Assembly: GCA_964219345.1 (NCBI GenBank)
Contig: CAXPPN010000024.1
Location: 33,554 to 97,553, forward strand
DNA length: 64,000 bases
Direction: 5' to 3'
Origin: Aeromicrobium sp.
GTDB lineage: Bacteria > Bacteroidota > Bacteroidia > Flavobacteriales > Flavobacteriaceae
Part shown: positions 1-64,000 of the stretch, piece after piece
Numbering within the stretch: the first letter of the stretch is position 1
Layout of the letters: each line of letters begins with the position of its first letter
Program-made: the position numbers and the translations under genes
Notes under the pieces: generated by a model
What the model saw: the letters and a program-made list of their open reading frames with translations, nothing else
Told to the model about the DNA's origin: nothing
Databases searched by the model: none

Positions 1-551
1 GGGAAACTATTTTGGGAAGCTATGCTCAAAGTCAAGATGTTGTATACAGTCTTGCCGATATGTTTTATGGACTAATTCCAGGATCTATAGGAGAGACTTC
101 TAAAGTGCTAATCATTTTTGGAGCCCTATTCCTCATTTTCACAAAAGTTGGAAGTTGGCGAATTATGTTAAGTACTATTTTAGGAGCACTAGCAATGGGG
201 CTTATCTTTAATGGGGTTGTGGATGCAGGTATTATAACTTCTTCAAGTAAATTTTATGGATTGATGAGTGTTCCATTTTGGCAACACCTTATAATTGGAA
301 GCATCCTATTTGGAGCAGTTTATATGGCAACAGACCCTGTAACAGCAGCACAAACCAACAAAGGGAAGTGGATTTATGGATTCCTCATTGGGTTTATTTC
401 GATAATGATTCGAGTTTTTAACCCAGCTTATCCAGAGGGTGTATTCTTGGCAATTTTGCTAATGAATGTTTTTGCACCAACAATTGATCACTACGTAGTT
501 CAAGGCAACGTAAAGAAAAGAATGAAACGTTTAAAAGTAAAAACGGCATAA
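1..551 (+). CDS. nqrB: Na+-translocating NADH:quinone reductase subunit B, C-terminal part (5' end outside window)
   Basis: Frame is open to the window start. Polytopic membrane sequence with the YMATDPVTAA motif (NqrB FMN-attachment region). Directly followed by nqrCDEF. Confidence 0.88.
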   Translation, partial: ETILGSYAQSQDVVYSLADMFYGLIPGSIGETSKVLIIFGALFLIFTKVGSWRIMLSTILGALAMGLIFNGVVDAGIITSSSKFYGLMSVPFWQHLIIGSILFGAVYMATDPVTAAQTNKGKWIYGFLIGFISIMIRVFNPAYPEGVFLAILLMNVFAPTIDHYVVQGNVKKRMKRLKVKTA

Positions 552-555
552 TATT

Positions 556-1314
556 ATGAGTACCAATACAGAATCAAATAAATATACCATACTCTTTGCC
601 ATAGGAATGGTCGTTATTGTGGGATCGCTTTTAGCTTTTACAGCATCTTCTCTAAAGCCAAACATTAAAGAAAATGAGCGTATGGAAAAACAACAAAATA
701 TACTGTATGCTATGGGGGTTAATGATAATGGTGCTAATGATATTGTTTTCATAGGCACAGACAAAGTGGCATCAGAATTTTCTAAATATATTTCAAAACA
801 GTTGGTTTTGGATGCCAATGGCAATGCTGTTGAAAACAATGAAGCATACCTTATTGATGTTAAAAAAGAACAAGCCAAAGCAAAAAACGGTCAAACAAGA
901 GATTTACCACTTTTTATTGGAGAGAAAGATGGACAAACATTTTATATAGCACCTATTCGTGGAAAAGGATTGTGGGATGCCATATGGGGGTATATCGCAA
1001 TGGACAAGGATATGGTAATTCAAGGGGCGTATTTTGATCACAAAGGAGAAACACCGGGACTTGGTGCCAATATTAAGCAACGTTATTTTATGGACGACTT
1101 TTATGGTGAAAAACTGCTTACTGAATCTGGAGAATTCAAAGGCATAACTGTAGCTAAAGGCAACAATGACCCTAAAAATTTAATCAAAGACGATTATGAA
1201 GTTGATGCACTTGCAGGAGCAACCATTACAGGTGATGGTGTTTCAGCAATGATTAAGTCAGATTTAAAATTGTATTTACCATTTTTCAAGAACTTAAAAA
1301 ATCAAACCAACTAA
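556..1314 (+). CDS. nqrC: Na+-translocating NADH:quinone reductase subunit C
   Basis: 252 aa with an N-terminal TM segment and the FMN-binding motif LAGATITGDGV. Sits between nqrB and nqrD. Confidence 0.9.
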   Translation: MSTNTESNKYTILFAIGMVVIVGSLLAFTASSLKPNIKENERMEKQQNILYAMGVNDNGANDIVFIGTDKVASEFSKYISKQLVLDANGNAVENNEAYLIDVKKEQAKAKNGQTRDLPLFIGEKDGQTFYIAPIRGKGLWDAIWGYIAMDKDMVIQGAYFDHKGETPGLGANIKQRYFMDDFYGEKLLTESGEFKGITVAKGNNDPKNLIKDDYEVDALAGATITGDGVSAMIKSDLKLYLPFFKNLKNQTN

Positions 1315-1316
1315 TT

Positions 1317-1961
1317 ATGGGACTACTATCAAAAAAAGACGCTAAGTTAATAACAGACCCCTTAGCAGATAACAACCCAATCACAATACAAGTTTTAGGA
1401 ATCTGTTCTGCATTAGCAATTACAGCAGAGTTAAAAGCCTCCTTGGTGATGGGAATTGCAGTACTTTTTGTATTAGGTATAGGAAATGTAGTAATTTCAT
1501 TGATACGAAATATTATTCCTTCAAAAATTAGAATTATAGTTCAACTCATTGTCGTTGCTTCACTGGTAATTATTGTTGATCAAGTTTTAAAAGCTTTTGC
1601 CTACGAATTAAGCAAAACATTATCTGTTTTTGTAGGATTAATTATAACCAACTGTATTATTATGGGACGCTTTGAAGCTTTTGCACTTGGAAATGGTCCA
1701 TGGAGAGCATTTTTAGATGGTGTTGGTAATGCTTTAGGTTATGCTGTAATTCTATTGGTAGTTGGATTTTTTAGAGAACTATTAGGCTCTGGAACATTAT
1801 TTGGGATTCCTGTTCTTGGAGATCCAATCGAAAAAACTGGTCTATATTCTATTGGTTATGAAAACAATGGATTTATGCTTATGCCTCCAATGGCACTTAT
1901 AATTGTTGGACTCATCATTTGGGTACAACGTAGTAGAAATAAAGCCTTAATTGAAGATTAA
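1317..1961 (+). CDS. nqrD: Na+-translocating NADH:quinone reductase subunit D
   Basis: 214 aa polytopic RnfE/NqrD-like sequence (NPITIQVLGICSALA) in operon context. Confidence 0.9.
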   Translation: MGLLSKKDAKLITDPLADNNPITIQVLGICSALAITAELKASLVMGIAVLFVLGIGNVVISLIRNIIPSKIRIIVQLIVVASLVIIVDQVLKAFAYELSKTLSVFVGLIITNCIIMGRFEAFALGNGPWRAFLDGVGNALGYAVILLVVGFFRELLGSGTLFGIPVLGDPIEKTGLYSIGYENNGFMLMPPMALIIVGLIIWVQRSRNKALIED

Positions 1962-1989
1962 ATCTATTAAAAAAATAAAATAAAAAACA

Positions 1990-2724
1990 ATGATAGAACA
2001 CATCGAATTATTTTTTAAATCCATTTTTATTGATAATATGGTGTTTGCAGTTTTTTTGGGCATGTGCTCATATTTAGCTGTATCAAAAAAAGTATCCACT
2101 GCAGTTGGCTTGGGTGCTGCAGTCATTTTTGTATTAGCAATTACAGTACCTTTAAACTGGTTGTTAGATCAATATTTGCTACAGCCAGGAGCGTTATCAT
2201 GGTTAGGTGAAGAGTTTGCAGATTACGATTTAGGTTTTCTTTCTTTCATCATGTTTATTGCAACAATTGCAACAATGGTACAATTGGTTGAAATTATAGT
2301 AGAAAAATTCTCACCATCTTTGTACAATTCTCTTGGAATATTCTTGCCATTAATTGCAGTAAACTGTGCCATTTTAGGAGGTTCATTGTTTATGCAATCT
2401 CGAGAAATAGAAACCTTTGGACTAGCTGTTAATTATGGAATTTCATCTGGTATAGGATGGTTTTTGGCCATTTTAGCCATTGCTTCGATTCGCGAAAAAA
2501 TCAGATACTCAAATGTTCCTGGGCCACTAAGAGGACTTGGAATTACCTTTATAGTTACGGGTCTAATGGGAATAGGTTTCCTTAGTTTTGGAGGCATGCT
2601 AACAGGTGGAGATGAAGCTCCAAAAGAAGCGACTCAAGTTAATGAAACAGTCAAAATAGAAAACCTAGAGCCTGTAATTGAAAAAGAAAAAGAAATTGTA
2701 ACCATTACTAAATCAGATAACTAA
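1990..2724 (+). CDS. nqrE: Na+-translocating NADH:quinone reductase subunit E (with hydrophilic C-terminal tail)
   Basis: RnfA/NqrE-like polytopic membrane sequence in operon context. It carries an extra E/K/T-rich tail of about 40 aa. Confidence 0.88.
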   Translation: MIEHIELFFKSIFIDNMVFAVFLGMCSYLAVSKKVSTAVGLGAAVIFVLAITVPLNWLLDQYLLQPGALSWLGEEFADYDLGFLSFIMFIATIATMVQLVEIIVEKFSPSLYNSLGIFLPLIAVNCAILGGSLFMQSREIETFGLAVNYGISSGIGWFLAILAIASIREKIRYSNVPGPLRGLGITFIVTGLMGIGFLSFGGMLTGGDEAPKEATQVNETVKIENLEPVIEKEKEIVTITKSDN

Positions 2725-2725
2725 C

Positions 2726-4036
2726 ATGATTATTTTAGCTGCTGGAACAACCGGAACTGTCATAGCTACTGTCGTAGCATTCTTAGTAATTTCACTAATA
2801 CTTGTAAGTGTACTTCTTTTTGTAAAACAAAAATTATCTCCTTCAGGGCCTGTAAAAATCTTGATCAATGGCGAAAGAGAAATTGAAGTGTCATCTGGAG
2901 GAACACTGTTATCTACACTTGGGAATCAGAAAATATTTTTGCCATCTGCTTGTGGAGGTGGAGGAACCTGTATTCAATGTGAATGTCATGTACTCTCAGG
3001 TGGTGGAGAAGCCCTACCAACAGAAACACCTCATTTTTCTAGAAAAGAATTGCAAAGCGGTGCCCGATTATCTTGTCAAGTAAAAGTAAAACAAGACATG
3101 GAAATTACCATTCCAGAAGAAGTTTTTGGGATAAAAAAATGGGAAGCTACTGTTGTTAGAAACTATAATGTAGCCTCTTTTATCAAGGAATTTGTTGTTG
3201 AAATTCCAGAAGATATGGGCTATAAAGCTGGTGGATATATTCAAATTGAAATCCCAGCTTGCGAAATTAATTATAAAGATATAGATATCACAGCGCATCC
3301 AGAGGAGCACGATGATCCAAAAAAATTCCAAGCCGAATGGGACAAATTTGGATTGTGGCCTCTAACAATGAAAAATACTGAAACGGTAGAGCGTGCCTAT
3401 TCAATGGCATCTTACCCAGCAGAAGGACGGGAAATCATGCTTAATGTCCGTATTGCAACCCCACCATGGGATCGCTCAAAAAATGGATGGATGGATGTTA
3501 ATCCTGGAGTAGCCTCATCTTATATATTTGCTCAAAAGCCTGGTGATAAAGTTACCATTTCTGGACCTTATGGAGAATTCTTTATCAACGAGAGTGAATC
3601 AGAAATGCTTTATGTTGGCGGGGGTGCTGGAATGGCACCAATGCGTTCACATTTGTATCACTTGTTCAAAACCTTAAAAACAGGACGAAAAGTGACATAC
3701 TGGTATGGAGGTCGTTCAAAAAGAGAATTATTCTATTTAGATCATTTTAATCAATTAGAAAAAGAATTTCCTAATTTCAAATTCTACTTAGCACTTTCTG
3801 AGCCATTAGAAGAAGACAATTGGAAAGTCAAAGAAAATATAGATGCACCAGGAGATGGTTTTATTGGATTTATTCACAATTGTGTAATCGATAATTATTT
3901 AAATCATCACGAAGCTCCAGAAGACATTGAGCTCTATTTCTGTGGCCCTCCACTAATGAATAAAGCGGTTCAAAAAATGGGTGAAGACTTTGGAATTCCA
4001 GACGAACACATCCGATTTGATGATTTTGGAGGATAA
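2726..4036 (+). CDS. nqrF: Na+-translocating NADH:quinone reductase subunit F
   Basis: N-terminal TM segment, 2Fe-2S ferredoxin motif CGGGGTCIQCEC, FAD motif RAYSMAS, and NAD-binding GGGAGMAPM. Confidence 0.93.
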   Translation: MIILAAGTTGTVIATVVAFLVISLILVSVLLFVKQKLSPSGPVKILINGEREIEVSSGGTLLSTLGNQKIFLPSACGGGGTCIQCECHVLSGGGEALPTETPHFSRKELQSGARLSCQVKVKQDMEITIPEEVFGIKKWEATVVRNYNVASFIKEFVVEIPEDMGYKAGGYIQIEIPACEINYKDIDITAHPEEHDDPKKFQAEWDKFGLWPLTMKNTETVERAYSMASYPAEGREIMLNVRIATPPWDRSKNGWMDVNPGVASSYIFAQKPGDKVTISGPYGEFFINESESEMLYVGGGAGMAPMRSHLYHLFKTLKTGRKVTYWYGGRSKRELFYLDHFNQLEKEFPNFKFYLALSEPLEEDNWKVKENIDAPGDGFIGFIHNCVIDNYLNHHEAPEDIELYFCGPPLMNKAVQKMGEDFGIPDEHIRFDDFGG

Positions 4037-4060
4037 AATAAATTATCTTTATATTCACTA

Positions 4061-4097
4061 AAAAAGCTCAACAGAAATGTTGGGCTTTTTGTATTTT
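4061..4097 (+). terminator. Rho-independent terminator after nqrF
   Basis: 9-bp stem AGCTCAACA / TGTTGGGCT (one G-U pair) with a GAAA tetraloop, flanked by A5 and T5, then GTATTTTT. It starts 25 nt after the nqrF stop. Confidence 0.6.
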
Positions 4098-4099
4098 TG
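4092..4099 (+). promoter_or_regulatory. Candidate Bacteroidota -7 promoter box (TATTTTTG)
   Basis: Matches TAnnTTTG and lies 5 nt upstream of the ATG at 4104. Confidence 0.3.
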
Positions 4100-4103
4100 T
4101 AAT

Positions 4104-4481
4104 ATGTCAAAGCCACTCACAGAACAAGAACTTCATAACTTAGCAATGAACCATGTTGGTAAGGATTTAGAGGCTAGAGGATTCGAATTTGTAGCCATTA
4201 ATAGTAATTTAAAAAAACATCCACAATTTGTATGTATTGATAAAAACAACCAATATTTTTTTGTGATCGTCCGTGTGGTAAAATTACCAGAAAACCCTAA
4301 CAATTATGATGTTGTTTGGATGGAAACATTCAAAAAACATGCTTTCGAAAAAGATGCAAAAGTGCTCTATGCTGGGGTAGCTGTAGGAAATCCCAACGGC
4401 AAGGATTTACCAGTGTATCTTAATCAAGACTACTTGATGGAATACAATGGTATTCAAGTCATTGAAACCAATATGAACTAA
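4104..4481 (+). CDS. hypothetical protein (125 aa) between nqrF and apbE
   Basis: ORF-track 4077 start lies inside the terminator hairpin, so the second ATG at 4104 (MSKPLTEQ...) is preferred. No family recognised. Confidence 0.55.
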   Translation: MSKPLTEQELHNLAMNHVGKDLEARGFEFVAINSNLKKHPQFVCIDKNNQYFFVIVRVVKLPENPNNYDVVWMETFKKHAFEKDAKVLYAGVAVGNPNGKDLPVYLNQDYLMEYNGIQVIETNMN

Positions 4482-4491
4482 TTATAACAAC

Positions 4492-5454
4492 ATGAAAAAA
4501 ATAGTTTTATTTATTTTTTTAGGGTTGCTTTCTTGTACAAATAGCGTCAAACAGCAGCGTAATTCTGGTGGTGTTTTTGGAACAACATATAGTATTATAT
4601 ACGACAGTAATGAAGATTTTCAGCAGGAATTCGAGCAGATTTTTAATGACATTAATCATTCAATGTCTACATATATTCCCAACTCTATAATTTCTGAAGT
4701 CAATAACAATAGAATAACTAAAATTGACACTCACTTCAAAACAGTTTTTGAGACTTCAAAACGAGTTTTTGATGAAACTAGCGGTCGTTTTGATCCCACT
4801 ATTGGGGCGGTTGTCAATGCGTGGGATTTTGGTCCTGAGGGAAAAATTGAACAACTTGACAGTGTAAAAATAAAAAATCTAATGCAGTCTGTTGGCCTCA
4901 ATAAAGTTTCTGTAGAAGGATTTCAAATCAAAAAGCCAAGCGCTACTAAAATTGATTTTAATGCCATTGCAAAAGGATATGGTGTTGATCAAATAGGGTA
5001 TTTTTTAGAGTCTAATAGTGTTTCAAATTTTTTGGTTGAAATTGGTGGAGAAATTGTTTGTAAAGGGATAAATTCTTCAAAAGGAACCCCTTGGAAAATT
5101 GGTATACAAAACCCAAACATAGAGAGTGATTTTCCTTTTCTCAATAGTGTTGAACTCAACAATAAGGCAATGGCCACATCAGGAACATATAGAAAATATA
5201 AAGTTGATGAAAATGGACGGCGCTACACGCACATTATTGATGCCAAAACAGGTTATCCTAGCCGATCAAATATTTTGAGCATTTCTGTGATTGCCGAAAA
5301 TTGTATGGCTGCTGATGCCTATGCAACAGCACTTCAGACTATGAATTTAGAAGAATTATCCAATTTTTTAAGCAATCACCTTGAATTGAAAGTTTATATC
5401 ATTTTTGAAAATGAAAATAAAGAATTAGAATATAAATCCTTTAATGGGTTTTAG
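4492..5454 (+). CDS. apbE: FAD:protein FMN transferase ApbE (lipoprotein)
   Basis: Lipobox LLSCTNS, ApbE-type motifs (AKGYGVD, ATSGTYRKY), and position downstream of nqr. Confidence 0.87.
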   Translation: MKKIVLFIFLGLLSCTNSVKQQRNSGGVFGTTYSIIYDSNEDFQQEFEQIFNDINHSMSTYIPNSIISEVNNNRITKIDTHFKTVFETSKRVFDETSGRFDPTIGAVVNAWDFGPEGKIEQLDSVKIKNLMQSVGLNKVSVEGFQIKKPSATKIDFNAIAKGYGVDQIGYFLESNSVSNFLVEIGGEIVCKGINSSKGTPWKIGIQNPNIESDFPFLNSVELNNKAMATSGTYRKYKVDENGRRYTHIIDAKTGYPSRSNILSISVIAENCMAADAYATALQTMNLEELSNFLSNHLELKVYIIFENENKELEYKSFNGF

Positions 5455-5455
5455 T

Positions 5456-6250
5456 CTAACTAATAAGTGCAGCTTCTTTGTCTTTCAAAATACTTTTGTA
5501 AATATGATTCCAAAGCATTAATCGGTGTTCTAATGCTTGTTTTGCAGTTTTAAGAACTTCGTTCCATTTTTCAGTATCATTTCCACAAAGTGTTTCAACC
5601 ATTTGCAATGAAATTGGGCCATGCTCGTCGCCATCAATTTCTATGTGTCTTTGTAAGTAATACAGTAGTTTGCTGTAGCGATTGTCTTTTTCACTTGTTT
5701 TGGACTGTTGTATAATTTTTAAGAACATATCTGGAATAACATCCTCTCTACCAAAGGTAAAAGCAGAAGCAATACAATGTGGTTTTTGAGTTTTAATCAC
5801 ATCAAAAGTAAAGTTGATGAACTTGCAAATTTCCGTATCAATTTGTTGATTTTCCAAAGCTGTATTGATATCATTACCTTGAGATAAGCTGTATAAAAAT
5901 GATTTAATACCTGAAGGATCTGCCTGAATTTGATCCATGGCATCCATATACATTTCATAATGACTCTTTGCCTCGCCAAGTTCATTGACATCGCTTTCTT
6001 CTCCCATCACAATTTCATTAATAAAACGTGCAGCCTCTCCATGTCCTTTTGGAGTCCATGGAATACAAGTTGTGGTCAAATGATTTTGAAGTGCTTTAAG
6101 CAATGACATAAAATCCCACACAGCAAAAACATGAATTTCCATAAATGTTTTGATGTCATCAATAGTTTCAAGAGTTTTGTAGAGTGGATGCTGATTAATT
6201 TGTTGTCTCAAATCAATTAGTTCATTTTCAACATATTGGATAGGCTTCAT
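5456..6250 (-). CDS. DUF3050-like (heme-oxygenase-like fold) protein
   Basis: 264 aa. The HVFAVWDFMSLLKALQ motif is recalled from the DUF3050 family. No search was run. Confidence 0.55.
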   Translation of the reverse strand: MKPIQYVENELIDLRQQINQHPLYKTLETIDDIKTFMEIHVFAVWDFMSLLKALQNHLTTTCIPWTPKGHGEAARFINEIVMGEESDVNELGEAKSHYEMYMDAMDQIQADPSGIKSFLYSLSQGNDINTALENQQIDTEICKFINFTFDVIKTQKPHCIASAFTFGREDVIPDMFLKIIQQSKTSEKDNRYSKLLYYLQRHIEIDGDEHGPISLQMVETLCGNDTEKWNEVLKTAKQALEHRLMLWNHIYKSILKDKEAALIS

Positions 6251-6272
6251 CGTATAATTTTTTATAATAAAA

Positions 6273-7082
6273 CTATAATCTAAATTCTAATTCTTCATCA
6301 GTTTCAATACCAAGTGCTTCATTAATGTAGGCAAATGTTGAAAGGAGTTCGGGTTTTCCGTCGACTAGTGCAATATTATGTTCAAAATGTGCGCTTGGCA
6401 AATTGTCTTTTGTTGTAATGGTCCATCCATCGTTGTGATGTTTTATGCGATGTGTTCCCATGTTAATCATAGGTTCAATGGCAACAACCATTCCATCCAA
6501 AAACTTTTTTCCACGACCTCTTTTTCCATAGTTAGGCATTTCTGGTTCTTCGTGCATAACACGCCCCAAACCATGTCCTACTAGCTCTCTTACAACACCA
6601 TAACCAAAAGATTCACAATAATTTTGAATGGCATAACCAACATCTCCAACACGGTTATTTTTTTTGAATGCTCTAATTCCTTCATAAAGTGATGCCTTTG
6701 TTACCTCCAACAATTTTTGTGTTTCAACAGAGATTTCTCCTACAGCAAATGTGTAGGCATGGTCGCCATAAAATTCATTTTTTAGTGCGCCACAATCAAT
6801 TGAAATGATATCACCTTCTTTAAGGGGGGTATCGTTTGGAATACCATGAACGACTTGCTCGTTTGGACTCATACAAAGTGTATTAGGGAAATCATATAAC
6901 CCCAAAAATCCTGGAATGGCTCCGTGGTCTCTTATAAAAGTTTCTGCTAAAGCATCGAGTTGAAGTGTTGTAACTCCAGGACGAACTTCTTTTGCAAGCA
7001 TTCCAAGAGTTTTTGACACAATCAGTGCGCTCTCGCGAATGCATTCAATTTCTTCAGCAGTCTTTAAATTTAGCATCTTCAT
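6273..7082 (-). CDS. map: type I methionine aminopeptidase
   Basis: MAP1 motifs (HGIPN, DCGA, GHGLG, EP). Start chosen at an internal ATG (MKMLNLKTAEEIE). Confidence 0.9.
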   Translation of the reverse strand: MKMLNLKTAEEIECIRESALIVSKTLGMLAKEVRPGVTTLQLDALAETFIRDHGAIPGFLGLYDFPNTLCMSPNEQVVHGIPNDTPLKEGDIISIDCGALKNEFYGDHAYTFAVGEISVETQKLLEVTKASLYEGIRAFKKNNRVGDVGYAIQNYCESFGYGVVRELVGHGLGRVMHEEPEMPNYGKRGRGKKFLDGMVVAIEPMINMGTHRIKHHNDGWTITTKDNLPSAHFEHNIALVDGKPELLSTFAYINEALGIETDEELEFRL

Positions 7083-7136
7083 AGAAACCACAAAGATACT
7101 TAAAAACTTTAGTTTGATTCTAAAATTTATGCAGTT

Positions 7137-8651
7137 TTAAACCAATGATTTTTGGCTCATAGCAGCTGGTTTATCAATACCAATTAATTTTAAAATTGTA
7201 GGTGCGATATCGCCTAAAATTCCATTTTGAATTTGATCTAAATCATTATCAATCAGTATGATTGGCACAGGATTAGTCGTGTGTGCAGTATGTGGTGATC
7301 CGTCTGGATTGATCATTGTTTCACAGTTTCCATGATCCGCAATAAGTAGGGTGGTATATTGGTGTTTTAAAGCGGTATTGACCACATCTTTCACACATTC
7401 ATCTACGGCCTCACAAGCTTTAATGGCAGCTTCCATAACACCTGTATGACCAACCATATCTCCATTGGCAAAATTTAAGCAAACAAAATCAGTTTTTTCT
7501 GCTTTCAAAACAGGGATAAGTGCATCACGTAGTTCATAAGCACTCATTTCGGGTTTAAGGTCATATGTGGCCACTTTTGGAGAATTTTTTAAAATGCGTT
7601 CTTCACCCTTAAAAGGTGTTTCTCTACCCCCTGAAAAGAAAAAAGTAACATGTGGATATTTTTCAGTTTCTGCAATCCGAAGTTGTGTTTTTCCATGAGC
7701 TTCAAGAACTTCTCCTAAGGTCTCGTTCAGGTTTTCTTTGTTGAAAATAACATCAATATTCTTGAAATTATCATCATAATTTGTCATGGTCACATACTTC
7801 AAATCTAAAGCATGCATATTATATTCATGAAAATCTTTTTGACTTAAAACCTCAGTTAATTGACGACCACGATCTGTTCTAAAATTAAAAAACAACACCA
7901 CATCTCCATCATTGATGGTCGCAACAGGTTCATCATTATTGGTAACAATTATAGGTTTAAGAAACTCATCGGTTATGTCTTCATCATAACTATTTTGAAT
8001 GCTAGAGGTCACATTTTTTGAATATTCTCCTTTACCATTTACAAGTGCTTCATAAGCAAGTTGTGTGCGTTCCCAACGCTTATCTCTATCCATTGCATAG
8101 TAGCGTCCAGTTACTGTAGCCAATTGTACAGACGATTTTTCTAGACGTGATTCTAACTCGGTTATAAAACCAAACCCTGATTTTGGATCTACATCTCTAC
8201 CATCTGTAAAAGCATGAACAAATCCTTTTTCTATTTTGTTTTCTTCTAAATTCTCAATGATTCCAAATAGGTGATTGATGTGAGAATGTACACCGCCATC
8301 ACTTAATAAGCCCAATAAATGGATAGGTTTATTTTGTGCTTTTGCATAAGCAATAGCATCTTTCAAAACCGTTTCATTACCCAAAGTTTTATTTGTGACA
8401 GCTAAATTAATTTTTGCTAAATCTTGATAAACAATTCGTCCAGCACCAAGATTCATATGACCAACTTCGCTATTCCCCATTTGTCCTTCGGGGAGGCCAA
8501 CGTGAAGCCCATCTGTTCTTAGACTTGCGTGAGCAAAGTTGTTGTATAATCCATCTATAAAAGGTGTATTTGCGTGGTCAATAGCCGATACTTTTGGGTC
8601 GGGAGAAGTTCCCCAACCGTCCAAAATCATTAAAATTACTTTCTTATTCAT
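7137..8651 (-). CDS. gpmI: 2,3-bisphosphoglycerate-independent phosphoglycerate mutase
   Basis: 504 aa with LMILDGWG, NSEVGHMN and ADHGN motifs. Confidence 0.93.
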   Translation of the reverse strand: MNKKVILMILDGWGTSPDPKVSAIDHANTPFIDGLYNNFAHASLRTDGLHVGLPEGQMGNSEVGHMNLGAGRIVYQDLAKINLAVTNKTLGNETVLKDAIAYAKAQNKPIHLLGLLSDGGVHSHINHLFGIIENLEENKIEKGFVHAFTDGRDVDPKSGFGFITELESRLEKSSVQLATVTGRYYAMDRDKRWERTQLAYEALVNGKGEYSKNVTSSIQNSYDEDITDEFLKPIIVTNNDEPVATINDGDVVLFFNFRTDRGRQLTEVLSQKDFHEYNMHALDLKYVTMTNYDDNFKNIDVIFNKENLNETLGEVLEAHGKTQLRIAETEKYPHVTFFFSGGRETPFKGEERILKNSPKVATYDLKPEMSAYELRDALIPVLKAEKTDFVCLNFANGDMVGHTGVMEAAIKACEAVDECVKDVVNTALKHQYTTLLIADHGNCETMINPDGSPHTAHTTNPVPIILIDNDLDQIQNGILGDIAPTILKLIGIDKPAAMSQKSLV

Positions 8652-8728
8652 TAGTGTTGGTTAAGTCACAAAGATAAGAAGTTTTTGAGTTTTAAAACAA
8701 GATAGTTTGGTGTAACTTTAATCTGTTA

Positions 8729-9496
8729 TTATTGATATTTTTCTATGGCTTGTCTTATTTTTTCAATCCGATTTTCTGGATCTGGATGTGTACTCTGAAA
8801 TTCTGGTGCTCTGTTGGGGCCAGCGGCATCTTTTAAAATTTTCATGACTCCAATAAGTGCTTCAGGGTTATAACCCGCTTGAATCATAAACTGTACCCCA
8901 AGATCATCACTCTGAAGTTCATCGTCTCGACCATATTTCATATTAATAAGTTGTGCAACTGCTGCCGCTACTTGAGCAGCTGAAGGATCGACACCCACGG
9001 CCACACCGCTTAAAATACCTTGCGTAAGTCCATCTTTGGCAATACGTTCTGCAGAGTGTCGCCCCAATACATGTCCAATTTCATGTCCAATAATACCTGC
9101 CAATTGATCAATATTTTCGAGTTTTGAAAATAGTGCGTAGGTAATAAAAATTTGACCACCTGGAAGTGCAAAGGCATTTATAGTACGTTCATCGGCCAAT
9201 AAATGAAAATCAAATTTATAGTTGCTATCTTTTGCAATACTATTGTTTACTAATTTTTTTCCAACACGATCCACTGCGTCTTGATATTGCGTGTCTGGAT
9301 GAAGCCCACCATGCTGATGAGCCATTTGTGGTGCAGCATTCAATCCCATTGCAATTTCTTCGGTTTCACTCAATCCAATGTGCTGTTTTTCATTGGTATA
9401 TGGGTTAATTTCTGCGCTTGAACAATATTTTAGAACTGCAAACAAAACCAGTCCAGCTCCAATAATTAATCTAATTTTTCTTCCGCCTCTAAGCAT
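8729..9496 (-). CDS. M48 family zinc metallopeptidase
   Basis: HEIGHVLGRH zinc motif and an N-terminal membrane anchor. Confidence 0.8.
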   Translation of the reverse strand: MLRGGRKIRLIIGAGLVLFAVLKYCSSAEINPYTNEKQHIGLSETEEIAMGLNAAPQMAHQHGGLHPDTQYQDAVDRVGKKLVNNSIAKDSNYKFDFHLLADERTINAFALPGGQIFITYALFSKLENIDQLAGIIGHEIGHVLGRHSAERIAKDGLTQGILSGVAVGVDPSAAQVAAAVAQLINMKYGRDDELQSDDLGVQFMIQAGYNPEALIGVMKILKDAAGPNRAPEFQSTHPDPENRIEKIRQAIEKYQ

Positions 9497-9562
9497 AATT
9501 TTGTGTTTTTCGTCATTAGATTAGACACAATTTATTTTAAAAAGTCACAAAAAATTTAATTG

Positions 9563-9570
9563 TATTTTTG
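9563..9570 (+). promoter_or_regulatory. Candidate -7 promoter box (TATTTTTG)
   Basis: TAnnTTTG match 22 nt upstream of the GNAT gene ATG. Confidence 0.3.
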
Positions 9571-9591
9571 GTTTTTTATAAATGAGACCAT

Positions 9592-10011
9592 ATGCAATTT
9601 AAAATTATTGTCCCAAAAAATATTCATTTGGTAGTGCCTTTAGTGAAGAAAATGGCAAAAGAATCTATTTCTGATGCGCTTCTTTTAGAGCGATTTCAAG
9701 AAATGGTAACTCAAAATTATGAATGTGTAGGGGTTTTTAAAGATGAAGTCCTTGTGGGAGTTGCTGGAATGTGGTTTTGTACGCGTCATTATTCGGGACG
9801 AAGCGTAGAAATTGACCATGTTTTTATAGAAAAGTCTTTAAGGAATCAAGGCATTGGAAGTCAGTTGTTGACTTGGATAGAAAATTATACAGCATCAAAA
9901 GGCTATGAAACTATTGAACTCAATACGTATATAGAAAATGAAAAATCACATGATTTTTATGATAGAAAAAACTATAAAAAATTGGGATATCATTTTTTAA
10001 AATCGCTTTAA
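9592..10011 (+). CDS. GNAT family N-acetyltransferase
   Basis: 139 aa with the acetyl-CoA site-like motif RNQGIGSQLL. Confidence 0.75.
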   Translation: MQFKIIVPKNIHLVVPLVKKMAKESISDALLLERFQEMVTQNYECVGVFKDEVLVGVAGMWFCTRHYSGRSVEIDHVFIEKSLRNQGIGSQLLTWIENYTASKGYETIELNTYIENEKSHDFYDRKNYKKLGYHFLKSL

Positions 10012-10014
10012 ATT

Positions 10015-10722
10015 TTAGCGTAATAAACTAAGATCTGTTCCAGATTCTACTTCGTAGGCTTCTTTTTTTTGTTCAAAAATTCTTGCTTTCAAAGGTCCCT
10101 TAAGTGTTATACGCTCGTCAGAGACTTCCAAGAAGCTACCTTCTCTAAGCCCAACCACTGCTTGTGTATTGAAAAAATGAAACTCTTTAATGCGAGTCTC
10201 TCTTGTTTCTCCCATGTGTTTGCTGTTTGGGTTTGGGTCTAGGTAGTGCGGATTGATATTGAATGGAATGATACTTAGTGCATCAAAACTAGGAGGGTGT
10301 ACAATTGGCATATCGTTGGAAGTCCCCATCGTTTGACCACAAATATTACTACCAGCACTTGTTCCCAAGTATGGTGTTCCAGATTGAATTACCGATTTTA
10401 AGGTATCAAAAACATCATTTTTATACAATTCATCGAGCAATACAAAACTATTCCCTCCTCCAACAAAAATGCCTTTGGCTTCTAAAAGTGCTTTTTTAGG
10501 GTTTTCAAATTGATGAATTCCAACGATATTTTTATCAATTTTTTGAAATGCTTTTTGAACAATTTCAGTATATGCATCGTGACTCAAACCACTTGGCCGA
10601 GCATAGGGAATAAAAAGAATAGTTTCAGTGGATTGAAAAAAGAGTGTCAATTTCTCCAAAAGGTAATCTAAATAACCACTTCCATAAATTGTAGAAGTAC
10701 TAGCAATGATTAGTTTTTTCAT
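10015..10722 (-). CDS. pepE: dipeptidase E (peptidase S51)
   Basis: GGGNSFVLL and GTSAGS nucleophile-elbow motifs; 235 aa. Confidence 0.83.
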   Translation of the reverse strand: MKKLIIASTSTIYGSGYLDYLLEKLTLFFQSTETILFIPYARPSGLSHDAYTEIVQKAFQKIDKNIVGIHQFENPKKALLEAKGIFVGGGNSFVLLDELYKNDVFDTLKSVIQSGTPYLGTSAGSNICGQTMGTSNDMPIVHPPSFDALSIIPFNINPHYLDPNPNSKHMGETRETRIKEFHFFNTQAVVGLREGSFLEVSDERITLKGPLKARIFEQKKEAYEVESGTDLSLLR

Positions 10723-10788
10723 TAAAATGATTTTATTGGCACAACGATTTTTTCTTTTGTAAATTTATACAAAATTAAATGAATCCTT

Positions 10789-11586
10789 TTGACATTATTT
10801 TTCAAATATTTTAGTTCTATTGTTTTACTTTTTTTCTTCACTTTGATTCAAGCTCAAACACGTGAATTTTCAGGAATTGTAAAAGCAGATGGAAATGTAG
10901 AAGGTATTCATATCATCAATAAAACGTCGTATCGTTACGCTACTACCGACAAAAGTGGGGGGTTTATAATTCAAGCAAAATTATCCGATTCATTATATTT
11001 TTCATCAATACAATATACTCCAAAAATTGTGGTAATAACTCCAAATATTCTTAAAGATAGTTTTATAGAAGTGCGCTTGGAAGACAGTGTGACTGAGCTA
11101 GATGAGGTTACAGTTGGAAAAATATTAACAGGAGATTTAAATTCAGATATTACTAATTCTGATGCCGAACGTCCTTTAGATTTTTATGATGTGGGTATTC
11201 CAGGATATACTGGTACAAGAAAAACACAAATTGAAAGTAGACTATATGAGGCAGATGCTGGAAAAATGGTATACCTAGGCTTTCCATATGCGATGCTTAA
11301 CCTCAATAAATTTTTAAATAAAATTACAGGTCGTACAAAAAAATTAAAACAAGCGGTCAAGATTGAAAAAGAAAGAAATATACTCACACACATTAAAGAA
11401 GTTGTAGGTCCAGAACTATTTAAAATAGAGAATCTTTCAGAAGAACTTGTGCCACAATTTTATTATTTCTGTGCTGATGATCCCAATTTTCAGCAACGCT
11501 GCGCCAATAGGAGCGATGTGCAAATTCTTCAGTTTTTACAAGAAAAACTAAAGGAATTCAAAGCCAACAATTTATCAGAAAATTAA
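10789..11586 (+). CDS. carboxypeptidase-regulatory-like domain protein (secreted, function unknown)
   Basis: Signal peptide and a CarboxypepD_reg-like N-terminal motif (FSGIVK...TDKSGGFII). TTG start. Confidence 0.5.
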   Translation: MTLFFKYFSSIVLLFFFTLIQAQTREFSGIVKADGNVEGIHIINKTSYRYATTDKSGGFIIQAKLSDSLYFSSIQYTPKIVVITPNILKDSFIEVRLEDSVTELDEVTVGKILTGDLNSDITNSDAERPLDFYDVGIPGYTGTRKTQIESRLYEADAGKMVYLGFPYAMLNLNKFLNKITGRTKKLKQAVKIEKERNILTHIKEVVGPELFKIENLSEELVPQFYYFCADDPNFQQRCANRSDVQILQFLQEKLKEFKANNLSEN

Positions 11587-11613
11587 AGGAATACTTCCTA
11601 TCTTTGTACCATT

Positions 11614-11895
11614 ATGAATGCTCTGCCATTGTTTATTAGTAGTACCGAAATTGTTTTCATTCTTTTTATTGTGATTATGGTTTTTGGTGCCGATAAAATC
11701 CCCGACATTGCAAAAGGGTTGGGTAAAGGCATGCGCACCCTAAAAAATGCTTCAAATGATATAAAAACTGAAATCCAACGCAGTGCAGAAAAGCAAGGTA
11801 TAGACACCGATTTGACTAAAGATATCAATGAAGAAATCAATAAAGTTAAAGAAGAAATAGAGGACCTAACAGGTTCAGTTCGTCGAAAATTATAA
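11614..11895 (+). CDS. tatA: twin-arginine translocase TatA/TatE family subunit
   Basis: TM segment followed by FGADKIPDIAKGLGKGMRTLKNA (TatA hinge/amphipathic helix). Confidence 0.8.
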   Translation: MNALPLFISSTEIVFILFIVIMVFGADKIPDIAKGLGKGMRTLKNASNDIKTEIQRSAEKQGIDTDLTKDINEEINKVKEEIEDLTGSVRRKL

Positions 11896-11896
11896 C

Positions 11897-12538
11897 TTAT
11901 TTTTTCACGCTTACAGTCAATCCATCACGTATGGGGAGCAGCACTGTTTCCAAGCGATGATCTTCTTTTAAAAGGCGATTGTATTCCAAAACAATTTTTG
12001 TTGATGCGTCATTTTCATCTATGGCCTCAATGACTTTTCCACTCCACAATACGTTATCAGAAAGAATAACACCTCCAGGGTTTAGTTGATCTATAATTTG
12101 ATGAAAATAATTAATATAATTGGGCTTATCTGCGTCCATAAATACCAAATCGAAAGTTGTGTCCAATGTTGGAATAATTTCCAAAGCAGGCCCCAAATGT
12201 TGATGAATTTGAGTACCATACTTCGACCGATCAAAATACTTTCTTTGAAAATCTACCAATTCTTCATTGATATCAATCGTATGTAGCACGCCATCATTTT
12301 GAAGTCCTTCGGCCAAACAAAGTGCAGAATACCCTGTAAATGTTCCCAATTCTAGAATTGTTTTTGGGCGAATAAGTTTAGATAGCATACTTAAAACACG
12401 ACCTTGATAGTGACCACTAAGCATTCGAGGTTGTAATATTTTTTGGTATGTTTCACGAGTTAATGCCTGTAAAAGTTCTGGTTCATCTGCTGAATGTTGA
12501 ACAACATAATCATCTAATTCATCTGAAATGAAATGCAT
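11897..12538 (-). CDS. class I SAM-dependent O-methyltransferase (caffeoyl-CoA OMT-like)
   Basis: 213 aa with LELGTFTGYSAL and FMDADK motifs. Its ATG overlaps the upstream ACMSD stop by 1 nt (TAATG). Confidence 0.8.
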   Translation of the reverse strand: MHFISDELDDYVVQHSADEPELLQALTRETYQKILQPRMLSGHYQGRVLSMLSKLIRPKTILELGTFTGYSALCLAEGLQNDGVLHTIDINEELVDFQRKYFDRSKYGTQIHQHLGPALEIIPTLDTTFDLVFMDADKPNYINYFHQIIDQLNPGGVILSDNVLWSGKVIEAIDENDASTKIVLEYNRLLKEDHRLETVLLPIRDGLTVSVKK

Positions 12539-13620
12539 TATCCTAAAATTTTCTGTGTAAATTCTTCAATTTTTTTCTGATCATTACCAAACAACCATCG
12601 CAACACATTGTCTTCCCAAATTTCATCATATTGTTCTTGATTAATGATGTTTCTTTCTTTTGCTAGATCCAATAATTTTCCTGGGTAAGATGATTGTGCC
12701 TCACTTTCCATTTCCCCAAGCGGGTAGGGGTCGTCTAGTCCCATAATGATTTGATTGCTTCCTTGTCTTTTGAGCATCAAATTAAAAGAATCTGTATCGT
12801 GAACCAAAGTGTCAAAATATATATTTGGGTGTCCAACAGCTTTTCGTGGATGCGTTTTTCCATCAAATAAATCGGGGCGTCCATCAAATCCTTGTATACG
12901 TCTTCCAAGATTCATTTGTGCCATTTGTCCACCGTGTGCAAAACAGGTTCTAATGTTCGGAAAACGTTCTTGCATTCCGTTTAAGGTATAAAAATGATAA
13001 GCGTCTCCACATTGAGCCAACATCCAAATCAAATGAAAACGCCATGAGGTATTTTCAAGTTTAATCATTTTATCGCCATCGTAGGGGTGTACTTCAATGG
13101 CTAAATTATATTTGTTTGCCAATTCAAAAATAGCGTCATTTTCTCTATCAAAAACACTTCGCCATTGGCCAATACTATCCATAAAATGTGTAGGCAGGCA
13201 CAGTACTTTTAGGTCTAATTCTTCAACACATCGTTCAATTTCCCATAAGGCGCCATGAATAAATCCTGGATGGACAACAAAACCACAAGTAAACTTTTTG
13301 CCATGCTTTTGTTGAATTTTAGCATTAAAATCATTTTGAAAACGCAAGGCTTTTTTCATCATCTCGAGACGTAATCCATTCCCATACAATTGAGAGAGAT
13401 TCAGTACAACGGCATGATCAATTTTATTTTTCTCCATCCAATCTAGTTTTTCATCAAGAAAAAAACTAGAATGGGTTACTGGACGACTCCAACCTTTTTG
13501 AAGCATATATTTTCTTTCGTCATCAACCCAAAAAATTTCTTTGTCTTTCATAAATTGAGGGATTTCCTCTGGATATGGAAGCAAGTGTGAGTGTCCGTTG
13601 ATGCGCAGTTTACGTTTCAT
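12538..13620 (-). CDS. amidohydrolase, probable 2-amino-3-carboxymuconate-6-semialdehyde decarboxylase (ACMSD)
   Basis: N-terminal INGHSHLLP HxH metal motif, 360 aa, and context next to 3-HAO within the kynurenine operon. Confidence 0.72.
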   Translation of the reverse strand: MKRKLRINGHSHLLPYPEEIPQFMKDKEIFWVDDERKYMLQKGWSRPVTHSSFFLDEKLDWMEKNKIDHAVVLNLSQLYGNGLRLEMMKKALRFQNDFNAKIQQKHGKKFTCGFVVHPGFIHGALWEIERCVEELDLKVLCLPTHFMDSIGQWRSVFDRENDAIFELANKYNLAIEVHPYDGDKMIKLENTSWRFHLIWMLAQCGDAYHFYTLNGMQERFPNIRTCFAHGGQMAQMNLGRRIQGFDGRPDLFDGKTHPRKAVGHPNIYFDTLVHDTDSFNLMLKRQGSNQIIMGLDDPYPLGEMESEAQSSYPGKLLDLAKERNIINQEQYDEIWEDNVLRWLFGNDQKKIEEFTQKILG

Positions 13621-13629
13621 TTTTGTGAT

Positions 13630-14154
13630 TTATAAATTATTTGGAGCTTCCATTTTTGCACCGCATTTATCGCAAGTACATTTTTCGGTATCGGAATAAT
13701 AGCGGTCAAAAATTGCCGGCATATCTGTTTCAATATTTTGTAGTGTAAATGGTTCTCTATAAAGCTGATGACTACATTGCTCACAATACCATTCCAACGC
13801 ATCTTGAACGCCTTCTGCTCTTGGATATTCAATGACCAGTCCAACAGTATTGGCGCCTCGTTGAGGTGAGTGTGGTACTTTTGCAGGTAGTAAATAGATG
13901 TCACCTTCTTTGATATGCACATCTTTTGATGCACCATTTTCAATTATTTTCAAAATAATATCACCTTCAATTTGATAGAAAAATTCAGGTGTTTCATTGT
14001 AATGATAATCTTTTCTATTGTTTGGTCCTCCAACAACCATCACAATAAATTCACCGTCTTTCCAAACACATTTGTTACCAACAGGGGGCTTTAATAGATC
14101 ACGATTTTCTTCAATCCAAGCCCTAAAATTAAGTGGGGATACTAGCGTACTCAT
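13630..14154 (-). CDS. nbaC: 3-hydroxyanthranilate 3,4-dioxygenase
   Basis: 174-aa cupin with C-terminal CxxC...CxxC (CEQC, CDKC), typical of bacterial HAO. Confidence 0.87.
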   Translation of the reverse strand: MSTLVSPLNFRAWIEENRDLLKPPVGNKCVWKDGEFIVMVVGGPNNRKDYHYNETPEFFYQIEGDIILKIIENGASKDVHIKEGDIYLLPAKVPHSPQRGANTVGLVIEYPRAEGVQDALEWYCEQCSHQLYREPFTLQNIETDMPAIFDRYYSDTEKCTCDKCGAKMEAPNNL

Positions 14155-14187
14155 GGTATTCTTTTTTTTGTTGTTATTGCTATAAAG

Positions 14188-14970
14188 TTACAAAGATTTT
14201 GTTCGTCCACCATCAACTGGAATATTTATTCCATTGATATAGCCTGCAGCTTCACTGGCCAAAAACACAATAGTATTGGCAGTTTCTTCTGGTTTTGCAA
14301 AGCGTTTAGCAGGGGTATATGTTTTCATAATACGTTCCATTTCTTTAAATGAAACATTGGCTTTTTTTGCTTTGACTTCAATAATTTCGTTCAATCGTTC
14401 AGTCTCTGTAAATCCAGGTAATACATTATTGACTGTAATTCCAAAAGCCCCCAATTCGAATGAAAGTGTTTTACTCCAATTTCCAACGGCATTGCGAATA
14501 GTATTGCTTACCCCCAAACCTTCGATAGGTTCTTTTACAGAAGTTGAAATCACATTAATAATGCGTCCATATTTCTCAGATTTCATAAAAGGAACAACAA
14601 GTTGTGTCAAAATATGATTGCATTTTAAATGTTGTGTAAATGCAGATTCAAATTGTTCTAAAGTCGCCTCTAAAATAGCACCACTTCGAGGTCCTCCGGT
14701 ATTATTGATAAGAATATGAAATCCTTTATGTGAGTTTAAATATTTTTCAACATTTATTTTTAGTTCTTCAGGATTTGAAAAATCGGCAACTATATAATCA
14801 TGAGCCGCAGTTTTTGGTAATTCGGATACTATTTTTTTGAGTTTTTCTTCGTTACGAGCCACAAGCGTAACACGTGTACCTTCACTGGCTAGTGCAACAG
14901 CAGTAGCATGCCCAATCCCTTGAGTACTTCCACAAACTAACGCCGATTTGTTATTTAAATTTAACTCCAT
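14188..14970 (-). CDS. SDR family oxidoreductase
   Basis: GSTQGIGHA nucleotide-binding motif, NNTGG, and a classical SDR length of 260 aa. Confidence 0.85.
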   Translation of the reverse strand: MELNLNNKSALVCGSTQGIGHATAVALASEGTRVTLVARNEEKLKKIVSELPKTAAHDYIVADFSNPEELKINVEKYLNSHKGFHILINNTGGPRSGAILEATLEQFESAFTQHLKCNHILTQLVVPFMKSEKYGRIINVISTSVKEPIEGLGVSNTIRNAVGNWSKTLSFELGAFGITVNNVLPGFTETERLNEIIEVKAKKANVSFKEMERIMKTYTPAKRFAKPEETANTIVFLASEAAGYINGINIPVDGGRTKSL

Positions 14971-14976
14971 ATCATC

Positions 14977-16422
14977 TTATTCATAATTAATACATACATT
15001 TTTTGCTTCCGTAAAAAAGCGTAAGACTTCAAAACCACCTTCACATCCAACCCCAGATGATTTTGCACCTCCAAAAGGGGTACGCAAATCGCGTTGCAGC
15101 CATGTATTGATCCATACAATTCCTGTTTGCAATTGCTCTGAAAAATAGAGACTTCGTTTTAGATTATTGGTCCAAACTGTAGCGGACAGACCATATTTTA
15201 CATTATTAGCTAGTTTTAGAGCTTCTGTGTCTCCTTTGAACGGCATCAAAGTAACCACTGGTCCAAAAATTTCTTCTTGATTTAATACACAGTCATTAGA
15301 TGAAACTTCAATAACTGTAGGCTGCATATAGTATCCATTTTTTCCATTTTCAACAGAAACACGCTCACCTCCATACAAAACAGTTGCATTCTCTTGTTTT
15401 ACTTGTTCTATATAGCTCAAAACTTTGTCTAGATGAGGTTTGGAGACTAATGCACCAATATCAATGTTTTTTTCTGATGGTAGACCTACTTTTAATTGTT
15501 TTACTTTTTCAATAAAATCATTTTTAAATTGCTCATAAATCGACGCTTCTACAAAAATCCGACTTCCACAAAGACAAATTTGTCCTTGATTTGCAAACGA
15601 AGATTTAACGGTAGTTGAAAGCATTTTCTTATAATCACAATCTGCAAATATGATATTAGGATTTTTCCCTCCCAATTCGAGAGATAATTTTTTAAAAAGT
15701 GGCGCTGCTGTTTTAGCAATATGTGCACCTGTTTTTGTTCCTCCGGTAAATGAAATTGCTTTGATGTTTGGATGCTCCACAATGGCCTGACCTGTTGTGG
15801 TGCCCATTCCATGAACAATATTTAGAACCCCTTTTGGAAGTCCTGCTTTGGTGCATATTTCTGCCAACAAAAAAGCAGTATAAGGGGTAACTTCACTAGG
15901 CTTGGCCACTACGCAGTTTCCTGCGGCTAGTGCTGGTGCTATTTTCCATGTAAAGAGGTAAAGAGGTAAGTTCCAAGGTGAAATACAACCCACTACACCA
16001 ATGGGTTGGCGTAAGGTAAAATTGATGTTTTTTTGTGAAATTTGTTCGTGACTTTCGCTATAAAACTGTGTTATTGCTTGGCTGAAAAACCTAAAATTAA
16101 GTGCTGCTCTAGGGATATCCACTTTTTTGGCTAAACTTAATGGTTTGCCATTATCCATGCTCTCGGCAACCGCCAATGTATCTAATTTTGATACAATCAA
16201 ATCGGCTATTTTATAAAGAATTTCACTACGCTGTTCGACCGATGTTTTGGACCACGAAGCAAATGCATTATTGGCCGCTTTATAGGCCTCTTCAACATCT
16301 TTATCAGTCGAATTGGGTAGTTTACCATACACTACACCAGTACTCGGGTCTATGGCCTCTAACCATTCGTTGTTTGAGGACTCGTAATAGGTTCCGTTGA
16401 TGTAATTTTTTATGGTAATCAT
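14977..16422 (-). CDS. NAD-dependent aldehyde dehydrogenase, probable 2-aminomuconate-6-semialdehyde dehydrogenase
   Basis: ALDH motifs LELGGKNP and FANQGQICLCGSR. Substrate is inferred from context only. Confidence 0.8.
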   Translation of the reverse strand: MITIKNYINGTYYESSNNEWLEAIDPSTGVVYGKLPNSTDKDVEEAYKAANNAFASWSKTSVEQRSEILYKIADLIVSKLDTLAVAESMDNGKPLSLAKKVDIPRAALNFRFFSQAITQFYSESHEQISQKNINFTLRQPIGVVGCISPWNLPLYLFTWKIAPALAAGNCVVAKPSEVTPYTAFLLAEICTKAGLPKGVLNIVHGMGTTTGQAIVEHPNIKAISFTGGTKTGAHIAKTAAPLFKKLSLELGGKNPNIIFADCDYKKMLSTTVKSSFANQGQICLCGSRIFVEASIYEQFKNDFIEKVKQLKVGLPSEKNIDIGALVSKPHLDKVLSYIEQVKQENATVLYGGERVSVENGKNGYYMQPTVIEVSSNDCVLNQEEIFGPVVTLMPFKGDTEALKLANNVKYGLSATVWTNNLKRSLYFSEQLQTGIVWINTWLQRDLRTPFGGAKSSGVGCEGGFEVLRFFTEAKNVCINYE

Positions 16423-16823
16423 TACTGTTTTTTATAAGCTACTACTTTTATTTCAATCACTAGGTCGGGGTGTGGAAGTTGATGTACTGCTACGGTAGTT
16501 CTTGTTGGTCCTGTATCAGTATCAAAAAACTCTGCATAGGCCTTGTTATAATCTGCAAAATCATTCATATTAACCAAAAATGAGGTCACATCTACCACAT
16601 CTGCTAATGATGCTCCCTCTTTAGCTAAATTTTTATCAATGTTTTGAAGTACTTCTCGGGTTTGAACGGCCACATCCAATTTTTTTGTGCCCATACTGTC
16701 TATTTGCTCTGCCCCTGCAATACTATTGTCTGCTCGTCTAGAACTTGTTCCAGAAACAAAAATAAAATCACCTACACGTTTTGTGTGTGGATAGGCGCCT
16801 CTTGGTGTGACTGTTTTACTCAT
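16422..16823 (-). CDS. RidA/YjgF family protein, candidate 2-aminomuconate deaminase
   Basis: 133-aa RidA fold (TTVAV...IEIKVVA). Its stop overlaps the ALDH start by 1 nt. Confidence 0.8.
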
Positions 16824-16840
16824 AATTTAAAATTTTACAG

Positions 16841-18244
16841 TTAATGATTTAAGGTTTTAGCAATCTTATCATCTTCCAAAATGGAATTGGTTTCTTTTTT
16901 AATTTTTTCATAAAGCGATGAAATGGATATGTTTTGGTCGATCCCCTCATCATTAATCATATTTAATATGGCCTTATCTTGTGCTCTTCCTCTAATCATG
17001 GCCTCGTGATAGCCCATATCTTCCCTAAAAGTAACCATTGAATATTTAGAAAAGTAATCGTTTGGGAGTTCTGTTTCTAAAGTCATTTCTAAGGCACGTT
17101 TTTTCTGAAAAAGGGCATTTGCGACATGGTCTTTCATTTCGTGGAAATTATCAATAGCCAAGTCTGCAATACCGTCTGCGTCTATTTTTCGCTTTTGTTG
17201 AAAGGCTTTAAATGTTTTTTCCCAGTTGCCATCATGCTGCTCTAAAAAAGTATCAAATTCTACAACATCCTCAAAGGAAGCATTCATCCCTTGACCATAA
17301 AAAGGTACAATAGCATGTGCTGCATCTCCGAGTAACAGGTTTTTGCCTTTAAATTGCCATGGAAAACATTTTACAGTGCCTAGTGGTGCTGTTGGATTTT
17401 CAAAAAATTCTGATGCCAAATTTGGCATCAACTCTAAAGCATCTGGAAATTCATTTTTAAAGAAATTCAATACTTTTTCTTTGGTTGTCAGATTGTTGAA
17501 GTTGTAGGTTCCACCTTCGTAAGCCAAAAATAGAGTTACGGTAAAACTTCCATCCAAATTTGGTAATGCTATAATCATATACTCACCTCTTGGCCAAATG
17601 TGAAGTGCGTTTTTAAATGCTCTAAACGCACCATCTTTAGAGGGAGGAATAGTCAATTCTTTATAGCAATGTGTTAGAAAATTTTGAGAAAAACTAAATA
17701 AAAACTTACGTTCCAAAAAGTAACTTTTTCGCAGTGCTGAACCTGCTCCATCGGTTCCAAAAATAAGGTCTGCGGTGCAGTCAAAAGTTTGTCCATTTTC
17801 AGTATTGATGAAATTGGCAGTGTTATTTTCAAAATCAACAGCATTACATTTACTATTGAATTCAATTTTTACATTTTCAAGTGCTTCGGCCTCATCCATT
17901 AGAAGCGCAGTAAGCAGCTCTCTTGATATCGAATTTATGTATTCGTCTTCGCGCCCGCTGTACCTAGAGAGTTTTGTTTTACCCTCTCTATCATGTAACA
18001 TACGGCCATGCATTGGAATACAAAGTTTCATGACTTTATCTTCCAAACCAACCATTTTCATGGCTTTGATGCCTCTGTTGGAAAAGGCCAAATTGATAGA
18101 CCGTCCAGCGCTGATATCAACTTTTCTTAGGTCTGGTCTAAGCTCCATAACACGGACGTTGTATCCTCTTTGTCCTAGACGTAATGCCAAAAGAGAACCA
18201 CACAGCCCAGCTCCAATAATTAAAATAGTTTCTTTTTGTTTCAT
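16841..18244 (-). CDS. kmo: kynurenine 3-monooxygenase
   Basis: FAD motif IIGAGLCGS, a GDAAH motif, and 467 aa. Overlaps the kynU stop by 4 nt. Confidence 0.87.
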   Translation of the reverse strand: MKQKETILIIGAGLCGSLLALRLGQRGYNVRVMELRPDLRKVDISAGRSINLAFSNRGIKAMKMVGLEDKVMKLCIPMHGRMLHDREGKTKLSRYSGREDEYINSISRELLTALLMDEAEALENVKIEFNSKCNAVDFENNTANFINTENGQTFDCTADLIFGTDGAGSALRKSYFLERKFLFSFSQNFLTHCYKELTIPPSKDGAFRAFKNALHIWPRGEYMIIALPNLDGSFTVTLFLAYEGGTYNFNNLTTKEKVLNFFKNEFPDALELMPNLASEFFENPTAPLGTVKCFPWQFKGKNLLLGDAAHAIVPFYGQGMNASFEDVVEFDTFLEQHDGNWEKTFKAFQQKRKIDADGIADLAIDNFHEMKDHVANALFQKKRALEMTLETELPNDYFSKYSMVTFREDMGYHEAMIRGRAQDKAILNMINDEGIDQNISISSLYEKIKKETNSILEDDKIAKTLNH

Positions 18245-19509
18245 TTGAGTAGATTTTTTAGGATTTCAACCATGCGAAAGACATCTTCAAATGAATTGTA
18301 AAAAGGAACAGGAGCACATCGAATCACATCGGGTTCTCTCCAGTCTGTAATCACATGGTTTTCAATGAGTTGTTTATGAAGTGTTTTGTCAGCATTTTTT
18401 ACTTGAATAGAGAGTTGACATCCACGTTCATTAGGGTTGCTTGGTGTGATGATATTAATGTGAGGGTGATTTATTTCGTTAATCAGAAACTCCAAATAAG
18501 CTGTAAGTTTTAAGGATTTTTGGCGTAATGCAGTCATGCCTACTTCATTAAACAAATCTAATGAGGCTTTAATTGCTGCCATTGATAGAATTGGAGGGTT
18601 ACTCAATTGCCAGCCCTCTGCTCCAGGTGTAATATCTAAAGGTTGTCGCATATTGAATCGGGTTGTTTTGTTTTGACTCCACCAGCCAGCAAAACGTTTT
18701 AATGTTTTATCATTCGCGTAGCGTTCGTGCACAAATATTCCGCCCAAACTTCCAGGGCCAGAATTTAGGTATTTATACGTACACCATGCCGCAAAATCTA
18801 CTCCAGAATCATGTAGTTCTGGTTGAATATTGCCTACACCGTGTGCTAAATCAATACCTACTTTACAACCCTTGGCATGGCCAAGTTTTGCAATTTCTTT
18901 TAAATTCAAGTATTGTCCTGTATAATAATTGACACCGCCAATCAGAAGAAGTGCAATCTCGTCGCCTTGTTCCTCAAGAATATGTTCTAAATCTTCAATT
19001 CTTAATAAAGTTTCACCTTTTCTAGGGTGCCATTCTACAAGACATTCATTGGCATCAAAACCATGAAATTCCAATTGTGTTTGTACGGCATATCGATCTG
19101 ATGGAAAAGCATCACTTTCAATTAATATTTTACAGCGTTTTGGTGTAGGATTATAAAATGAAACCATCAACAAGTGAAGATTTGTTGTGAGGGTATTCAT
19201 CACCACAACTTCAATGGGTTTTGCGCCCACAATTTTAGCCATACTTTCTGTAAGAAATTCATGATAGGGCATCCATGGATTTTTGGCTTCAAAATGACCT
19301 TCAACACCAAGTTTGGCCCAGTCGTTGAGCTCTTGATCTATGGCCAATTTTGTGGATTTTGGTTGCAGTCCAAGAGAATTTCCTGTAAAATACAACCAGT
19401 TTTTTCCATTATCTTCTTTTGGAATATGAAATGCATTTATGTATGATGCCAATGGATCATTTTGATCCATTTGCTGAGCAAATTCTAGATGTGATTTAAA
19501 TACCAGCAA
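18241..19509 (-). CDS. kynU: kynureninase
   Basis: YFTGNSLGLQP and CTYKYLNSGPG (PLP lysine) motifs. TTG start; the next in-frame ATG is 13 codons in. Confidence 0.9.
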   Translation of the reverse strand: MLVFKSHLEFAQQMDQNDPLASYINAFHIPKEDNGKNWLYFTGNSLGLQPKSTKLAIDQELNDWAKLGVEGHFEAKNPWMPYHEFLTESMAKIVGAKPIEVVVMNTLTTNLHLLMVSFYNPTPKRCKILIESDAFPSDRYAVQTQLEFHGFDANECLVEWHPRKGETLLRIEDLEHILEEQGDEIALLLIGGVNYYTGQYLNLKEIAKLGHAKGCKVGIDLAHGVGNIQPELHDSGVDFAAWCTYKYLNSGPGSLGGIFVHERYANDKTLKRFAGWWSQNKTTRFNMRQPLDITPGAEGWQLSNPPILSMAAIKASLDLFNEVGMTALRQKSLKLTAYLEFLINEINHPHINIITPSNPNERGCQLSIQVKNADKTLHKQLIENHVITDWREPDVIRCAPVPFYNSFEDVFRMVEILKNLLK

Positions 19510-19520
19510 GACAATTTGTT

Positions 19521-19539
19521 TTGAGTGTACTCAAATGTA
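19521..19539 (-). promoter_or_regulatory. Candidate kyn-operon promoter -7 box (TACATTTG) overlapping a 6-2-6 inverted repeat TTGAGT-GT-ACTCAA
   Basis: The minus-strand TAnnTTTG match (19539->19532) shares bases with the inverted repeat at 19521-19534. The repeat lies 12 nt upstream of the kynU start. Confidence 0.3.
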
Positions 19540-19582
19540 GGTAATTTTAGCCGATTATAAAATTGAGTTAGAGTTGTGAAAA

Positions 19583-20245
19583 TCAGTGGTTTTCTTTTAA
19601 TAAATGCGGAAATTTTGCTTTAAAACGTTTTAATCTTGGAATAGAAACATTACGAACATAAGGATTATTGGGGTGCAAGCGCTCATAGTTTTGGTGATAG
19701 TTTTCGGCTTTCCAAAATTTTTGAAATGGGTAAACCTCTGCGGCTACGGTTGTATTTTCTGTTTTTTCAATTTTTGCTATTTTCTTTAAGATAATTGCTT
19801 TTTGTTCTTGATTTTGATAAAAAATAATCGAACGATATTGCGAGCCTCTGTCTGGACCCTGACCATTAACTTGCGACACATTTTGAGAACCAAAATATAC
19901 ATCCACCAAAGTTGAAAAAGACACCACAGATGGATTGTAAAGAACTTCTACAGCTTCGGCATGACCAGTTCGGCCAGTATTGCTGAGTTCGTAGGTGGGG
20001 TTGTCGGTAAACCCACCCGCATAACCACTAATGGCTTCTTGAACACCATATACACTTTCGTAAACGGCTTCGACACACCAAAAACACCCACCGGCAAAAT
20101 AAGCCTTAGCAATGCTATTTTTTAGTGGAACTTCAATGGGCTTGGCATTGATAACCGCTTGTTGTTTGGTGTTTTGTGCGTTGTTGTTTTGACAACTTAC
20201 AGGACTACAAAAGAGTAGGGGAAGGAGTAAAAAGATGTTTTTCAT
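19583..20245 (-). CDS. msrA: peptide-methionine (S)-S-oxide reductase MsrA, with signal/lipoprotein-like leader
   Basis: GGCFWCVE active site. Start chosen at MKNIFLLLPLLFCSPVSC. Confidence 0.87.
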   Translation of the reverse strand: MKNIFLLLPLLFCSPVSCQNNNAQNTKQQAVINAKPIEVPLKNSIAKAYFAGGCFWCVEAVYESVYGVQEAISGYAGGFTDNPTYELSNTGRTGHAEAVEVLYNPSVVSFSTLVDVYFGSQNVSQVNGQGPDRGSQYRSIIFYQNQEQKAIILKKIAKIEKTENTTVAAEVYPFQKFWKAENYHQNYERLHPNNPYVRNVSIPRLKRFKAKFPHLLKENH

Positions 20246-20355
20246 GGTGCATATGTTTGGGGTAAAATTAAGCATCCACCAATGGTATTTTGTGAAATTT
20301 TGGTTAAAAATCTTATATATCGACGATTTTAATTGTTGCCAATAGTTTTTATCAG

Positions 20356-20562
20356 TTACAATTTTTCATTCAAGTCTTGTCTTCCAACAATAGCCATTAT
20401 TTCCACAATATTTTGATTGATTCTGTAGTAAATACTATCAACTCCACATGCACAACGCCGATATCCTTTTTTTATGTAATCTACAGATTCAAAGGAAAAA
20501 GGGCGTTTTGCAATAATGTCAAAATATTCAAAAAACGATTCGAAATAGTGATCCGCTAGTTT
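20356..20562 (-). pseudogene. 5'-truncated ParE/RelE-family toxin remnant
   Basis: 68-codon stop-to-stop frame with no start codon: KLADHYFESFFEYFDIIAKRPFSFESVDYIKKGYRRCACGVDSIYYRINQNIVEIMAIVGRQDLNEKL. The C-terminal pattern matches ParE/RelE toxins, and the first 25-30 residues or so are missing or out of frame. Confidence 0.5.
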
Positions 20563-20690
20563 TTACTTTGGTCTGAATTCGATATGTAGTATATGTATGA
20601 TTTAGGTCATTCATGTTTTTGAAGAATAGATTTGGGTGCTATTCACTTCAAATGTATAAAAATTTTTAAAGCAAAAAGAAGCATAGCACA

Positions 20691-20720
20691 AAAAAACCCT
20701 CACGTTTGGTGAGGGTTTTT
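20691..20720 (-). terminator. Rho-independent (bidirectional-type) terminator downstream of the COG1579-like gene
   Basis: AAAAAACCCTCAC-GTTTG-GTGAGGGTTTTT: a 7-bp GC-rich stem extendable by A/T pairs, with a T-run on the minus strand. It lies 20 nt after the stop at 20741. Confidence 0.7.
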
Positions 20721-20740
20721 GGTATGTGTAGGGTTATTTA

Positions 20741-21520
20741 TTACATAGTAGAAAATAACTTTTCCATTTTTACTTTTTGCTCTTCGGCTAATGTAGAATC
20801 GACCAAAATACGACCACTGTGTTCGTCTGTAATGATTTTTTTGCGAGAAGCAATTTCCATTTGTACTTGTGGTGGAATGGTAAAATATGAGCCTCCAGAA
20901 GCACCTCTTTCAATGGGTACAACGGCCAATCCGTTTTTAACATTACTACGGATTTTTGTGTATGCTTTTGCCAAACGGTCTTCAATTTTTGTTTTGTATT
21001 CTTCAGATTTTTCTAAAAGTACTTTTTCTTCTTTTTCAGTTTCTGCAAGAATAGCGTCCAAATCGCCTTTTTTGTGCTTTAGGTGTTCTTCACGTTCTTT
21101 TAAACGTTCTTTAGTGCCCTCAATCACTTCCTTTTTTTGTTCAATTTGAGCTTTAAATTCTTTGATGTGCTTTTCGGCCAATTGGATTTCTAGTTCTTGA
21201 AATTCAACTTCTTTTGCCAAAGAATTAAACTCTCTATTGTTGCGAACATTCTTTTGTTGTTCGTTGTATTTTTTGATGAGAACTTTTGATTCTTCAATAA
21301 GGTTTTTCTTCGCCTTAATCTGGTTATCAATATCTGTAAGACTATCTTCTAGTTTTTGAAGTCGTAGTTTGAATCCTTCAACTTCGTCTTCCAAATCGCG
21401 TACTTCAAGAGGTAATTCTCCTCGAACGTTACGGATTTCGTCTACTCTAGAGTCTATGAGTTGCAAATCGTACAGTGCTCTTAATCGTTCTTCAACAGTT
21501 AGCTCTTTTTTCTTAGCCAT
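20741..21520 (-). CDS. COG1579/DUF164-like coiled-coil protein (zinc-ribbon family, but cysteine-free)
   Basis: 259 aa, E/K-rich coiled coil, N-terminal RLRALYDLQLIDSRVDEI motif, and a conserved pairing with the upstream Nif3 gene. Confidence 0.65.
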   Translation of the reverse strand: MAKKKELTVEERLRALYDLQLIDSRVDEIRNVRGELPLEVRDLEDEVEGFKLRLQKLEDSLTDIDNQIKAKKNLIEESKVLIKKYNEQQKNVRNNREFNSLAKEVEFQELEIQLAEKHIKEFKAQIEQKKEVIEGTKERLKEREEHLKHKKGDLDAILAETEKEEKVLLEKSEEYKTKIEDRLAKAYTKIRSNVKNGLAVVPIERGASGGSYFTIPPQVQMEIASRKKIITDEHSGRILVDSTLAEEQKVKMEKLFSTM

Positions 21521-21522
21521 GT

Positions 21523-22617
21523 TTATTTATACTTTACCGGGTTTGTATTGATCTTTGATAAAAGGACTGCAAAATTAGGAATTTTTTTTGTAAGATAGGT
21601 CGCTAAAAGATTTTTTGTGTATTGTTCGCTCTCATAATGGCCTATATCCATCAATAAAATCTGGTTTTCTGCAGCAAAAAAATCATGATATTTCAGATCA
21701 GAAGTTACAAAAGCATCTGCTCCAGCAGCTTTTGCTGCAGCGATAGCAAAACTCCCCGATCCACCCAAAACAGCAACCTTTTTGATGTTTTTATTTAATA
21801 GTTTTGAATGTCTAATGACGCTACTCTTCATTTTTTCTTTAACGTATTCCAAAAAAGCATTCTCCTCCATTGGGGTTTCTAAAGTGCCTATCATTCCCAT
21901 TCCAATGTGTTGATTTTTGTTTTCCAAAGTCGAGATCTCATAAGCAACCTCTTCATAGGGGTGTGTTTGAAATAGATTGTTTAGAATATTAGACTCCAAA
22001 TGTTTGGCAAAAACAATATCTAATTTTATTTCTCCTAACTGCTTAAATTCGTGTGGTTTTCCAATGACAGGGTTGGAGACTTCGTTGCCTTTAAACGTAC
22101 CAATACCCTCACTACTAAAACTACAATTTTCGTAATTTCCAATGGCACCACCACCAGCTTCAAAAAGTGCTTTTTGGACAGCTTCTATGTCTGATTTTGG
22201 AACAAAAGTAGTTAGTTTTTTGATGGTTCCAGATTGTGGCATCAAAATGGATTTATTTTTTAATTCTAATCTGTTGCAGAGTTCTGCATTGACACCATCA
22301 TATGCATTATCCAAAGCGGTATGTATGGCAAAAATAGTAATGTCATTTTTGATGGCTTTTTGTACCACACGCTCTACATAAGAATTGCCTGTAATGGATT
22401 TTAACCCTTTGAAAATAATAGGATGAAAACTAATAATCAAATTACAGTCCTCTGCGATGGCTTCCTCTACAACTTCTGGAAGTGTATCCAACGTGATTAA
22501 TACGCCAGTAACTTTAGCATTATTATCGCCAACCAAAAGGCCAACGTTATCAAATTCTTCGGCATAGGTCAAGGGTGCAAGTTCTTCGAGCTGATTGATG
22601 ATGTCTTGAACTATCAT
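21523..22617 (-). CDS. Nif3-like dinuclear metal center protein (GTP cyclohydrolase 1 type 2 homolog)
   Basis: 364 aa with N-terminal AEEFDNVGLLVG and C-terminal HYESE motifs plus the inserted PII-like domain. Confidence 0.83.
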   Translation of the reverse strand: MIVQDIINQLEELAPLTYAEEFDNVGLLVGDNNAKVTGVLITLDTLPEVVEEAIAEDCNLIISFHPIIFKGLKSITGNSYVERVVQKAIKNDITIFAIHTALDNAYDGVNAELCNRLELKNKSILMPQSGTIKKLTTFVPKSDIEAVQKALFEAGGGAIGNYENCSFSSEGIGTFKGNEVSNPVIGKPHEFKQLGEIKLDIVFAKHLESNILNNLFQTHPYEEVAYEISTLENKNQHIGMGMIGTLETPMEENAFLEYVKEKMKSSVIRHSKLLNKNIKKVAVLGGSGSFAIAAAKAAGADAFVTSDLKYHDFFAAENQILLMDIGHYESEQYTKNLLATYLTKKIPNFAVLLSKINTNPVKYK

Positions 22618-22662
22618 AAGATTTTGTTTAACATCAAAGATAAAATAATTACTTTCGTTGTG

Positions 22663-23667
22663 ATGAAGCTTTTAAGAAAAATATTATTTCCACTCAATCC
22701 ACTGTATTATAGTGTTGTTTTTCTTCGCAATAAATGTTTTGATTTTGGAATTTTTAAATCAAAATCATATAAAACTTCCATTATTTGTGTAGGAAATCTT
22801 TCTGTGGGTGGAACTGGAAAAACTCCCATGATTGAAACCCTGATTCAACTGCTTCAAAAGGATTATAATGTTGCGGTTTTAAGTCGTGGTTATGGCCGAC
22901 AATCTAAAGGATTTGTATTGGCCAAGAACACTTCTATAGCAAAAATTTTGGGAGATGAGCCTTATCAAATTGCACAAAAATTTCCAAATGTCACTGTCGC
23001 TGTTGACGCAAATCGTCAGCGAGGAATAGATTGCCTTTTACACCTCAATTTGCCACCAGATGTTATTTTGCTTGATGATGCTTTTCAGCATAGAAAAGTA
23101 AAACCAGGACTATCAATTTTATTGACAGCTTATGATAATTTATTTTGTGATGATAGTGTTTTGCCCTCTGGAAATCTTCGTGAACCACGATTTGGAGCAC
23201 AACGCGCTCAGGTCGTTATTGTTACGAAATCTCCAAATGATTTAAATTCAATTGAAAAAGCAAATATAGCAGAACGATTAGCGCTTCACCCAAATCAAAA
23301 ATTGTTTTTTAGCTCTATTGTTTATTCAAATGAAATTGTATCAAAAACAGATTTAATTCTTTTGGAAGAATTAAAAACCAAAAATTTTACATTAGTTACT
23401 GGAATTGCCAATGCCAAGCCTTTGGTTACTTATTTAAAACGTCTAAACCTTAATTTTGAACATCTTGAATATGATGATCATCATGAGTTTTCAGAGAAAG
23501 AATTAAAAGAAATTAGTTCAAAATCTTTTGTACTCACTACAGAAAAAGATTTTTCAAGACTCCAATCATTGCAACATAAAGCGCTGTATTATTTACCTAT
23601 CACAACACAAGTTTATGATATGAGTACATTAGAAAAAATAGTAAAGGATTTTATTAAAAATTCTTGA
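22663..23667 (+). CDS. lpxK: tetraacyldisaccharide 4'-kinase
   Basis: P-loop GNLSVGGTGKTP and DDAFQH. Start moved to the ATG at MKLLRKILFPL. Confidence 0.87.
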   Translation: MKLLRKILFPLNPLYYSVVFLRNKCFDFGIFKSKSYKTSIICVGNLSVGGTGKTPMIETLIQLLQKDYNVAVLSRGYGRQSKGFVLAKNTSIAKILGDEPYQIAQKFPNVTVAVDANRQRGIDCLLHLNLPPDVILLDDAFQHRKVKPGLSILLTAYDNLFCDDSVLPSGNLREPRFGAQRAQVVIVTKSPNDLNSIEKANIAERLALHPNQKLFFSSIVYSNEIVSKTDLILLEELKTKNFTLVTGIANAKPLVTYLKRLNLNFEHLEYDDHHEFSEKELKEISSKSFVLTTEKDFSRLQSLQHKALYYLPITTQVYDMSTLEKIVKDFIKNS

Positions 23668-24657
23668 TTAGTTCAGTGTTCTAATCAAGTCAATAATTCT
23701 AGAAGAATAACCAGTCTCGTTGTCGTACCAGCCAATAATTTTAACCATTTTTCCCAAAACAGAAGTCATTTGTGCATCAAAAATACAGGAGTGAGGATTG
23801 CCTATTACATCGATTGACACGATAGGGTCTGTTGTGTATTCCAAAATTCCTTTGAAATTTGTTTGAGCTGCTTTTTCAAAAGTGTTATTTATTTCTTCAA
23901 CAGTCGTCTCTTTTTTGACATTAAAAGTAATGTCTGTAAGAGATCCATTTATGACAGGAACACGAATCCCACAACCTCCAATGGTATGAGCAAGTTCAGG
24001 GAAAATTTTAGTCAAGGCTTTTGCAGCACCTGTTGTTGTTGGTACAATGGATTGCCCAGCTGCTCGTGCACGTCTTAAATCTTGATGGGGTTGGTCGTGC
24101 AAACTTTGATCTGTGGTGTACGAATGTACCGTAGTAATATAGGCCTGATCTATACCACACAAATCATTAATTACCGCTAGCATGGGCGCAGCATTATTGG
24201 TTGTACAAGAGGCATTTGAAAGGATATGGTCATCTTTAGTAATAATGTGTTCGTTTACGCCTAGTACAATGGTTTTGATATCGGTTTCCGTTGGTGGAAC
24301 ACTCAAAATTACTTTTTTAGCACCGTTCTTTATGTGGTACTCTAAATCTGTTTTTGTTTTGAATTTACCTGTGGCTTCTACAACAACATCAACCTTATGA
24401 TTTGTCCAATCAATTGATTTTGGATGATTTTTATTTGAAAGCGCAATCGTTAAATTATTGATAATAATATGTTCTTCGTTATCTGAAACCCTTGCATCGA
24501 GTTTTCCGTGAATACTATCATATTTGAGCAAATGGGCCAATGTTTTGGCATCTGCCAAATCATTTATAGCGACGACTTGAATGTCGTTATGTTCAAGAAG
24601 TAAACGAAATACACGTCTTCCGATACGTCCAAATCCGTTGATTCCAACCCGAATCAT
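23668..24657 (-). CDS. gap: type I glyceraldehyde-3-phosphate dehydrogenase
   Basis: INGFGRIGR and SNASCTTN motifs. Confidence 0.93.
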   Translation of the reverse strand: MIRVGINGFGRIGRRVFRLLLEHNDIQVVAINDLADAKTLAHLLKYDSIHGKLDARVSDNEEHIIINNLTIALSNKNHPKSIDWTNHKVDVVVEATGKFKTKTDLEYHIKNGAKKVILSVPPTETDIKTIVLGVNEHIITKDDHILSNASCTTNNAAPMLAVINDLCGIDQAYITTVHSYTTDQSLHDQPHQDLRRARAAGQSIVPTTTGAAKALTKIFPELAHTIGGCGIRVPVINGSLTDITFNVKKETTVEEINNTFEKAAQTNFKGILEYTTDPIVSIDVIGNPHSCIFDAQMTSVLGKMVKIIGWYDNETGYSSRIIDLIRTLN

Positions 24658-25533
24658 TTAATTAATATGTTTTTGTGCTTTGTATGAAGATCTCACAAGC
24701 GCACTACTTTCTACATGACGGAATCCTAAATCCAACCCAATTTCTTCATATTCCTTGAATTGATCTGGAGTGATAAATTCTTTTACTGGAAGATGTTTTT
24801 TGCTAGGTTGAAGGTATTGACCAATAGTCACAACATCAACATTTACTTTTTTTAAGTCATGTAGAGTTTCTATCACTTCCTCACGAGTTTCCCCAAGTCC
24901 AAGCATAATACCTGTTTTTGTGCGGCGTTGTCCTTGATTTTTCAAATAATTTAGTACTTCTAAACTTTGGTCATATTTGGCTTGGATACGTACCGCTCTT
25001 GTTAGTCGACGAACAGTTTCCATATTGTGTGAAACGACTTCTGGCGCAACATCAATAATACGGTCTATATGCTTTTCAATACCTTGAAAATCAGGGATTA
25101 AGGTTTCCAATGTTGTATTTGGGTTCATACGGCGAACAGCCTTTACAGTTTCTGCCCACATAATGCTTCCCATGTCTTTTAAATCATCTCGATCTACACT
25201 GGTAAGTACAGCATGCTTGATGCCCATAATTTTTATTGAGCGCGCCACTTTTTCAGGTTCATCCCAATCTACAGATTCTGGACGCCCTGTTTTTACCCCA
25301 CAAAATCCACACGATCGTGTACAAATATTTCCAAGAATCATAAAGGTTGCCGTACCTTCACCCCAACATTCTCCCATATTTGGACAGCTGCCAGAAGTAC
25401 AAATCGTATTGAGTTTGTATTTGTCAACAAGTCCTCGAAGTTCGGTGTATTTTTTACCAGTAGGTAATTTTACACGTAGCCATTTTGGTTTTGCTTGACG
25501 TTCTTGTGGTTTTGTAAGTGTGTCTGTGGACAT
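24658..25533 (-). CDS. lipA: lipoyl synthase
   Basis: Radical-SAM CTRSCGFC plus the N-terminal cluster [11 protein letters not shown]. Confidence 0.95.
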
Positions 25534-25579
25534 GCTTTTAATTTGAACAGCAAAGATACAAAGTATTCCATAAAAAAAA

Positions 25580-26794
25580 TCACAAAATACTAAGATACCA
25601 AATGTTAAATCCTATCAGAAATAGAATTCCAAGAATACTCAACAAATGCATTACTTTTGAGGGTTTCCAAGGCTTTGGTGTGTGTTTACTACATATGAGA
25701 ATATAATTCATTATGGCATAAAAGGGTGCTGTAAGAAATGATAAAATGGTGGCAATTTTTATTAAAGTCCCCATTTCTGATAAAAAGAAAATGAAAATGA
25801 AAATTGTTCCAATAATAAGTAAAATCAACCAGGAGGTATAGCCATTTTTAAGAGGTTTTTCTAAGATCAATTCCATAGTTTTATTCATGGCTCTTGGCGA
25901 AGCGTCTAGAGTGGTTAGAGTCGTACTAAACATGGTTGTAAGTGCTGCAAGACCTATAATAATATAGCTCCAATCCCCTAAGTTTTGAGTATACATTTGG
26001 ATGAGTTGAATAGAAAATTCACTACCATTGTTACTGAATGTTTTTCCTGTTCCAAACATTACAAGTCCGCCAAGCATCAAAAAACCAATTCCCAAAACAA
26101 TAGTGCCCAAATAACCAATATTAAAATCCATTAGCGCAGTTTTTGGACTAAATACTTTTAGTTCTTTTCTCTTTTGAATGGCCCAAAGCGAGTGCCAAAT
26201 CGAAACATCAAGTGGTGCTGGCATCCACCCCATAAATGCAATGAGAAAAATGATTTCAGCGTCAGTTTTTGGAAGTATTTGTGTCCAATTAGAATTAGCC
26301 TCAGAATTGTAAAATACAGTAATAACAGCAAAAAGTGTAGAAACACTCAGGATGATAATTATAATTTTCATCATTTTATCCAATAATGCATATTTACCAA
26401 CCAAAAGGAGTCCAAAGCATATGGATAAAATAATGATGGTCCAAATCTCCATACTAATATGAGCACCAAAAAGCGATGAGGCTATCCCTGCAGTAACAAT
26501 GGTGACTGCAGTTTGGATGGTAAACATGGTAGCAAACGTTAGTAGGGCGTAGACTTTAAGTACATTTTTTCCTAATTTTTTGTAGCCATCAAGAAGGCTC
26601 TCACCGGTTGCTGTTGCATATCGAGGGCCAAATTGAAAAAAGGGATATTTGATGAGGTTGATTAAAAGCAATGCCCATAGCAATCCAAATCCAAAATTAG
26701 CACCAGCTTTTGTAGATTGTACCAAATGTGATACGCCAATGGCTGCACCAGCAAACAAAAGTCCAGGGCCTAGTTTTTGTAAGAACTTTATCAT
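25580..26794 (-). CDS. Nramp-family divalent metal cation transporter
   Basis: 404-aa polytopic protein with an N-terminal [20 protein letters not shown] motif. ATGA overlap with the sigma factor stop. Confidence 0.78.
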
Positions 26795-27342
26795 GTTTTG
26801 GAACGAATAATACAGGCTAAAAGTTTTCTAGCTCGAAGCAGTTTTACCTTAACATTGTTAATGGGGATATTGATTGTTTTTGCTATTTCTTGGTAACTTT
26901 GTTCTTGAAAATAGCGCAATTGAATAATCTCTTGATGATGTGGTTTTAGCTTTTTAATATCTTTTAGAAGTTCTGCCAAATTTTGTTCTGTAATGAGTTT
27001 ATCTTCAGCAGATGGGGCATCATCTTGAATCCAATACACACGATTTTCATCTTCTTCTGTCGTTTGATTTGTAAGTGTGTTTTTTTGTTTTCTTAAACTG
27101 TCTAAATGTGTATTTTTTGCAATGGTAATCAACCAAGTTTTAAATTTGAATTTTGGATCAAAAGAATTGATTTTATCAAAAGCTTTAAAAAAAGTTTCAA
27201 TGGTAATGTCTTCTGCATCATTTTCGTTTTGGGTACGTATGAGCATAAATCCAAAAACATCATTCCAAAAGGTTTCCAATAAAAAATTGAAGGCCATTTG
27301 GTTATTTTCTTTGGCTTTTATGATGGCTTCGCTCAGTTCCAA
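26791..27342 (-). CDS. ECF-type RNA polymerase sigma-70 factor
   Basis: 183 aa with region 2 (DAEDITIETFFKAF...FKTWLITIAKN) and region 4 (SYQEIAKTINIPINNVKVKLLRARKLL). TTG start. Confidence 0.85.
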   Translation of the reverse strand: MELSEAIIKAKENNQMAFNFLLETFWNDVFGFMLIRTQNENDAEDITIETFFKAFDKINSFDPKFKFKTWLITIAKNTHLDSLRKQKNTLTNQTTEEDENRVYWIQDDAPSAEDKLITEQNLAELLKDIKKLKPHHQEIIQLRYFQEQSYQEIAKTINIPINNVKVKLLRARKLLACIIRSKT

Positions 27343-28427
27343 TACAGTCGTTTTGAATTTAAACTCGATATAAATATAAGAAATTGTGTAACAAGCTTAA
27401 AAACTTCAAACAATGGTAATGCAATAATAAGTTTTAAATCTTGTAATTTTTTAGCAATAATACCATAACAAATATATTGAATCAAATAGCGTCCAACAAT
27501 TAATGATATGATAACCATTTCAAGTTCTGCTGTACTGAAAAACAATAAAAAAGGCGCTAAAAGATAAAATGTAAAATGACTTAAAAATAAAATGGCATTG
27601 GCGATTTGAGCAGACGGTTTACAATGTCTTAGCTTTAAATCATTTTTTGCTTGCTTTAGGAAACATTCTTTAAAGTTTGTTTTTTGTACTGGAGTAACAA
27701 AGCTATCTTTATGCAAACAAAAAGTGGTGTTCGATTTTTTAGCAACATCATTAGCAAACAATGTGGTTTCGCCAAATGAAATTTCCATATGTTGTACAAA
27801 ACCATTGGAACTAAAAAAAAGTTCTTTAGAGTAACTCACATTTGCAGATGTTCCACTGTAATAGACTCCTATTTTACCTAAAGTATAGTTTTTTATAGTA
27901 CGTAAGAAATCAAAAAAACGATAAAAATAATTGTAATGGGTATATTTTACATAACCAATCGCCATTGATTTTTTCATAGATGCTGCAGCCATATGCTGAA
28001 GCCATGATCTGGATTGAGGCTCAAAATTGACAGAGCTTAGCACCAAATTTTCGTGAGTAGCTGCTTTTATTCCAAGAGTAAGCGCGTATTTTTTGCTCGC
28101 CCAAAAGGCTTCATTGTTTTTAACATCAATTATTTTTAAAGTGGGGTTTTTCTTTTGAAAATCTTCCATGACCTCCAAAGATTCATCTGTTGATGCATGA
28201 TTGATTAAAACAATTTCAAAATTTTTATGTTTTTGTTTTAAAAAAATTGGCAGTTGTTTTTTTAAAAGCGCTGCTTGATTTTTCGTATATAAAATAAGAG
28301 ATAACTGAGAATTTGAAGTTTCTGGCGAGTCAGAAACATTTTTGAAACTCAATACAGCAGAACAGAAGAAAATAATTTCAATAAAAACTACTGCTATAAA
28401 AACATATAGTAAAACGGTCAAAAACAT
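27333..28427 (-). CDS. membrane-anchored family 2 glycosyltransferase
   Basis: N-terminal TM, a GT-A-like core (LILYTKNQ...VLINHASTDES) and C-terminal TMs. Start moved to MFLTVLLY so it no longer overlaps the upstream small ORF. Confidence 0.68.
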   Translation of the reverse strand: MFLTVLLYVFIAVVFIEIIFFCSAVLSFKNVSDSPETSNSQLSLILYTKNQAALLKKQLPIFLKQKHKNFEIVLINHASTDESLEVMEDFQKKNPTLKIIDVKNNEAFWASKKYALTLGIKAATHENLVLSSVNFEPQSRSWLQHMAAASMKKSMAIGYVKYTHYNYFYRFFDFLRTIKNYTLGKIGVYYSGTSANVSYSKELFFSSNGFVQHMEISFGETTLFANDVAKKSNTTFCLHKDSFVTPVQKTNFKECFLKQAKNDLKLRHCKPSAQIANAILFLSHFTFYLLAPFLLFFSTAELEMVIISLIVGRYLIQYICYGIIAKKLQDLKLIIALPLFEVFKLVTQFLIFISSLNSKRLYWN

Positions 28428-28440
28428 TTTTTTGGGGTTA

Positions 28441-28641
28441 TTATTTTTCGTTGTTGTCGCAATCCCCAAATTGATCGGGGGTTTTTCCACAAAAGCCACA
28501 GGCTTCACCTTCTGTATTCAACATTGGGTTTTGACTGGCGCAAGTTCCACTAAATTCACCATCTTTTTTGGCCCATATTTTAAGTGAAATTCCTGCAATT
28601 CCAAGTCCCAACAATGCAAGGGTTATCAAAAGTAGTTTCAT
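28441..28641 (-). CDS. small single-pass membrane protein with four cysteines (66 aa)
   Basis: MKLLLITLALLGLGIAGISLKIWAKK followed by C-x14-C-x2-C-x9-C. First gene of the sigma/GT2/Nramp string. Confidence 0.55.
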   Translation of the reverse strand: MKLLLITLALLGLGIAGISLKIWAKKDGEFSGTCASQNPMLNTEGEACGFCGKTPDQFGDCDNNEK

Positions 28642-28760
28642 ATTATAAAAATGATTTGTACAAAGATACAACTAAATTAAAATAAAAAAATAGGGTAAAA
28701 AATGTGACTTTTTTGAAAAATATGTGTCATACACTATAGGAAACAATAAATATATTTATC

Positions 28761-29441
28761 ATTAAAAAACTTTTTGCAGAATTTTTTGGAACATTTTGGC
28801 TCGTATTTGGAGGTTGTGGAAGCGCTGTTTTCTCCGCCGCTTACCCAGAGTTAGGTATTGGGTTTCTAGGGGTTGCACTTGCCTTTGGACTTACTGTTTT
28901 GACGATGGCATACGCCGTTGGGCATATTTCGGGTGCACATTTTAATCCTGCCGTTTCTTTTGGACTTTGGGCAGCAGGTCGATTTGAAGGTAAAAATTTG
29001 TTGGGCTATGTTTTGGCACAACTTATAGGTGCTCTTGTAGCTGCTGGAACTTTGTTTTTGATCCTTAGTGGAAAACCAGGTTTTGAAACGGTTGGTGGAT
29101 TCGCTTCCAATGGCTATGGTGTGCTTTCGCCAGGTGGATTTTCTATGTTCTCTGTTTTAGTTGCTGAGTTTGTTTTAACAGCATTTTTTCTGTTTATCAT
29201 TTTAGGAAGTACAAGTAAAGATGCCCCTAGTAAATTTGCACCTATTGCTATTGGTTTAGGACTTACATTGATTCATTTGATCAGTATTCCTATTTCAAAT
29301 ACTTCTGTAAACCCAGCACGTTCAACAAGTCAAGCACTTTTTGCAGGTGGTGATTATCCTGCACAACTTTGGTTGTTTTGGTTGGCTCCAATAGCTGGGG
29401 CTATTGTTGCTGGGCTAATTTGTAAGGCAAGTAAAAAGTGA
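28761..29441 (+). CDS. aqpZ: aquaporin Z (apparent ATT start)
   Basis: Two NPA boxes (HFNPAVS, SVNPARS). The in-frame conserved N-terminus [23 protein letters not shown] extends upstream of the ORF-track start back to ATT at 28761, with a stop at 28737. Confidence 0.83.
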
Positions 29442-29462
29442 TTTGATTAGGATATAAAAAAA

Positions 29463-30470
29463 TCACAAAATATTTACTTCTGCTTCCAAAGGAATACCAA
29501 AGATGGTATCAATAGCTTTTTGAATAGTTTGTGAGAGATTTAGAATATCTTTGCCTTTGGCTCCTCCATAATTGACAAGAACTAGGGCTTGATTTTTGTG
29601 AACACCATAGTTTCCAAAATTTTTGCCCTTAAATCCTGCTGTTTCAATGAGCCAACCTGCTGGAATTTTTATTTCTTGTTCTGAAACAGGGTAGTGTGGT
29701 ATGTTTGGGAATTGCGATTCTAATTCCTTAAATTTTGATACTGTTACTACAGGATTTTTAAAAAAACTCCCACTGTTTCCAAGACGTTTTGGGTCAGGAA
29801 GTTTGGATTGACGTATTGCAATTACAGCTTTTGAAACATCTTTAATTGTTGGACTTTTTACATTCATTTTTTTTAACTCCTCACCAATGGCACCGTAGCT
29901 AGTTTTGAGATTGTGTTCTGTATGAGTGAGTTCAAAGGTCACAGATACAATGATATATTGCCCTTTGACCTCAGACTTAAAAATAGAATTTCTATAATCA
30001 AATTTACAGTCTGCTTTCGAAAAAGTTTCAATCTCTAGCGTATGTAAATTGAGCGCTTCGCAATCAACAAAAGTATCTTTAAGTTCCACGCCGTAGGCAC
30101 CAATATTTTGAATGGGTGCAGTCCCAACATTTCCTGGAATTAGCGATAGATTTTCCAGTCCGCCTAAATTTTGTTGTAAAGACCAAAGCACAAAATCGTG
30201 CCAATTTTCACCCGCTTCAACTTTTACTCTAGTAGTTTTTTTACTTTTTGCACCTGTTTCTATACCCTTTAAATCCAAATGAACCACAAGACCTTCGATG
30301 TCTTTGGTTAAGAGCATATTGCTACCACCGCCAATAACTAAGAGTTTTTTGGGATTTGTCTTTAAAACAGCAATTAAATCTTCTAGGGTTTTTACAGAAA
30401 CAAAAAATTCTGCCTTAACGTCTATGTCAAAGGTATTATAAGGTTTTAGTGAAACGTGTTGTTGAATCAT
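29463..30470 (-). CDS. murB: UDP-N-acetylmuramate dehydrogenase
   Basis: 335 aa with an FAD-binding PCMH domain (VIGGGSNML) and a MurB C-terminus (GSFFKNP). Confidence 0.92.
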   Translation of the reverse strand: MIQQHVSLKPYNTFDIDVKAEFFVSVKTLEDLIAVLKTNPKKLLVIGGGSNMLLTKDIEGLVVHLDLKGIETGAKSKKTTRVKVEAGENWHDFVLWSLQQNLGGLENLSLIPGNVGTAPIQNIGAYGVELKDTFVDCEALNLHTLEIETFSKADCKFDYRNSIFKSEVKGQYIIVSVTFELTHTEHNLKTSYGAIGEELKKMNVKSPTIKDVSKAVIAIRQSKLPDPKRLGNSGSFFKNPVVTVSKFKELESQFPNIPHYPVSEQEIKIPAGWLIETAGFKGKNFGNYGVHKNQALVLVNYGGAKGKDILNLSQTIQKAIDTIFGIPLEAEVNIL

Positions 30471-31663
30471 CCTAGTTTTTTAAATGCTTCAAGTCCTTTT
30501 TTGAGAATATTAACAGAGGCAATTAAATCTTCTTTTTTAAGTACATAAGCAATTCGTACTTGATTTTTTCCTAATCCTTTTGTGGTATAAAAACCTGCTG
30601 CTGGTGCAACCATTATGGTTGCATTGTCAACTCTAAATTTTTCTAGGAGCCATTGCGCAAAAGTATCGGCGTTTGGAATGGGGAGTTCTACAATACAATA
30701 GAATGCGCCTTTTGGTGTTGCAACTTTTACACCTTCAATATTTTGAAGTTCTTGAATTAAAACATTTCTGCGTTCTACATATTCTTCAATAACATTTTCA
30801 AAATACGAATTTGGAGTGTCTAGAGCTGCTTCGCTTGCAATTTGTGCATATGTAGGAGGAGAGAGTCGAGCCTGAGCAAATTTTAGAGCAGTGTCACGAA
30901 CACTTTTATTTTTTGTTACCATACATCCAATTCGGGCACCACACATGCTATATCGTTTAGAAACAGAATCTATCATTATTGCATGATCTTCTAAGCCTTC
31001 GATGGACATAATAGAGTGGTGTTTGTGACCATCGTATGTGAATTCTCTATATACTTCATCAGCGATTAAAAACAAATCATGTTTTTGGACTAATTTTGTA
31101 AGTTGTAAAATCTCTTTTTTACTGTATAAATAGCCTGTAGGATTTCCAGGATTACATATAAGAATTGCTTTTGTTTTTGATGTGATAAGTGCTTCAAAAG
31201 TCTTAATAGCTGGAAGTGCAAAATTTGAATCAATTTCAGAAACAACAGGAATAACATTAACACCTTGTGCAGCAGAAAAACCATTATAGTTGGCATAAAA
31301 TGGTTCTGGAATAATAATTTCATCATCTGGATCCATAATGCTACCAAAAGTAAAAAGCAATGCTTCGCTACCGCCTGTGGTTATAATAATGTCATCAGCG
31401 TTTACTTCAATATGATGTTGTTTGTAGTAGCGTGCCAATTTCTGTCTGTAGGTCTCAGAGCCTTCTGATCGACTGTACGCCAAAACATTAAGGTTGTTGT
31501 TTTTTACAGCTTCTAATGCCACTTTTGGTGTTACAATATCTGGCTGTCCAATATTTAAATGATACACATGTGTGCCTTCCGACTTAGCGAATTCGGCATA
31601 TGGAACTAGCTTTCGGATAGGTGAGGCAGGCATATTAAGGCCTTTATTTGAGATTTTTGGCAT
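30467..31663 (-). CDS. pyridoxal-phosphate-dependent aminotransferase (class I, aspartate aminotransferase-like)
   Basis: SVSKRYSMCGARIG PLP-lysine motif and NPGNPTG; 398 aa. Confidence 0.87.
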   Translation of the reverse strand: MPKISNKGLNMPASPIRKLVPYAEFAKSEGTHVYHLNIGQPDIVTPKVALEAVKNNNLNVLAYSRSEGSETYRQKLARYYKQHHIEVNADDIIITTGGSEALLFTFGSIMDPDDEIIIPEPFYANYNGFSAAQGVNVIPVVSEIDSNFALPAIKTFEALITSKTKAILICNPGNPTGYLYSKKEILQLTKLVQKHDLFLIADEVYREFTYDGHKHHSIMSIEGLEDHAIMIDSVSKRYSMCGARIGCMVTKNKSVRDTALKFAQARLSPPTYAQIASEAALDTPNSYFENVIEEYVERRNVLIQELQNIEGVKVATPKGAFYCIVELPIPNADTFAQWLLEKFRVDNATIMVAPAAGFYTTKGLGKNQVRIAYVLKKEDLIASVNILKKGLEAFKKLG

Positions 31664-31770
31664 ATCAATTTCTATTGAAGTTTAATGTACAAATTTATTT
31701 AAAGTTCAGGGAAAATAAAATCTAATCAAATTTAATTATACAATTTTATAAATATGATATCATTTATATA

Positions 31771-31801
31771 AAAAAAAGCATCTTAGAAAAAGATGCTTTT
31801 T
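31771..31801 (-). terminator. Rho-independent terminator after the DUF1573 gene
   Basis: A7-GCATCTT-AGAAA-AAGATGC-T5: a 7-bp stem flanked by A and T runs, 23 nt after the stop at 31824. Confidence 0.65.
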
Positions 31802-31823
31802 AATGCTGAGATAAGTTAATGTC

Positions 31824-32252
31824 TTATTGTTCTACAACACTTTTTTTAGTGGATTTCATCACACTAGTTGTTTTGTTGGGGTCAATAACAGTCCCTTTAA
31901 TTTTAAGAGCAACAGTAGGCGTATCCGCATTTGAAGTAACGGTAATAGTTTTTCGTATAGGATTAACTCTATTGGTGTCGTATTTAACTTGAATTTCTCC
32001 AGATTCACCTGGTAAAATTGGGCCTTCAGGTTTTTTTGGAACTGTACAGCCACAACTTGATTTTACTTTAGACACTATTAAGGGGGCGTCTCCAGTATTT
32101 GTAAACTTAAAAACACGAACGCCATCTGCGCCTTTTTCAATTGTTCCGTAGTCAATTACCTTGGATTCAAATTCAATTTTTGCAGTTTTTTCTTGTGCAT
32201 AGGTTTGCAAAGCAAAAACGCTAAGTAGTAATAATGTGAATAGTTTTTTCAT
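31824..32252 (-). CDS. DUF1573 domain-containing secreted protein
   Basis: Signal peptide and the SSCGCTVPKKPEGPILPGESGEIQVKYDT signature. Confidence 0.72.
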   Translation of the reverse strand: MKKLFTLLLLSVFALQTYAQEKTAKIEFESKVIDYGTIEKGADGVRVFKFTNTGDAPLIVSKVKSSCGCTVPKKPEGPILPGESGEIQVKYDTNRVNPIRKTITVTSNADTPTVALKIKGTVIDPNKTTSVMKSTKKSVVEQ

Positions 32253-32360
32253 GGTAGTGAAATTTTAGTTGAATTGTAAATTTAGAGACTTTTTTATAAA
32301 ATCAAAAATTGTACTCATATAATTCTAGTTTATTTAATTTTAAAGAACCCAAAATATGAG

Positions 32361-32368
32361 TACTTTTG
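32361..32368 (+). promoter_or_regulatory. Candidate -7 promoter box (TACTTTTG) for valS
   Basis: TAnnTTTG match 32 nt upstream of the valS ATG. Confidence 0.35.
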
Positions 32369-32399
32369 TAGACTTTAAGACAAAAATCGTTCCAAAAAT

Positions 32400-35030
32400 A
32401 TGAGTATCCCATCAAAATATGATGCACAACAGGTAGAGCAGAAGTGGTATGACTATTGGATGAAGCACCAATATTTTCATTCAAAACCAGATGACAGAAC
32501 GCCCTATACCATAGTTATTCCACCACCAAATGTAACTGGAGTACTGCATATGGGGCATATGCTAAATAATACCATTCAGGATGTTTTGATTAGACGTGCA
32601 CGACTTATGGGCAGAAATGCCTGCTGGGTGCCTGGTACCGATCATGCCTCAATTGCAACTGAAGCCAAAGTTGTTGCAAAACTTAAAGAGCAAGGGATTA
32701 ATAAAAATGATTTATCCAGAGAAGAATTTATGAGTCATGCTTGGGACTGGACCAACGAATATGGTGGGGTAATTCTAAATCAATTAAAAAAACTTGGGTG
32801 TTCATGCGACTGGGAACGTACAAAATTTACGCTAGACGATGACATGAGTGAATCGGTGATCTCTGTATTTGTAGATTTATTTAATAAAGGACTTATATAC
32901 AGAGGATACCGCATGGTAAATTGGGATCCAAAAGCACAAACAACCCTCTCTGATGAAGAAGTTATTTATGAAGAGCGTCAAGGGAATCTTTATTATATTG
33001 AATACGCCATTGAAGGTAGCGATGAAAGACTCACTATTGCCACCACACGACCAGAAACTATTTTGGGTGACTCAGCAATATGTATCAATCCAAATGATGA
33101 ACGTTTTTCTCATTTAAAAGGTAAAAAAGCAATTGTTCCTTTGTGTAATAGAGTCATTCCAATTATTGAGGACGAATATGTTGATATGGAGTTTGGAACA
33201 GGTTGTTTAAAAGTTACCCCTGCACATGACGAAAATGATAAGGTATTGGGAGACAAACACCAATTGGAGGTTATTGATATTTTTAATGCAGATGCAACAC
33301 TAAATAGCTATGGCTTACATTATGAAGGCAAAGATCGTTTTGTAGTTCGTAAAGAAATTTCAAAAGAACTAGAAGCCAAAGGATTTTTGATAAAAACAGA
33401 ACAACACACACATAAGGTTGGTACTTCGGAGCGTACAAAAGTTGTTATAGAACCACGCCTATCAGACCAATGGTTTTTAAAAATGGAAGACTTGGCAAAA
33501 CCTGCTTTGGACGCTGTTTTGAATGATGAAACTGTAAAATTATTTCCAAAAAAATTCAATAACACCTACCGCCATTGGATGGAAAACATTCGCGATTGGA
33601 ATATTTCTAGACAATTATTTTGGGGACAACAAATTCCAGCCTATTATTTTGGGGATGGTAAAGATGATTTTGTAGTTGCCAAAACAAAAGAGGAAGCACT
33701 CAAATTGGCTCAAAATAAATCACAAAATTCTGCCATTCAGCTTGATGATTTAAAACAAGATTCAGATGTTTTGGACACATGGTTTTCGTCTTGGTTATGG
33801 CCAATTTCAGTTTTTGACGGTATAAGAAATCCAGAAAATGAGGAAATTAATTATTATTATCCAACAAATGATTTGGTTACAGGACCAGATATTTTATTCT
33901 TTTGGGTAGCAAGAATGATTGTTGCTGGATTTCAGTTTAAAGATAAAAAACCTTTTGAAAATGTTTATTTAACAGGTTTGGTGCGCGACAAACAACGCCG
34001 AAAAATGAGTAAATCTTTAGGTAATTCACCAGATGCATTACAATTAATAGAACAATTTGGAGCCGACGGTGTTCGCGTAGGGCTTTTATTGAGTTCTGCT
34101 GCTGGGAACGATTTGTTGTTTGACGAAGCACTTTGTCAGCAAGGAAAAGGATTTGGAAATAAAATTTGGAATGCGTTTCGTCTAATTCAAGGTTGGGAAG
34201 TTAATGATATTGAGCAACCCAAATATGCAAAAACTGCTTTAGATTGGTATGCTTCAAAGTTTCAAAAAGTACTTAGCGAAATCGAAGATCACTTTGGTAA
34301 ATACCGTTTGAGCGATGCACTGATGTCTGTTTACAAATTGGTATGGGATGATTTTTGTTCCTGGTTATTAGAAATGATTAAACCCGCATATGGTGAAGCA
34401 ATTGATCGAAAAACATATCATCAGGTTGTGGATATTTTGGAACAAAATTTAAAAATTCTACACCCTTTTATGCCATTCTTAACCGAAGAAATTTGGCATT
34501 ATTTGAAGGAACGTACTCAAGAGCAAGCGCTCATTGTTTCTTGTTGGCCAAGTTCAGAACCTATTAACACTTCACTATTAGAAGAATTTGAATTTGCTTC
34601 GGAAGTGATTTCAGGTATAAGAAATTTGAGAAAGGAAAAACAAATTCCATTTAAAACTGCTGTAGAACTTCATGTCATTAATAATGATGAGAATTCTAAG
34701 ACTTTTGATGATTTAATTTCAAAACTTGGTAATATTTCTACAATTAAGTATACAGATTCAAATGTTGATAAAGCATTTTCATTTCGTGTAAAATCCAATG
34801 AATATTTTATGGTTGCAGATATTGCTATCGATTTAGAGGCCGAGGTTTCAAAACTTGAAGAGGAATTGGAATACACTAAAGGATTTTTGAATTCGGTGCG
34901 AAAAAAACTTTCAAACGAACGTTTTGTTTCCAATGCTCCAGAACAAGTGGTCGCAAGCGAAAAGAAAAAAGAGGCCGATGCTTTAGCCAAAATTGAAACT
35001 ATTGAAGCGAGTCTAAAAAACCTAAAATAA
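32400..35030 (+). CDS. valS: valine--tRNA ligase
   Basis: 876 aa with HMGH and KMSKS motifs and a C-terminal coiled coil. Confidence 0.97.
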   Translation: MSIPSKYDAQQVEQKWYDYWMKHQYFHSKPDDRTPYTIVIPPPNVTGVLHMGHMLNNTIQDVLIRRARLMGRNACWVPGTDHASIATEAKVVAKLKEQGINKNDLSREEFMSHAWDWTNEYGGVILNQLKKLGCSCDWERTKFTLDDDMSESVISVFVDLFNKGLIYRGYRMVNWDPKAQTTLSDEEVIYEERQGNLYYIEYAIEGSDERLTIATTRPETILGDSAICINPNDERFSHLKGKKAIVPLCNRVIPIIEDEYVDMEFGTGCLKVTPAHDENDKVLGDKHQLEVIDIFNADATLNSYGLHYEGKDRFVVRKEISKELEAKGFLIKTEQHTHKVGTSERTKVVIEPRLSDQWFLKMEDLAKPALDAVLNDETVKLFPKKFNNTYRHWMENIRDWNISRQLFWGQQIPAYYFGDGKDDFVVAKTKEEALKLAQNKSQNSAIQLDDLKQDSDVLDTWFSSWLWPISVFDGIRNPENEEINYYYPTNDLVTGPDILFFWVARMIVAGFQFKDKKPFENVYLTGLVRDKQRRKMSKSLGNSPDALQLIEQFGADGVRVGLLLSSAAGNDLLFDEALCQQGKGFGNKIWNAFRLIQGWEVNDIEQPKYAKTALDWYASKFQKVLSEIEDHFGKYRLSDALMSVYKLVWDDFCSWLLEMIKPAYGEAIDRKTYHQVVDILEQNLKILHPFMPFLTEEIWHYLKERTQEQALIVSCWPSSEPINTSLLEEFEFASEVISGIRNLRKEKQIPFKTAVELHVINNDENSKTFDDLISKLGNISTIKYTDSNVDKAFSFRVKSNEYFMVADIAIDLEAEVSKLEEELEYTKGFLNSVRKKLSNERFVSNAPEQVVASEKKKEADALAKIETIEASLKNLK

Positions 35031-35032
35031 AC

Positions 35033-35299
35033 TTATTTTCTGTAAATTAAATAGTCTTTAGCCAATTCTATATAACGTTTTTTGGCTTCATTTTGAGTGA
35101 TATCTTCTACCTGAAAAAGCGCATTTGTTTTAAATGCATTGATGATGGCTTTACCGCTTTTTGGACGTGAGTAGTCGTTGGTCGCCTTTTTGTAAAATGC
35201 ATACAATTTTAAAAGTGTATCTGCCGGAAACGGTTCCTCATGATTGTTGATACTTTCTACAGCAGCTTGAAATTCTTTATCTAAATCGTCATTTATCAT
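35033..35299 (-). CDS. acyl-CoA-binding protein-like
   Basis: LLKLYAFYKKAT matches the ACBP YxxYKxAT signature. Start set at the ATG (MINDDLDKEF) 1 nt after the psd stop. Confidence 0.58.
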   Translation of the reverse strand: MINDDLDKEFQAAVESINNHEEPFPADTLLKLYAFYKKATNDYSRPKSGKAIINAFKTNALFQVEDITQNEAKKRYIELAKDYLIYRK

Positions 35300-35300
35300 C

Positions 35301-35948
35301 TTAAAGTTCTGCAATGATACTCTCACCGCCTTTTACTTTTTGGTTTAGCTCTACTTTAAGTTTGGTATTCAAAGGTAAAAATAAATCTACTCTAGAACCA
35401 AATTTTATAAATCCTGCATCACTACCTTGAACTACATTTTGGTCTTTTTGAGCATAATTAACAATTCTTCGTGCCAATGCACCGGCAATTTGTCTGTAGA
35501 GTACTTTTCCAAACACTTTGTTCTCTACAACTACTGTTGTACGTTCATTTTCCTCGCTTGCTTTTGGATGCCATGCTACCAGATATTTTCCAGGATGGTA
35601 TTTGCTAAAAAGTACTTTTCCTCCAATGGGATAGCGTGTTACATGAACATTAATGGGCGACATAAAAACACTAACTTGAAGGCGCTTGTCTTTAAAGTAT
35701 TCTGTTTCTTCTACTTCTTCAATAACCACTACTTTTCCATCTACTGGTGAAATGAGATGTGCATCGTTGTGTTTCGTATATCTTTTAGGATTTCTAAAAA
35801 ATTGCAAAATCAAAATTAAGAAAGCCAATAATGTAATTTGCAGAGTTTTTACCAACCATGGGATTTCGATGTTATCAACTAATAAAAATAATCCCCCCAC
35901 AATAAGCAGAGTGATTACAATAATTTTTTGGCCTTCTTTATGAAACAT
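35301..35948 (-). CDS. psd: phosphatidylserine decarboxylase family proenzyme (short type)
   Basis: 215 aa with an N-terminal TM pair and the FGSRVD self-cleavage (G-S) motif. Confidence 0.85.
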   Translation of the reverse strand: MFHKEGQKIIVITLLIVGGLFLLVDNIEIPWLVKTLQITLLAFLILILQFFRNPKRYTKHNDAHLISPVDGKVVVIEEVEETEYFKDKRLQVSVFMSPINVHVTRYPIGGKVLFSKYHPGKYLVAWHPKASEENERTTVVVENKVFGKVLYRQIAGALARRIVNYAQKDQNVVQGSDAGFIKFGSRVDLFLPLNTKLKVELNQKVKGGESIIAEL

Positions 35949-36780
35949 AATGTAATAATCTTAAAAATAAATAAATAAATGGTGCAACAAATATTGCGCT
36001 GTCCAGACGGTCCAAAAGACCACCATGTCCTGGCAAAAGGTTACCGCTGTCTTTTACTCCAGCTTGGCGTTTGTATTTGGATTCAATAAGGTCGCCTAAA
36101 GTTCCAAAAACACTTACTATAACCCCTAGAATCAACCAGTTTGAAAAGAGTAGAATATCAGTAGTTTCTGAAATAAAGTAGCTTCCAGTTGCCGTAAAAA
36201 TCATACCACCAAGAAAACCTTCTATTGTTTTTTTTGGCGAAACGCTTTCAAATAATTTTTGTTTTCCAAAATTTTTACCAATAATATATGCAAAGCTATC
36301 ATTAATCCAAATGAGCGCAAAAACACCAATGATGTTTTCTGGACTATATTGTCCAAAATTATTAGCGATAAGTAACAAAAATACTATACCTGCACTGATG
36401 TAAAATGTAGTATTGATATAGCGATTGGTGAGCAGCTTTGGTAAGCTTTTGCTAGAAAATAAATCTCGTATTAAAAAAAGCAAAACAAAAATAGTAACTG
36501 TTAGTAGAATTTGAGTGGCCTCGTTCAAGCCATTAACCGAATTGGTAATAATATCCCAAAAAGCAAAAGTGCCAAATAAAATTGAAAAAATTAGGTATGA
36601 AATAATGTTGCGTTGTTCAATTAATTTGTTGAACTCAAACAAACATAATATCCCAAAAACAAAAAGTAAAGCGATGAGTACAAATTGCAATTGTGCAGAA
36701 CATACTAAAATGCTTACAAATAATGCTCCAAATACTATTCTTGTAAAAAGTTCCTTCAAAATAACGTTATAAATCTTCAA
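35938..36780 (-). CDS. cdsA: phosphatidate cytidylyltransferase
   Basis: Polytopic protein with the C-terminal signature SKYKRQAGVKDSGNLLPGHGGLLDRLDS. Confidence 0.88.
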   Translation of the reverse strand: MKIYNVILKELFTRIVFGALFVSILVCSAQLQFVLIALLFVFGILCLFEFNKLIEQRNIISYLIFSILFGTFAFWDIITNSVNGLNEATQILLTVTIFVLLFLIRDLFSSKSLPKLLTNRYINTTFYISAGIVFLLLIANNFGQYSPENIIGVFALIWINDSFAYIIGKNFGKQKLFESVSPKKTIEGFLGGMIFTATGSYFISETTDILLFSNWLILGVIVSVFGTLGDLIESKYKRQAGVKDSGNLLPGHGGLLDRLDSAIFVAPFIYLFLRLLHYVS

Positions 36781-37375
36781 GCAACAGAAGGTATAAATTT
36801 TTGGAGCTACTACCGTAACTTAAAAAATTATCATCCTCAGCGGCTTTAAAATGTTTAATGGTTGTAATGTTTGTAGGAATATTTTTTTTGTTTTTTGCTT
36901 TTATGCCATGGAGACCTTCCCCAATGGTTTTGACAATTTGACTCGTTGTGGCAAAAACAATAAAATTTTTGGGTAATTCATTTAGTTTTTTTTCTGCAAT
37001 TTGATTTGATGAAATCAAAATAGAACCGTCATTTGCAATCAGATACTCACAAGTAGTAAATAGAAAATGACCCTCATTTATGACATCGGTCGTGTTCCAA
37101 TCAAAGTCTTTAAATTTTTTTTTGAGTTTGTTATTTAATAGTAAAGCAGATTTTTCTTTCCAGTTATTTTCTTCTAATATTTGTTGAAGAAAGTCATAAA
37201 CTTCATTGATGTTTTCGCAATAAAGAAATTTACCTCCGTTTTCATTAAAGTTGATAGTAAAAGATTCATCAATAGGAGTGTCTTTTTTTGGTAAAAACTT
37301 GTTCTCGTCCTTGTTTTTTTGGTGCTCTTTATCTGATTTAGAAATTGAACCAAATATTTTTCGAAATACACTCAT
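36767..37375 (-). CDS. LUD (YkgG/LutC-like) domain protein
   Basis: 202 aa. Call rests on recalled LUD-family similarity and a conserved position upstream of cdsA. Weak by-eye assignment. Confidence 0.55.
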   Translation of the reverse strand: MSVFRKIFGSISKSDKEHQKNKDENKFLPKKDTPIDESFTINFNENGGKFLYCENINEVYDFLQQILEENNWKEKSALLLNNKLKKKFKDFDWNTTDVINEGHFLFTTCEYLIANDGSILISSNQIAEKKLNELPKNFIVFATTSQIVKTIGEGLHGIKAKNKKNIPTNITTIKHFKAAEDDNFLSYGSSSKNLYLLLLEDL

Positions 37376-37457
37376 TGATTGAACTAAGGCTGTTGATTAT
37401 CTGAGTTTCAAATATAAAAAATTTAAAATGCCTTTAGTTTAAAAAAATACGATTTTT

Positions 37458-39410
37458 TTATTCCTCTTCCTCGCTATTTTTTTCTTGAGTTGCTTCTTCT
37501 TTTTTATCGTCAAAAGGTCTTTTTCCAAAAATAGCTTCTAAATTATCTTTAAAGATCACCTCATCTTTTAGCAATACTTCGGCCAACTCAATGAGTTTAT
37601 CTTTGTTTTTTTCAAGTAAATCAATAGCTCGCTGGTATTGCTCTTCTATGATATCTGAAATTTCTTTATCAATAAGCTCAGCAGTTTGTTCACTGTAAGG
37701 TTTCGTAAACCCATATTCATTCTGACCAGAGGAGTCATAATACGTTAGGTTTCCAACTTTGTCACTCAGGCCATAAACAGTTACCATAGCACGTGCTTGT
37801 TTGGTAACTTTTTCCAAATCGCTTAAAGCTCCGGTTGATATTTTATCAAAAATTACTTTTTCTGCGGCTCTACCTCCAAGTGCTGCACACATTTCATCCA
37901 GCATTTGTTCTGGTCGTACAATAAGGCGTTCTTCAGGCAAATACCATGCAGCGCCCAGAGATCGCCCTCTTGGAACAATTGTCACTTTGACTAGTGGAGC
38001 AGCATGTTCTAGCATCCAACTAACTGTGGCATGACCAGCCTCATGAAAGGCAACTGCTTTTTTCTCTTCTGGAGTAATAATTTTATTTTTCTTTTCTAAT
38101 CCTCCGATTATTCGATCTACAGCATCAAGAAAATCCTGTTTTTCAACAGCTTTTTTGTTGTTTCTAGCAGCAATAAGCGCGGCTTCGTTACAGACGTTTG
38201 CAATATCAGCGCCAGAAAATCCTGGAGTTTGTTTTGATAAGAAATCAGTATCTAAATCTTTAGCTTTTTTCAAAGGTTTTAGATGTACTTCAAAAATTTC
38301 TCTACGCTCTCTAATATCGGGTAAATCAACATAGATTTGACGATCAAAACGTCCTGCACGCATCAATGCTTTGTCCAAAACATCTGCTCTGTTTGTAGCG
38401 GCTAGTACTATTACATTTGTGTTGGATCCAAAACCATCCATTTCTGTTAAAAGCTGATTCAATGTATTTTCTCGTTCGTCATTTGAACCAGAGAAATTAC
38501 TTTTTCCGCGAGCGCGACCAATAGCATCAATTTCATCAATAAAAATAATTGAAGGTGATTTTTCTTTGGCTTGCTTAAATAAGTCACGAACTCTAGAAGC
38601 CCCTACACCAACAAACATTTCAACAAAATCTGACCCCGATAGAGAGAAAAATGGTGCTTTTGCTTCACCAGCAACGGCTTTTGCAAGCAAGGTTTTTCCA
38701 GTTCCTGGAGGGCCAACAAGCAATGCGCCTTTTGGTATTTTACCTCCTAAAGCTGTATATTTCTCTGGGTTTTTAAGAAAATCTACAATTTCTTGAACCT
38801 CTTCTTTTGCACCTTCCAATCCTGCTACGTCTTCAAATGTAGTTTTTGTTTCAAGTTTTTCATCAAATAGTTTTGCTTTGGATTTCCCAATATTGAAAAT
38901 CTGTCCGCCTCCACCTGGACCACCTCCGCCAGACATTCTACGCATAATAAAAATCCATATTCCAATGATGAGCACAAATGGAATAATGGACAATAAAAGG
39001 TCTCCAAAAGCATTGGTTTCTGTTCTAAAGTTCAATTCTGTGTCTAAGTCTTGCTCAAGAATAGTGTCTTCCAGTTGTTTTTGAAACAATTGCACATCTC
39101 CAAATTCAAACTTATAATTTGGTGAAGTCCCTATTGGAATAAGATTTTGCGTTTGAGTTTTACTGTGGATTTGTTTTTTTGCTGCTTTATCGTTCAGGTA
39201 AACCAAAGCTTCACGCTTATTTACGATTTCAACTTTTTGAACATCTCCATCTTTAAGAAATTTAAAAAACTTAGATGGTGTTGTGGTGACTCCATTTGAT
39301 GTGCCAAATCCACCTGAAAATATGTTAAATACTAGGAATAAACCAATAACGATTCCATACACCCAATAGGCGTTAAACTTAAAATTCTTTGGATTTTTGT
39401 CTTTTGACAT
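37458..39410 (-). CDS. ftsH: ATP-dependent zinc metalloprotease FtsH
   Basis: Walker A GPPGTGKT, Walker [12 protein letters not shown], and the HEAGH zinc site. Confidence 0.96.
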
Positions 39411-39421
39411 ATAAAAATGTT

Positions 39422-39793
39422 TTAGTAGCTTGTTTCTATTTCAGTAATTTTTGCATCGCCCCAAAGGTTTTCAATGTCATAATATTCTCTTTTATGTTTT
39501 TGAAACACATGAATAACCACATTGATGTAATCCATCAAAATCCACTCTGCGTTTTCTGTTCCTTCTATTTGATAAGGCTTTTCGTGAGCAGCTTTACTGA
39601 CTTTTTTTTGTATCGAATTGACAATCGCATTCACTTGTGTATTAGAATTTCCATCGCAAATAACGAAGTAGTCACATACTGTGTTTTCTATACTTCTTAA
39701 ATCTAATATGCTAATGTTTTGGCCTTTTACATCCTCAATGCCATCAATTATTAAGGCGATGAGTTGGTCTGGGTCAGAAGTGTGTTTTATCAT
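39422..39793 (-). CDS. rsfS: ribosome silencing factor RsfS
   Basis: 123 aa with DYFVICDGNSNTQV and VIHVF motifs. Confidence 0.87.
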   Translation of the reverse strand: MIKHTSDPDQLIALIIDGIEDVKGQNISILDLRSIENTVCDYFVICDGNSNTQVNAIVNSIQKKVSKAAHEKPYQIEGTENAEWILMDYINVVIHVFQKHKREYYDIENLWGDAKITEIETSY

Positions 39794-39885
39794 ATATTCG
39801 AATTACATTGCAAATTTATTATTTTTTTGGGTCTAATTACTTTTTATTCTCTTAATAATATTATAATTTAATTATAAATTTACAC

Positions 39886-40605
39886 ATGCAAATTATCAAA
39901 CTCAATGCCATTGATTCCACAAATCAGTATTTACATGATTTGATTGGTCAAATTTCATTGGAAGATTTTGCTGTTGTAACGGCAAGATATCAAGCAAAAG
40001 GGCGAGGACAAAGAGCAACAATTTGGCAATCTGAAAAAGATAAAAACTTGATAATCAGTATTTTAAAAAAAGAAATTGATTTAAATCCTCAACATCAATT
40101 TTTGCTAAATATTGTTGTTTCCTTAGCCGTTTTTAAGACGCTTCAAGCATTTAAAATTCCTAAACTTTCTATAAAATGGCCAAACGACATTTTGTCACAT
40201 GACAAAAAAATTGGCGGCGTTCTTATTGAACTAATATTAAAAAAAAATACTATTGATAAAGCTATAATTGGAATTGGTTTGAATATTAATCAAACAACGT
40301 TCAAAGATTTACCTTCTGCATCCTCTTTACAAAACATAACTGGTATTCACTACGATTTGGACGAATTGTTGCATAAATTATTGGATAATTTTAAATACTA
40401 TTTTTCCATAAAAAACACTGCTGAACTCTGGACAACATATGAGAGTATACTTTTTAGAAAAGACAAACCTTCTACTTTTGTTAGCCTTAATGGTGATTTA
40501 TTTTCTGGAATAATAAAAGGAGTTTCTCAACGAGGAAAACTGATGGTTAAAACCGAAAATTTTATTGAAGAATTTGATTTAAAATCAATAAAATTGCTGT
40601 ACTAA
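39886..40605 (+). CDS. birA: biotin--[acetyl-CoA-carboxylase] ligase (class I, no HTH domain)
   Basis: GRGQRATIWQS and KWPNDIL motifs; 239 aa. Confidence 0.87.
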   Translation: MQIIKLNAIDSTNQYLHDLIGQISLEDFAVVTARYQAKGRGQRATIWQSEKDKNLIISILKKEIDLNPQHQFLLNIVVSLAVFKTLQAFKIPKLSIKWPNDILSHDKKIGGVLIELILKKNTIDKAIIGIGLNINQTTFKDLPSASSLQNITGIHYDLDELLHKLLDNFKYYFSIKNTAELWTTYESILFRKDKPSTFVSLNGDLFSGIIKGVSQRGKLMVKTENFIEEFDLKSIKLLY

Positions 40606-40997
40606 ACTGCTTTTGGAATATTGACTGCTAGGGTTTCAATAAATTTTGAAATAGGCCCTTTAATCATCATCGCCATCATCGGATTAAAGTCTCCATTAAA
40701 ATTAATTTGAACTTCACTTTCGTTGTCATTAACTGCAGAAATATGGGCTTGAAGCGAGAAATCTAATTTTCCACCTGCTGCACCTAGCCTGATACAATTT
40801 GGCGGATTTTCATCTTCTTTTTGTAAAACAATTTCAGGCATTCCACTTAGTGCAAAAATAAATTTATCATCATCTAGTAATTCAAATTTACTGATATTAT
40901 CAGGCATTAAAGTTTCAAAATTTTTCACATCTGAAAGAAAATCATATACGTTTTCAACAGATTTTGAGACGGTTATTTTTGGTGATTCTAAATTCAT
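40602..40997 (-). CDS. SRPBCC/START-like small protein (function unknown)
   Basis: 131 aa. Assigned from recalled sequence pattern only. Confidence 0.45.
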   Translation of the reverse strand: MNLESPKITVSKSVENVYDFLSDVKNFETLMPDNISKFELLDDDKFIFALSGMPEIVLQKEDENPPNCIRLGAAGGKLDFSLQAHISAVNDNESEVQINFNGDFNPMMAMMIKGPISKFIETLAVNIPKAV

Positions 40998-41009
40998 GAT
41001 TAGGTTTTT

Positions 41010-41648
41010 TTATGACCATTCAGAGGGGTTTGCATTCCACTGAGAAAGCATATTTGATTCTTTTTCATTGATAAAGTTAGTGTCCAAAGCTTGTTCTAGC
41101 AAATTTTCATAATTACTCAACGTGTACAAGTCGAGTTTGTTTTCATCAAAATTCTTTTTGGAAACTTCAAAACCATAACTAAAAATAGCCACCATTCCTT
41201 TGACTGTTGCACCAGCAGATTTTAGAGCATCAACGGCTGCCAAACTGCTTTTTCCAGTACTGATTAAATCTTCAACAACCACTACATTTTGCCCCTTTTC
41301 AAGATGGCCTTCAATTTGGTTTTTTCGGCCATGTTTTTTTGGCTCTGGCCGCACATAAACAAAAGGCAAACCAAGTTCTTCTGCAACCAAAGCGCCTATG
41401 CCAATAGCACCGGTGGCAACCCCTGCAATAACATCAGGTTTTCCGAAAGTATTTTCAAGTTTTTTTGCCATTTCACTTTTGATGTAGTTTCTAATGGCTG
41501 GATATGAAAGTACCATTCTATTGTCGCAATAGATAGGTGATTTCCAGCCAGATGCCCAGTTAAATGGTGTTTTAGGATTTAATTTTATAGCATTAATATG
41601 AAGTAATACTTCAGCGGTTTTTTTGGCGGTATTTTTATCAAAAATCAT
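41010..41648 (-). CDS. pyrE: orotate phosphoribosyltransferase
   Basis: PRPP-binding motif VVVVEDLISTGKS; 212 aa. Confidence 0.92.
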   Translation of the reverse strand: MIFDKNTAKKTAEVLLHINAIKLNPKTPFNWASGWKSPIYCDNRMVLSYPAIRNYIKSEMAKKLENTFGKPDVIAGVATGAIGIGALVAEELGLPFVYVRPEPKKHGRKNQIEGHLEKGQNVVVVEDLISTGKSSLAAVDALKSAGATVKGMVAIFSYGFEVSKKNFDENKLDLYTLSNYENLLEQALDTNFINEKESNMLSQWNANPSEWS

Positions 41649-41707
41649 GTGTCAAAATTATTAAAAAATACTACATTTACTTTAGATTAACTTGTTTTTA
41701 ATTAACA

Positions 41708-42289
41708 ATGCAAAAAATTTTTGTTGGTAATAAACCAATAGTACTGACTACAAAGGTAGAATCTGAATCAGATTTTAAAAATTATTTAATTGATACTGTT
41801 GATATCAACAAGGTACTTCACCATTTAAAAAAAGAAAAATACAAGTCCATTAGATTAATTGGTGATAATGAAGAAGTTTTGCTAAAGAAGTTTTTACGTC
41901 TTCTACCAAATATTGTAGCTGGAGGAGGAAAGGTTGTCAATTCAGACGGCAAAATTTTGTTTATTTTTCGCAATGGAAAATGGGATTTGCCCAAAGGAAA
42001 AGCGGAACAAAAAGAAACTATTGACCAAACTGCACTTCGTGAAGTTGAAGAGGAAACCGGTGTAGAGGGGCTTTCAATTACAAAACCACTCGAAATTACG
42101 TATCATATCTTCAAAAGAAATGAGCAATATTTCATCAAAAAAACCTACTGGTTTGAAATGTTTTCAGATTATATTGGCGATTTTAAACCCCAAAAGAAAG
42201 AGGGGATCACCAAAGTAAAATGGGTAGGTCCAAAAAAACTAAAAAAAGTCAGAAAGAATATTTATGCTAACATCGAAGCACTCATTTAA
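41708..42289 (+). CDS. NUDIX hydrolase
   Basis: Nudix box GKWDLPKGKAEQKETIDQTALREVEEETGV. Confidence 0.8.
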   Translation: MQKIFVGNKPIVLTTKVESESDFKNYLIDTVDINKVLHHLKKEKYKSIRLIGDNEEVLLKKFLRLLPNIVAGGGKVVNSDGKILFIFRNGKWDLPKGKAEQKETIDQTALREVEEETGVEGLSITKPLEITYHIFKRNEQYFIKKTYWFEMFSDYIGDFKPQKKEGITKVKWVGPKKLKKVRKNIYANIEALI

Positions 42290-42360
42290 AAAAGAAATTC
42301 TTCTTTAGTTCTTTCTAATCCTATTTATTGCCTTATTTTTGCCGCTTAATTTTTATTAAG

Positions 42361-43983
42361 ATGAGAGAATTTATTCGCAAGCGTTCGGCAAATGCAAAAA
42401 ATGATATTTTAAGTGGTCTAACTGTGGCTTTGGCTTTGGTGCCAGAAGCTGTTGCTTTTGCATTTGTTGCAGGGGTCGATCCTTTGGTAGGCTTGTATGC
42501 TGCTTTTATGGTTGGTTTAATCACCTCAATTTTTGGTGGACGCCCAGGTATGATTAGTGGTGCTACAGGCGCATTGGCCGTTGTGATGGTAAGTTTGGTT
42601 GCTCAAGGTAATGCCATGGGTGAATTCACAGAAAATTTAGGCTTATATTATTTGTTTTTGACCGTTATTTTGATGGGTTTTATTCAAATTCTTGCTGGTG
42701 TAATGAAATTAGGAAAATTTGTTAGACTGATTCCTCATCCTGTAATGATGGGCTTTGTTAATGGACTTGCCATTGTGATTTTTATTTCTCAATTAGGAAT
42801 GTTTAAAACTGCGGGAGTTGATGGTCTTGTTTGGATGCAAGGTCAAGAACTTTGGACAATGATAGGACTTGTAGCTCTTACAATGGGGATTATGTTTGGA
42901 CTCCCAAAATTGACAAAAAAACTGCCTGAAGCACTCATTGCTATTTTGGTAGTTTCAATGCTTGTTATTTTTGGAAATTTAGATGTAGCCACAGTTGGAA
43001 GTTTTATTAGAGAGGCAGGAGGAGAAGGCCTAAACGGTGGTCTCCCTCAATGTCAAGGGGCTATTTTTGAAGTCATTCCATTCAATTTTGAAACACTACG
43101 TTTTATTGGCCCATATGCTGTGATTCTTGCTGCCATTGGACTTATTGAATCTTTAATGACGCTAAACCTAATTGATGAACTTACAGAAACTCGTGGAAAT
43201 TCCAACAAAGAATGTATCGCTCAAGGCAGCGCCAATGTTGTTACTGGACTTTTTGGCGGAATGGGAGGTTGCGCCATGATTGGACAATCCATTATCAATA
43301 TTAAAGGTGGTGGAAGAGGTCGACTTTCTGGAATTGTAGCTGCTGCCGCCTTATTGGTTTTTATTTTGTTTGCTTCAAATCTTATAGAACAAGTTCCCAT
43401 TGCTGCTCTTGTTGGGGTTATGTTTATGGTGGTTATTGGCACATTTGCATGGTCTAGTTTTAGAATTATGAATAAAATTCCTGTAGCCGATGTCTTTGTT
43501 TTGATTTTAGTATCCACGGTAACCGTATTTTTTGATTTAGCAATTGCTGTAATCTCAGGTGTAATTGTGAGTGCTTTAGTCTTTTCTTGGGAAAATGCAA
43601 AACGTATTCGCGCGCGAAAACGCATTAAACCAGATGGTACAAAAATTTATGAAATATGGGGGCCATTATTCTTTGGTAGCATAACTGCCTTTAACCAAAA
43701 ATTTGATGTCAAAAATGACCCTAATGTTGTAGAAATTGATTTTGTCGAATCTAGAGTTAGTGATCATTCTGCCATTGAAGCGATTTTTAATTTGGTGAAT
43801 AAATATAACAGTGCAGGAAAAACAATCAAACTCAAACATTTAAGTCAAGATTGTAAAGTGCTTTTGTATAAATCTAGTCCACTTTTTAAGGAGGTCATTA
43901 TTGAAGCCATTGATGATCCACGCTATCATTTGGCAGAAAATCCAGAAGCATTTACTAAAGGGCTTTCAGAATATTCGTTATAA
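42361..43983 (+). CDS. SulP family inorganic anion transporter with C-terminal STAS domain
   Basis: Polytopic SulP core (LTVALALVPEAVAFA) and a STAS-like tail. Start moved to MREFIRKRS. Confidence 0.87.
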   Translation: MREFIRKRSANAKNDILSGLTVALALVPEAVAFAFVAGVDPLVGLYAAFMVGLITSIFGGRPGMISGATGALAVVMVSLVAQGNAMGEFTENLGLYYLFLTVILMGFIQILAGVMKLGKFVRLIPHPVMMGFVNGLAIVIFISQLGMFKTAGVDGLVWMQGQELWTMIGLVALTMGIMFGLPKLTKKLPEALIAILVVSMLVIFGNLDVATVGSFIREAGGEGLNGGLPQCQGAIFEVIPFNFETLRFIGPYAVILAAIGLIESLMTLNLIDELTETRGNSNKECIAQGSANVVTGLFGGMGGCAMIGQSIINIKGGGRGRLSGIVAAAALLVFILFASNLIEQVPIAALVGVMFMVVIGTFAWSSFRIMNKIPVADVFVLILVSTVTVFFDLAIAVISGVIVSALVFSWENAKRIRARKRIKPDGTKIYEIWGPLFFGSITAFNQKFDVKNDPNVVEIDFVESRVSDHSAIEAIFNLVNKYNSAGKTIKLKHLSQDCKVLLYKSSPLFKEVIIEAIDDPRYHLAENPEAFTKGLSEYSL

Positions 43984-43984
43984 A

Positions 43985-44440
43985 TTATTTTGAGTAAACT
44001 GCTGGAGGCACCATTTTTTTATAATCTCCATCGTAGTGAATGATTTCACGTACAATTGAAGAAGATATAAAAGAGGTTTCTGCAGAAGTCAGCAGAAAAA
44101 CAGTTTCAATGTCTCCAATATTGCGGTTGGTATGCGCAATAGCTTTTTCAAATTCAAAATCGGCGGGATTTCTTAGACCTCTTAGTATAAAATCGGCATT
44201 AATTTCTTTGCAAAAATCAGTAGTCAAACCTGAATAGGTCATAACTTTAATTTTTGAATGGCCTTCAAATGTTTTTTCAATAAAAGATTTACGTTCTTCC
44301 AATGAAAACATATAGGTTTTGGCCGAATTTTCGCCAATGGCAATAATGATTTCATCAAAAAGAGGAATTCCACGAGTAATAATATCGCAATGCCCCAAAG
44401 TAATGGGGTCAAAAGATCCTGGAAAAATTGCACGTTTCAT
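43985..44440 (-). CDS. coaD: pantetheine-phosphate adenylyltransferase
   Basis: FPGSFDPITLGH and ISSSIVRE motifs. Confidence 0.93.
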   Translation of the reverse strand: MKRAIFPGSFDPITLGHCDIITRGIPLFDEIIIAIGENSAKTYMFSLEERKSFIEKTFEGHSKIKVMTYSGLTTDFCKEINADFILRGLRNPADFEFEKAIAHTNRNIGDIETVFLLTSAETSFISSSIVREIIHYDGDYKKMVPPAVYSK

Positions 44441-44539
44441 GTGTTTATCTTTATTGTTTTTTTGTGGTCACATGGAACATCTATACCATCATTGTTCTAT
44501 TTTAATAATTTTTGGTTACGGATGTTTCATACGGTAAAG

Positions 44540-45523
44540 TTAAGCATTTTTAGCCATTGCTTCTTCAATAGCATTTGTAAACAGCTCTGATAGGCTTATG
44601 CCTGCACAAGCCGCTTGCTGAGGTAGAATACTTTCCTCGGTAAGCCCCGGAATGGTATTCATTTCTAAAAAGTAAGGAATATCACCTTTAAAAATAAATT
44701 CACTTCTAGAAAATCCGTCCATTTTTAGGATCTCATAAATGCTTTTTGCCATTTTTTTCACATTTTCTTCTTGAATTTTAGAAAGACGAGCAGGTGTAAT
44801 TTCTTCTGATTTCCCCAAATATTTAGCCTCGTAATCAAAAAAATCATTTTCTGAAACAATTTCTGTGATGGGCAAAACCAGCACTTCACCTTTGTAGCGA
44901 AGTACACCCACCGAAACTTCCGTTCCGTCCAAAAACGACTCAATAATCAATTCATCGTCATGCTCAAAAGCAATGTCTATTGCCGACTGAAGGTCTTCTA
45001 TTTGATGTACTTTGGTGATGCCAAAACTACTGCCTGCGCGGTTGGCTTTTACAAAACAAGGCAATCCCACACGATCTAATATGGCTTTGGCATTGACGTT
45101 ATCGCCCTTGTTTAGTGGGTATGAAATTGCGGTAGGGATGTCATAGGCCTTGAGTACATTAAGGCAATCTCTTTTGTTGAACGTTAGTGCCGCTTGATAC
45201 ATCCCACAGCTTGTATGTGGGATATCCAATAATTCAAAATACGCTTGCATAAATCCATCTTCGCCAGGCGCCCCATGAATGGCATTAAAAACACAGTCAA
45301 AATGAATGGTTTTACCATCAATAACGATTGAAAAATCGTTTGTGTTTACCAAAAATTCCTTTCCATCAGCTGCAACATACACCCACTTTTCTTTGGAGAT
45401 ATGGATGCAATAGGCCGTATATAGCTGTTTTGGAAGATGTTGAAAAACTACCTGTCCACTTTTTATAGAAATGGCGGCTTCGCTAGAAAACCCACCCATG
45501 ATGATGGCAATGTTTTGTGTCAT
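44540..45523 (-). CDS. ddl: D-alanine--D-alanine ligase
   Basis: ATP-grasp fold with HGAPGEDG, GSSFGI and EMNTIPG motifs. Confidence 0.93.
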   Translation of the reverse strand: MTQNIAIIMGGFSSEAAISIKSGQVVFQHLPKQLYTAYCIHISKEKWVYVAADGKEFLVNTNDFSIVIDGKTIHFDCVFNAIHGAPGEDGFMQAYFELLDIPHTSCGMYQAALTFNKRDCLNVLKAYDIPTAISYPLNKGDNVNAKAILDRVGLPCFVKANRAGSSFGITKVHQIEDLQSAIDIAFEHDDELIIESFLDGTEVSVGVLRYKGEVLVLPITEIVSENDFFDYEAKYLGKSEEITPARLSKIQEENVKKMAKSIYEILKMDGFSRSEFIFKGDIPYFLEMNTIPGLTEESILPQQAACAGISLSELFTNAIEEAMAKNA

Positions 45524-45655
45524 AAATTGAATTTATGCTGTAAAAATATCATTTTTTAGGGATTTCATTTTTTATTTTTAAATAAACTTATACAATCTAA
45601 AATATACGAATCAATTTCTCTCAAAAAAATGTTTAGCTTTGCTAAAATTAGACCC

Positions 45656-46210
45656 ATGAATTTTTTAAAGTTTTTATTTAGTAGATCATTAGTCAGACAA
45701 CTTGGCTTGGCTATTGTGGCTTGTATTATTTTTGCATTTTTAACGCTTAAATGGTTAAAATCCTACACCAACCATGGCGCATTTGTAGAAGTCCCCAATT
45801 TGGTCGGTTTATCTCTAAATGATGCTGAAATTACACTAGATAATTTTGATCTTAGAACACAAGTTCAAGATTCGTCCAACTACAACCCAAAATATCCCTC
45901 GGGAGCTGTAATAGAACAAGAACCATTGGCCGGGGCCAAAGTCAAAGAAAACAGAAAAATATATTTGATTTTAAACCCTTCAGATTATAGAAATGTGCTG
46001 GTGCCCAATGTCATCCGTAATACACTCCGTCAAACACGTCCGACTTTGGAAGCATTGGGCTTTAAAGTAGGCGAATTAATTTATGTGAATGACCTTGGAA
46101 AGGATGAGGTCATTGAACTCCGTTTTAGAGGGCGAAAACTTAATCCAGGTGATATGATTAGAAAAACATCAACCATCGATTTGGTTCTTGGAAATGGCAT
46201 TCGTAGATAA
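45656..46210 (+). CDS. PASTA domain-containing membrane protein
   Basis: TM anchor plus two PASTA-like repeats (VPNLVGLSLNDAE; VPNVIRNTLRQ). Start at MNFLKFLF. Confidence 0.62.
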   Translation: MNFLKFLFSRSLVRQLGLAIVACIIFAFLTLKWLKSYTNHGAFVEVPNLVGLSLNDAEITLDNFDLRTQVQDSSNYNPKYPSGAVIEQEPLAGAKVKENRKIYLILNPSDYRNVLVPNVIRNTLRQTRPTLEALGFKVGELIYVNDLGKDEVIELRFRGRKLNPGDMIRKTSTIDLVLGNGIRR

Positions 46211-47242
46211 ATGGAATATATACCCTCATATTCGGAAGATACAGAAGACCTATTTGAGCATTTTGCTTTTACGGTTGATAAAGGCCAACAACCGCTACGG
46301 ATTGATAAATATTTGATGAATTTTGTTGAAAACGCAACTCGAAACAAGATTCAAGCGGCTGCAAAATCTGGACATATTTTTGTGAATGGTGCTGCTGTAA
46401 AATCAAATTACAAGGTAAAACCAAACGATCAAATTCGTGTATTGTTTGAGCATCCTCCAAACGAGTATTTATTAGTCCCAGAAGATATTCCTTTAGATAT
46501 TATTTATGAAGATGATGCCTTATTGGTAGTGAATAAACCTGCAGGTATGGTAGTACACCCTGGACATGGTAATTATTCTGGAACATTAATTAATGCCCTT
46601 CTTTTTCATTTTGAACATTTGCCCAACAACAGTAGCAATCGTCCTGGACTGGTTCATCGCATCGACAAAGATACAAGTGGGCTTTTGGTTGTTGCTAAAA
46701 CAGAACACGCTATGACGCATTTGTCGGCACAATTTAAAGCCAAAACAAGTGAACGATCATATACTGCCTTGGTGTGGGGTAATATTGAAGAAGACAAAGG
46801 TAGTATAGATGGAAATATAGGTCGCCACCCCAAAAACAGACTTCAAAATACGGTTTTTGAAGGCGATGAAGCCGATAAAGGAAAACCTGCGATTACTCAT
46901 TTTGAGGTTTTGGAACGTTTGGGTTATGTTACTCTTGTACGATGCAAACTTGAAACAGGTCGTACTCACCAAATTCGGGTACACATGAAACACATTGGCC
47001 ATACATTGTTTAATGATGAACGCTATGGCGGCGAAAAAATATTGAAAGGTACCACCTTTACCAAATACAAACAATTTGTAGACAATTGTTTTAAAATTTT
47101 GCCACGCCAAGCATTACATGCCAAAACTCTGGGTTTTGTTCATCCAAAAACAGAAGCATTTATGTCGTTTTCTTGTGATTTGCCCTCTGATATAGAACAC
47201 TGCATTCAAAAATGGCGCGACTATGCCAAACACGTTCAATAG
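46211..47242 (+). CDS. rluD: RluA-family 23S rRNA pseudouridine synthase (RluD-like)
   Basis: S4 domain, catalytic HRIDKDTSGLL, and TGRTHQIRVH. Confidence 0.9.
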   Translation: MEYIPSYSEDTEDLFEHFAFTVDKGQQPLRIDKYLMNFVENATRNKIQAAAKSGHIFVNGAAVKSNYKVKPNDQIRVLFEHPPNEYLLVPEDIPLDIIYEDDALLVVNKPAGMVVHPGHGNYSGTLINALLFHFEHLPNNSSNRPGLVHRIDKDTSGLLVVAKTEHAMTHLSAQFKAKTSERSYTALVWGNIEEDKGSIDGNIGRHPKNRLQNTVFEGDEADKGKPAITHFEVLERLGYVTLVRCKLETGRTHQIRVHMKHIGHTLFNDERYGGEKILKGTTFTKYKQFVDNCFKILPRQALHAKTLGFVHPKTEAFMSFSCDLPSDIEHCIQKWRDYAKHVQ

Positions 47243-47346
47243 AGTGTACCATTTGTTTTGTTGATGATTGTATCAATAAGATTGAGTTCTAGGGTTTTTA
47301 TCTTCTAAAATTTGTTGTTATTTTTGAAAGACAAACATTATGCGCT

Positions 47347-48105
47347 ATGAAACTTGTTATTTCTCCAGCCAAATCTTTAAATTATGAAAGTGAATTACCT
47401 ACTGGTTTTAACTCCAAAAGTTGTTTTTTGGAAGAAGCCAAACACTTGAATGGACTTTTAAAAAAGAAATCGCCAAAGGCACTTTCTGATTTGATGCATA
47501 TTTCAGAAAAACTTGGAGAACTCAATTATAATCGTAATCAAGAGTGGTCTTTGCCATTCACCCCCAACAATGCTCGTCAGGCCATTTATGCGTTTAGTGG
47601 TGATGTGTATAAAGGTATAGATGCTTATTCCATTTCAGAAGAAAAATTAGATATTTTACAACATACTGTTCGTGTTATTTCGGGGCTTTATGGTTTGCTA
47701 AAACCAATGGATTTGATTCAACCTTATCGTTTGGAAATGGGAACAAAATTCCCTGTTGGAAAGCACAAAAACTTGTATGAATTTTGGCGTCAAAAAGTTA
47801 CAACTGCACTGAATGATGAAATGCAAGACGGCGAATTGTTAGTTAATCTTGCCAGTCAAGAATATTTTAAAGCTATTGATACCAAAGTTTTAAAATCGCC
47901 CTTAGTTCATGTAGATTTTAAAGAATACAAAAATGGCCAATATAAAACCATTGCTATTTTTTCAAAACTAGCACGTGGACTAATGACCCGTCATATTGTA
48001 GAAACCAATGCACAAACGGTAGATGATCTCAAAACATTTAACGCAGAGCGTTATGCTTTTGATGCCAATTTATCCACAGAAAATAAATTGGTATTTACAC
48101 GCTAA
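47347..48105 (+). CDS. yaaA: peroxide stress protein YaaA (DUF328)
   Basis: MKLVISPAKSLN and YRLEMG motifs. Confidence 0.87.
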   Translation: MKLVISPAKSLNYESELPTGFNSKSCFLEEAKHLNGLLKKKSPKALSDLMHISEKLGELNYNRNQEWSLPFTPNNARQAIYAFSGDVYKGIDAYSISEEKLDILQHTVRVISGLYGLLKPMDLIQPYRLEMGTKFPVGKHKNLYEFWRQKVTTALNDEMQDGELLVNLASQEYFKAIDTKVLKSPLVHVDFKEYKNGQYKTIAIFSKLARGLMTRHIVETNAQTVDDLKTFNAERYAFDANLSTENKLVFTR

Positions 48106-48524
48106 GGTTTAAAGCGAATTGGTACTTCAAATTGATGTGATTCTCCAGCTTCATCACCACTTCCATCTCCTTGATTGTTATGGATAATTAGTGTTCCTTT
48201 TTCTACTTCTTTTGCATCAAATACTATAGTTGTTTTAAATTGTACAGGTCCAGACTTCATCCATTCTTCAGTAGCTGACATAATGCCGTAGGCCATTTCT
48301 TTTCCATCAGAATCGATGAGTTGAATAATTCCCAATTCACCTTCATGTGCACTCCAAACCCCAATAGAGTTTATATTTATCGTTAAAGGTGAAGTTATAA
48401 AATCATATGGATTTACACTGATTGTTGGCCGCAACGGGGTATTGGTTTTACAATTGAAAATAAAGGAAAAAATATGAGAATAAATAGTTTTAATTTCATA
48501 GTAATATGATTTGGGTTGCCTCAA
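48102..48524 (-). CDS. Gmad2 Ig-like domain lipoprotein, probable frameshift in the signal peptide
   Basis: The body resembles the Gmad2 Ig-like domain by recall. The track start is a TTG with a poor leader. An ATG at 48499 in another frame encodes MKLKLFILIFF and joins the main frame if the T6 run (48467-48472) were T7. Confidence 0.55.
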   Translation of the reverse strand: MRQPKSYYYEIKTIYSHIFSFIFNCKTNTPLRPTISVNPYDFITSPLTININSIGVWSAHEGELGIIQLIDSDGKEMAYGIMSATEEWMKSGPVQFKTTIVFDAKEVEKGTLIIHNNQGDGSGDEAGESHQFEVPIRFKP

Positions 48525-48535
48525 AATTACTAAAA

Positions 48536-49300
48536 TTACTTCAAAATATCATCAATAAATTCATCAATATGTTCTACACCTCTATGGGTCAAATGCTTAA
48601 TAAATGCACTTCCAATAATAGCGCCTTTGGCGTAGGTTGTGGCCTGCAAAAAGGTCTCTTTATTGGAAATTCCAAAACCTACAATTTGTGGGTTTTTTAA
48701 GTTTAAATCTGAAATGCGTTTAAAATAGTTTTGTTGAATATCACCAAACCCACTTTTTGCACCTGTTGTACTTGCACTACTTACCATATAAATAAAGCCC
48801 TCTGAAATGGTGTCTATATAACGGATTCTTTCATCAGAAGTTTGTGGCGTAATCAGAAAAATATTTAAAAGTTCATATTTTTCAAAAATTTCTTTGTACT
48901 GTTCGTGATAGACGTCTGCTGGGAGATCAGGGATGATAAAACCGTCTATACCAATTTCTTTGCATTTTCGACAAAATGCCTCTACACCATATTGCAACAT
49001 GGGGTTAAAATAGCCCATCAAAATCAAAGGAATAGAAACAGATTTTCGAATGTCTTTAAGTTGCTCAAAAATCAATTCTGTGTGCATTCCATTTTTTAGT
49101 GCTTGTGTTGAGCTTTCTTGAATGGTTGGCCCATCGGCCAAAGGATCACTAAAAGGGAGTCCAATTTCAATTATATCGACACCACTGTTTTCTAATTTTT
49201 TTATAATTTCAACAGTATCATTAAGTGCTGGGTACCCTGCAGAAAAATATATGGAAAGCAGTTTCTTATCTTCTTTTAATTTCTTTTGAATTCTGTTCAT
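48536..49300 (-). CDS. trpA: tryptophan synthase alpha chain
   Basis: IEIGLPFSDPLADGPTIQ motif. Confidence 0.94.
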   Translation of the reverse strand: MNRIQKKLKEDKKLLSIYFSAGYPALNDTVEIIKKLENSGVDIIEIGLPFSDPLADGPTIQESSTQALKNGMHTELIFEQLKDIRKSVSIPLILMGYFNPMLQYGVEAFCRKCKEIGIDGFIIPDLPADVYHEQYKEIFEKYELLNIFLITPQTSDERIRYIDTISEGFIYMVSSASTTGAKSGFGDIQQNYFKRISDLNLKNPQIVGFGISNKETFLQATTYAKGAIIGSAFIKHLTHRGVEHIDEFIDDILK

Positions 49301-49305
49301 CGAGC

Positions 49306-50487
49306 TTATAATTTAAAATAATCAATATATGTGTTGAGGTCTTTGTCTCCACGTCCTGATAGACACACCACAACAATATCATTAGGTTTAAAGGCTTTGT
49401 TTTCAAAAATGGCAAAGGCATGAGCGGTTTCTATTGCAGGAATAATGCCCTCCAATTGCGACAGGGTTAGTCCAGCCGTCATGGCTTCGTCGTCTGTAAC
49501 GGGAATAAATTCCGCCCGTTTTGAAGTATATAAATGCGCATGCATCGGACCAACACCAGGGTAGTCTAAACCTGCTGAGATAGAATAGGGTTCTGTAATT
49601 TGCCCATCTTTTGTTTGCATCAAAAGCGTTTTACTTCCGTGAATAATGCCTTCTTTTCCTAAAATTGAAGTGGCAGCACTTTCGCCAGTTTCAACACCCT
49701 TTCCAGCGGCCTCTACTGCAATAAGCCCCACACGTTCATCATCCAAAAAATGATAATAAGCACCAGCAGCATTGCTACCACCACCAACACATGCCACCAC
49801 ATAATCTGGATTTTCAGTACCTTCGGCCACGTTCAATTGCCATTTGATTTCTTCTGAAACAACCGATTGAAAACGCGATACCATATCGGGGTAGGGATGA
49901 GGTCCCACCGCACTTCCAATAATGTAATGTGTGTCTTCTGGATTATTAATCCAATCTCTAATCGCTTCATTTGTGGCATCTTTTAGAGTACGACTTCCCG
50001 AAGTTGCTGGGCGAACTTCTGCACCTAACATTTTCATTCGCGCAACATTTGGCGCTTGACGTGCAATGTCAATTTCACCCATATAAACAATACATTCTAA
50101 CCCTGCCAAAGCGCATACTGTAGCGGTGGCTACTCCATGTTGACCAGCACCAGTTTCTGCGATAATTCGTGTCTTTCCAAGGCGTTTGGCCATCAAAATT
50201 TGTCCAATTGTATTGTTGACTTTATGGGCTCCAGTGTGACACAAATCCTCTCGTTTGAAATATATTTTTGTATTGTATTTTTTAGAAAAACGCTTTGCAA
50301 AATAAAGTGGTGTAGGTCGACCAACATAATCTTTTAAGAGTTGCTCAAATTCTGATTTGAAATCTGGCTCAGCCATGATGCTCAAATATTTTTGTTGTAA
50401 TTCCTCAATATTTGGGTAGAGCATTTCTGGAATAAATGCCCCTCCAAATTGACCGTAATATCCTTTTTTGTCCACGTGATAACTCAT
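49306..50487 (-). CDS. trpB: tryptophan synthase beta chain
   Basis: EDLCHTGAHKVNN PLP-lysine motif and GGGSNA. Confidence 0.96.
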   Translation of the reverse strand: MSYHVDKKGYYGQFGGAFIPEMLYPNIEELQQKYLSIMAEPDFKSEFEQLLKDYVGRPTPLYFAKRFSKKYNTKIYFKREDLCHTGAHKVNNTIGQILMAKRLGKTRIIAETGAGQHGVATATVCALAGLECIVYMGEIDIARQAPNVARMKMLGAEVRPATSGSRTLKDATNEAIRDWINNPEDTHYIIGSAVGPHPYPDMVSRFQSVVSEEIKWQLNVAEGTENPDYVVACVGGGSNAAGAYYHFLDDERVGLIAVEAAGKGVETGESAATSILGKEGIIHGSKTLLMQTKDGQITEPYSISAGLDYPGVGPMHAHLYTSKRAEFIPVTDDEAMTAGLTLSQLEGIIPAIETAHAFAIFENKAFKPNDIVVVCLSGRGDKDLNTYIDYFKL

Positions 50488-51098
50488 AGTCTTTCAATAA
50501 ATTTTTTAAGTTTAATACTATCTTTTAAAGCAGGTTTTATTTCAAATTTACTATTGACATCAATAGCATAGCATTGCTTTGCAGCAACACTATTTTTAAA
50601 TTCATTTAGGGTTTCAATTTCTTCTAATCCAATTCCACCACTTAAAAAATAGGGTGTTTTTGAATCGTAATTTTTTAAAATACTCCAATCAAAACAGTAG
50701 CCATTGCCACCAGGATTTGGACCTTTTGTATCAAATAAGAAATAATCAACATGGTCTTCAAAGGGCTTTAATTTTTTAAAGTTGAAGTTGTTTTTAACAG
50801 AAAATACTTTTATAATTTCTATATTTTTAGTTCTAATTTTTTTACAGAATTCTGCAGTTTCATCGCCGTGGAGCTGTACCACGTTTAGACCAAATTTATT
50901 AATGGTGTTTGTGATTGTATAAATGGATGCATTGACAAAAACTCCAACTTTTTTTATGTTTTTTGGTATTTCGGAGATAGATTCTGAAACAAAACGTGGA
51001 GATTTTTCATAAAATATAAAACCTATATAATCAGGTTTGAGGGCAGAGACCTTCAAAATATTGTCTTGATATTTCATGCCGCATACTTTCAGTTTCAT
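50484..51098 (-). CDS. trpF: phosphoribosylanthranilate isomerase
   Basis: MKLKVCGM start, QLHGDE motif, and operon context. Confidence 0.9.
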   Translation of the reverse strand: MKLKVCGMKYQDNILKVSALKPDYIGFIFYEKSPRFVSESISEIPKNIKKVGVFVNASIYTITNTINKFGLNVVQLHGDETAEFCKKIRTKNIEIIKVFSVKNNFNFKKLKPFEDHVDYFLFDTKGPNPGGNGYCFDWSILKNYDSKTPYFLSGGIGLEEIETLNEFKNSVAAKQCYAIDVNSKFEIKPALKDSIKLKKFIERL

Positions 51099-51880
51099 GC
51101 TTCTAGGGTTTTTATAAATTTTGTTGCACTTTTACCTGGATCATTTGTTTTCATAAAATTTTCACCAATCAAAAATCCCTGAAAACCAAAGGGTTGTAGT
51201 GCTTTTATGGCTTCAGTAGAGCTGATGCCGCTTTCAGATACTTTTATAAATTCATTTGGAATGGAGTGGCTCAAATCTTTACTGTGTTTCAAATCCACTT
51301 CAAAAGTTTTTAGATTTCTATTGTTGACCCCAATCATGTCCAAACTTGGCATTAGTGCTTTTTGCAATTCTTCATCATTATGAATTTCCAAAAGAATTTC
51401 TAAGTTTAATTGCTTAGCAATTTTTGATAGGTTTTCAATTTCATTTCTTGTCAGCACCGCAGCAATGAGTAAAATAACATCTGCACCATAGGCTTTTGCT
51501 TCAAAAATTTGATAAGGATCAATAATGAAATCTTTTCGTAAAAGTGGCAAATTGCAACTTGCACGTGCCAAGAGTAAGTCTTCTAAATTTCCTCCAAAAT
51601 ATTTGGTGTCTGTAAGTACAGACATTCCACAAACTCCAGCAGTTTGATAGCCTTTGGCTACGTCCTGAATATTTAAACTTTGATTAATGACAGCTTTTGA
51701 CGGCGATCGACGTTTGTGCTCTGCAATAATTCCAGATTTACTTTCTAACAGTCGTTTTTTTAGTGAGTTTTTTGGTCTATCAAAAAGAATGGATTGCTCC
51801 AATTGAGCTATAGGTATTATTGATTTTTTGAGCTCAACTTCCTTTATTTTATCTGCAATAATGCGTTCTAATATACTCAT
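51095..51880 (-). CDS. trpC: indole-3-glycerol phosphate synthase
   Basis: IAEHKRRSPSKA, LRKDFI and VNNRNL motifs. ATG at 51880 is preferred over the upstream TTG. Confidence 0.92.
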   Translation of the reverse strand: MSILERIIADKIKEVELKKSIIPIAQLEQSILFDRPKNSLKKRLLESKSGIIAEHKRRSPSKAVINQSLNIQDVAKGYQTAGVCGMSVLTDTKYFGGNLEDLLLARASCNLPLLRKDFIIDPYQIFEAKAYGADVILLIAAVLTRNEIENLSKIAKQLNLEILLEIHNDEELQKALMPSLDMIGVNNRNLKTFEVDLKHSKDLSHSIPNEFIKVSESGISSTEAIKALQPFGFQGFLIGENFMKTNDPGKSATKFIKTLEA

Positions 51881-51881
51881 G

Positions 51882-52868
51882 TTAAACTGCAATTAATTGG
51901 TTTAAACATTTCTTGGCTTTGCCGCTCAACAGACTTTCTTTTGCCATTTCAAAACCATCTTCATGCGATATTTGTTTCGCAGTCGCAATGGCCAATCCTG
52001 CATTAGCGCAAACCACATTATTTTGTGCTTCTGTGCCATTACCAGAAATAATTTTTTCAAAAATTTTAGTTGCTTCTTCAACGGTGTTTCCCCCAAAAAT
52101 AGCGTTAGGGGTTATATTTTTGAGCCCTAAGCTGTTTGGAGAAAACATCAATTCTGAATGGTTTGAAGCAATTTTTGCATTGTTTGTTAGTGACAATTCA
52201 TCGTAACCCCCTAAGTCATGAACAATACTGTAATTTTTGTCAGTTTGTTGATACAAATAATTGTAAAGGCGTAATAATTCAAGATTAAAAACCCCTACCA
52301 TTTGATGCTTTGGAAATGATGGATTGACCATTGGTCCCAACATATTAAAAAACGTTTTGATACCCAATGCTTTTCGAATTGGTGCAACGTTTTTCATTGC
52401 TGGATGAAATAGAGGTGCGTGTAGTACACAAATGTTTGCCGTTTCAATGGCACGTTTGAGGTGGTTTGCATCATTTGAAAAGGTAATACCTATAGCTTCC
52501 AATACATTGGAAGATCCGCAGGCCGATGAAACACCATAGTTACCATGTTTAGCTACAGCCACACCAGCTCCAGCAGTTACAAAAGAAGATAATGTAGAAA
52601 TATTGAATGTATTTTTCCCATCTCCTCCAGTGCCACACAAATCAATAGGGTTATAGTCTTTCAAATCTACCGCAATACAAAGTTCTAGCAAAGCGTCTCG
52701 AAATCCTTGAAGTTCTGCTACAGTTATGCTTCGCATCATATAGACTGTAAGAAAAGATGCAATTTGTGCCTGATTATAATCGCCTTTGGAGATGCTAATT
52801 AAAATTTGCTTCGCTTCATTGGCGCTTATGCTTTCGTGGTTTATAAGTCGATTTAAAAGTACTTTCAT
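51882..52868 (-). CDS. trpD: anthranilate phosphoribosyltransferase
   Basis: CGTGGDG and KHGN motifs. Confidence 0.94.
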   Translation of the reverse strand: MKVLLNRLINHESISANEAKQILISISKGDYNQAQIASFLTVYMMRSITVAELQGFRDALLELCIAVDLKDYNPIDLCGTGGDGKNTFNISTLSSFVTAGAGVAVAKHGNYGVSSACGSSNVLEAIGITFSNDANHLKRAIETANICVLHAPLFHPAMKNVAPIRKALGIKTFFNMLGPMVNPSFPKHQMVGVFNLELLRLYNYLYQQTDKNYSIVHDLGGYDELSLTNNAKIASNHSELMFSPNSLGLKNITPNAIFGGNTVEEATKIFEKIISGNGTEAQNNVVCANAGLAIATAKQISHEDGFEMAKESLLSGKAKKCLNQLIAV

Positions 52869-52871
52869 AAC

Positions 52872-53438
52872 TTATGAATTAATCCAATTTTTTAGCATTG
52901 TTTTTCCGTTGGGTGTTAATACAGATTCTGGATGAAACTGAACTCCTTTGACATCAAATTCTTTGTGGCGAAGTGCCATAATTTGTTGGTTTTCATCAAC
53001 ACTTGTAATTTCTAAACATGTTGGAAGCTCGCCTTTTACAACCCAAGAGTGATAACGTCCAACATCAATGGCTGGAGGTAATCCCTTAAACAGAATTTCG
53101 TCTTTAGAAGTGATGTTTACTTTAGTCTGAATACCATGATAAACGGTGTCTAAGTTTTCAAGTGTTGCCCCAAATACTTCGCCAATGGCCTGCATTCCAA
53201 GACATACACCTAAGATACTTTTTGTAGAAGCATAGGTTTTAATAATGGATTTTAAAAGGCCTGCTTCATCTGGAATTCCTGGTCCAGGAGAGAGAACAAT
53301 TTTTTCAAATGGCTCTACATCTTCCAATTGAAGTTGATCGTTTCGAACAACGCTAACTTCGCAATTCAAATCTTGCAAATAATGAACCAAATTATAGGTA
53401 AAACTATCGTAATTATCAATAACTAAAATATTTTTCAT
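52872..53438 (-). CDS. trpG: anthranilate synthase component II (glutamine amidotransferase)
   Basis: GVCLGMQ nucleophile and HPES motifs. Start at MKNILVIDNYDSFTYNL. Confidence 0.93.
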   Translation of the reverse strand: MKNILVIDNYDSFTYNLVHYLQDLNCEVSVVRNDQLQLEDVEPFEKIVLSPGPGIPDEAGLLKSIIKTYASTKSILGVCLGMQAIGEVFGATLENLDTVYHGIQTKVNITSKDEILFKGLPPAIDVGRYHSWVVKGELPTCLEITSVDENQQIMALRHKEFDVKGVQFHPESVLTPNGKTMLKNWINS

Positions 53439-53439
53439 G

Positions 53440-54846
53440 CTAAATGTTTTCTGCAAGTTTAATGGCTTTTGTAAGTGCCCCAAGTTTGTTATATACTTCT
53501 TGTAATTCGTTGTCAGAGTTCGATTTTGATACGATTCCAGCTCCTGCTTGCCAATGCAATTGTTGATTTTTGCTCAAAAATGTTCGAATCATAATCGCGT
53601 GATTATAATTGCCCTTAAAATCCATAAACCCAATAGCACCACCATAAAACCCACGACTAGTTTTTTCGTATTTTTCAATAAGCTCCATAGCTTTATATTT
53701 TGGTGCTCCCGATAGTGTTCCAGCGGGAAAAGTGTCAGCTACAATTTGAATGGTTGATGTTTTTTCTCGTACTGTTCCAATGACTTTACTTACTAAATGT
53801 ATCACATGCGAAAAAAATTGTATTTCTCTATAATTTTCAACAGTTACATCTGTACAATGCCTACTGAGGTCGTTTCTAGCCAAGTCAACTAGCATCACAT
53901 GTTCACTGTTTTCCTTTTCATCTTTTACTAATTTTTGCGCCAATTCAGTGTCTTTCATATCATCTCCTGTACGAGCAAAAGTTCCTGCAATGGGGTGAAT
54001 TTCTGCTTTTTTGTTTTTTACAACAAGTTGTGCCTCTGGTGAGCTTCCAAAAATTTTGAAATTTCCATAATCGAAATAAAACAAATAGGGAGATGGGTTA
54101 ATGCTACGCAAGGCGCGGTAGACATTAAAATCATCACCTTTGAAATCTTGTTGAAATTTTCTTGATAATACCAACTGAAAAACATCACCACGCTGACAAT
54201 GTGTTTTTGCAATTTCTACATGTTTTTTAAACTCTTCATCGGATAGGTTTGAATCAATTTTATTGATGGTTTCAAAATCATATAATGCAAAACGATCCAT
54301 TGTAATGATATGATGTAATTCATTTATATTGCTTTCTTTTTCATAACAATGAGAAAAAATATAAGCTTCATTTTTGAAGTGATTAACAGCAATAATGTTC
54401 TGATAAACAGCATATTGTATTTCAGGGATTTCTATAGAATTTTCTTTGGATGCGATATCAATGGTTTCAAAATACTTTACCGCATCATATGAAGTATATC
54501 CAAAAAGACCATTGTTTATAAACTTGAAATCTTCATCATTTTCTATTTCAAATTGTGTTGTAAATTGATTTATTTCGCTAGTAACTTCATTGTTTTCAAC
54601 CCTGTAACTTTCTTTCGTTGAATCGGGAAACACTTTTGTTAAAGTATTTCCATGAATTTTGATAGAGGCCATTGGGTTGCAACATATATAAGAAAAACTA
54701 TTATCATTTCCGTGATAGTCACTACTTTCTAAGAGCATGCTATTTGGAAATTTATCCCTTATTTTCAAATAAATACTTACTGGCGAGAGTGTATCTGCTA
54801 GTATTTTTTTGTAATGCGTCTTTATTTTGTATGTTTTTTTCATCAT
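53440..54846 (-). CDS. trpE: anthranilate synthase component I
   Basis: LLESS N-terminal Trp-feedback motif and the chorismate-binding C-terminus (GAIGF, GAGIV). The ATGATG start at 54846 is preferred because the track TTG start lies inside the attenuator hairpin. Confidence 0.93.
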   Translation of the reverse strand: MMKKTYKIKTHYKKILADTLSPVSIYLKIRDKFPNSMLLESSDYHGNDNSFSYICCNPMASIKIHGNTLTKVFPDSTKESYRVENNEVTSEINQFTTQFEIENDEDFKFINNGLFGYTSYDAVKYFETIDIASKENSIEIPEIQYAVYQNIIAVNHFKNEAYIFSHCYEKESNINELHHIITMDRFALYDFETINKIDSNLSDEEFKKHVEIAKTHCQRGDVFQLVLSRKFQQDFKGDDFNVYRALRSINPSPYLFYFDYGNFKIFGSSPEAQLVVKNKKAEIHPIAGTFARTGDDMKDTELAQKLVKDEKENSEHVMLVDLARNDLSRHCTDVTVENYREIQFFSHVIHLVSKVIGTVREKTSTIQIVADTFPAGTLSGAPKYKAMELIEKYEKTSRGFYGGAIGFMDFKGNYNHAIMIRTFLSKNQQLHWQAGAGIVSKSNSDNELQEVYNKLGALTKAIKLAENI

Positions 54847-54878
54847 AAAAAAAAGGCTTGTCGTGAAAGACAAGCCTT
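54847..54878 (-). terminator. trp attenuator terminator hairpin
   Basis: Minus strand AAGGCTTGTC-TTTCAC-GACAAGCCTT: a 10-bp perfect stem followed by a run of 8 T in total (last 2 stem bases plus 6 more). It abuts the trpE ATG. Confidence 0.75.
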
Positions 54879-54901
54879 GATATTTTAATATACGAGGTGA
54901 T

Positions 54902-54958
54902 TCACGACTTTTGAGATCGAGTTGTCCACCACCATGTATTTTGATTTTTTCTATTCAT
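54902..54958 (-). CDS. trpL: trp operon leader peptide (18 aa, MNRKNQNTWWWTTRSQKS)
   Basis: Short ORF with three consecutive TGG codons, placed between a -7 box and the terminator hairpin upstream of trpE. It is absent from the ORF track because it is under 60 aa. Confidence 0.72.
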   Translation of the reverse strand: MNRKNQNTWWWTTRSQKS

Positions 54959-54967
54959 TTTGAAATT

Positions 54968-54975
54968 CAAATATA
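54968..54975 (-). promoter_or_regulatory. Candidate -7 promoter box (TATATTTG) for the trp leader/operon
   Basis: TAnnTTTG match on the minus strand, 10 nt upstream of the leader ATG. Confidence 0.35.
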
Positions 54976-55009
54976 AGTTACTTTTCTTAGTCTACAAATA
55001 TTTTTTTAA

Positions 55010-55573
55010 TTAAAATGATAGATTAACGTTAAGGTCAAATTCGTCATAAATAGCACGATCTTTTAAGTCATCAAAAAAGCTAGCAGATCCATATTTTATG
55101 TCATACTTAGTGCGATCAATTTTCAAATCAGCAATAGCAGAATTTTCTAAAACTTGCATCTTGAATTTCACTTTGTTTGTAATACCTTTGATTGTTAAAT
55201 CAGCGTTTACTATATAATTTGTACCGTTTTGTTTAAGTGAAGTAAAAACCAAACTTGCTGTTTTATGCTTTTCAACACCAAAGAAATCATCATCCTTTAG
55301 GTGTCCATCTAACTTCTTTTTGTAATCGCCTTCTAAATCTGTAGTATTTATTGTGCTCATATCAATGACGAATTTTCCACCAACAAGCACGTTATTTTTA
55401 AAAGTAAGTGATCCTTTTTTTATCATTATAGTGCCTTCATGCTGTCCTGTAACTTTGTAGCCAGTCCATTTTACAACACTACTTTCTGTATTGACTTCTT
55501 TAGTGATTTGAGTTGTAAATGCGAAAAGTGTTAAAGAAATAAAAGCAACAAAAAATAGTTTAAATAATCTCAT
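55010..55573 (-). CDS. YceI family periplasmic protein
   Basis: Signal peptide MRLFKLFFVAF, a YceI-like beta-barrel pattern, and KGITNKV. Confidence 0.8.
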   Translation of the reverse strand: MRLFKLFFVAFISLTLFAFTTQITKEVNTESSVVKWTGYKVTGQHEGTIMIKKGSLTFKNNVLVGGKFVIDMSTINTTDLEGDYKKKLDGHLKDDDFFGVEKHKTASLVFTSLKQNGTNYIVNADLTIKGITNKVKFKMQVLENSAIADLKIDRTKYDIKYGSASFFDDLKDRAIYDEFDLNVNLSF

Positions 55574-55659
55574 AGTTTTGAATTTAATGTGTGATTTACA
55601 AAGTTCTAAATTTAATTTTAAAAATTGTAATTTAGCGCTTAATATTTTGTTAATTTTTG

Positions 55660-56136
55660 ATGAGATCATTCATATATTTTATTCTAACATTATTTGTTTT
55701 AGGTTGTTCACCTAACCAGAACAAACTTGAAGTGTATGATTTTCAGGGTATTAAAAAATTTTTACATCAAAAGAACAACAAAACTTATGTTATAAATTTC
55801 TGGGCTACCTGGTGTGCGCCTTGCATAAAAGAATTGCCTTATTTTGAGCAAATTCAAGAAAAATATAAAAAAGATGTAGAGGTTATCCTAATTAGTTTGG
55901 ATTTTCCAAGTCAGTATGAAACCAAATTAATTCCTTTTTTTGAAAAAGGACAATTAAAATCTAAAGTTATCGTTTTGGATGATGTAGATATGAATTCTTG
56001 GATTCCAAAAATTGACTCAAATTGGGATGGTGCCATTCCGGTAACATTGATTTACAATAGTAAAAACCGTCAATTTTATCCACAATCATTTACCTATGAT
56101 GAATTAGCTATCGAAGTAGAAAAATTTTTAAAATAA
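55660..56136 (+). CDS. TlpA-like thiol:disulfide oxidoreductase lipoprotein
   Basis: Lipobox LGCSPN and thioredoxin active site FWATWCAPC. Confidence 0.8.
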   Translation: MRSFIYFILTLFVLGCSPNQNKLEVYDFQGIKKFLHQKNNKTYVINFWATWCAPCIKELPYFEQIQEKYKKDVEVILISLDFPSQYETKLIPFFEKGQLKSKVIVLDDVDMNSWIPKIDSNWDGAIPVTLIYNSKNRQFYPQSFTYDELAIEVEKFLK

Positions 56137-56140
56137 GACA

Positions 56141-56737
56141 ATGAAAAACCTCAAGTTATTTTTTTTAACATTATTATTATCAACAACACTTTCAGCACAA
56201 AACGGCTATAATATTGGCGATGTTGCAACAGATTTTAAACTTGAAAATATTGATGGTAATTTTATTTCACTTTCTAATTTTTCAGAAGCAAAGGGTTTTA
56301 TTTTAATATTTACATGTAATACTTGCCCCTATGCAGTTGCATATGAAGATCGAATAGAGGCCTTAAATAAAAAATATGCCCCAATGGGCTATCCAGTGAT
56401 TGGTATAATGCCAAATAACACAAAAATTAAACCTGGTGATTCATTGGAAGCTATGAAAAAGCGCGCAATAGAAAAAGGCTTTACTTTTCCATATTTAATT
56501 GATAGAGAGCAATCCATTTTTCCACAATACGGTGCTACAAAAACACCTCATGTTTATATATTACAAAAGTCAAATACTAAAAATATCATTCGCTACATAG
56601 GTGCAATTGACGATAATTATAAGAGCGTTTCAATGGTAAAAGTAAAGTATGTAGAAAATGCAGTAGAAGAATTGCTGATTGGCAAAGAGGTTACTGTTGC
56701 AAAAACAAAAGCTATAGGATGCTCTATTAAAATTTAA
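56141..56737 (+). CDS. secreted thioredoxin-fold (redoxin/AhpC-TSA-like) protein
   Basis: Signal peptide, CxxC site FTCNTCPY, and a conserved C-terminal GCSIK. Confidence 0.75.
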   Translation: MKNLKLFFLTLLLSTTLSAQNGYNIGDVATDFKLENIDGNFISLSNFSEAKGFILIFTCNTCPYAVAYEDRIEALNKKYAPMGYPVIGIMPNNTKIKPGDSLEAMKKRAIEKGFTFPYLIDREQSIFPQYGATKTPHVYILQKSNTKNIIRYIGAIDDNYKSVSMVKVKYVENAVEELLIGKEVTVAKTKAIGCSIKI

Positions 56738-56755
56738 AATTAATTTACTCAAATA

Positions 56756-57067
56756 ATGAAAAACTTAACACAAAAGCAGTGGTATGATGAACTTTCTAAG
56801 ACTACAAACTCCAAAATACTAGATGTTCGTACAGAACTAGAAGTGGATGAAGGGAAAATTCCCAACTCTTTTAACCTTGACATTTACAAAGGACAAGCGT
56901 TTATTGATGAACTCGAAAAATTAGATAAAACCCTGCATTATTTTGTGTATTGCAAGGCTGGAGGTCGTAGTGCCCAAGCTTGCGCAGTAATGCAACAATT
57001 GGGATTTGAAAACACATACAATCTAGAAGGTGGTTTTTCGCAATGGACAGGTGAAGTGGACTACTAA
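56756..57067 (+). CDS. single-domain rhodanese-like sulfurtransferase (no signal peptide)
   Basis: Active-site loop YCKAGGRS; 103 aa. Confidence 0.82.
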   Translation: MKNLTQKQWYDELSKTTNSKILDVRTELEVDEGKIPNSFNLDIYKGQAFIDELEKLDKTLHYFVYCKAGGRSAQACAVMQQLGFENTYNLEGGFSQWTGEVDY

Positions 57068-57080
57068 AAATTTAAAATAT

Positions 57081-57470
57081 ATGAAAACACACACTTTATT
57101 ATTAACATTTTGTATCTGTTTTTTATTTAATTGCAAAGAAAGCAAGTCTCAAAGCCTAAAGCTCATTACTGTAGAAGAAATGCAAGAACTTGTAAACTTG
57201 GATGGCATGCAATTGGTTGATGTGCGTACACCCTCAGAATTTGTTGAGGGTCATGTACCAAATGCACAAAATATTGATTTTTGGGATGCAAATTTTGATG
57301 CGAATATTGAAAAATTAGATAAATCCAAACCAATAATAGTTTATTGTAAATCAGGCGGTCGAAGTGCCAAATGTGCATCAAAACTAGCGGCTAAAGGTTT
57401 TGAAAAAATATATGACCTAAAAGGAGGCTTTTCACAATGGAAATTTGAAGGAAAGGAAATTCAAAAATAA
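57081..57470 (+). CDS. single-domain rhodanese-like sulfurtransferase (exported/lipoprotein-like)
   Basis: Leader MKTHTLLLTFCICFLFNC and active-site loop YCKSGGRS. Start moved to the ATG at 57081. Confidence 0.8.
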   Translation: MKTHTLLLTFCICFLFNCKESKSQSLKLITVEEMQELVNLDGMQLVDVRTPSEFVEGHVPNAQNIDFWDANFDANIEKLDKSKPIIVYCKSGGRSAKCASKLAAKGFEKIYDLKGGFSQWKFEGKEIQK

Positions 57471-57471
57471 C

Positions 57472-58362
57472 TTAGCTCCACAAGGGACTTGGATACTTTT
57501 TTGCTTCGGTCAACTGAGCTAAAGTATTCACGGCTACCTCTTTATCTTCATAATAGGTCACACCAAACCATTGACTTTTTGTGTTAATAACTTCAACAGA
57601 AATATGACCATTTTGCATCATTTCTTGAGCCACAAAAGGTAGGTATATTTCATTTTTCTCATGATTATCAGTATTTGACAAAAAGGCTTCAAAATATGGA
57701 CCTGTGTAATCGAAAATTTTTGGCGTACAAATCCAAAAATTCATAGATACAGTTGCATTTGAATCTAAAGTTATTCCAGAATCTTGATCTTTAATAACAC
57801 CATTACTTTTAGAAATCTTGGTGCGTTCAATAATTGAGTTTAAGCTATTATTTTTTACAGTACAAACTCCCCTGGACACAGAACCAAATTCCGATAATGT
57901 ATCCTTAAGTTGATATCCAACTAGAGCAAAAATAGCATTGTTTTTTTGATTTTGAATAAAATTTGCTGCTCCCTCAAATGCTTCTCGGCCATAATAGTCG
58001 TCAGCGTTGATAATCACAAAAGGAGTTTTGATAACATGTCTTGCTGTCCAAACCGCATGAGCAGTTCCCCATGGTTTTTTTCTTTCTTTCGAAATCTCTA
58101 TCCCATCTGGAATATCTTCAATCTTTTGAACAAGAACATCTAATTGTATAGCAGTTCCAATGCGTTTTGAAAGATGTTGTCTAAGAAATTCTTGATTTTC
58201 TTGTTTGGTAATGACTACAATATGGTTAAACCCATTTTTTAAGGCATCAAAAATGCTAAATTCCATCAAAAATTCTCCTGCAGGCCCAAGATCATCGAAC
58301 TGTTTTAGTTTTCCATAGCGACTCCCGCTTCCAGCGGCCATAAGTAGTAATGTCATTGTCAT
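57472..58362 (-). CDS. sugar-phosphate nucleotidyltransferase family protein
   Basis: N-terminal LLLMAAGSGSRYG (GxGxR) motif and KPWGTAHAV. Confidence 0.72.
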   Translation of the reverse strand: MTMTLLLMAAGSGSRYGKLKQFDDLGPAGEFLMEFSIFDALKNGFNHIVVITKQENQEFLRQHLSKRIGTAIQLDVLVQKIEDIPDGIEISKERKKPWGTAHAVWTARHVIKTPFVIINADDYYGREAFEGAANFIQNQKNNAIFALVGYQLKDTLSEFGSVSRGVCTVKNNSLNSIIERTKISKSNGVIKDQDSGITLDSNATVSMNFWICTPKIFDYTGPYFEAFLSNTDNHEKNEIYLPFVAQEMMQNGHISVEVINTKSQWFGVTYYEDKEVAVNTLAQLTEAKKYPSPLWS

Positions 58363-58448
58363 TGATTTAATTGTTGCAAAAATAGAATTTTTCAATCAAT
58401 ACAATTATTTATTTTGTAAATTTGTCACCAAACCAGATTAACTTTTTT

Positions 58449-59522
58449 ATGTTTAAATTGAATTGCACCAAGCTGTTTTTGGTAATTTTTATTGCATTTA
58501 ACTTTATAACAGCTCAAACCCCAGATTACTATTCATCCATAGATTTTTCTCAACAAGGTAATGCTTTAAAAACTCAACTTTCAAACCTAATAATCGACAC
58601 ACACATCACAGATATTCCCTACACTTCGTCAAGTACAGATACATGGGACATTCTAAGAATTAGTGATTTAGAAAATCCAAATTCTGAAAACGTGTTACTA
58701 ATATATGGGTTTGATGACAATGATGGAACTTATATAACGGATCGAACTCGAAATGCTTTTGATACTTGTCATTCAAGCTCTTGTTTAGGACTATGGAATA
58801 GAGAGCATGTCTTTGCAAAATCATTAGCAAACCCAAGTTTGATTACTAATGAACCAGGTTCTGGAACAGATGCCCACAATCTTCGTGCAGCGGATTCACA
58901 AAAAAATACACAACGTAGCAATCGGTTATTTATTGATGATTCAGGAGAGGATTCAAAAATCGTAAATGGAGATTATTTTTTTCCTGGCGATGAATGGAAA
59001 GGCGATGTTGCAAGAATAATTATGTACATGTATTTACGCTATCCCTCACAGTGCCAAGCCATAGATTCTGCAACAGGTAGTGTCAATTATTCTCCTAATG
59101 GCGACATGCCAGATGTGTTTTTGGAGTGGAACGAGGAAGATCCTGTTTCAGCTTTAGAACTTACAAGAAATGATGTAATTTCTTCTTATCAAGGTAATAG
59201 AAACCCTTTTATTGATAACCCCTACTTGGCGACACTGATTTGGAATGGTCCAGCCGCAGTTGATTCTTGGGGAACGCTTTCTACTACAGTTGAAAATGAA
59301 GTCTCTATCCATATCTCACCAACCATTACCAATAGAACCATTACTATAAGTGGATTAGATGATATTGAATTTAAATTACTAATATACAGTCAATTGGGAC
59401 AAAAAATGATATATTCCAGTACATCCAAAACAATAGATGTTTCAAGTTTTCCTTCTGGGCTATATATTCTAAATTTGGAAACCACCAAAGGCAATTATCA
59501 GTCAAAGTTTATCGTCAAATAG
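58449..59522 (+). CDS. extracellular endonuclease I family nuclease with T9SS C-terminal sorting domain
   Basis: Signal peptide. Endonuclease I motifs NREHVFAKS, DAHNLRAADSQKNTQRSN and QGNRNPFIDNP. The C-terminal ~80 aa (ITISGL...GLYILNLETTKGNYQSKFIVK) resemble a type A Por/T9SS CTD. Confidence 0.78.
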   Translation: MFKLNCTKLFLVIFIAFNFITAQTPDYYSSIDFSQQGNALKTQLSNLIIDTHITDIPYTSSSTDTWDILRISDLENPNSENVLLIYGFDDNDGTYITDRTRNAFDTCHSSSCLGLWNREHVFAKSLANPSLITNEPGSGTDAHNLRAADSQKNTQRSNRLFIDDSGEDSKIVNGDYFFPGDEWKGDVARIIMYMYLRYPSQCQAIDSATGSVNYSPNGDMPDVFLEWNEEDPVSALELTRNDVISSYQGNRNPFIDNPYLATLIWNGPAAVDSWGTLSTTVENEVSIHISPTITNRTITISGLDDIEFKLLIYSQLGQKMIYSSTSKTIDVSSFPSGLYILNLETTKGNYQSKFIVK

Positions 59523-59612
59523 ATTTAGTTACTCCTTCTACTAAATGTACCAAAAATGTACTAATTTTTTACAGAATTTAATTTACTTTTATTGAATTAT
59601 ATTTCAACAGGG

Positions 59613-59951
59613 ATGTTTTTAAGAATTCAAATAATTGTTTTAATATTTTTAGTTTCAAAATTGGCAGTCGCCCAAAAAATTTTCAGTGTAGACTATGCGA
59701 GTCAGGCTGATATCAAAGTATTTGTTGTTGATTATCAAAGTCAAGCTGATCTTAATGTTTACAAAGTAGATTATCAAAGTCAAGCAAAAGGCAATCAAGG
59801 ATTATGGTATTTTGTTGACTATAAAAGCCAGTCAGATAAAACAATTTTTTTTGTTGACTACAAAAGCCAAGCAGATTTGTTGATATATTTTGTTGATTAT
59901 CAAAGTCAAGCCAAATGGAATGAAAAATCTAAAATGTATTTGATTTATTAA
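59613..59951 (+). CDS. secreted VDYxSQA(D/K) repeat protein (DUF6150-like)
   Basis: Signal peptide followed by six tandem 13-16-aa repeats starting VDY(A/Q/K)SQ. The family name is recalled, not verified. Confidence 0.6.
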   Translation: MFLRIQIIVLIFLVSKLAVAQKIFSVDYASQADIKVFVVDYQSQADLNVYKVDYQSQAKGNQGLWYFVDYKSQSDKTIFFVDYKSQADLLIYFVDYQSQAKWNEKSKMYLIY

Positions 59952-60048
59952 ATTCTGTTAATTATTTTTTTATTATTTTTAAACAAATCAAACTTACATG
60001 CGATCTCTACTTTATTGCAGATTCAAAACCGTTAATACAAATAACCAA

Positions 60049-63000
60049 ATGAAATTAAAATCACTTGTATTATTATTTTTTTCATTCTGTTGGTTAGGTT
60101 TTTCTCAACAAGATGTAGCTGAAATCGAATTTATTGGATTTGATTCAACATCCAATTATGCTCCCGGCTCTGGAGTTTCTGTTCATATAAATCCAATTGG
60201 TATTTACAGGATGGATGATCCTGGTGGACTGGGTACTGATGTTTCTGATAATAATAAATTTTTATTAGAGCTGAGTGATAGTTCTGGAAATTTTGGAGGT
60301 AACATTTTAACTGAGATTTATGACTTTTATGTGCCATTGATTAATGGTGTTATCCCTGCAGATACCCCTCCTGGAAGTAATTACAGGTTAAGGGTTGTAG
60401 CTAGCCAGGGATTCGTTTCAACAGGTGTTTATAATTCAATTGAATCAAATCCGTCATCTCCTTTTACAATATCCGCAGGTTCTTTTGTTGACTACGTAGA
60501 CATTAGTTCAGGAATTTCTTCCATAAGTAACAATTTTTTCCATTGTATTGATGGAGATGGTTATAATGTTAGCTCAAATTCAGCTACTCCATATGCTGGG
60601 AGTTTGAATAGAAGTTATGGTGCACTAACAACAGATACAAATGTTAATCCGTCAACAGTTCCAGATTTTAACTTTGAGGCTAACACAGGCAGTAATTATT
60701 CGGCCTATTTATTTGATATTACAAACGGAGGAGTTTATTCACAATCTTTGTCCATTGATAATATTGGGTTTGGCATTTCTAGAGTAACTGTTTCCGATGA
60801 GCTAAATAATAACGGGTTGCCAATAGGTACGTACAATTTAGAAATTAAAGAAACTAATTCAGATGGAATATCTTCTGTTTACTCTGTTATTTTTCTTTGG
60901 CATAGTAATAACACTAACTTAGGGAATACAACTTCAGAAACGATATGTTTAGGCGAACAGGTTATTTTTTCAATTGATAATACTAGTGCGGGCATCGCAA
61001 GGAATTATGTTAGCTCATATTACAGTTTTAATTTTGGTGATAACTCCCCAATAGAATATTTCACTCACGCGGAATTGATGCATAACAGCGAAGTTGAGCA
61101 TATTTACGGACAAGTTTCTTGTGAAAGTAGTCAAGGGGAGTCGGGGTCAAATTTCATTATAGAAAAACAGTTGTTCAACAAGTTTAGAACAAGTTCTTCG
61201 GAAAGTTGTGATGATTTTTCGATCAATGGTTTAGGGGCAATCAAAGAAGTTAATGTTAGTGATGGGCCTGAAGCGAGCTTCACTGTGTCAGACGAGCAAT
61301 GTGAAACATCTCCTATTATAGCAACAAATACTTCAACTCTTGGGCAATGGGGTCTTGCAGGAACTTGTTTAGATGATGCTTTTTTTGATTGGTATGTAAA
61401 AGAGCCAGGTAGCTCAGATTTTATTCTTGTAAATTCTATTCCACAGCTTGAATCTTGGTTAGTAGGCGATGATTTAGTAATTCCAGCATCAAATGTTACT
61501 GCTGGCTGTTGGGAGATTTATTTAATTGCATACAATGAAGATCTTTGTCAAATTCAATCCCAAACTCCAACACAAACAGTAAGTGTTCAATCCTCGAATA
61601 TAGAGGCTAATTTCCAGTTTTTAGATAATGAAGGGAATGCCATCCCAGAGCCAATTGAAATATGTATATTAGATACAGTTAATTTTGATAATCTAACTAA
61701 TACACTTAGTATTGATTGTCAAAATGATAGTTTTTTATGGTCTATTTCTCCAGTTTCTAGCACTGCTTATCAATTTGTAAATAACACCGACGAAGATTCT
61801 ATCAGTCCAGATGTGATTTTTAATGAGCCAGGTACATATCAAGTTACCCTTAATGCAAGTAATAATTGCGACCAAGATTCAATTACCAAACCTATTACAG
61901 TTTTAGATGTTCCAACGGTAGACTTTATACCATCATCTCTAGACATCTGTGAGACTATTAATGAAAATACTGATTGTTATACTTTAGACTTTAGTGACCC
62001 TTTACTTTCTCCAACATACAATTTTAATTCTAGCCAAGATCCACTTTACAATTGGACAATTTCTGGAGGTGTATTAGGTGTTGATTACACTTTTGAAAAT
62101 GGAACTAGCCAAGATTCAAAATACCCGATTATTAAGTTTTGTACTTTTGGCATCTATCAGTTGACAGTCTCTGTCAATGGAGTTTCCTGCCCTGGTTCTG
62201 ATAATTCTACTTTTACATTTACCTACGAACAAACCCCGATTATTGAAAATAATAATTTGTTGCAAGAATTATGTTCTGGTGATCAGACTCAAGAAGTGGT
62301 TTATAATTCTGATATGCCGTCAGCTACATATTCGTACACCATAACAGCAGATGCTGAGATAAGTGGTTACGAAGGCATAGACTTTAGTAATGGAATTCCA
62401 ATAATGACTTTGATAAATTCTCCACCATCGAATGTTACCAACAATCTCACAATCACTGTTACTCCAACTGTTGGTAATTGTACAGGGAATCCAACAGATT
62501 TTATTTTTACTGTGAATCCCACTCCAGTGATACCAAATCAAACTACAGCAATATGTTCAGAAGAGACTTTTGTGATAAATCCAACAAATGCTCCGCCAAA
62601 TACTATTGTTCCATCTGGAACAACTTATGTTTGGACTGTTGCAGATAATGCTAATGTGACAGGTGATACATCAGAGTCATCTCCTCAGACTGCAATTAGT
62701 CAACAATTAATAAATACTACAAATACAGTTCAGACAGTTATATATACTGTTATTCCAACATCTGGCACAGATGGATTGTGTGAGGGTGATCCATTTACAG
62801 TAACGGTTGATGTCAATCCAAAACCAAGCATAGAAGATATAACCCTGCCTGCAATATGTTCTGGAAATAGTTTTAGTGAAACGCCAACAAACGGAGGGGG
62901 AGTAAGCGGTGCAGACATTGTTCCATCGGGGACTACCTACACTTGGACTGTAGTTGATTCAAGTGGAGAGGTGATTGGTGATTCAGATCAATCAACGCCT

Positions 63001-64000
63001 CAAACGAGTATAGGTCAAACTCTAACAAATACTTCAAATATTCCACAGACAGTGGTTTATACAGTTGTACCTACTTCAGGTGTTCAGGGCAATTGTGAGG
63101 GTGATCCATTTACAATTACAGTTGTGGTGAATCCAGAGCCAATAATGGATAATGTTTTAAATCAAACAATTTGTGGTGGTACTGCTTTTGCTACACCTAT
63201 ATATAATTCTGATGTTTCTGGAGTAACATACTCATGGGAGCTTACATCCACCAATATACCTGCTGAAATTTCGGGCTATCCATCTCCAAACGGAACTGGA
63301 GAGCTTACAGGCTCAGTGATTCAAAATTCTGGGGATACTACATTTACATTGACTTATAATTTAAGTGTATTTTATGATGGATGTTTAGGAAATACAGTCC
63401 CCTTTTCTGTGACTGTAGACCCAGCACCAACAGTAATTTTTGATATTTCTAATCAGGGAGTTTGTAATGGTTATACGTCAATTCCTGTTAATTTATCATC
63501 ACCAACTAATAATGTAAATATTTCCTGGAGTATAGATCCAACACTATACCCAGATGTTTCTGGAATAACACAAACTAGTGGTACAACTGAAATACCTTCA
63601 TTTACTCTGACAAACACTTCTAATCCACCAACCCCAATAAATTTAGTGTTTACTACACAAGCTCAAACGGGTTCAACTGCAGGCTGTAATGGAGAAGTGG
63701 TTGAATATATAATTACAGTTAATCCTCCGGCTCAAGTCAACCAGCCAGATGATCAGGTGGTTTGCAATGGCGCTTCTACAGATGTTATTAACTTTACTTC
63801 AATTAATCTCGGGAATATTGGTGGTAGTCAAACCACACCAAGTGGTGTTGATACTATATTTCTAACATTTAATCAAGGGTATTTAGGTACAGTTGGTTCA
63901 AATACTAATCAATCGAATAATATTTTAACATTTGAAACTTTAGGTATTCTTAATATTAGCTTTACACAAGAAGATACTGATGGAAATGGTTTATTTGATT
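60049..64000 (+). CDS. very large repeat-rich cell-surface protein (PKD / PKD-like repeats), 3' end outside window
   Basis: ATG at 60049 followed by 1317 stop-free codons to the window end. Signal peptide MKLKSLVLLFFSFCWLGFSQQ; N/T/S-rich with Cys-containing repeats of about 100 aa. Missing from the ORF track because there is no stop in the window. Confidence 0.85.
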   Translation, partial: MKLKSLVLLFFSFCWLGFSQQDVAEIEFIGFDSTSNYAPGSGVSVHINPIGIYRMDDPGGLGTDVSDNNKFLLELSDSSGNFGGNILTEIYDFYVPLINGVIPADTPPGSNYRLRVVASQGFVSTGVYNSIESNPSSPFTISAGSFVDYVDISSGISSISNNFFHCIDGDGYNVSSNSATPYAGSLNRSYGALTTDTNVNPSTVPDFNFEANTGSNYSAYLFDITNGGVYSQSLSIDNIGFGISRVTVSDELNNNGLPIGTYNLEIKETNSDGISSVYSVIFLWHSNNTNLGNTTSETICLGEQVIFSIDNTSAGIARNYVSSYYSFNFGDNSPIEYFTHAELMHNSEVEHIYGQVSCESSQGESGSNFIIEKQLFNKFRTSSSESCDDFSINGLGAIKEVNVSDGPEASFTVSDEQCETSPIIATNTSTLGQWGLAGTCLDDAFFDWYVKEPGSSDFILVNSIPQLESWLVGDDLVIPASNVTAGCWEIYLIAYNEDLCQIQSQTPTQTVSVQSSNIEANFQFLDNEGNAIPEPIEICILDTVNFDNLTNTLSIDCQNDSFLWSISPVSSTAYQFVNNTDEDSISPDVIFNEPGTYQVTLNASNNCDQDSITKPITVLDVPTVDFIPSSLDICETINENTDCYTLDFSDPLLSPTYNFNSSQDPLYNWTISGGVLGVDYTFENGTSQDSKYPIIKFCTFGIYQLTVSVNGVSCPGSDNSTFTFTYEQTPIIENNNLLQELCSGDQTQEVVYNSDMPSATYSYTITADAEISGYEGIDFSNGIPIMTLINSPPSNVTNNLTITVTPTVGNCTGNPTDFIFTVNPTPVIPNQTTAICSEETFVINPTNAPPNTIVPSGTTYVWTVADNANVTGDTSESSPQTAISQQLINTTNTVQTVIYTVIPTSGTDGLCEGDPFTVTVDVNPKPSIEDITLPAICSGNSFSETPTNGGGVSGADIVPSGTTYTWTVVDSSGEVIGDSDQSTPQTSIGQTLTNTSNIPQTVVYTVVPTSGVQGNCEGDPFTITVVVNPEPIMDNVLNQTICGGTAFATPIYNSDVSGVTYSWELTSTNIPAEISGYPSPNGTGELTGSVIQNSGDTTFTLTYNLSVFYDGCLGNTVPFSVTVDPAPTVIFDISNQGVCNGYTSIPVNLSSPTNNVNISWSIDPTLYPDVSGITQTSGTTEIPSFTLTNTSNPPTPINLVFTTQAQTGSTAGCNGEVVEYIITVNPPAQVNQPDDQVVCNGASTDVINFTSINLGNIGGSQTTPSGVDTIFLTFNQGYLGTVGSNTNQSNNILTFETLGILNISFTQEDTDGNGLFD
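62227..63720 (+). repeat. Five tandem ~290-315-nt coding repeats (PKD-like domain units) inside the giant ORF
   Basis: Units start near 62227, 62515, 62815, 63130 and 63421. Each has the form NP.P.I...Q.(I/V)C.G......(T)Y.W........C.G.........V.V. Units 2 and 3 are about 55-60% identical at the protein level by eye. Confidence 0.7.

Follow-up and report, generated by a model that had tools for sequence, protein, structure and literature searches.

An SDR linked to kynurenine pathway genes across phyla is a candidate for the 2-oxoadipate-forming step in a marine Flavobacteriaceae

Bacterial catabolism through 2-aminomuconate is represented by the tryptophan pathway of Burkholderia cenocepacia and by the Pseudomonas amn/nba clusters for 2-aminophenol and nitrobenzene. 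These clusters encode 3-hydroxyanthranilate 3,4-dioxygenase (HAO) or aminophenol dioxygenase, ACMSD, 2-aminomuconate-6-semialdehyde dehydrogenase (AMSDH), and a RidA deaminase of the AmnE type. They go on to 4-oxalocrotonate decarboxylase, 2-oxopent-4-enoate hydratase, 4-hydroxy-2-oxovalerate aldolase, and acetaldehyde dehydrogenase. In metazoans, a June 2026 preprint identifies ASPDH/AMR as the 2-aminomuconate reductase, which works without ammonia release and yields L-2-aminohex-3-enedioate; in eukaryotes, ASPDH and the RidA-type deaminase are mutually exclusive (bioRxiv 10.64898/2026.06.05.730449). For Aspergillus, 2-oxohex-3-enedioate has been proposed to be reduced to 2-oxoadipate, although its fate is left unassigned (PMC7842363). 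According to the legend of Fig. 5 in that paper, certain Aspergillus clusters include a syntenic SDR gene.

We analyzed a 64-kb stretch of DNA (the window), in which minus-strand positions 11897–19509 hold eight genes. The host is an uncultured marine, Formosa-like member of the Flavobacteriaceae, in which the eight genes form a single expressed operon. Kynurenine would be converted to 3-hydroxyanthranilate by kynurenine 3-monooxygenase (KMO) and kynureninase. Ring opening by HAO would give ACMS, part of which would cyclize spontaneously to quinolinate for NAD. The remaining ACMS would be drained by ACMSD, AMSDH, and the AmnE-type RidA protein via 2-aminomuconate semialdehyde and 2-aminomuconate to 2-oxohex-3-enedioate (4-oxalocrotonate). 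An atypical SDR of the NADPH type is the proposed dedicated member of this branch. Most likely, it would reduce the 2-oxo-3-enoate by hydride transfer to C4, giving 2-oxoadipate, which general metabolism would carry to glutaryl-CoA. The SDR would thus replace the decarboxylase/hydratase/aldolase lower pathway of Pseudomonas and Burkholderia.

Operon structure and gene identities

The ORF listing reproduced the eight co-directional ORFs at their previously given coordinates, along with the tight coupling reported in the initial annotation. From kynU to the O-methyltransferase (OMT) gene, the junctions are −4 (kynU/kmo overlap), 17 (kmo–RidA), −1 (RidA/ALDH overlap), 6 (ALDH–SDR), 33 (SDR–HAO), 9 (HAO–ACMSD), and −1 nt (ACMSD/OMT overlap). 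Marine metatranscriptome contigs (≥95% identity) bridge the OMT/ACMSD, ACMSD/HAO/SDR, SDR/ALDH, ALDH/RidA, and RidA/KMO junctions. The eight genes form one operon that is expressed in situ, and their arrangement is far beyond chance. The 73-nt msrA–kynU spacer (19510..19582, minus strand) is a weak candidate for the promoter region. It contains one sigma-70-like match (19582–19554); promoter matches around the spacer did not exceed the shuffled expectation under a model without Bacteroidota promoters. RNA contigs cross the spacer into msrA, so read-through from msrA is possible.

All coordinates below refer to the minus strand. Homology confirms the functions of the seven genes other than the SDR, and the family assignments made in the initial annotation hold. 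The kynU product (18241..19509, 422 aa) is a kynureninase that matches PF22580 (KYNU_C) and TIGR01814 (448.5 bits, cut-off 246.4); its longest ORF begins with TTG, and the true start is uncertain. The kmo product (16841..18244, 467 aa) contains PF01494 (FAD_binding_3), and its ten best PDB sequence matches are all KMO (E-values 1e-93 for 6lkd, 8e-85 for human 5x68, and 2e-80 for 5fn0 of P. fluorescens). HAO (13630..14154, 174 aa) is identified by PF06052, NF009763 (265.8 bits, cut-off 220), and TIGR03037 (247.7 bits, cut-off 146), and has the C-terminal CxxC...CxxC site (residues 124 and 161).

The ACMSD (12538..13620, 360 aa) is divergent. It matches Pfam Amidohydro_2 weakly (3e-9), and the NCBIfam search gave no match; all 13 of its PDB matches are ACMSD (human 2wm1, 1.4e-23; P. 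fluorescens 2hbv, 1.6e-8). The catalytic motifs H10-S-H12, VH178PYD, CFAH229GG, GR240R241, and GLD296D297 are all kept, and at the counted positions H10, H12, H229, R240, R241, D296, and D297 are invariant among 75 orthologues. The ALDH (14977..16422, 481 aa) is assigned as AMSDH, which accounts for its top seven PDB matches (7/7; 7bzv, 2e-134; 4i1w, 3e-127; next family, 5e-114). The motifs PWN, ELGGK, and GQIC are present, and the best NCBIfam model, TIGR03216, scores 550 bits, under its cut-off of 693. The RidA/YjgF protein (16422..16823, 133 aa) is 66% identical over 127 columns to AmnE (PDB 6izh, “2-aminomuconate deaminase”; E 3.5e-49), and its second PDB match, a generic RidA, reaches just 9e-18. 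These specific matches for ACMSD, AMSDH, and the AmnE-type deaminase agree with the earlier proposal of flux past HAO toward 2-aminomuconate.

The last gene of the transcription unit encodes a cation-dependent OMT of the catechol/CCoA type (11897..12538, 213 aa; PF01596 Methyltransf_3, 3.9e-53), with bacterial SAM O-methyltransferases and CCoAOMT as best PDB matches. Among the loci compared across phyla, its attachment to the cluster is restricted to Flavobacteriaceae. The earlier description as an “eight-gene kynurenine operon” is therefore right about co-transcription and overstates the role of the OMT.

Linkage of the SDR to the 2-aminomuconate branch

Mapping of the neighborhood, which had been suggested for Bacteroidota, showed that in Flavobacteriaceae genomes 57 of the 80 loci anchored on the SDR and 60 of the 78 anchored on the ALDH have the full eight-gene order. 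The SDR gene directly follows the ALDH gene in 75 of the 78 ALDH-anchored loci; two of the three exceptions are contig ends, and with these set aside, 75 of 76 assessable loci carry the SDR. SDR orthologues of 51–69% identity occur in Gamma- and Alphaproteobacteria, Planctomycetota, Gemmatimonadota, Calditrichia, Ignavibacteria, Binatia, and other Bacteroidota, where the genes are arranged otherwise, as (TDO)-SDR-ALDH-RidA-HAO-ACMSD-kynB-kynU-KMO, with TDO standing for tryptophan 2,3-dioxygenase. In this other-phyla set, ALDH lies immediately downstream of the SDR in 23 loci and TDO immediately upstream in seven. Where full flanks were available, at least one kynurenine gene was present at 30 of 43 loci, and none was found within 8 kb at the other 13. 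The linkage is seen again and again, in no fewer than eight lineages of phylum rank that differ in gene order and flanking genes, e.g., surA-pdxA-ksgA-apaH in Gammaproteobacteria versus msrA/tatA in Flavobacteriaceae. In at least two compact clusters, every gene except the SDR has an assigned step.

Some genomes depart from this pattern. Four Flavobacteriaceae genera have kynU-KMO-SDR-HAO-ACMSD-OMT without RidA and ALDH, and Leeuwenhoekiella sp. A16 has kynU-KMO-SDR-OMT only. Confluentibacter and Marixanthotalea have an SDR-OMT pair and lack kynurenine genes for 10 kb around it. No AMSDH from these species was among the matches listed in an ALDH-anchored scan centered on Algibacter. These few genomes argue against a strictly exclusive role.

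The homology search of the 64-kb window found no 4-oxalocrotonate decarboxylase/hydratase, DmpF, or DmpG, and no TDO or cyclase-type kynurenine formamidase, in line with the initial annotation, which had noted that the operon lacks the meta-cleavage lower pathway and that genes for the first two kynurenine steps are missing from operon and window alike. About 60 ORFs of the window, all from outside 53.4–60 kb, were scanned with Pfam and gave housekeeping genes and a trp operon only. 4-Oxalocrotonate decarboxylase/hydratase, DmpF, and DmpG were likewise found at none of 238 SDR-bearing loci. Among 80 loci anchored on the AmnE-type deaminase, decarboxylase/hydratase genes were found at 20, DmpF together with DmpG at 15, and the SDR at none. 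Both the SDR and meta-cleavage genes are missing from the vicinity of many AmnE-type deaminases (Achromobacter, Acidobacteriaceae); hence, local absence is weak evidence.

Cross-phylum synteny in differing order, the near-obligate ALDH partner, and kinship to C=C reductases of 2-oxo acids (see below) make the case for the SDR as a pathway member, first raised in the initial annotation, much stronger. We consider it highly probable that the SDR is a pathway enzyme. As it accompanies these pathway genes in many phyla, it is the best candidate for the step linking the 2-aminomuconate branch to 2-oxoadipate.

Candidate reaction of the SDR

The SDR (14188..14970, 260 aa; PF13561, PF00106) is predicted to be an atypical NADP(H)-type enzyme. 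It contains G14-STQGIG, R39 (after strand beta-2, ≥90% conserved), NNTGG, and S142. The classical Y-x3-K is replaced by S155-NTI-R159 (S-x3-R), and the LGVSNxxR motif is retained in 160 of 160 orthologues. The nearest structures to its AF2 model (pLDDT 96) are 5va8, AerF (6jha/6jhb), and YwfH/BacG (3u4c), with TM 0.92–0.93, and the structural neighbors are NADP(H) complexes. TM1169 (1o5i), APE0912 (2z1n), and Burkholderia 5va8/5idy/5vps, its best sequence and structure matches (29–38% identity), share S-N-x-x-R in place of YxxxK; they are structural-genomics “FabG-like” SDRs without known function.

The closest characterized relatives are AerF (36% identity, E 4e-41) and BacG/YwfH (E 1e-31). 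BacG/YwfH reduces H2HPP to H4HPP (PMC9147277), and AerF is described as reducing alkenal double bonds with NADPH (PMC13256417; PMC10143770, ref. 59). Like the SDR, both have an SDR fold without YxxxK at the usual place. Their structures are NADPH-bound, and the C=C that they reduce is in conjugation with a 2-oxo acid; identities to the two are 30–36%. The BacG residues K113 and Y117 in helix 4, which we take to be catalytic, are conserved in AerF and align with H114 and N118 of the SDR. AerF has S-G-x-x-N and BacG x-S-x-x-N, in contrast to the invariant S-N-x-x-R of the SDR family. Because of these differences, the SDR is placed in a sister clade of AerF/BacG and is not an orthologue. The substrates also differ, as AerF and BacG act on cyclic secondary-metabolite precursors and the proposed substrate here is an open-chain dicarboxylate.

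From these relatives and the gene context, we infer that the SDR would reduce the C=C, rather than a C=O or C=N, of 2-oxohex-3-enedioate with NADPH to yield 2-oxoadipate. We give this exact reaction an even chance of being correct.

An unlikely alternative is that the SDR reduces 2-aminomuconate itself (imine/enamine) to 2-aminohex-3-enedioate or 2-aminoadipate, as ASPDH/AMR does in animals (bioRxiv 10.64898/2026.06.05.730449), with RidA as a parallel or scavenging route. The SDR adjoins the 2-aminomuconate-making ALDH in the 23 other-phyla loci mentioned above, and at six loci SDR and ALDH occur with no RidA in view. However, an AmnE-type deaminase is found alongside the SDR at 71 of 80 Flavobacteriaceae and 31 of 80 other-phyla loci, competition of two enzymes from one operon for a single labile substrate would be less economical, and what AerF and BacG reduce are C=C bonds of 2-oxo acids and not imines.

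A role of the SDR in carbonyl reduction or detoxification is similarly improbable. In this case, it would act on the aldehyde group of either ACMS or 2-aminomuconate semialdehyde, or on the 2-oxo group, and would limit damage or picolinate/quinolinate formation and not feed 2-oxoadipate. Carbonyl reduction is typical of SDRs, but the catalytic Tyr and Lys of such enzymes are replaced by S155 and R159 in all orthologues. Retention of the SDR with HAO and ACMSD in the four genera without ALDH and RidA, and its divergent position beside HAO at six Bacteroidia loci, would fit this reading, but nearby genes encode no downstream use of such alcohols, and the nearly constant ALDH partner fits a step after ALDH better.

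Least probable is an SDR unrelated to tryptophan catabolism and carried along by synteny, with 4-oxalocrotonate decarboxylase, hydratase, and aldolase elsewhere in the genome: SDR-OMT pairs without kynurenine genes (three loci, including the two genera above), the 13 unlinked loci, and the structural-genomics relatives without known function speak for it, but drift does not predict linkage in so many lineages with differing order and flanks, unlinked SDRs are 61–68% identical to linked ones and so belong to the same orthologous group, and SDR-bearing loci lack meta-cleavage genes while meta-cleavage loci lack the SDR.

Comparison with known 2-aminomuconate systems

The operon resembles the Burkholderia and Pseudomonas clusters as far as the deaminase. 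Their lower-pathway genes, present at 15–20 of the 80 AmnE-type loci, are lacking, and the operon has the atypical SDR instead. Its divergent ACMSD is nearer to the human than to the Pseudomonas enzyme. The Aspergillus 3-hydroxyanthranilate cluster shares HAO, ACMSD, AMSDH, and the RidA-type AMD with the operon, although the fungal genes do not form an operon.

The initial annotation had likened the SDR to a “poorly defined” animal reductase. This analogy is outdated, since the step is now assigned to ASPDH, which acts without deamination and has an aspartate dehydrogenase family fold unrelated to SDR (bioRxiv 10.64898/2026.06.05.730449). Deaminase and SDR are co-operonic here, in contrast to the mutual exclusion of ASPDH and RidA in eukaryotes. 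Like metazoan ASPDH, the SDR as proposed would carry out an NAD(P)H-dependent reduction right after ALDH8A1/AMSDH and keep the carbon on the way to 2-oxoadipate and glutaryl-CoA.

Operon layout, expression, and enzyme identities

Eight consecutive minus-strand ORFs (11897-19509) encode, in this order, kynureninase (KynU), kynurenine 3-monooxygenase (KMO), a RidA-family protein, an aldehyde dehydrogenase (ALDH), an SDR (short-chain dehydrogenase/reductase), 3-hydroxyanthranilate dioxygenase (HAO), ACMSD, and an O-methyltransferase (OMT). The ORF listing of the window gave coordinates identical to those of the initial annotation, and the junction lengths also agree with the tightly coupled eight-gene operon proposed there. 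The kynU and KMO genes overlap by 4 nt, RidA/ALDH and ACMSD/OMT by 1 nt each, and the remaining gaps are 17, 6, 33, and 9 nt. Upstream, msrA (19583-20275) lies on the same minus strand with a 73-nt gap to kynU. Downstream, a 93-aa ORF that reads as TatA-like (11614-11895) is convergent with the operon. The window has a GC content of about 35%. The MAGs that match it carry the labels Bacteroidetes, Flavobacteriaceae, or Formosa; nearest is JAQCDS010000004, with an SDR of 98% identity.

Contigs of four marine metatranscriptomes align along the operon at 95% identity or more. They span the OMT/ACMSD, ALDH/RidA, and RidA/KMO junctions and the kynU/msrA spacer; X26 covers ACMSD/HAO/SDR (13586-14455) and SDR/ALDH (14507-15066). 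These junction-spanning contigs agree with a polycistronic transcript, with the caveats that they are strandless, derive from related strains, and may contain DNA. One metatranscriptome contig (X26) shows a 3-nt deletion at 14178 in the 33-nt HAO-SDR spacer, a strain variation that leaves the reading frames intact. A promoter and terminator scan of 11400-20800 was uninformative, as the counts were not above those of shuffled controls and Bacteroidota promoters are outside the coverage of the models. Rfam and tRNA scans across the window gave no matches.

For kynureninase, the TIGR01814 score exceeds the curated cut-off, as do the NF009763 and TIGR03037 scores for HAO. The FAD monooxygenase matches exclusively KMO structures in the PDB (1e-93 to 2e-65). 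For the ALDH, 2-aminomuconate-semialdehyde dehydrogenases (AMSDH) fill the seven top ranks in the PDB (2e-134 to 7e-126), and all other ALDH classes score below them. Its catalytic residues are in place (PWN151, E249LGGK, GQIC283), and it has the RDLRTPFGG and PR..NFR stretches in common with 7bzv. The RidA protein matches the 2-aminomuconate deaminase 6izh with E = 3.5e-49 and 66% identity; its best generic RidA match is 9e-18 (ordinary RidA about 1e-17), and its NCBIfam RidA subfamily score is below the cut-off. By its sequence, it is a deaminase of the 2-aminomuconate type (AmnE) and no generic RidA.

The 360-aa amidohydrolase has a weak Pfam match (3e-9) and none in NCBIfam. Its PDB matches are exclusively ACMSD entries, with 1.4e-23 for the human versus 1.6e-8 for the Pseudomonas enzyme. 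H10/H12, H178, D296, H229, and R240 align with the corresponding motifs of human ACMSD; the metal ligands (HxH, His, Asp), the catalytic His, and the Arg for the substrate carboxylate are kept. H10, H12, H229, R240, R241, D296, and D297 are invariant in 75 orthologues (His178 is not among the counted positions). Over the first 120 residues, the divergence is too great for phmmer to align. By identity, the ACMSD orthologues form two groups, one at 74-78% and one at 84-94%.

The last gene encodes a cation-dependent catechol/CCoA-type OMT, which is co-transcribed but is part of the cluster solely in Flavobacteriaceae and is without a supported role. Methylation of 3-hydroxyanthranilate or 3-hydroxykynurenine was considered for it, but co-transcription is the one argument in favor, and the OMT is absent from clusters outside Flavobacteriaceae.

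Elsewhere in the window, a Na+-translocating NADH:quinone reductase operon (12-5454, plus strand) comprises the C-terminal part of NqrB and C, D, E, and F, followed by a 134-aa ORF without family match and the flavin transferase ApbE. A DUF3050 protein of the haem-oxygenase-like fold family (3.6e-101; 5456-6250, minus strand) lies between ApbE and a methionine aminopeptidase. An ORF of at least 1339 aa with an N-terminal signal-like sequence (about 59980-64000, plus strand) runs past the window end and, by its sequence, probably encodes a large secreted or cell-surface protein.

The SDR and its linkage to kynurenine genes

The SDR (14188-14970, minus strand, 260 aa) carries the Rossmann glycine motif G14-STQGIG, N89-NTGG, and Ser142. 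It matches PF00106 and PF13561 and no Pfam families other than SDR ones, and its AlphaFold (AF2) model (pLDDT 96, pTM 0.93) has SDR topology. The classical N-S-Y-K tetrad is incomplete, with S155-N-T-I-R159 at the YxxxK position. YxxxK is absent and LGVSNxxR is kept in 160/160 of the orthologues collected. R39 follows strand β2 and is nearly invariant in a 50-sequence cross-clade alignment; an Arg after this strand commonly marks NADP(H) enzymes.

The best PDB matches also lack YxxxK, namely the structural-genomics proteins TM1169, APE0912, and Burkholderia SDRs, and further AerF (phmmer E 3.8e-41, 36% identity), and BacG/YwfH (E 1.3e-31). Foldseek with the SDR model returned the same proteins as the nearest structures, all of them NADP(H) complexes (TM 0.92-0.93, rmsd 1.6-2.0 Å). 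AerF and BacG are described as NADPH-dependent reductases that turn H2HPP into H4HPP, acting on a C=C bond in conjugation with a 2-oxo acid (PMC13256417; PMC10143770, ref 59; PMC9147277). The window SDR resembles these C=C reductases as an NADPH-type SDR without YxxxK and with high structural similarity. The helix-4 residues K113 and Y117 of BacG (Lys and Tyr in AerF too), which we take to be catalytic, correspond to H114 and N118. Judged from this replacement, the SDR is no orthologue of BacG or AerF. H114 is invariant in 81 Flavobacteriaceae sequences, and most sequences of the cross-clade alignment have it too.

We compared four sets of loci, which were SDR-anchored (set 1), distant SDR relatives (set 2), AmnE-like deaminases (set 3), and ALDH-anchored (set 4). 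Set 1 comprises 80 loci from at least 30 Flavobacteriaceae genera with SDRs 69-98% identical. The complete eight-gene order is present in 57 of these, and the OMT alone is missing in 7 more. Set 4 is unbiased toward the SDR because it is anchored on the ALDH. Among the matches listed, it adds 78 new loci; the SDR directly follows the ALDH in 75, and two of the other three stop at a contig edge.

Set 2 comprises 80 loci with relatives of the distant representative P0126, at 51-69% identity to the window SDR. Their lineages are Gamma- and Alphaproteobacteria (Dokdonella and Rudaea among them), Planctomycetota, Gemmatimonadota, Calditrichia, Ignavibacteria, Binatia, Acidobacteriota, and several Bacteroidota orders. 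Here the gene order differs, with (TDO)-SDR-ALDH-RidA-HAO-ACMSD-kynB-kynU-KMO, where TDO is tryptophan 2,3-dioxygenase and kynB encodes kynurenine formamidase. The ALDH is directly downstream of the SDR in 23 loci, TDO directly upstream in 7, and HAO divergent in 6. Of the 43 loci whose 8-kb flanks are complete, 30 contain at least one kynurenine gene; the 13 unlinked ones, all from other phyla, have SDRs of the same orthologous group (61-68% identity). The flanks differ as well, with surA-pdxA-ksgA-apaH in Gammaproteobacteria versus msrA/tatA in Flavobacteriaceae. In compact clusters, L134 and L147 for example, all ORFs are assigned, and the SDR is the sole enzyme without a step. Another distant representative, P0121, is on a 1.1-kb contig only. 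The initial annotation had proposed the SDR as a candidate pathway enzyme, and this cross-phylum comparison strengthens the claim. The SDR is very probably a pathway enzyme.

Other genes near the clusters were rejected as pathway members. Upstream of the proteobacterial clusters, the genes are by their reading housekeeping ones (surA-pdxA-ksgA-apaH), and the insertions in looser flavobacterial clusters (GIY-YIG nuclease, GNAT, GH65-like, two-component systems, M1 peptidase) have translations unrelated to the pathway. The GIY-YIG nuclease-like ORF is small (about 120 aa) and separates ALDH from SDR or RidA from ALDH in 11 loci, including L057, L027, L039, L054, and L055; it is possibly a mobile homing-type element. 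In three Formosa-like MAGs (L009, L010, L011), HAO is 50-52% identical to the window HAO in clusters otherwise 76-91% identical, which suggests that a divergent copy has taken the place of the HAO gene.

Meta-cleavage genes and SDR loci lacking partners

An alternative fate of 2-aminomuconate is the meta-cleavage lower pathway via 4-oxalocrotonate. The initial annotation had noted that its decarboxylase (4-OD), hydratase, and aldolase are missing from the operon. A tblastn search with representatives from AmnE loci of 4-OD, hydratase, aldolase, and acylating acetaldehyde dehydrogenase genes (DmpF and DmpG among them) gave no match in the window or in any of the 238 SDR-bearing loci. Set 3 comprises 80 AmnE-like deaminase loci from Pseudomonas, Achromobacter, Chromobacterium, Acidobacteriaceae, and actinobacteria. 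The SDR is present in none of these, 4-oxalocrotonate decarboxylase/hydratase in 20, and DmpF with DmpG in 15. Both solutions, SDR and meta-cleavage genes, occur together in 0 loci. Local absence is weak evidence, however, because in many deaminase clusters of Achromobacter and Acidobacteriaceae, the SDR is missing within 10 kb, and so are 4-OD, hydratase, and aldolase. Clusters from Achromobacter (L177-L226) and Acidobacteriaceae (L167, L183, L187, L191, L207) are arranged as ALDH-RidA-(LysR)-HAO-ACMSD(-KMO-kynU), and those of Achromobacter adjoin branched-chain-type ABC transporter genes.

Some SDR loci lack the proposed partners. Four genera, Gelatiniphilus, Mariniflexile, Postechiella, and Algibacter (A. 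amylolyticus), have kynU-KMO-SDR-HAO-ACMSD-OMT minus RidA and ALDH (L033, L044, L052, L069). Here ACMSD without AMSDH should yield picolinate. Among the best 80 matches to an Algibacter luteus ALDH query, no relocated AMSDH was found for species with the SDR minus ALDH/RidA. Leeuwenhoekiella sp. A16 (L145) has kynU-KMO-SDR-OMT only, and Confluentibacter lentus (L048) and Marixanthotalea marina (L056) have SDR-OMT only. The SDR can thus outlast its proposed partners, while the ALDH almost never occurs without the SDR. Possible reasons are a second role of the SDR or a recent loss of the partners. The SDR-OMT adjacency persists in L048, L056, L161, and L145 without HAO, ACMSD, ALDH, and RidA, in two of them also without kynU/KMO.

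Proposed reaction and comparison with known systems

The product of the deaminase is 2-oxohex-3-enedioate, an α,β-unsaturated 2-oxo acid. In the proposed mechanism, the SDR would transfer a hydride to C4, and protonation at C3 would then give 2-oxoadipate. By analogy, this would be the chemistry of BacG and AerF on cyclic 2-oxo-enoates. As a common intermediate, 2-oxoadipate feeds into glutaryl-CoA; this would account for the lack of additional dedicated genes in the cluster. The earlier interpretation largely stands, and cross-phylum comparative genomics strengthens it; the reaction itself, 2-oxohex-3-enedioate to 2-oxoadipate, is what we infer, and we give it an even chance.

KMO, KynU, and HAO would provide ACMS, which would spontaneously form quinolinate for NAD, and excess ACMS would be removed by ACMSD, AMSDH, the deaminase (AMD), and the SDR. 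A complete tryptophan biosynthesis operon (trpA, trpB, trpF, trpC, trpD, trpG, trpE; 48536-54873, minus strand), in which 53440-54873 is assigned as trpE by position and size, lies about 30 kb away. Hence, the kynurenine operon may serve mainly to supply NAD and not to support growth on tryptophan. That the organism makes tryptophan and opens its ring fits a tryptophan-to-NAD route. TDO and kynB, which had been reported as absent, were not found in the 64-kb window, and neither was nadC.

To our knowledge, the kynurenine pathway has for decades been open-ended beyond 2-aminomuconate, and we know of only the 4-oxalocrotonate meta pathway for it in bacteria. In the searchable literature, we found no gene assigned to the reduction of 2-oxohex-3-enedioate to 2-oxoadipate in any organism. 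Somewhat more tentatively than the reaction itself, we propose the SDR clade (ISTSVK...LGVSNxxR, no YxxxK) as the first gene for this orphan step from the 2-aminomuconate branch to 2-oxoadipate. This SDR and the AmnE-type deaminase could jointly make up a two-enzyme bacterial "2-aminomuconate reductase." If so, many phyla would have a complete route from tryptophan to 2-oxoadipate and glutaryl-CoA as an alternative to the 4-oxalocrotonate meta pathway. An atypical SDR clade now annotated as "FabG-like" or "3-oxoacyl-ACP reductase" would gain a new reaction. Genome-scale models of marine Bacteroidota, which usually treat the kynurenine pathway as an NAD route only, would be corrected, and the reaction would be relevant to engineered 2-oxoadipate and adipate routes. 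The candidate is directly testable, as all substrates are enzymatically obtainable from 3-hydroxyanthranilate.

The animal reductase, which the initial annotation had called poorly defined, has since been assigned. According to a June 2026 preprint, human ASPDH converts 2-aminomuconate to L-2-aminohex-3-enedioate without release of ammonia, a product that needs further steps, and this animal assignment dates solely from that preprint; fungi have a bacterial-like RidA deaminase, the fate of whose product is unassigned (bioRxiv 10.64898/2026.06.05.730449). For Aspergillus, one study proposes the reduction of 2-oxo-3-hexenedioate to 2-oxoadipate and mentions an SDR syntenic in the 3-HAA cluster (PMC7842363). 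The bacterial proposal, if true, would hint at the fungal step after the deaminase and would be a third, simple route that deaminates, then reduces the enone, and leads straight to 2-oxoadipate. Homology of the SDR to the animal reductase was rejected because the folds differ: metazoan ASPDH has an aspartate dehydrogenase fold, to which the window SDR is unrelated, and no ASPDH domain was found among the window ORFs scanned with Pfam. As a whole, the operon resembles the liver pathway, in which ACMS is supplied for NAD and the excess is disposed of.

Follow-up and report, generated by a model that had tools for sequence, protein, structure and literature searches.

The 64,000-nt stretch of Flavobacteriaceae DNA analyzed here (the window) carries, directly upstream of trpE, a leader that very likely controls the tryptophan operon by ribosome-mediated transcription attenuation and belongs to the Bacteroid-trp family (Rfam RF01692), for which a role in turning on Trp synthesis genes when Trp is scarce was predicted in 2010. 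A Trp attenuator in front of trpE had been proposed in the initial annotation of this DNA; comparison with related leaders supports the proposal, which also agrees with the published prediction for the family. Judged by its sequence, the element is of an already known kind, a further copy of the Bacteroid-trp leader. The comparative data also point to a candidate antiterminator, formed between the terminator loop and a box at the leader stop codon. Coordinates are given in Table 1.

Table 1. Features of the trpE leader region, in window coordinates
Feature	Coordinates	Strand	Description
trpE (anthranilate synthase component I)	53440..54846	-	Pfam Chorismate_bind, Anth_synt_I_N; first gene of the operon
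Intrinsic terminator (attenuator)	54847..54878	-	10-bp stem, 6-nt loop, eight T; -14.9 kcal/mol
Candidate antiterminator 3' strand, UUCACGAC	54860..54867	-	Five loop bases plus the first three of the terminator 3' arm
P1, Trp-codon hairpin (equivalent to a 1:2 hairpin)	54890..54939	-	In MFE and centroid structures; -12.3 kcal/mol
Box GUCGUGAA, candidate antiterminator 5' strand	54901..54908	-	Overlaps the leader stop codon; GTGA invariant
Leader peptide ORF	54902..54958	-	ATG 54958-54956, TGA 54904-54902; encodes MNRKNQNTWWWTTRSQKS; 18 codons
Three TGG codons, presumed sensing site	54926..54934	-	Codons 9-11 of the leader ORF
Candidate sigma-A -7 box, TATATTTG (TAnnTTTG)	54968..54975	-	9 nt before the leader ATG
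Candidate -33 promoter element, TTTG	54995..54998	-	19 nt upstream of the -7 box

A Probable Bacteroid-trp Leader Upstream of trpE

The operon has the gene order trpE-G-D-C-F-B, and the genes downstream of trpE have Pfam matches to GATase, Glycos_transf_3, IGPS, PRAI, and PALP. In describing the Bacteroid-trp motif, which precedes trpE or trpB, Weinberg et al. (2010, Genome Biol 11:R31) presumed it to be a peptide leader for Trp and noted “a loosely conserved hairpin”; that description contains neither a terminator-loop antiterminator nor a stop-codon box. Like other members of this Bacteroidetes family, the window leader lies upstream of trpE, ending 1 nt before the gene, and it has a short ORF with a run of UGG codons (three in frame, where the family has at least two). 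The hairpin that contains these codons, P1, pairs them with a CC-containing segment further downstream as in the family, and the terminator 5' arm carries the consensus AAGGCUUGUC.

The RF01692 covariance model matches the leader over its full length (positions 1 to 131) with 44.7 bits (E = 0.0016), which falls short of the gathering score of 49, and a scan of the whole window against Rfam at gathering thresholds returned no match. This near miss would explain why the element had looked unannotated, and its score may have been lowered by several deletions relative to the model's 3' half. The label “unannotated” is accurate only insofar as the element lies just below the Rfam threshold; the family itself has been known since 2010. 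Among 20 relatives, 11 reach the gathering score (49.9 to 79.5 bits), including one from the same clade as the window (L003), and the passing relatives align continuously with the window copy in a single alignment. We treat the near-miss score and the continuous alignment, taken together, as indicating homology.

The leader accompanies trpE throughout the closest relatives, which are Flavobacteriaceae metagenome-assembled genomes, some of them labeled Formosa sp. Among 80 related loci, whose TrpE proteins are 69 to 97% identical, 79 have a WWW leader (WWC in one case; ORFs of 14 to 20 amino acids) and a terminator before trpE, and the 80th ends at a contig edge. The initial annotation had called for a check of conservation in relatives; of the 80 loci, 79 retain the box together with the Trp-run ORF and the terminator, and a chance occurrence is thereby dismissed. 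Four loci that at first seemed leaderless have the leader 400 to 800 nt upstream of trpE, with an ORF inserted between the two. A YceI gene lies upstream in 44 of the 80 loci, and the leader accompanies trpE regardless.

Leader ORF and Candidate Promoter

Two elements of the initial annotation were recovered unchanged: the ORF with three consecutive Trp codons (54958 to 54902), whose coordinates were verified on the minus strand, and the 10-bp hairpin with its T-run, which is present as described. In the alignment of related leaders, TGGTGGTG is invariant over the Trp codons, and the first Trp codon lies 24 nt from the leader ATG in 74 of 75 relatives. The sequence TGGTGGTGG occurs four times in the window, against 0.28 expected. 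The other three sites were considered as leaders and rejected; they lie inside or antisense to long ORFs (one within the Gly run of a long ORF, one antisense to a second long ORF, and one within trpB) and show no Trp run in a short ORF.

A TAnnTTTG box ends 5 to 22 nt upstream of the leader ATG in 71 of 75 sequences, and the first 12 sequences listed have TTG or TTTG at a spacing of 18 to 19 nt. The -7 box had been noted in the initial annotation; its distance from the leader ATG, there given as 10 nt, is 9 nt by our count. In Flavobacterium psychrophilum the TAnnTTTG box occupies positions -12 to -5 (PMC9723704). Applied to the window, this places the predicted start of transcription near 54963 and leaves roughly 5 nt of 5' UTR. 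A scan with a sigma-70 promoter model, which is not relevant to Bacteroidetes promoters, found none at the leader.

Terminator and Trp-Codon Hairpin

As expected of an attenuator, an intrinsic terminator lies between the leader ORF and the structural gene. Its arms, AAGGCTTGTC (54878-54869) and GACAAGCCTT (54862-54853), enclose the loop TTTCAC and start 23 nt past the leader stop codon, and the run of eight T (54854-54847) is followed directly by the trpE ATG at 54846. In a 900-nt stretch, a terminator scan found two sites against 0.2 expected, both corresponding to the same hairpin on the two strands, and the hairpin sequence occurs only once in the window, so that it is not a repeated element. 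All 75 leaders compared have a terminator with a T-run after the stem. Across genera, 18 alignment columns of the hairpin never vary and another 5 reach at least 90% conservation, while the surrounding spacer varies freely; a compensatory stem change is seen in two sequences only. RNAalifold, applied to a MAFFT alignment of the 75 leaders, recovered the terminator alone. The contact between T-run and trpE ATG to which attention had been drawn is real in the window and is a feature of its clade. It is not part of the conserved mechanism, because the distance from T-run to ATG ranges from 2 to 146 nt among relatives.

The 135-nt leader RNA has a folding z-score of -3.06. P1 joins the Trp codons and the leader codons that precede them to the stretch past the box. 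In it, AUAC..GGUGGU pairs with AUCACC..GUAU, and the GGUGGU:AUCACC and AUAC:GUAU pairs are in the same register as the helix of the RF01692 model; short inner pairs take in the box, five of whose eight bases are occupied. Because its length is too variable for sequence alignment, P1 was judged sequence by sequence; in 64 of 75 relatives the Trp codons pair with a segment that lies further downstream. P1 is the structure modeled by Rfam, and it was missing from the two-state model of the initial annotation; the other part of that model, an antiterminator formed by box and loop, is backed by comparison.

A Stop-Codon Box That Can Pair with the Terminator Loop

By computation, the 8-mers GTCGTGAA (54908-54901) and TTCACGAC (54867-54860) are perfect reverse complements of each other, as had been claimed. 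The C of the box motif CGTGA lies 27 to 29 nt after the first base of the Trp codons in all 75 relatives, and the stop codon is variable: it is the box's own TGA in 41, comes in frame after the box in 23, and precedes the box in 11. With a variable stop codon and a fixed box spacing, the box is conserved as RNA, always near the stop codon. A 6-bp antiterminator core, UCGUGA:UCACGA, can pair in 73 to 75 of the 75 relatives, and the 8-bp helix noted for the window stands at the long extreme of the range. Over all box:loop alignment cells, 85% are paired, compared with 21 to 50% when the partner columns are slid.

Box and loop are invariant inside the Flavobacteriaceae, so the covariation signal comes solely from a small set of distant lineages. 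In these (12 distant Bacteroidetes lineages out of the 2010 seed alignment, with a hand-chosen register), cognate box:apex pairs have an energy of -11.3 kcal/mol compared with -7.3 kcal/mol for non-cognate pairs, and none of 20,000 permutations was as good. In the curated alignment of the 12, changes on both sides are seen in six of the eight pairs and amount to 13 cells; 1 of 500 shuffles reached the former value, and none of 500 the latter. Two lineages pair weakly (ABCM01000008 and BABB01001584). Two others also fit poorly, since their box region pairs instead with the loop and the last part of the 5' arm; this pairing is strong in AAOG01000004 and weak (5 bp) in AANA01000002. In Microscilla, about 20 nt separate the box from the stop codon downstream of it, and the stop-anchored box search missed this box. 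The stop-codon box:terminator loop antiterminator of the initial annotation is seen to be conserved in Flavobacteriaceae and to covary among distant Bacteroidetes lineages.

Folding of the RNA left free by a ribosome stalled at the second Trp codon yields an MFE structure with at least five box:loop pairs in all 75 relatives, compared with 14% when the upstream sequence is shuffled, and the mean energy of the stalled fold is -12.5 kcal/mol versus -6.3 +/- 2.7 kcal/mol in shuffles. In silico, an alternative fold that excludes the terminator would therefore be favored upon stalling. A comparison of terminator and antiterminator energies, also suggested in the initial annotation, was run for the stalled segment of the window and gave -12.8 kcal/mol for the antiterminator fold versus -15.6 kcal/mol for the terminator-containing MFE structure. 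Being short (6 to 8 bp), closing a large loop, and being less stable than the terminator, the antiterminator helix would have to act kinetically. A classical capture of the 5' arm by upstream sequence, of the 2:3 type, was no better across the family than in shuffles (6.3 pairs versus 5.2) and is not claimed here; the candidate for it in the window is the pairing of CACCU with AGG..UG. Our literature search found no description of a box:terminator-loop antiterminator pairing.

It is tempting to assume that the family uses a non-classical antiterminator, a proposal for and against which we hold about equal expectations. A box beside the stop codon, 27 to 29 nt past the Trp codons, may capture the terminator loop before the 3' arm is transcribed and then the top of that arm, leaving the 5' arm unsequestered, and this arrangement may be conserved with compensatory changes in Flavobacteriia, Bacteroidia, and Cytophagia.

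Proposed Mechanism and Alternative Explanations

The attenuator would most likely operate as follows. Transcription probably begins about 5 nt before the leader ATG, from a sigma-A-type promoter (TTTG, 19 nt, TATATTTG). On a leader without a ribosome, P1 would form and tie up most of the box, the terminator would form, and transcription would stop in the T-run before trpE. When Trp-tRNA is plentiful, the ribosome would reach the stop codon in, or a few bases from, the box, and its footprint would hide the box, again leading to termination. When Trp-tRNA is scarce, the ribosome would stall at WWW, P1 would be opened, and the box would be free 17 to 19 nt beyond the Trp run; it could then pair with the emerging terminator loop and next with the 3' arm, over its first three bases. 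With its loop captured, the terminator could not nucleate, and RNA polymerase would continue into trpEGDCFB. The analysis shows the sequence features, how well they are conserved, the fixed spacing, the covariation, and the predicted energies; we infer that the ORF is translated and that ribosomes stall on it, and likewise the geometry of the footprint, the head start that loop pairing gains kinetically, and the regulatory outcome.

Several other explanations of the same features have to be considered. Situated on the same strand as the YceI gene and downstream of it, the hairpin might also end read-through from there, which would fit a YceI gene terminator next to a coincidental WWW ORF. This is highly improbable, since leader and terminator occur with trpE in 79 of 80 loci, whereas no more than 44 of the 80 have YceI upstream. 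The stretch from the YceI stop codon to the leader moreover contains a conserved promoter-like -33/-7 pair, and the ATG-to-Trp spacing and the position of the box are both fixed. TRAP and T-box are the usual trp control in Firmicutes, and an invariant hairpin could in principle bind a protein; termination under TRAP-like or T-box-like control, through a protein or a tRNA and with no translating ribosome involved, nevertheless has very little probability in our estimate. A ribosome is indicated by the Trp codons, which are in frame and keep the same codon position, and by the stop codon, which always adjoins the box. A 2-kb scan gave no Rfam match to a T-box or other riboswitch at E values up to 10. 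TRAP leaders need about 9 to 11 (G/U)AG repeats, spaced 2 to 3 nt apart and overlapping the antiterminator, whereas the leader from 54958 to 54847 has a single such triplet (one UAG, zero GAG).

That the hairpin acts mainly in translation, hiding the trpE initiation region until leader translation opens it, with termination secondary, draws some support from its position 6 nt before the trpE start (5 to 13 nt before the ATG in the window's clade, L001 to L009) and from the sensitivity of Bacteroidetes initiation to mRNA structure (PMC6847099). We regard it as quite unlikely all the same: a T-run follows the stem in every one of the 75 leaders, and elsewhere the hairpin lies up to 146 nt from trpE, or 400 to 800 nt in the four loci with an inserted ORF, so that occlusion of the start codon cannot be its conserved function. 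An additional role, compatible with attenuation, would have the terminated leader RNA of about 110 nt act in trans as a small RNA, like rnTrpL. Action in trans has been reported for a trp attenuator RNA elsewhere (PMC6614838), and such a role would account for a hairpin sequence conserved beyond what pairing alone demands, which leaves room for an extra role of this kind. Much of the invariance is already explained by the need of the loop and stem top to match the box, and the identified trp genes all lie in one operon, which leaves no obvious trans trp target; we therefore consider this role improbable. Ribosome-mediated attenuation remains the reading that we prefer.

Significance

The window element is one more orthologous leader copy in front of an ordinary trp operon. 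It nonetheless indicates that the Rfam threshold misses the shortened copies of this clade (44.7 versus 49 bits), so that the family is under-called in the annotation of marine Flavobacteriaceae. The comparative data furthermore supply a concrete antiterminator model, a stop-codon box pairing with the terminator loop, that was absent from the original description and can be used to ask whether ribosome-coupled attenuation works in Bacteroidetes. Transcriptomics of F. psychrophilum has given “strong clues” for leader-peptide attenuation upstream of amino acid operons (PMC9723704). An experimental study of trp attenuation in Bacteroidetes was not found in our literature search. The attenuator, if confirmed experimentally, would be the first case of coupled transcription-translation attenuation in a phylum without Shine-Dalgarno sequences, and from a nearly leaderless leader mRNA. 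We know of no demonstration of transcription-translation coupling in Bacteroidetes, the phylum in question.

Comparison with Known trp Control Systems

The Sinorhizobium meliloti trpL/rnTrpL system is likewise a Trp leader-peptide attenuator upstream of trpE(G), and its released attenuator RNA and peptide are reported to have proven trans functions (PMC6614838, PMC7298713). The window leader is not known to have functions of this kind. TRAP of Bacillus and the T-box share with the window leader a Trp-dependent choice between terminator and antiterminator as the outcome. They differ in the sensor, which is a protein on (G/U)AG repeats or an uncharged tRNA, and the window has neither signature.

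The E. coli trpL leader (RF00513) is alike in its tandem Trp codons, the hairpin that contains them, the alternatives of antiterminator and terminator, and read-through as the predicted consequence of stalling. There is no similarity in sequence or model (no match to the proteobacterial Trp_leader RF00513 in the 2-kb scan at E values up to 10), and the window leader probably has a 5' UTR of only about 5 nt, in which no Shine-Dalgarno sequence is expected. E. coli trpL has two Trp codons and an antiterminator that targets the 5' arm of the terminator (region 3), whereas the window leader has three Trp codons and a predicted antiterminator aimed at the loop of the terminator and the upper part of its 3' arm.

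Leader, terminator, and trp operon in the window

The initial annotation had described, upstream of trpE, a leader ORF with three consecutive Trp codons, a hairpin, a T-run, and two complementary 8-mers, all of which were found in the window sequence at the minus-strand positions tabulated here. The proposed promoter box is also present, with a gap to the leader ATG of 9 nt, not 10 nt. A terminator scan returned 2 sites per 900 nt versus 0.2 expected, both being the leader hairpin, one per strand, and the 135-nt leader RNA has a more stable fold than 200 of 200 shuffles (z = −3.06).

Features of the trp leader region in the window
Feature	Position	Strand	Details
YceI-domain gene	55010-55669, 3' end at 55010	(−)	Pfam
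TAnnTTTG promoter-like box	54975-54968	(−)	TATATTTG; 9 nt upstream of leader ATG
Leader ORF	54958-54902	(−)	ATG AAT AGA AAA AAT CAA AAT ACA TGG TGG TGG ACA ACT CGA TCT CAA AAG TCG TGA
Complementary 8-mers (box; loop side)	54908-54901; 54867-54860	(−)	GTCGTGAA; TTCACGAC; exact complement
Terminator hairpin	54878-54853	(−)	perfect 10-bp stem, AAGGCTTGTC / TTTCAC / GACAAGCCTT; begins 23 nt past leader ORF
T-run	last T at 54847	(−)	eight T; trpE ATG next, at 54846
trpE, trpG, trpD, trpC, trpF, trpB	54846 down to 49306	(−), same strand as YceI gene	Pfam

A permissive Rfam scan gave one meaningful match, to RF01692 (“Bacteroidete tryptophan peptide leader RNA”), at 54975-54869 (−), covering model positions 1-131 with 44.7 bits (E = 0.0016). 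Because this lies below the gathering score of 49, the default Rfam scan of the window reported nothing. The gathering score was reached by 11 of the 20 relatives scanned (49.9 to 79.5 bits), among them L003, a locus of the window's clade, and a MAFFT alignment of 75 leaders (A1) joins these relatives and the window at 73% mean column identity.

Conservation in Flavobacteriaceae

A TrpE protein search, restricted to one genome per species, yielded 80 Flavobacteriaceae loci with TrpE 69 to 97% identical. In 74 of them an ATG-initiated leader ORF of 14 to 20 amino acids with WWW (once WWC) lies at most 350 nt from trpE, typically encoding MNTILNxTWWWNSRN...; one leader (L004) starts with GTG, and a locus truncated by the contig end (L011) still has the box and terminator. 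In four loci the leader and terminator lie 400 to 800 nt upstream of trpE, separated from it by an inserted ORF. All 75 analyzed leaders possess an intrinsic terminator, and the first Trp codon starts 24 nt past the ATG in 74. The W-run ORF and hairpin are retained in 79 of the 80 loci. Only 44 of the 80 loci have a YceI gene on the 5' side, which indicates that the leader element goes with trpE and not with the upstream gene.

Where present, in just over half of the relatives, the YceI gene is on the same strand directly 5' of the leader; the arrangement is moderately conserved, with no obvious functional link. A tmRNA gene (L021:1-233) and a tRNA gene (L039:769-841) lie ~1.5 to 2 kb 5' of the leader, showing this neighborhood to be variable. 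The inserted ORFs (L027:~2090-2484, L065:~1770-2500, L068:~2140-2500, L073:~2135-2500) encode a product containing KKWNR(E/D/N)WKINLINDFNP..W, presumably a GIY-YIG-like candidate, and are followed 3' by a GC hairpin (TTTCCGCCTTCGCGGAAA or similar); the unit looks like a small mobile insertion in the leader-trpE spacer. Twelve of the 80 relatives, but not the window, have a CTGAA-N(3-9)-TT(C/A)AG inverted repeat no more than ~60 nt from the start of trpE (L011, L016, L020, L025, L028, L038, L040, L045, L051, L056, L058, and L071). In ~10 of these it reads ACTGAA-N5-6-TTCAGCA, lies 3' of the attenuator, and stops 2 to 6 nt short of the trpE ATG. The repeat may serve as a second control element, either an operator or an RNA hairpin; Rfam at gathering thresholds gave no match for it in L016, the one locus of the 12 scanned.

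Predicted alternative folds of the leader RNA

The stalled state was modeled with a ribosome halted at the first, second, or third Trp codon and RNA made up to the first three bases of the terminator 3' arm. In the window its minimum free energy (MFE) structure is the helix GUCGUGAA:UUCACGAC around a small local hairpin, while with a ribosome at the stop codon the terminator (−14.9 kcal/mol) is the sole remaining fold, as the initial annotation had anticipated. Over the whole segment the antiterminator fold has −12.8 kcal/mol versus −15.6 for the terminator-containing MFE; in the Escherichia coli trp leader, too, the antiterminator is less stable than the competing fold. A structure holding both the box:loop helix and the lower part of the terminator stem would be an H-type pseudoknot with a third loop of 0 nt, sterically impossible by known loop-length limits, from which we infer, rather than compute, that the two folds are mutually exclusive throughout.

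Among the 75 leaders, the core UCGUGA:UCACGA pairs in 73 to 75 sequences, and 85% of box:loop cells are paired overall, versus 21 to 50% with partner columns slid. The 8-bp helix of the window is at the long end of the range, its outer pairs forming in just 14 and 49 of 75. Stalled snapshots contain at least 5 box:loop pairs in the MFE of all 75 sequences, versus 14% with the upstream part shuffled, at a mean energy of −12.5 versus −6.3 ± 2.7 kcal/mol. No covariation of box:loop pairs was found in these leaders, because both sides are invariant. The C of CGUGA is set 27 to 29 nt downstream of the first base of the Trp codons in 75 of 75, while the stop codon coincides with the UGA of the box in 41, is in frame after the box in 23, and before it in 11; a fixed box with a varying stop argues that the box is conserved as RNA. 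By standard footprint sizes, it should lie just outside a ribosome stalled at the Trp codons and within the footprint of a terminating one.

The two-state model of the initial annotation omitted the Trp-codon hairpin (P1), the helix modeled by RF01692, while its antiterminator part proved conserved and, across distant lineages, covarying. In the window MFE, P1 pairs AUAC..GGUGGU (Thr and Trp codons) with AUCACC..GUAU just past the box (54939..54890, −12.3 kcal/mol), occupying five of the eight box bases. Sixty-four of 75 relatives have their Trp codons paired to sequence further 3'. RNAalifold on A1 recovered 9 terminator pairs, one with a compensatory GC-to-AU change (L026, L062), and 14 one-sided G-U changes. 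The terminator primary sequence GGCTTGTC-ATTCAC-GACAAGCC (window 54853-54878, A1 columns 105-129) hardly changes from genus to genus, while the adjoining spacer varies freely; for mid-stem CUU/AAG no second partner is known that would explain its invariance.

The proposed antiterminator in distant lineages

Twelve lineages were tested, with sequences from the seed alignment with flanks that Weinberg et al. provide as supplementary file 14. Box windows bind their own terminator apex with a mean of −11.3 kcal/mol, versus −7.3 for non-cognate combinations, and 0 of 20,000 permutations matched the cognate pairing. In the curated 12-row alignment, with registers picked by hand, 90.6% of cells are paired and 6 of 8 pairs have changed on both sides (13 cells), the compensatory changes that had been sought; shuffles reached 6 of 8 pairs once in 500 and 13 cells in none of 500. 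Box:terminator pairing is weak in two lineages. In AAOG01000004 (strongly) and AANA01000002 (weakly), the box region pairs instead with the 5'-arm end and loop. The Microscilla box is ~20 nt 5' of the stop codon.

Box and partner sequences by lineage
Lineage	Box	Partner	Pairing
Window	GUCGUGAA	UUCACGAC	8 bp
Bacteroides vulgatus	GUCGUAAG	CUUACGAC	8 bp
Parabacteroides distasonis	GUCGUAAG	CUUGCGGC	8 bp, 2 G-U
AAPD01000009	GCCGUAAA	UUAACGGC	one mismatch
Marine metagenome clade (JCVI)	GUCGAU	AUCGAC	6 bp
Microscilla	UCUGUGAA	UUCACAGG	8 bp, 1 G-U
Cytophaga hutchinsonii	UCGUGAAC	GUUCACGG	8 bp, 1 G-U

Promoter and trpE start

In 71 of 75 sequences, 5 to 22 nt separate the end of a TAnnTTTG box from the leader ATG, and in the window a TTTG lies 19 nt 5' of the box. 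With the sigma-A box at −12 to −5, as reported for Flavobacterium psychrophilum (PMC9723704), transcription in the window is predicted to start at ~54963 with a 5' UTR of ~5 nt, making a “near-leaderless” mRNA reasonable for its clade; relatives with box-ATG gaps of 12 to 22 nt have predicted UTRs of 7 to 17 nt. The U-tract abutting trpE, raised earlier as an initiation puzzle, poses no special problem, since Bacteroidetes are described as not using Shine-Dalgarno sequences (PMC6847099); the abutment is a trait of the window's clade, the terminator-to-ATG distance being 2 to 146 nt among relatives. In that clade a re-formed hairpin might, speculatively, also dampen trpE translation. The gene opens with two consecutive ATG codons (54846 and 54843; ATGATGAAAAAAACA), and several relatives' TrpE starts MK(K/T); the true start may be the second, which would add 3 nt to the T-run spacing.

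Alternative explanations and relation to known leaders

A chance ORF beside a YceI terminator is ruled out by the conservation and the variable upstream gene. Purely translational control is ruled out as what has been conserved, since the spacing to trpE is not constant. The leader contains one UAG and no GAG, excluding TRAP-like control, and the permissive Rfam scan gave no T-box match, excluding T-box control. An added function of the released leader RNA in trans is improbable but would help explain the 18 invariant and 5 further at least 90% conserved hairpin columns of A1. The initial observation is confirmed, and at the level of sequence its reading as an attenuator is supported.

The term “unannotated” held for the default scan and not for the family, which is known and matched over its full model: the window copy was overlooked solely through the score threshold, falling slightly below the annotation cut-off. 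The Bacteroid-trp motif was described as a presumed Trp peptide leader 5' of trpE/trpB, and as “a loosely conserved hairpin”, in Additional file 1 of Weinberg et al. 2010 (PMC2864571), and passages of later flavobacterial papers mention it, or leader-peptide attenuation 5' of amino acid operons (PMC6414381, PMC9723704). The window element is of this known kind and its detection a correct rediscovery, to which our analysis adds what the original RF01692 description lacked, a comparative test of the antiterminator.
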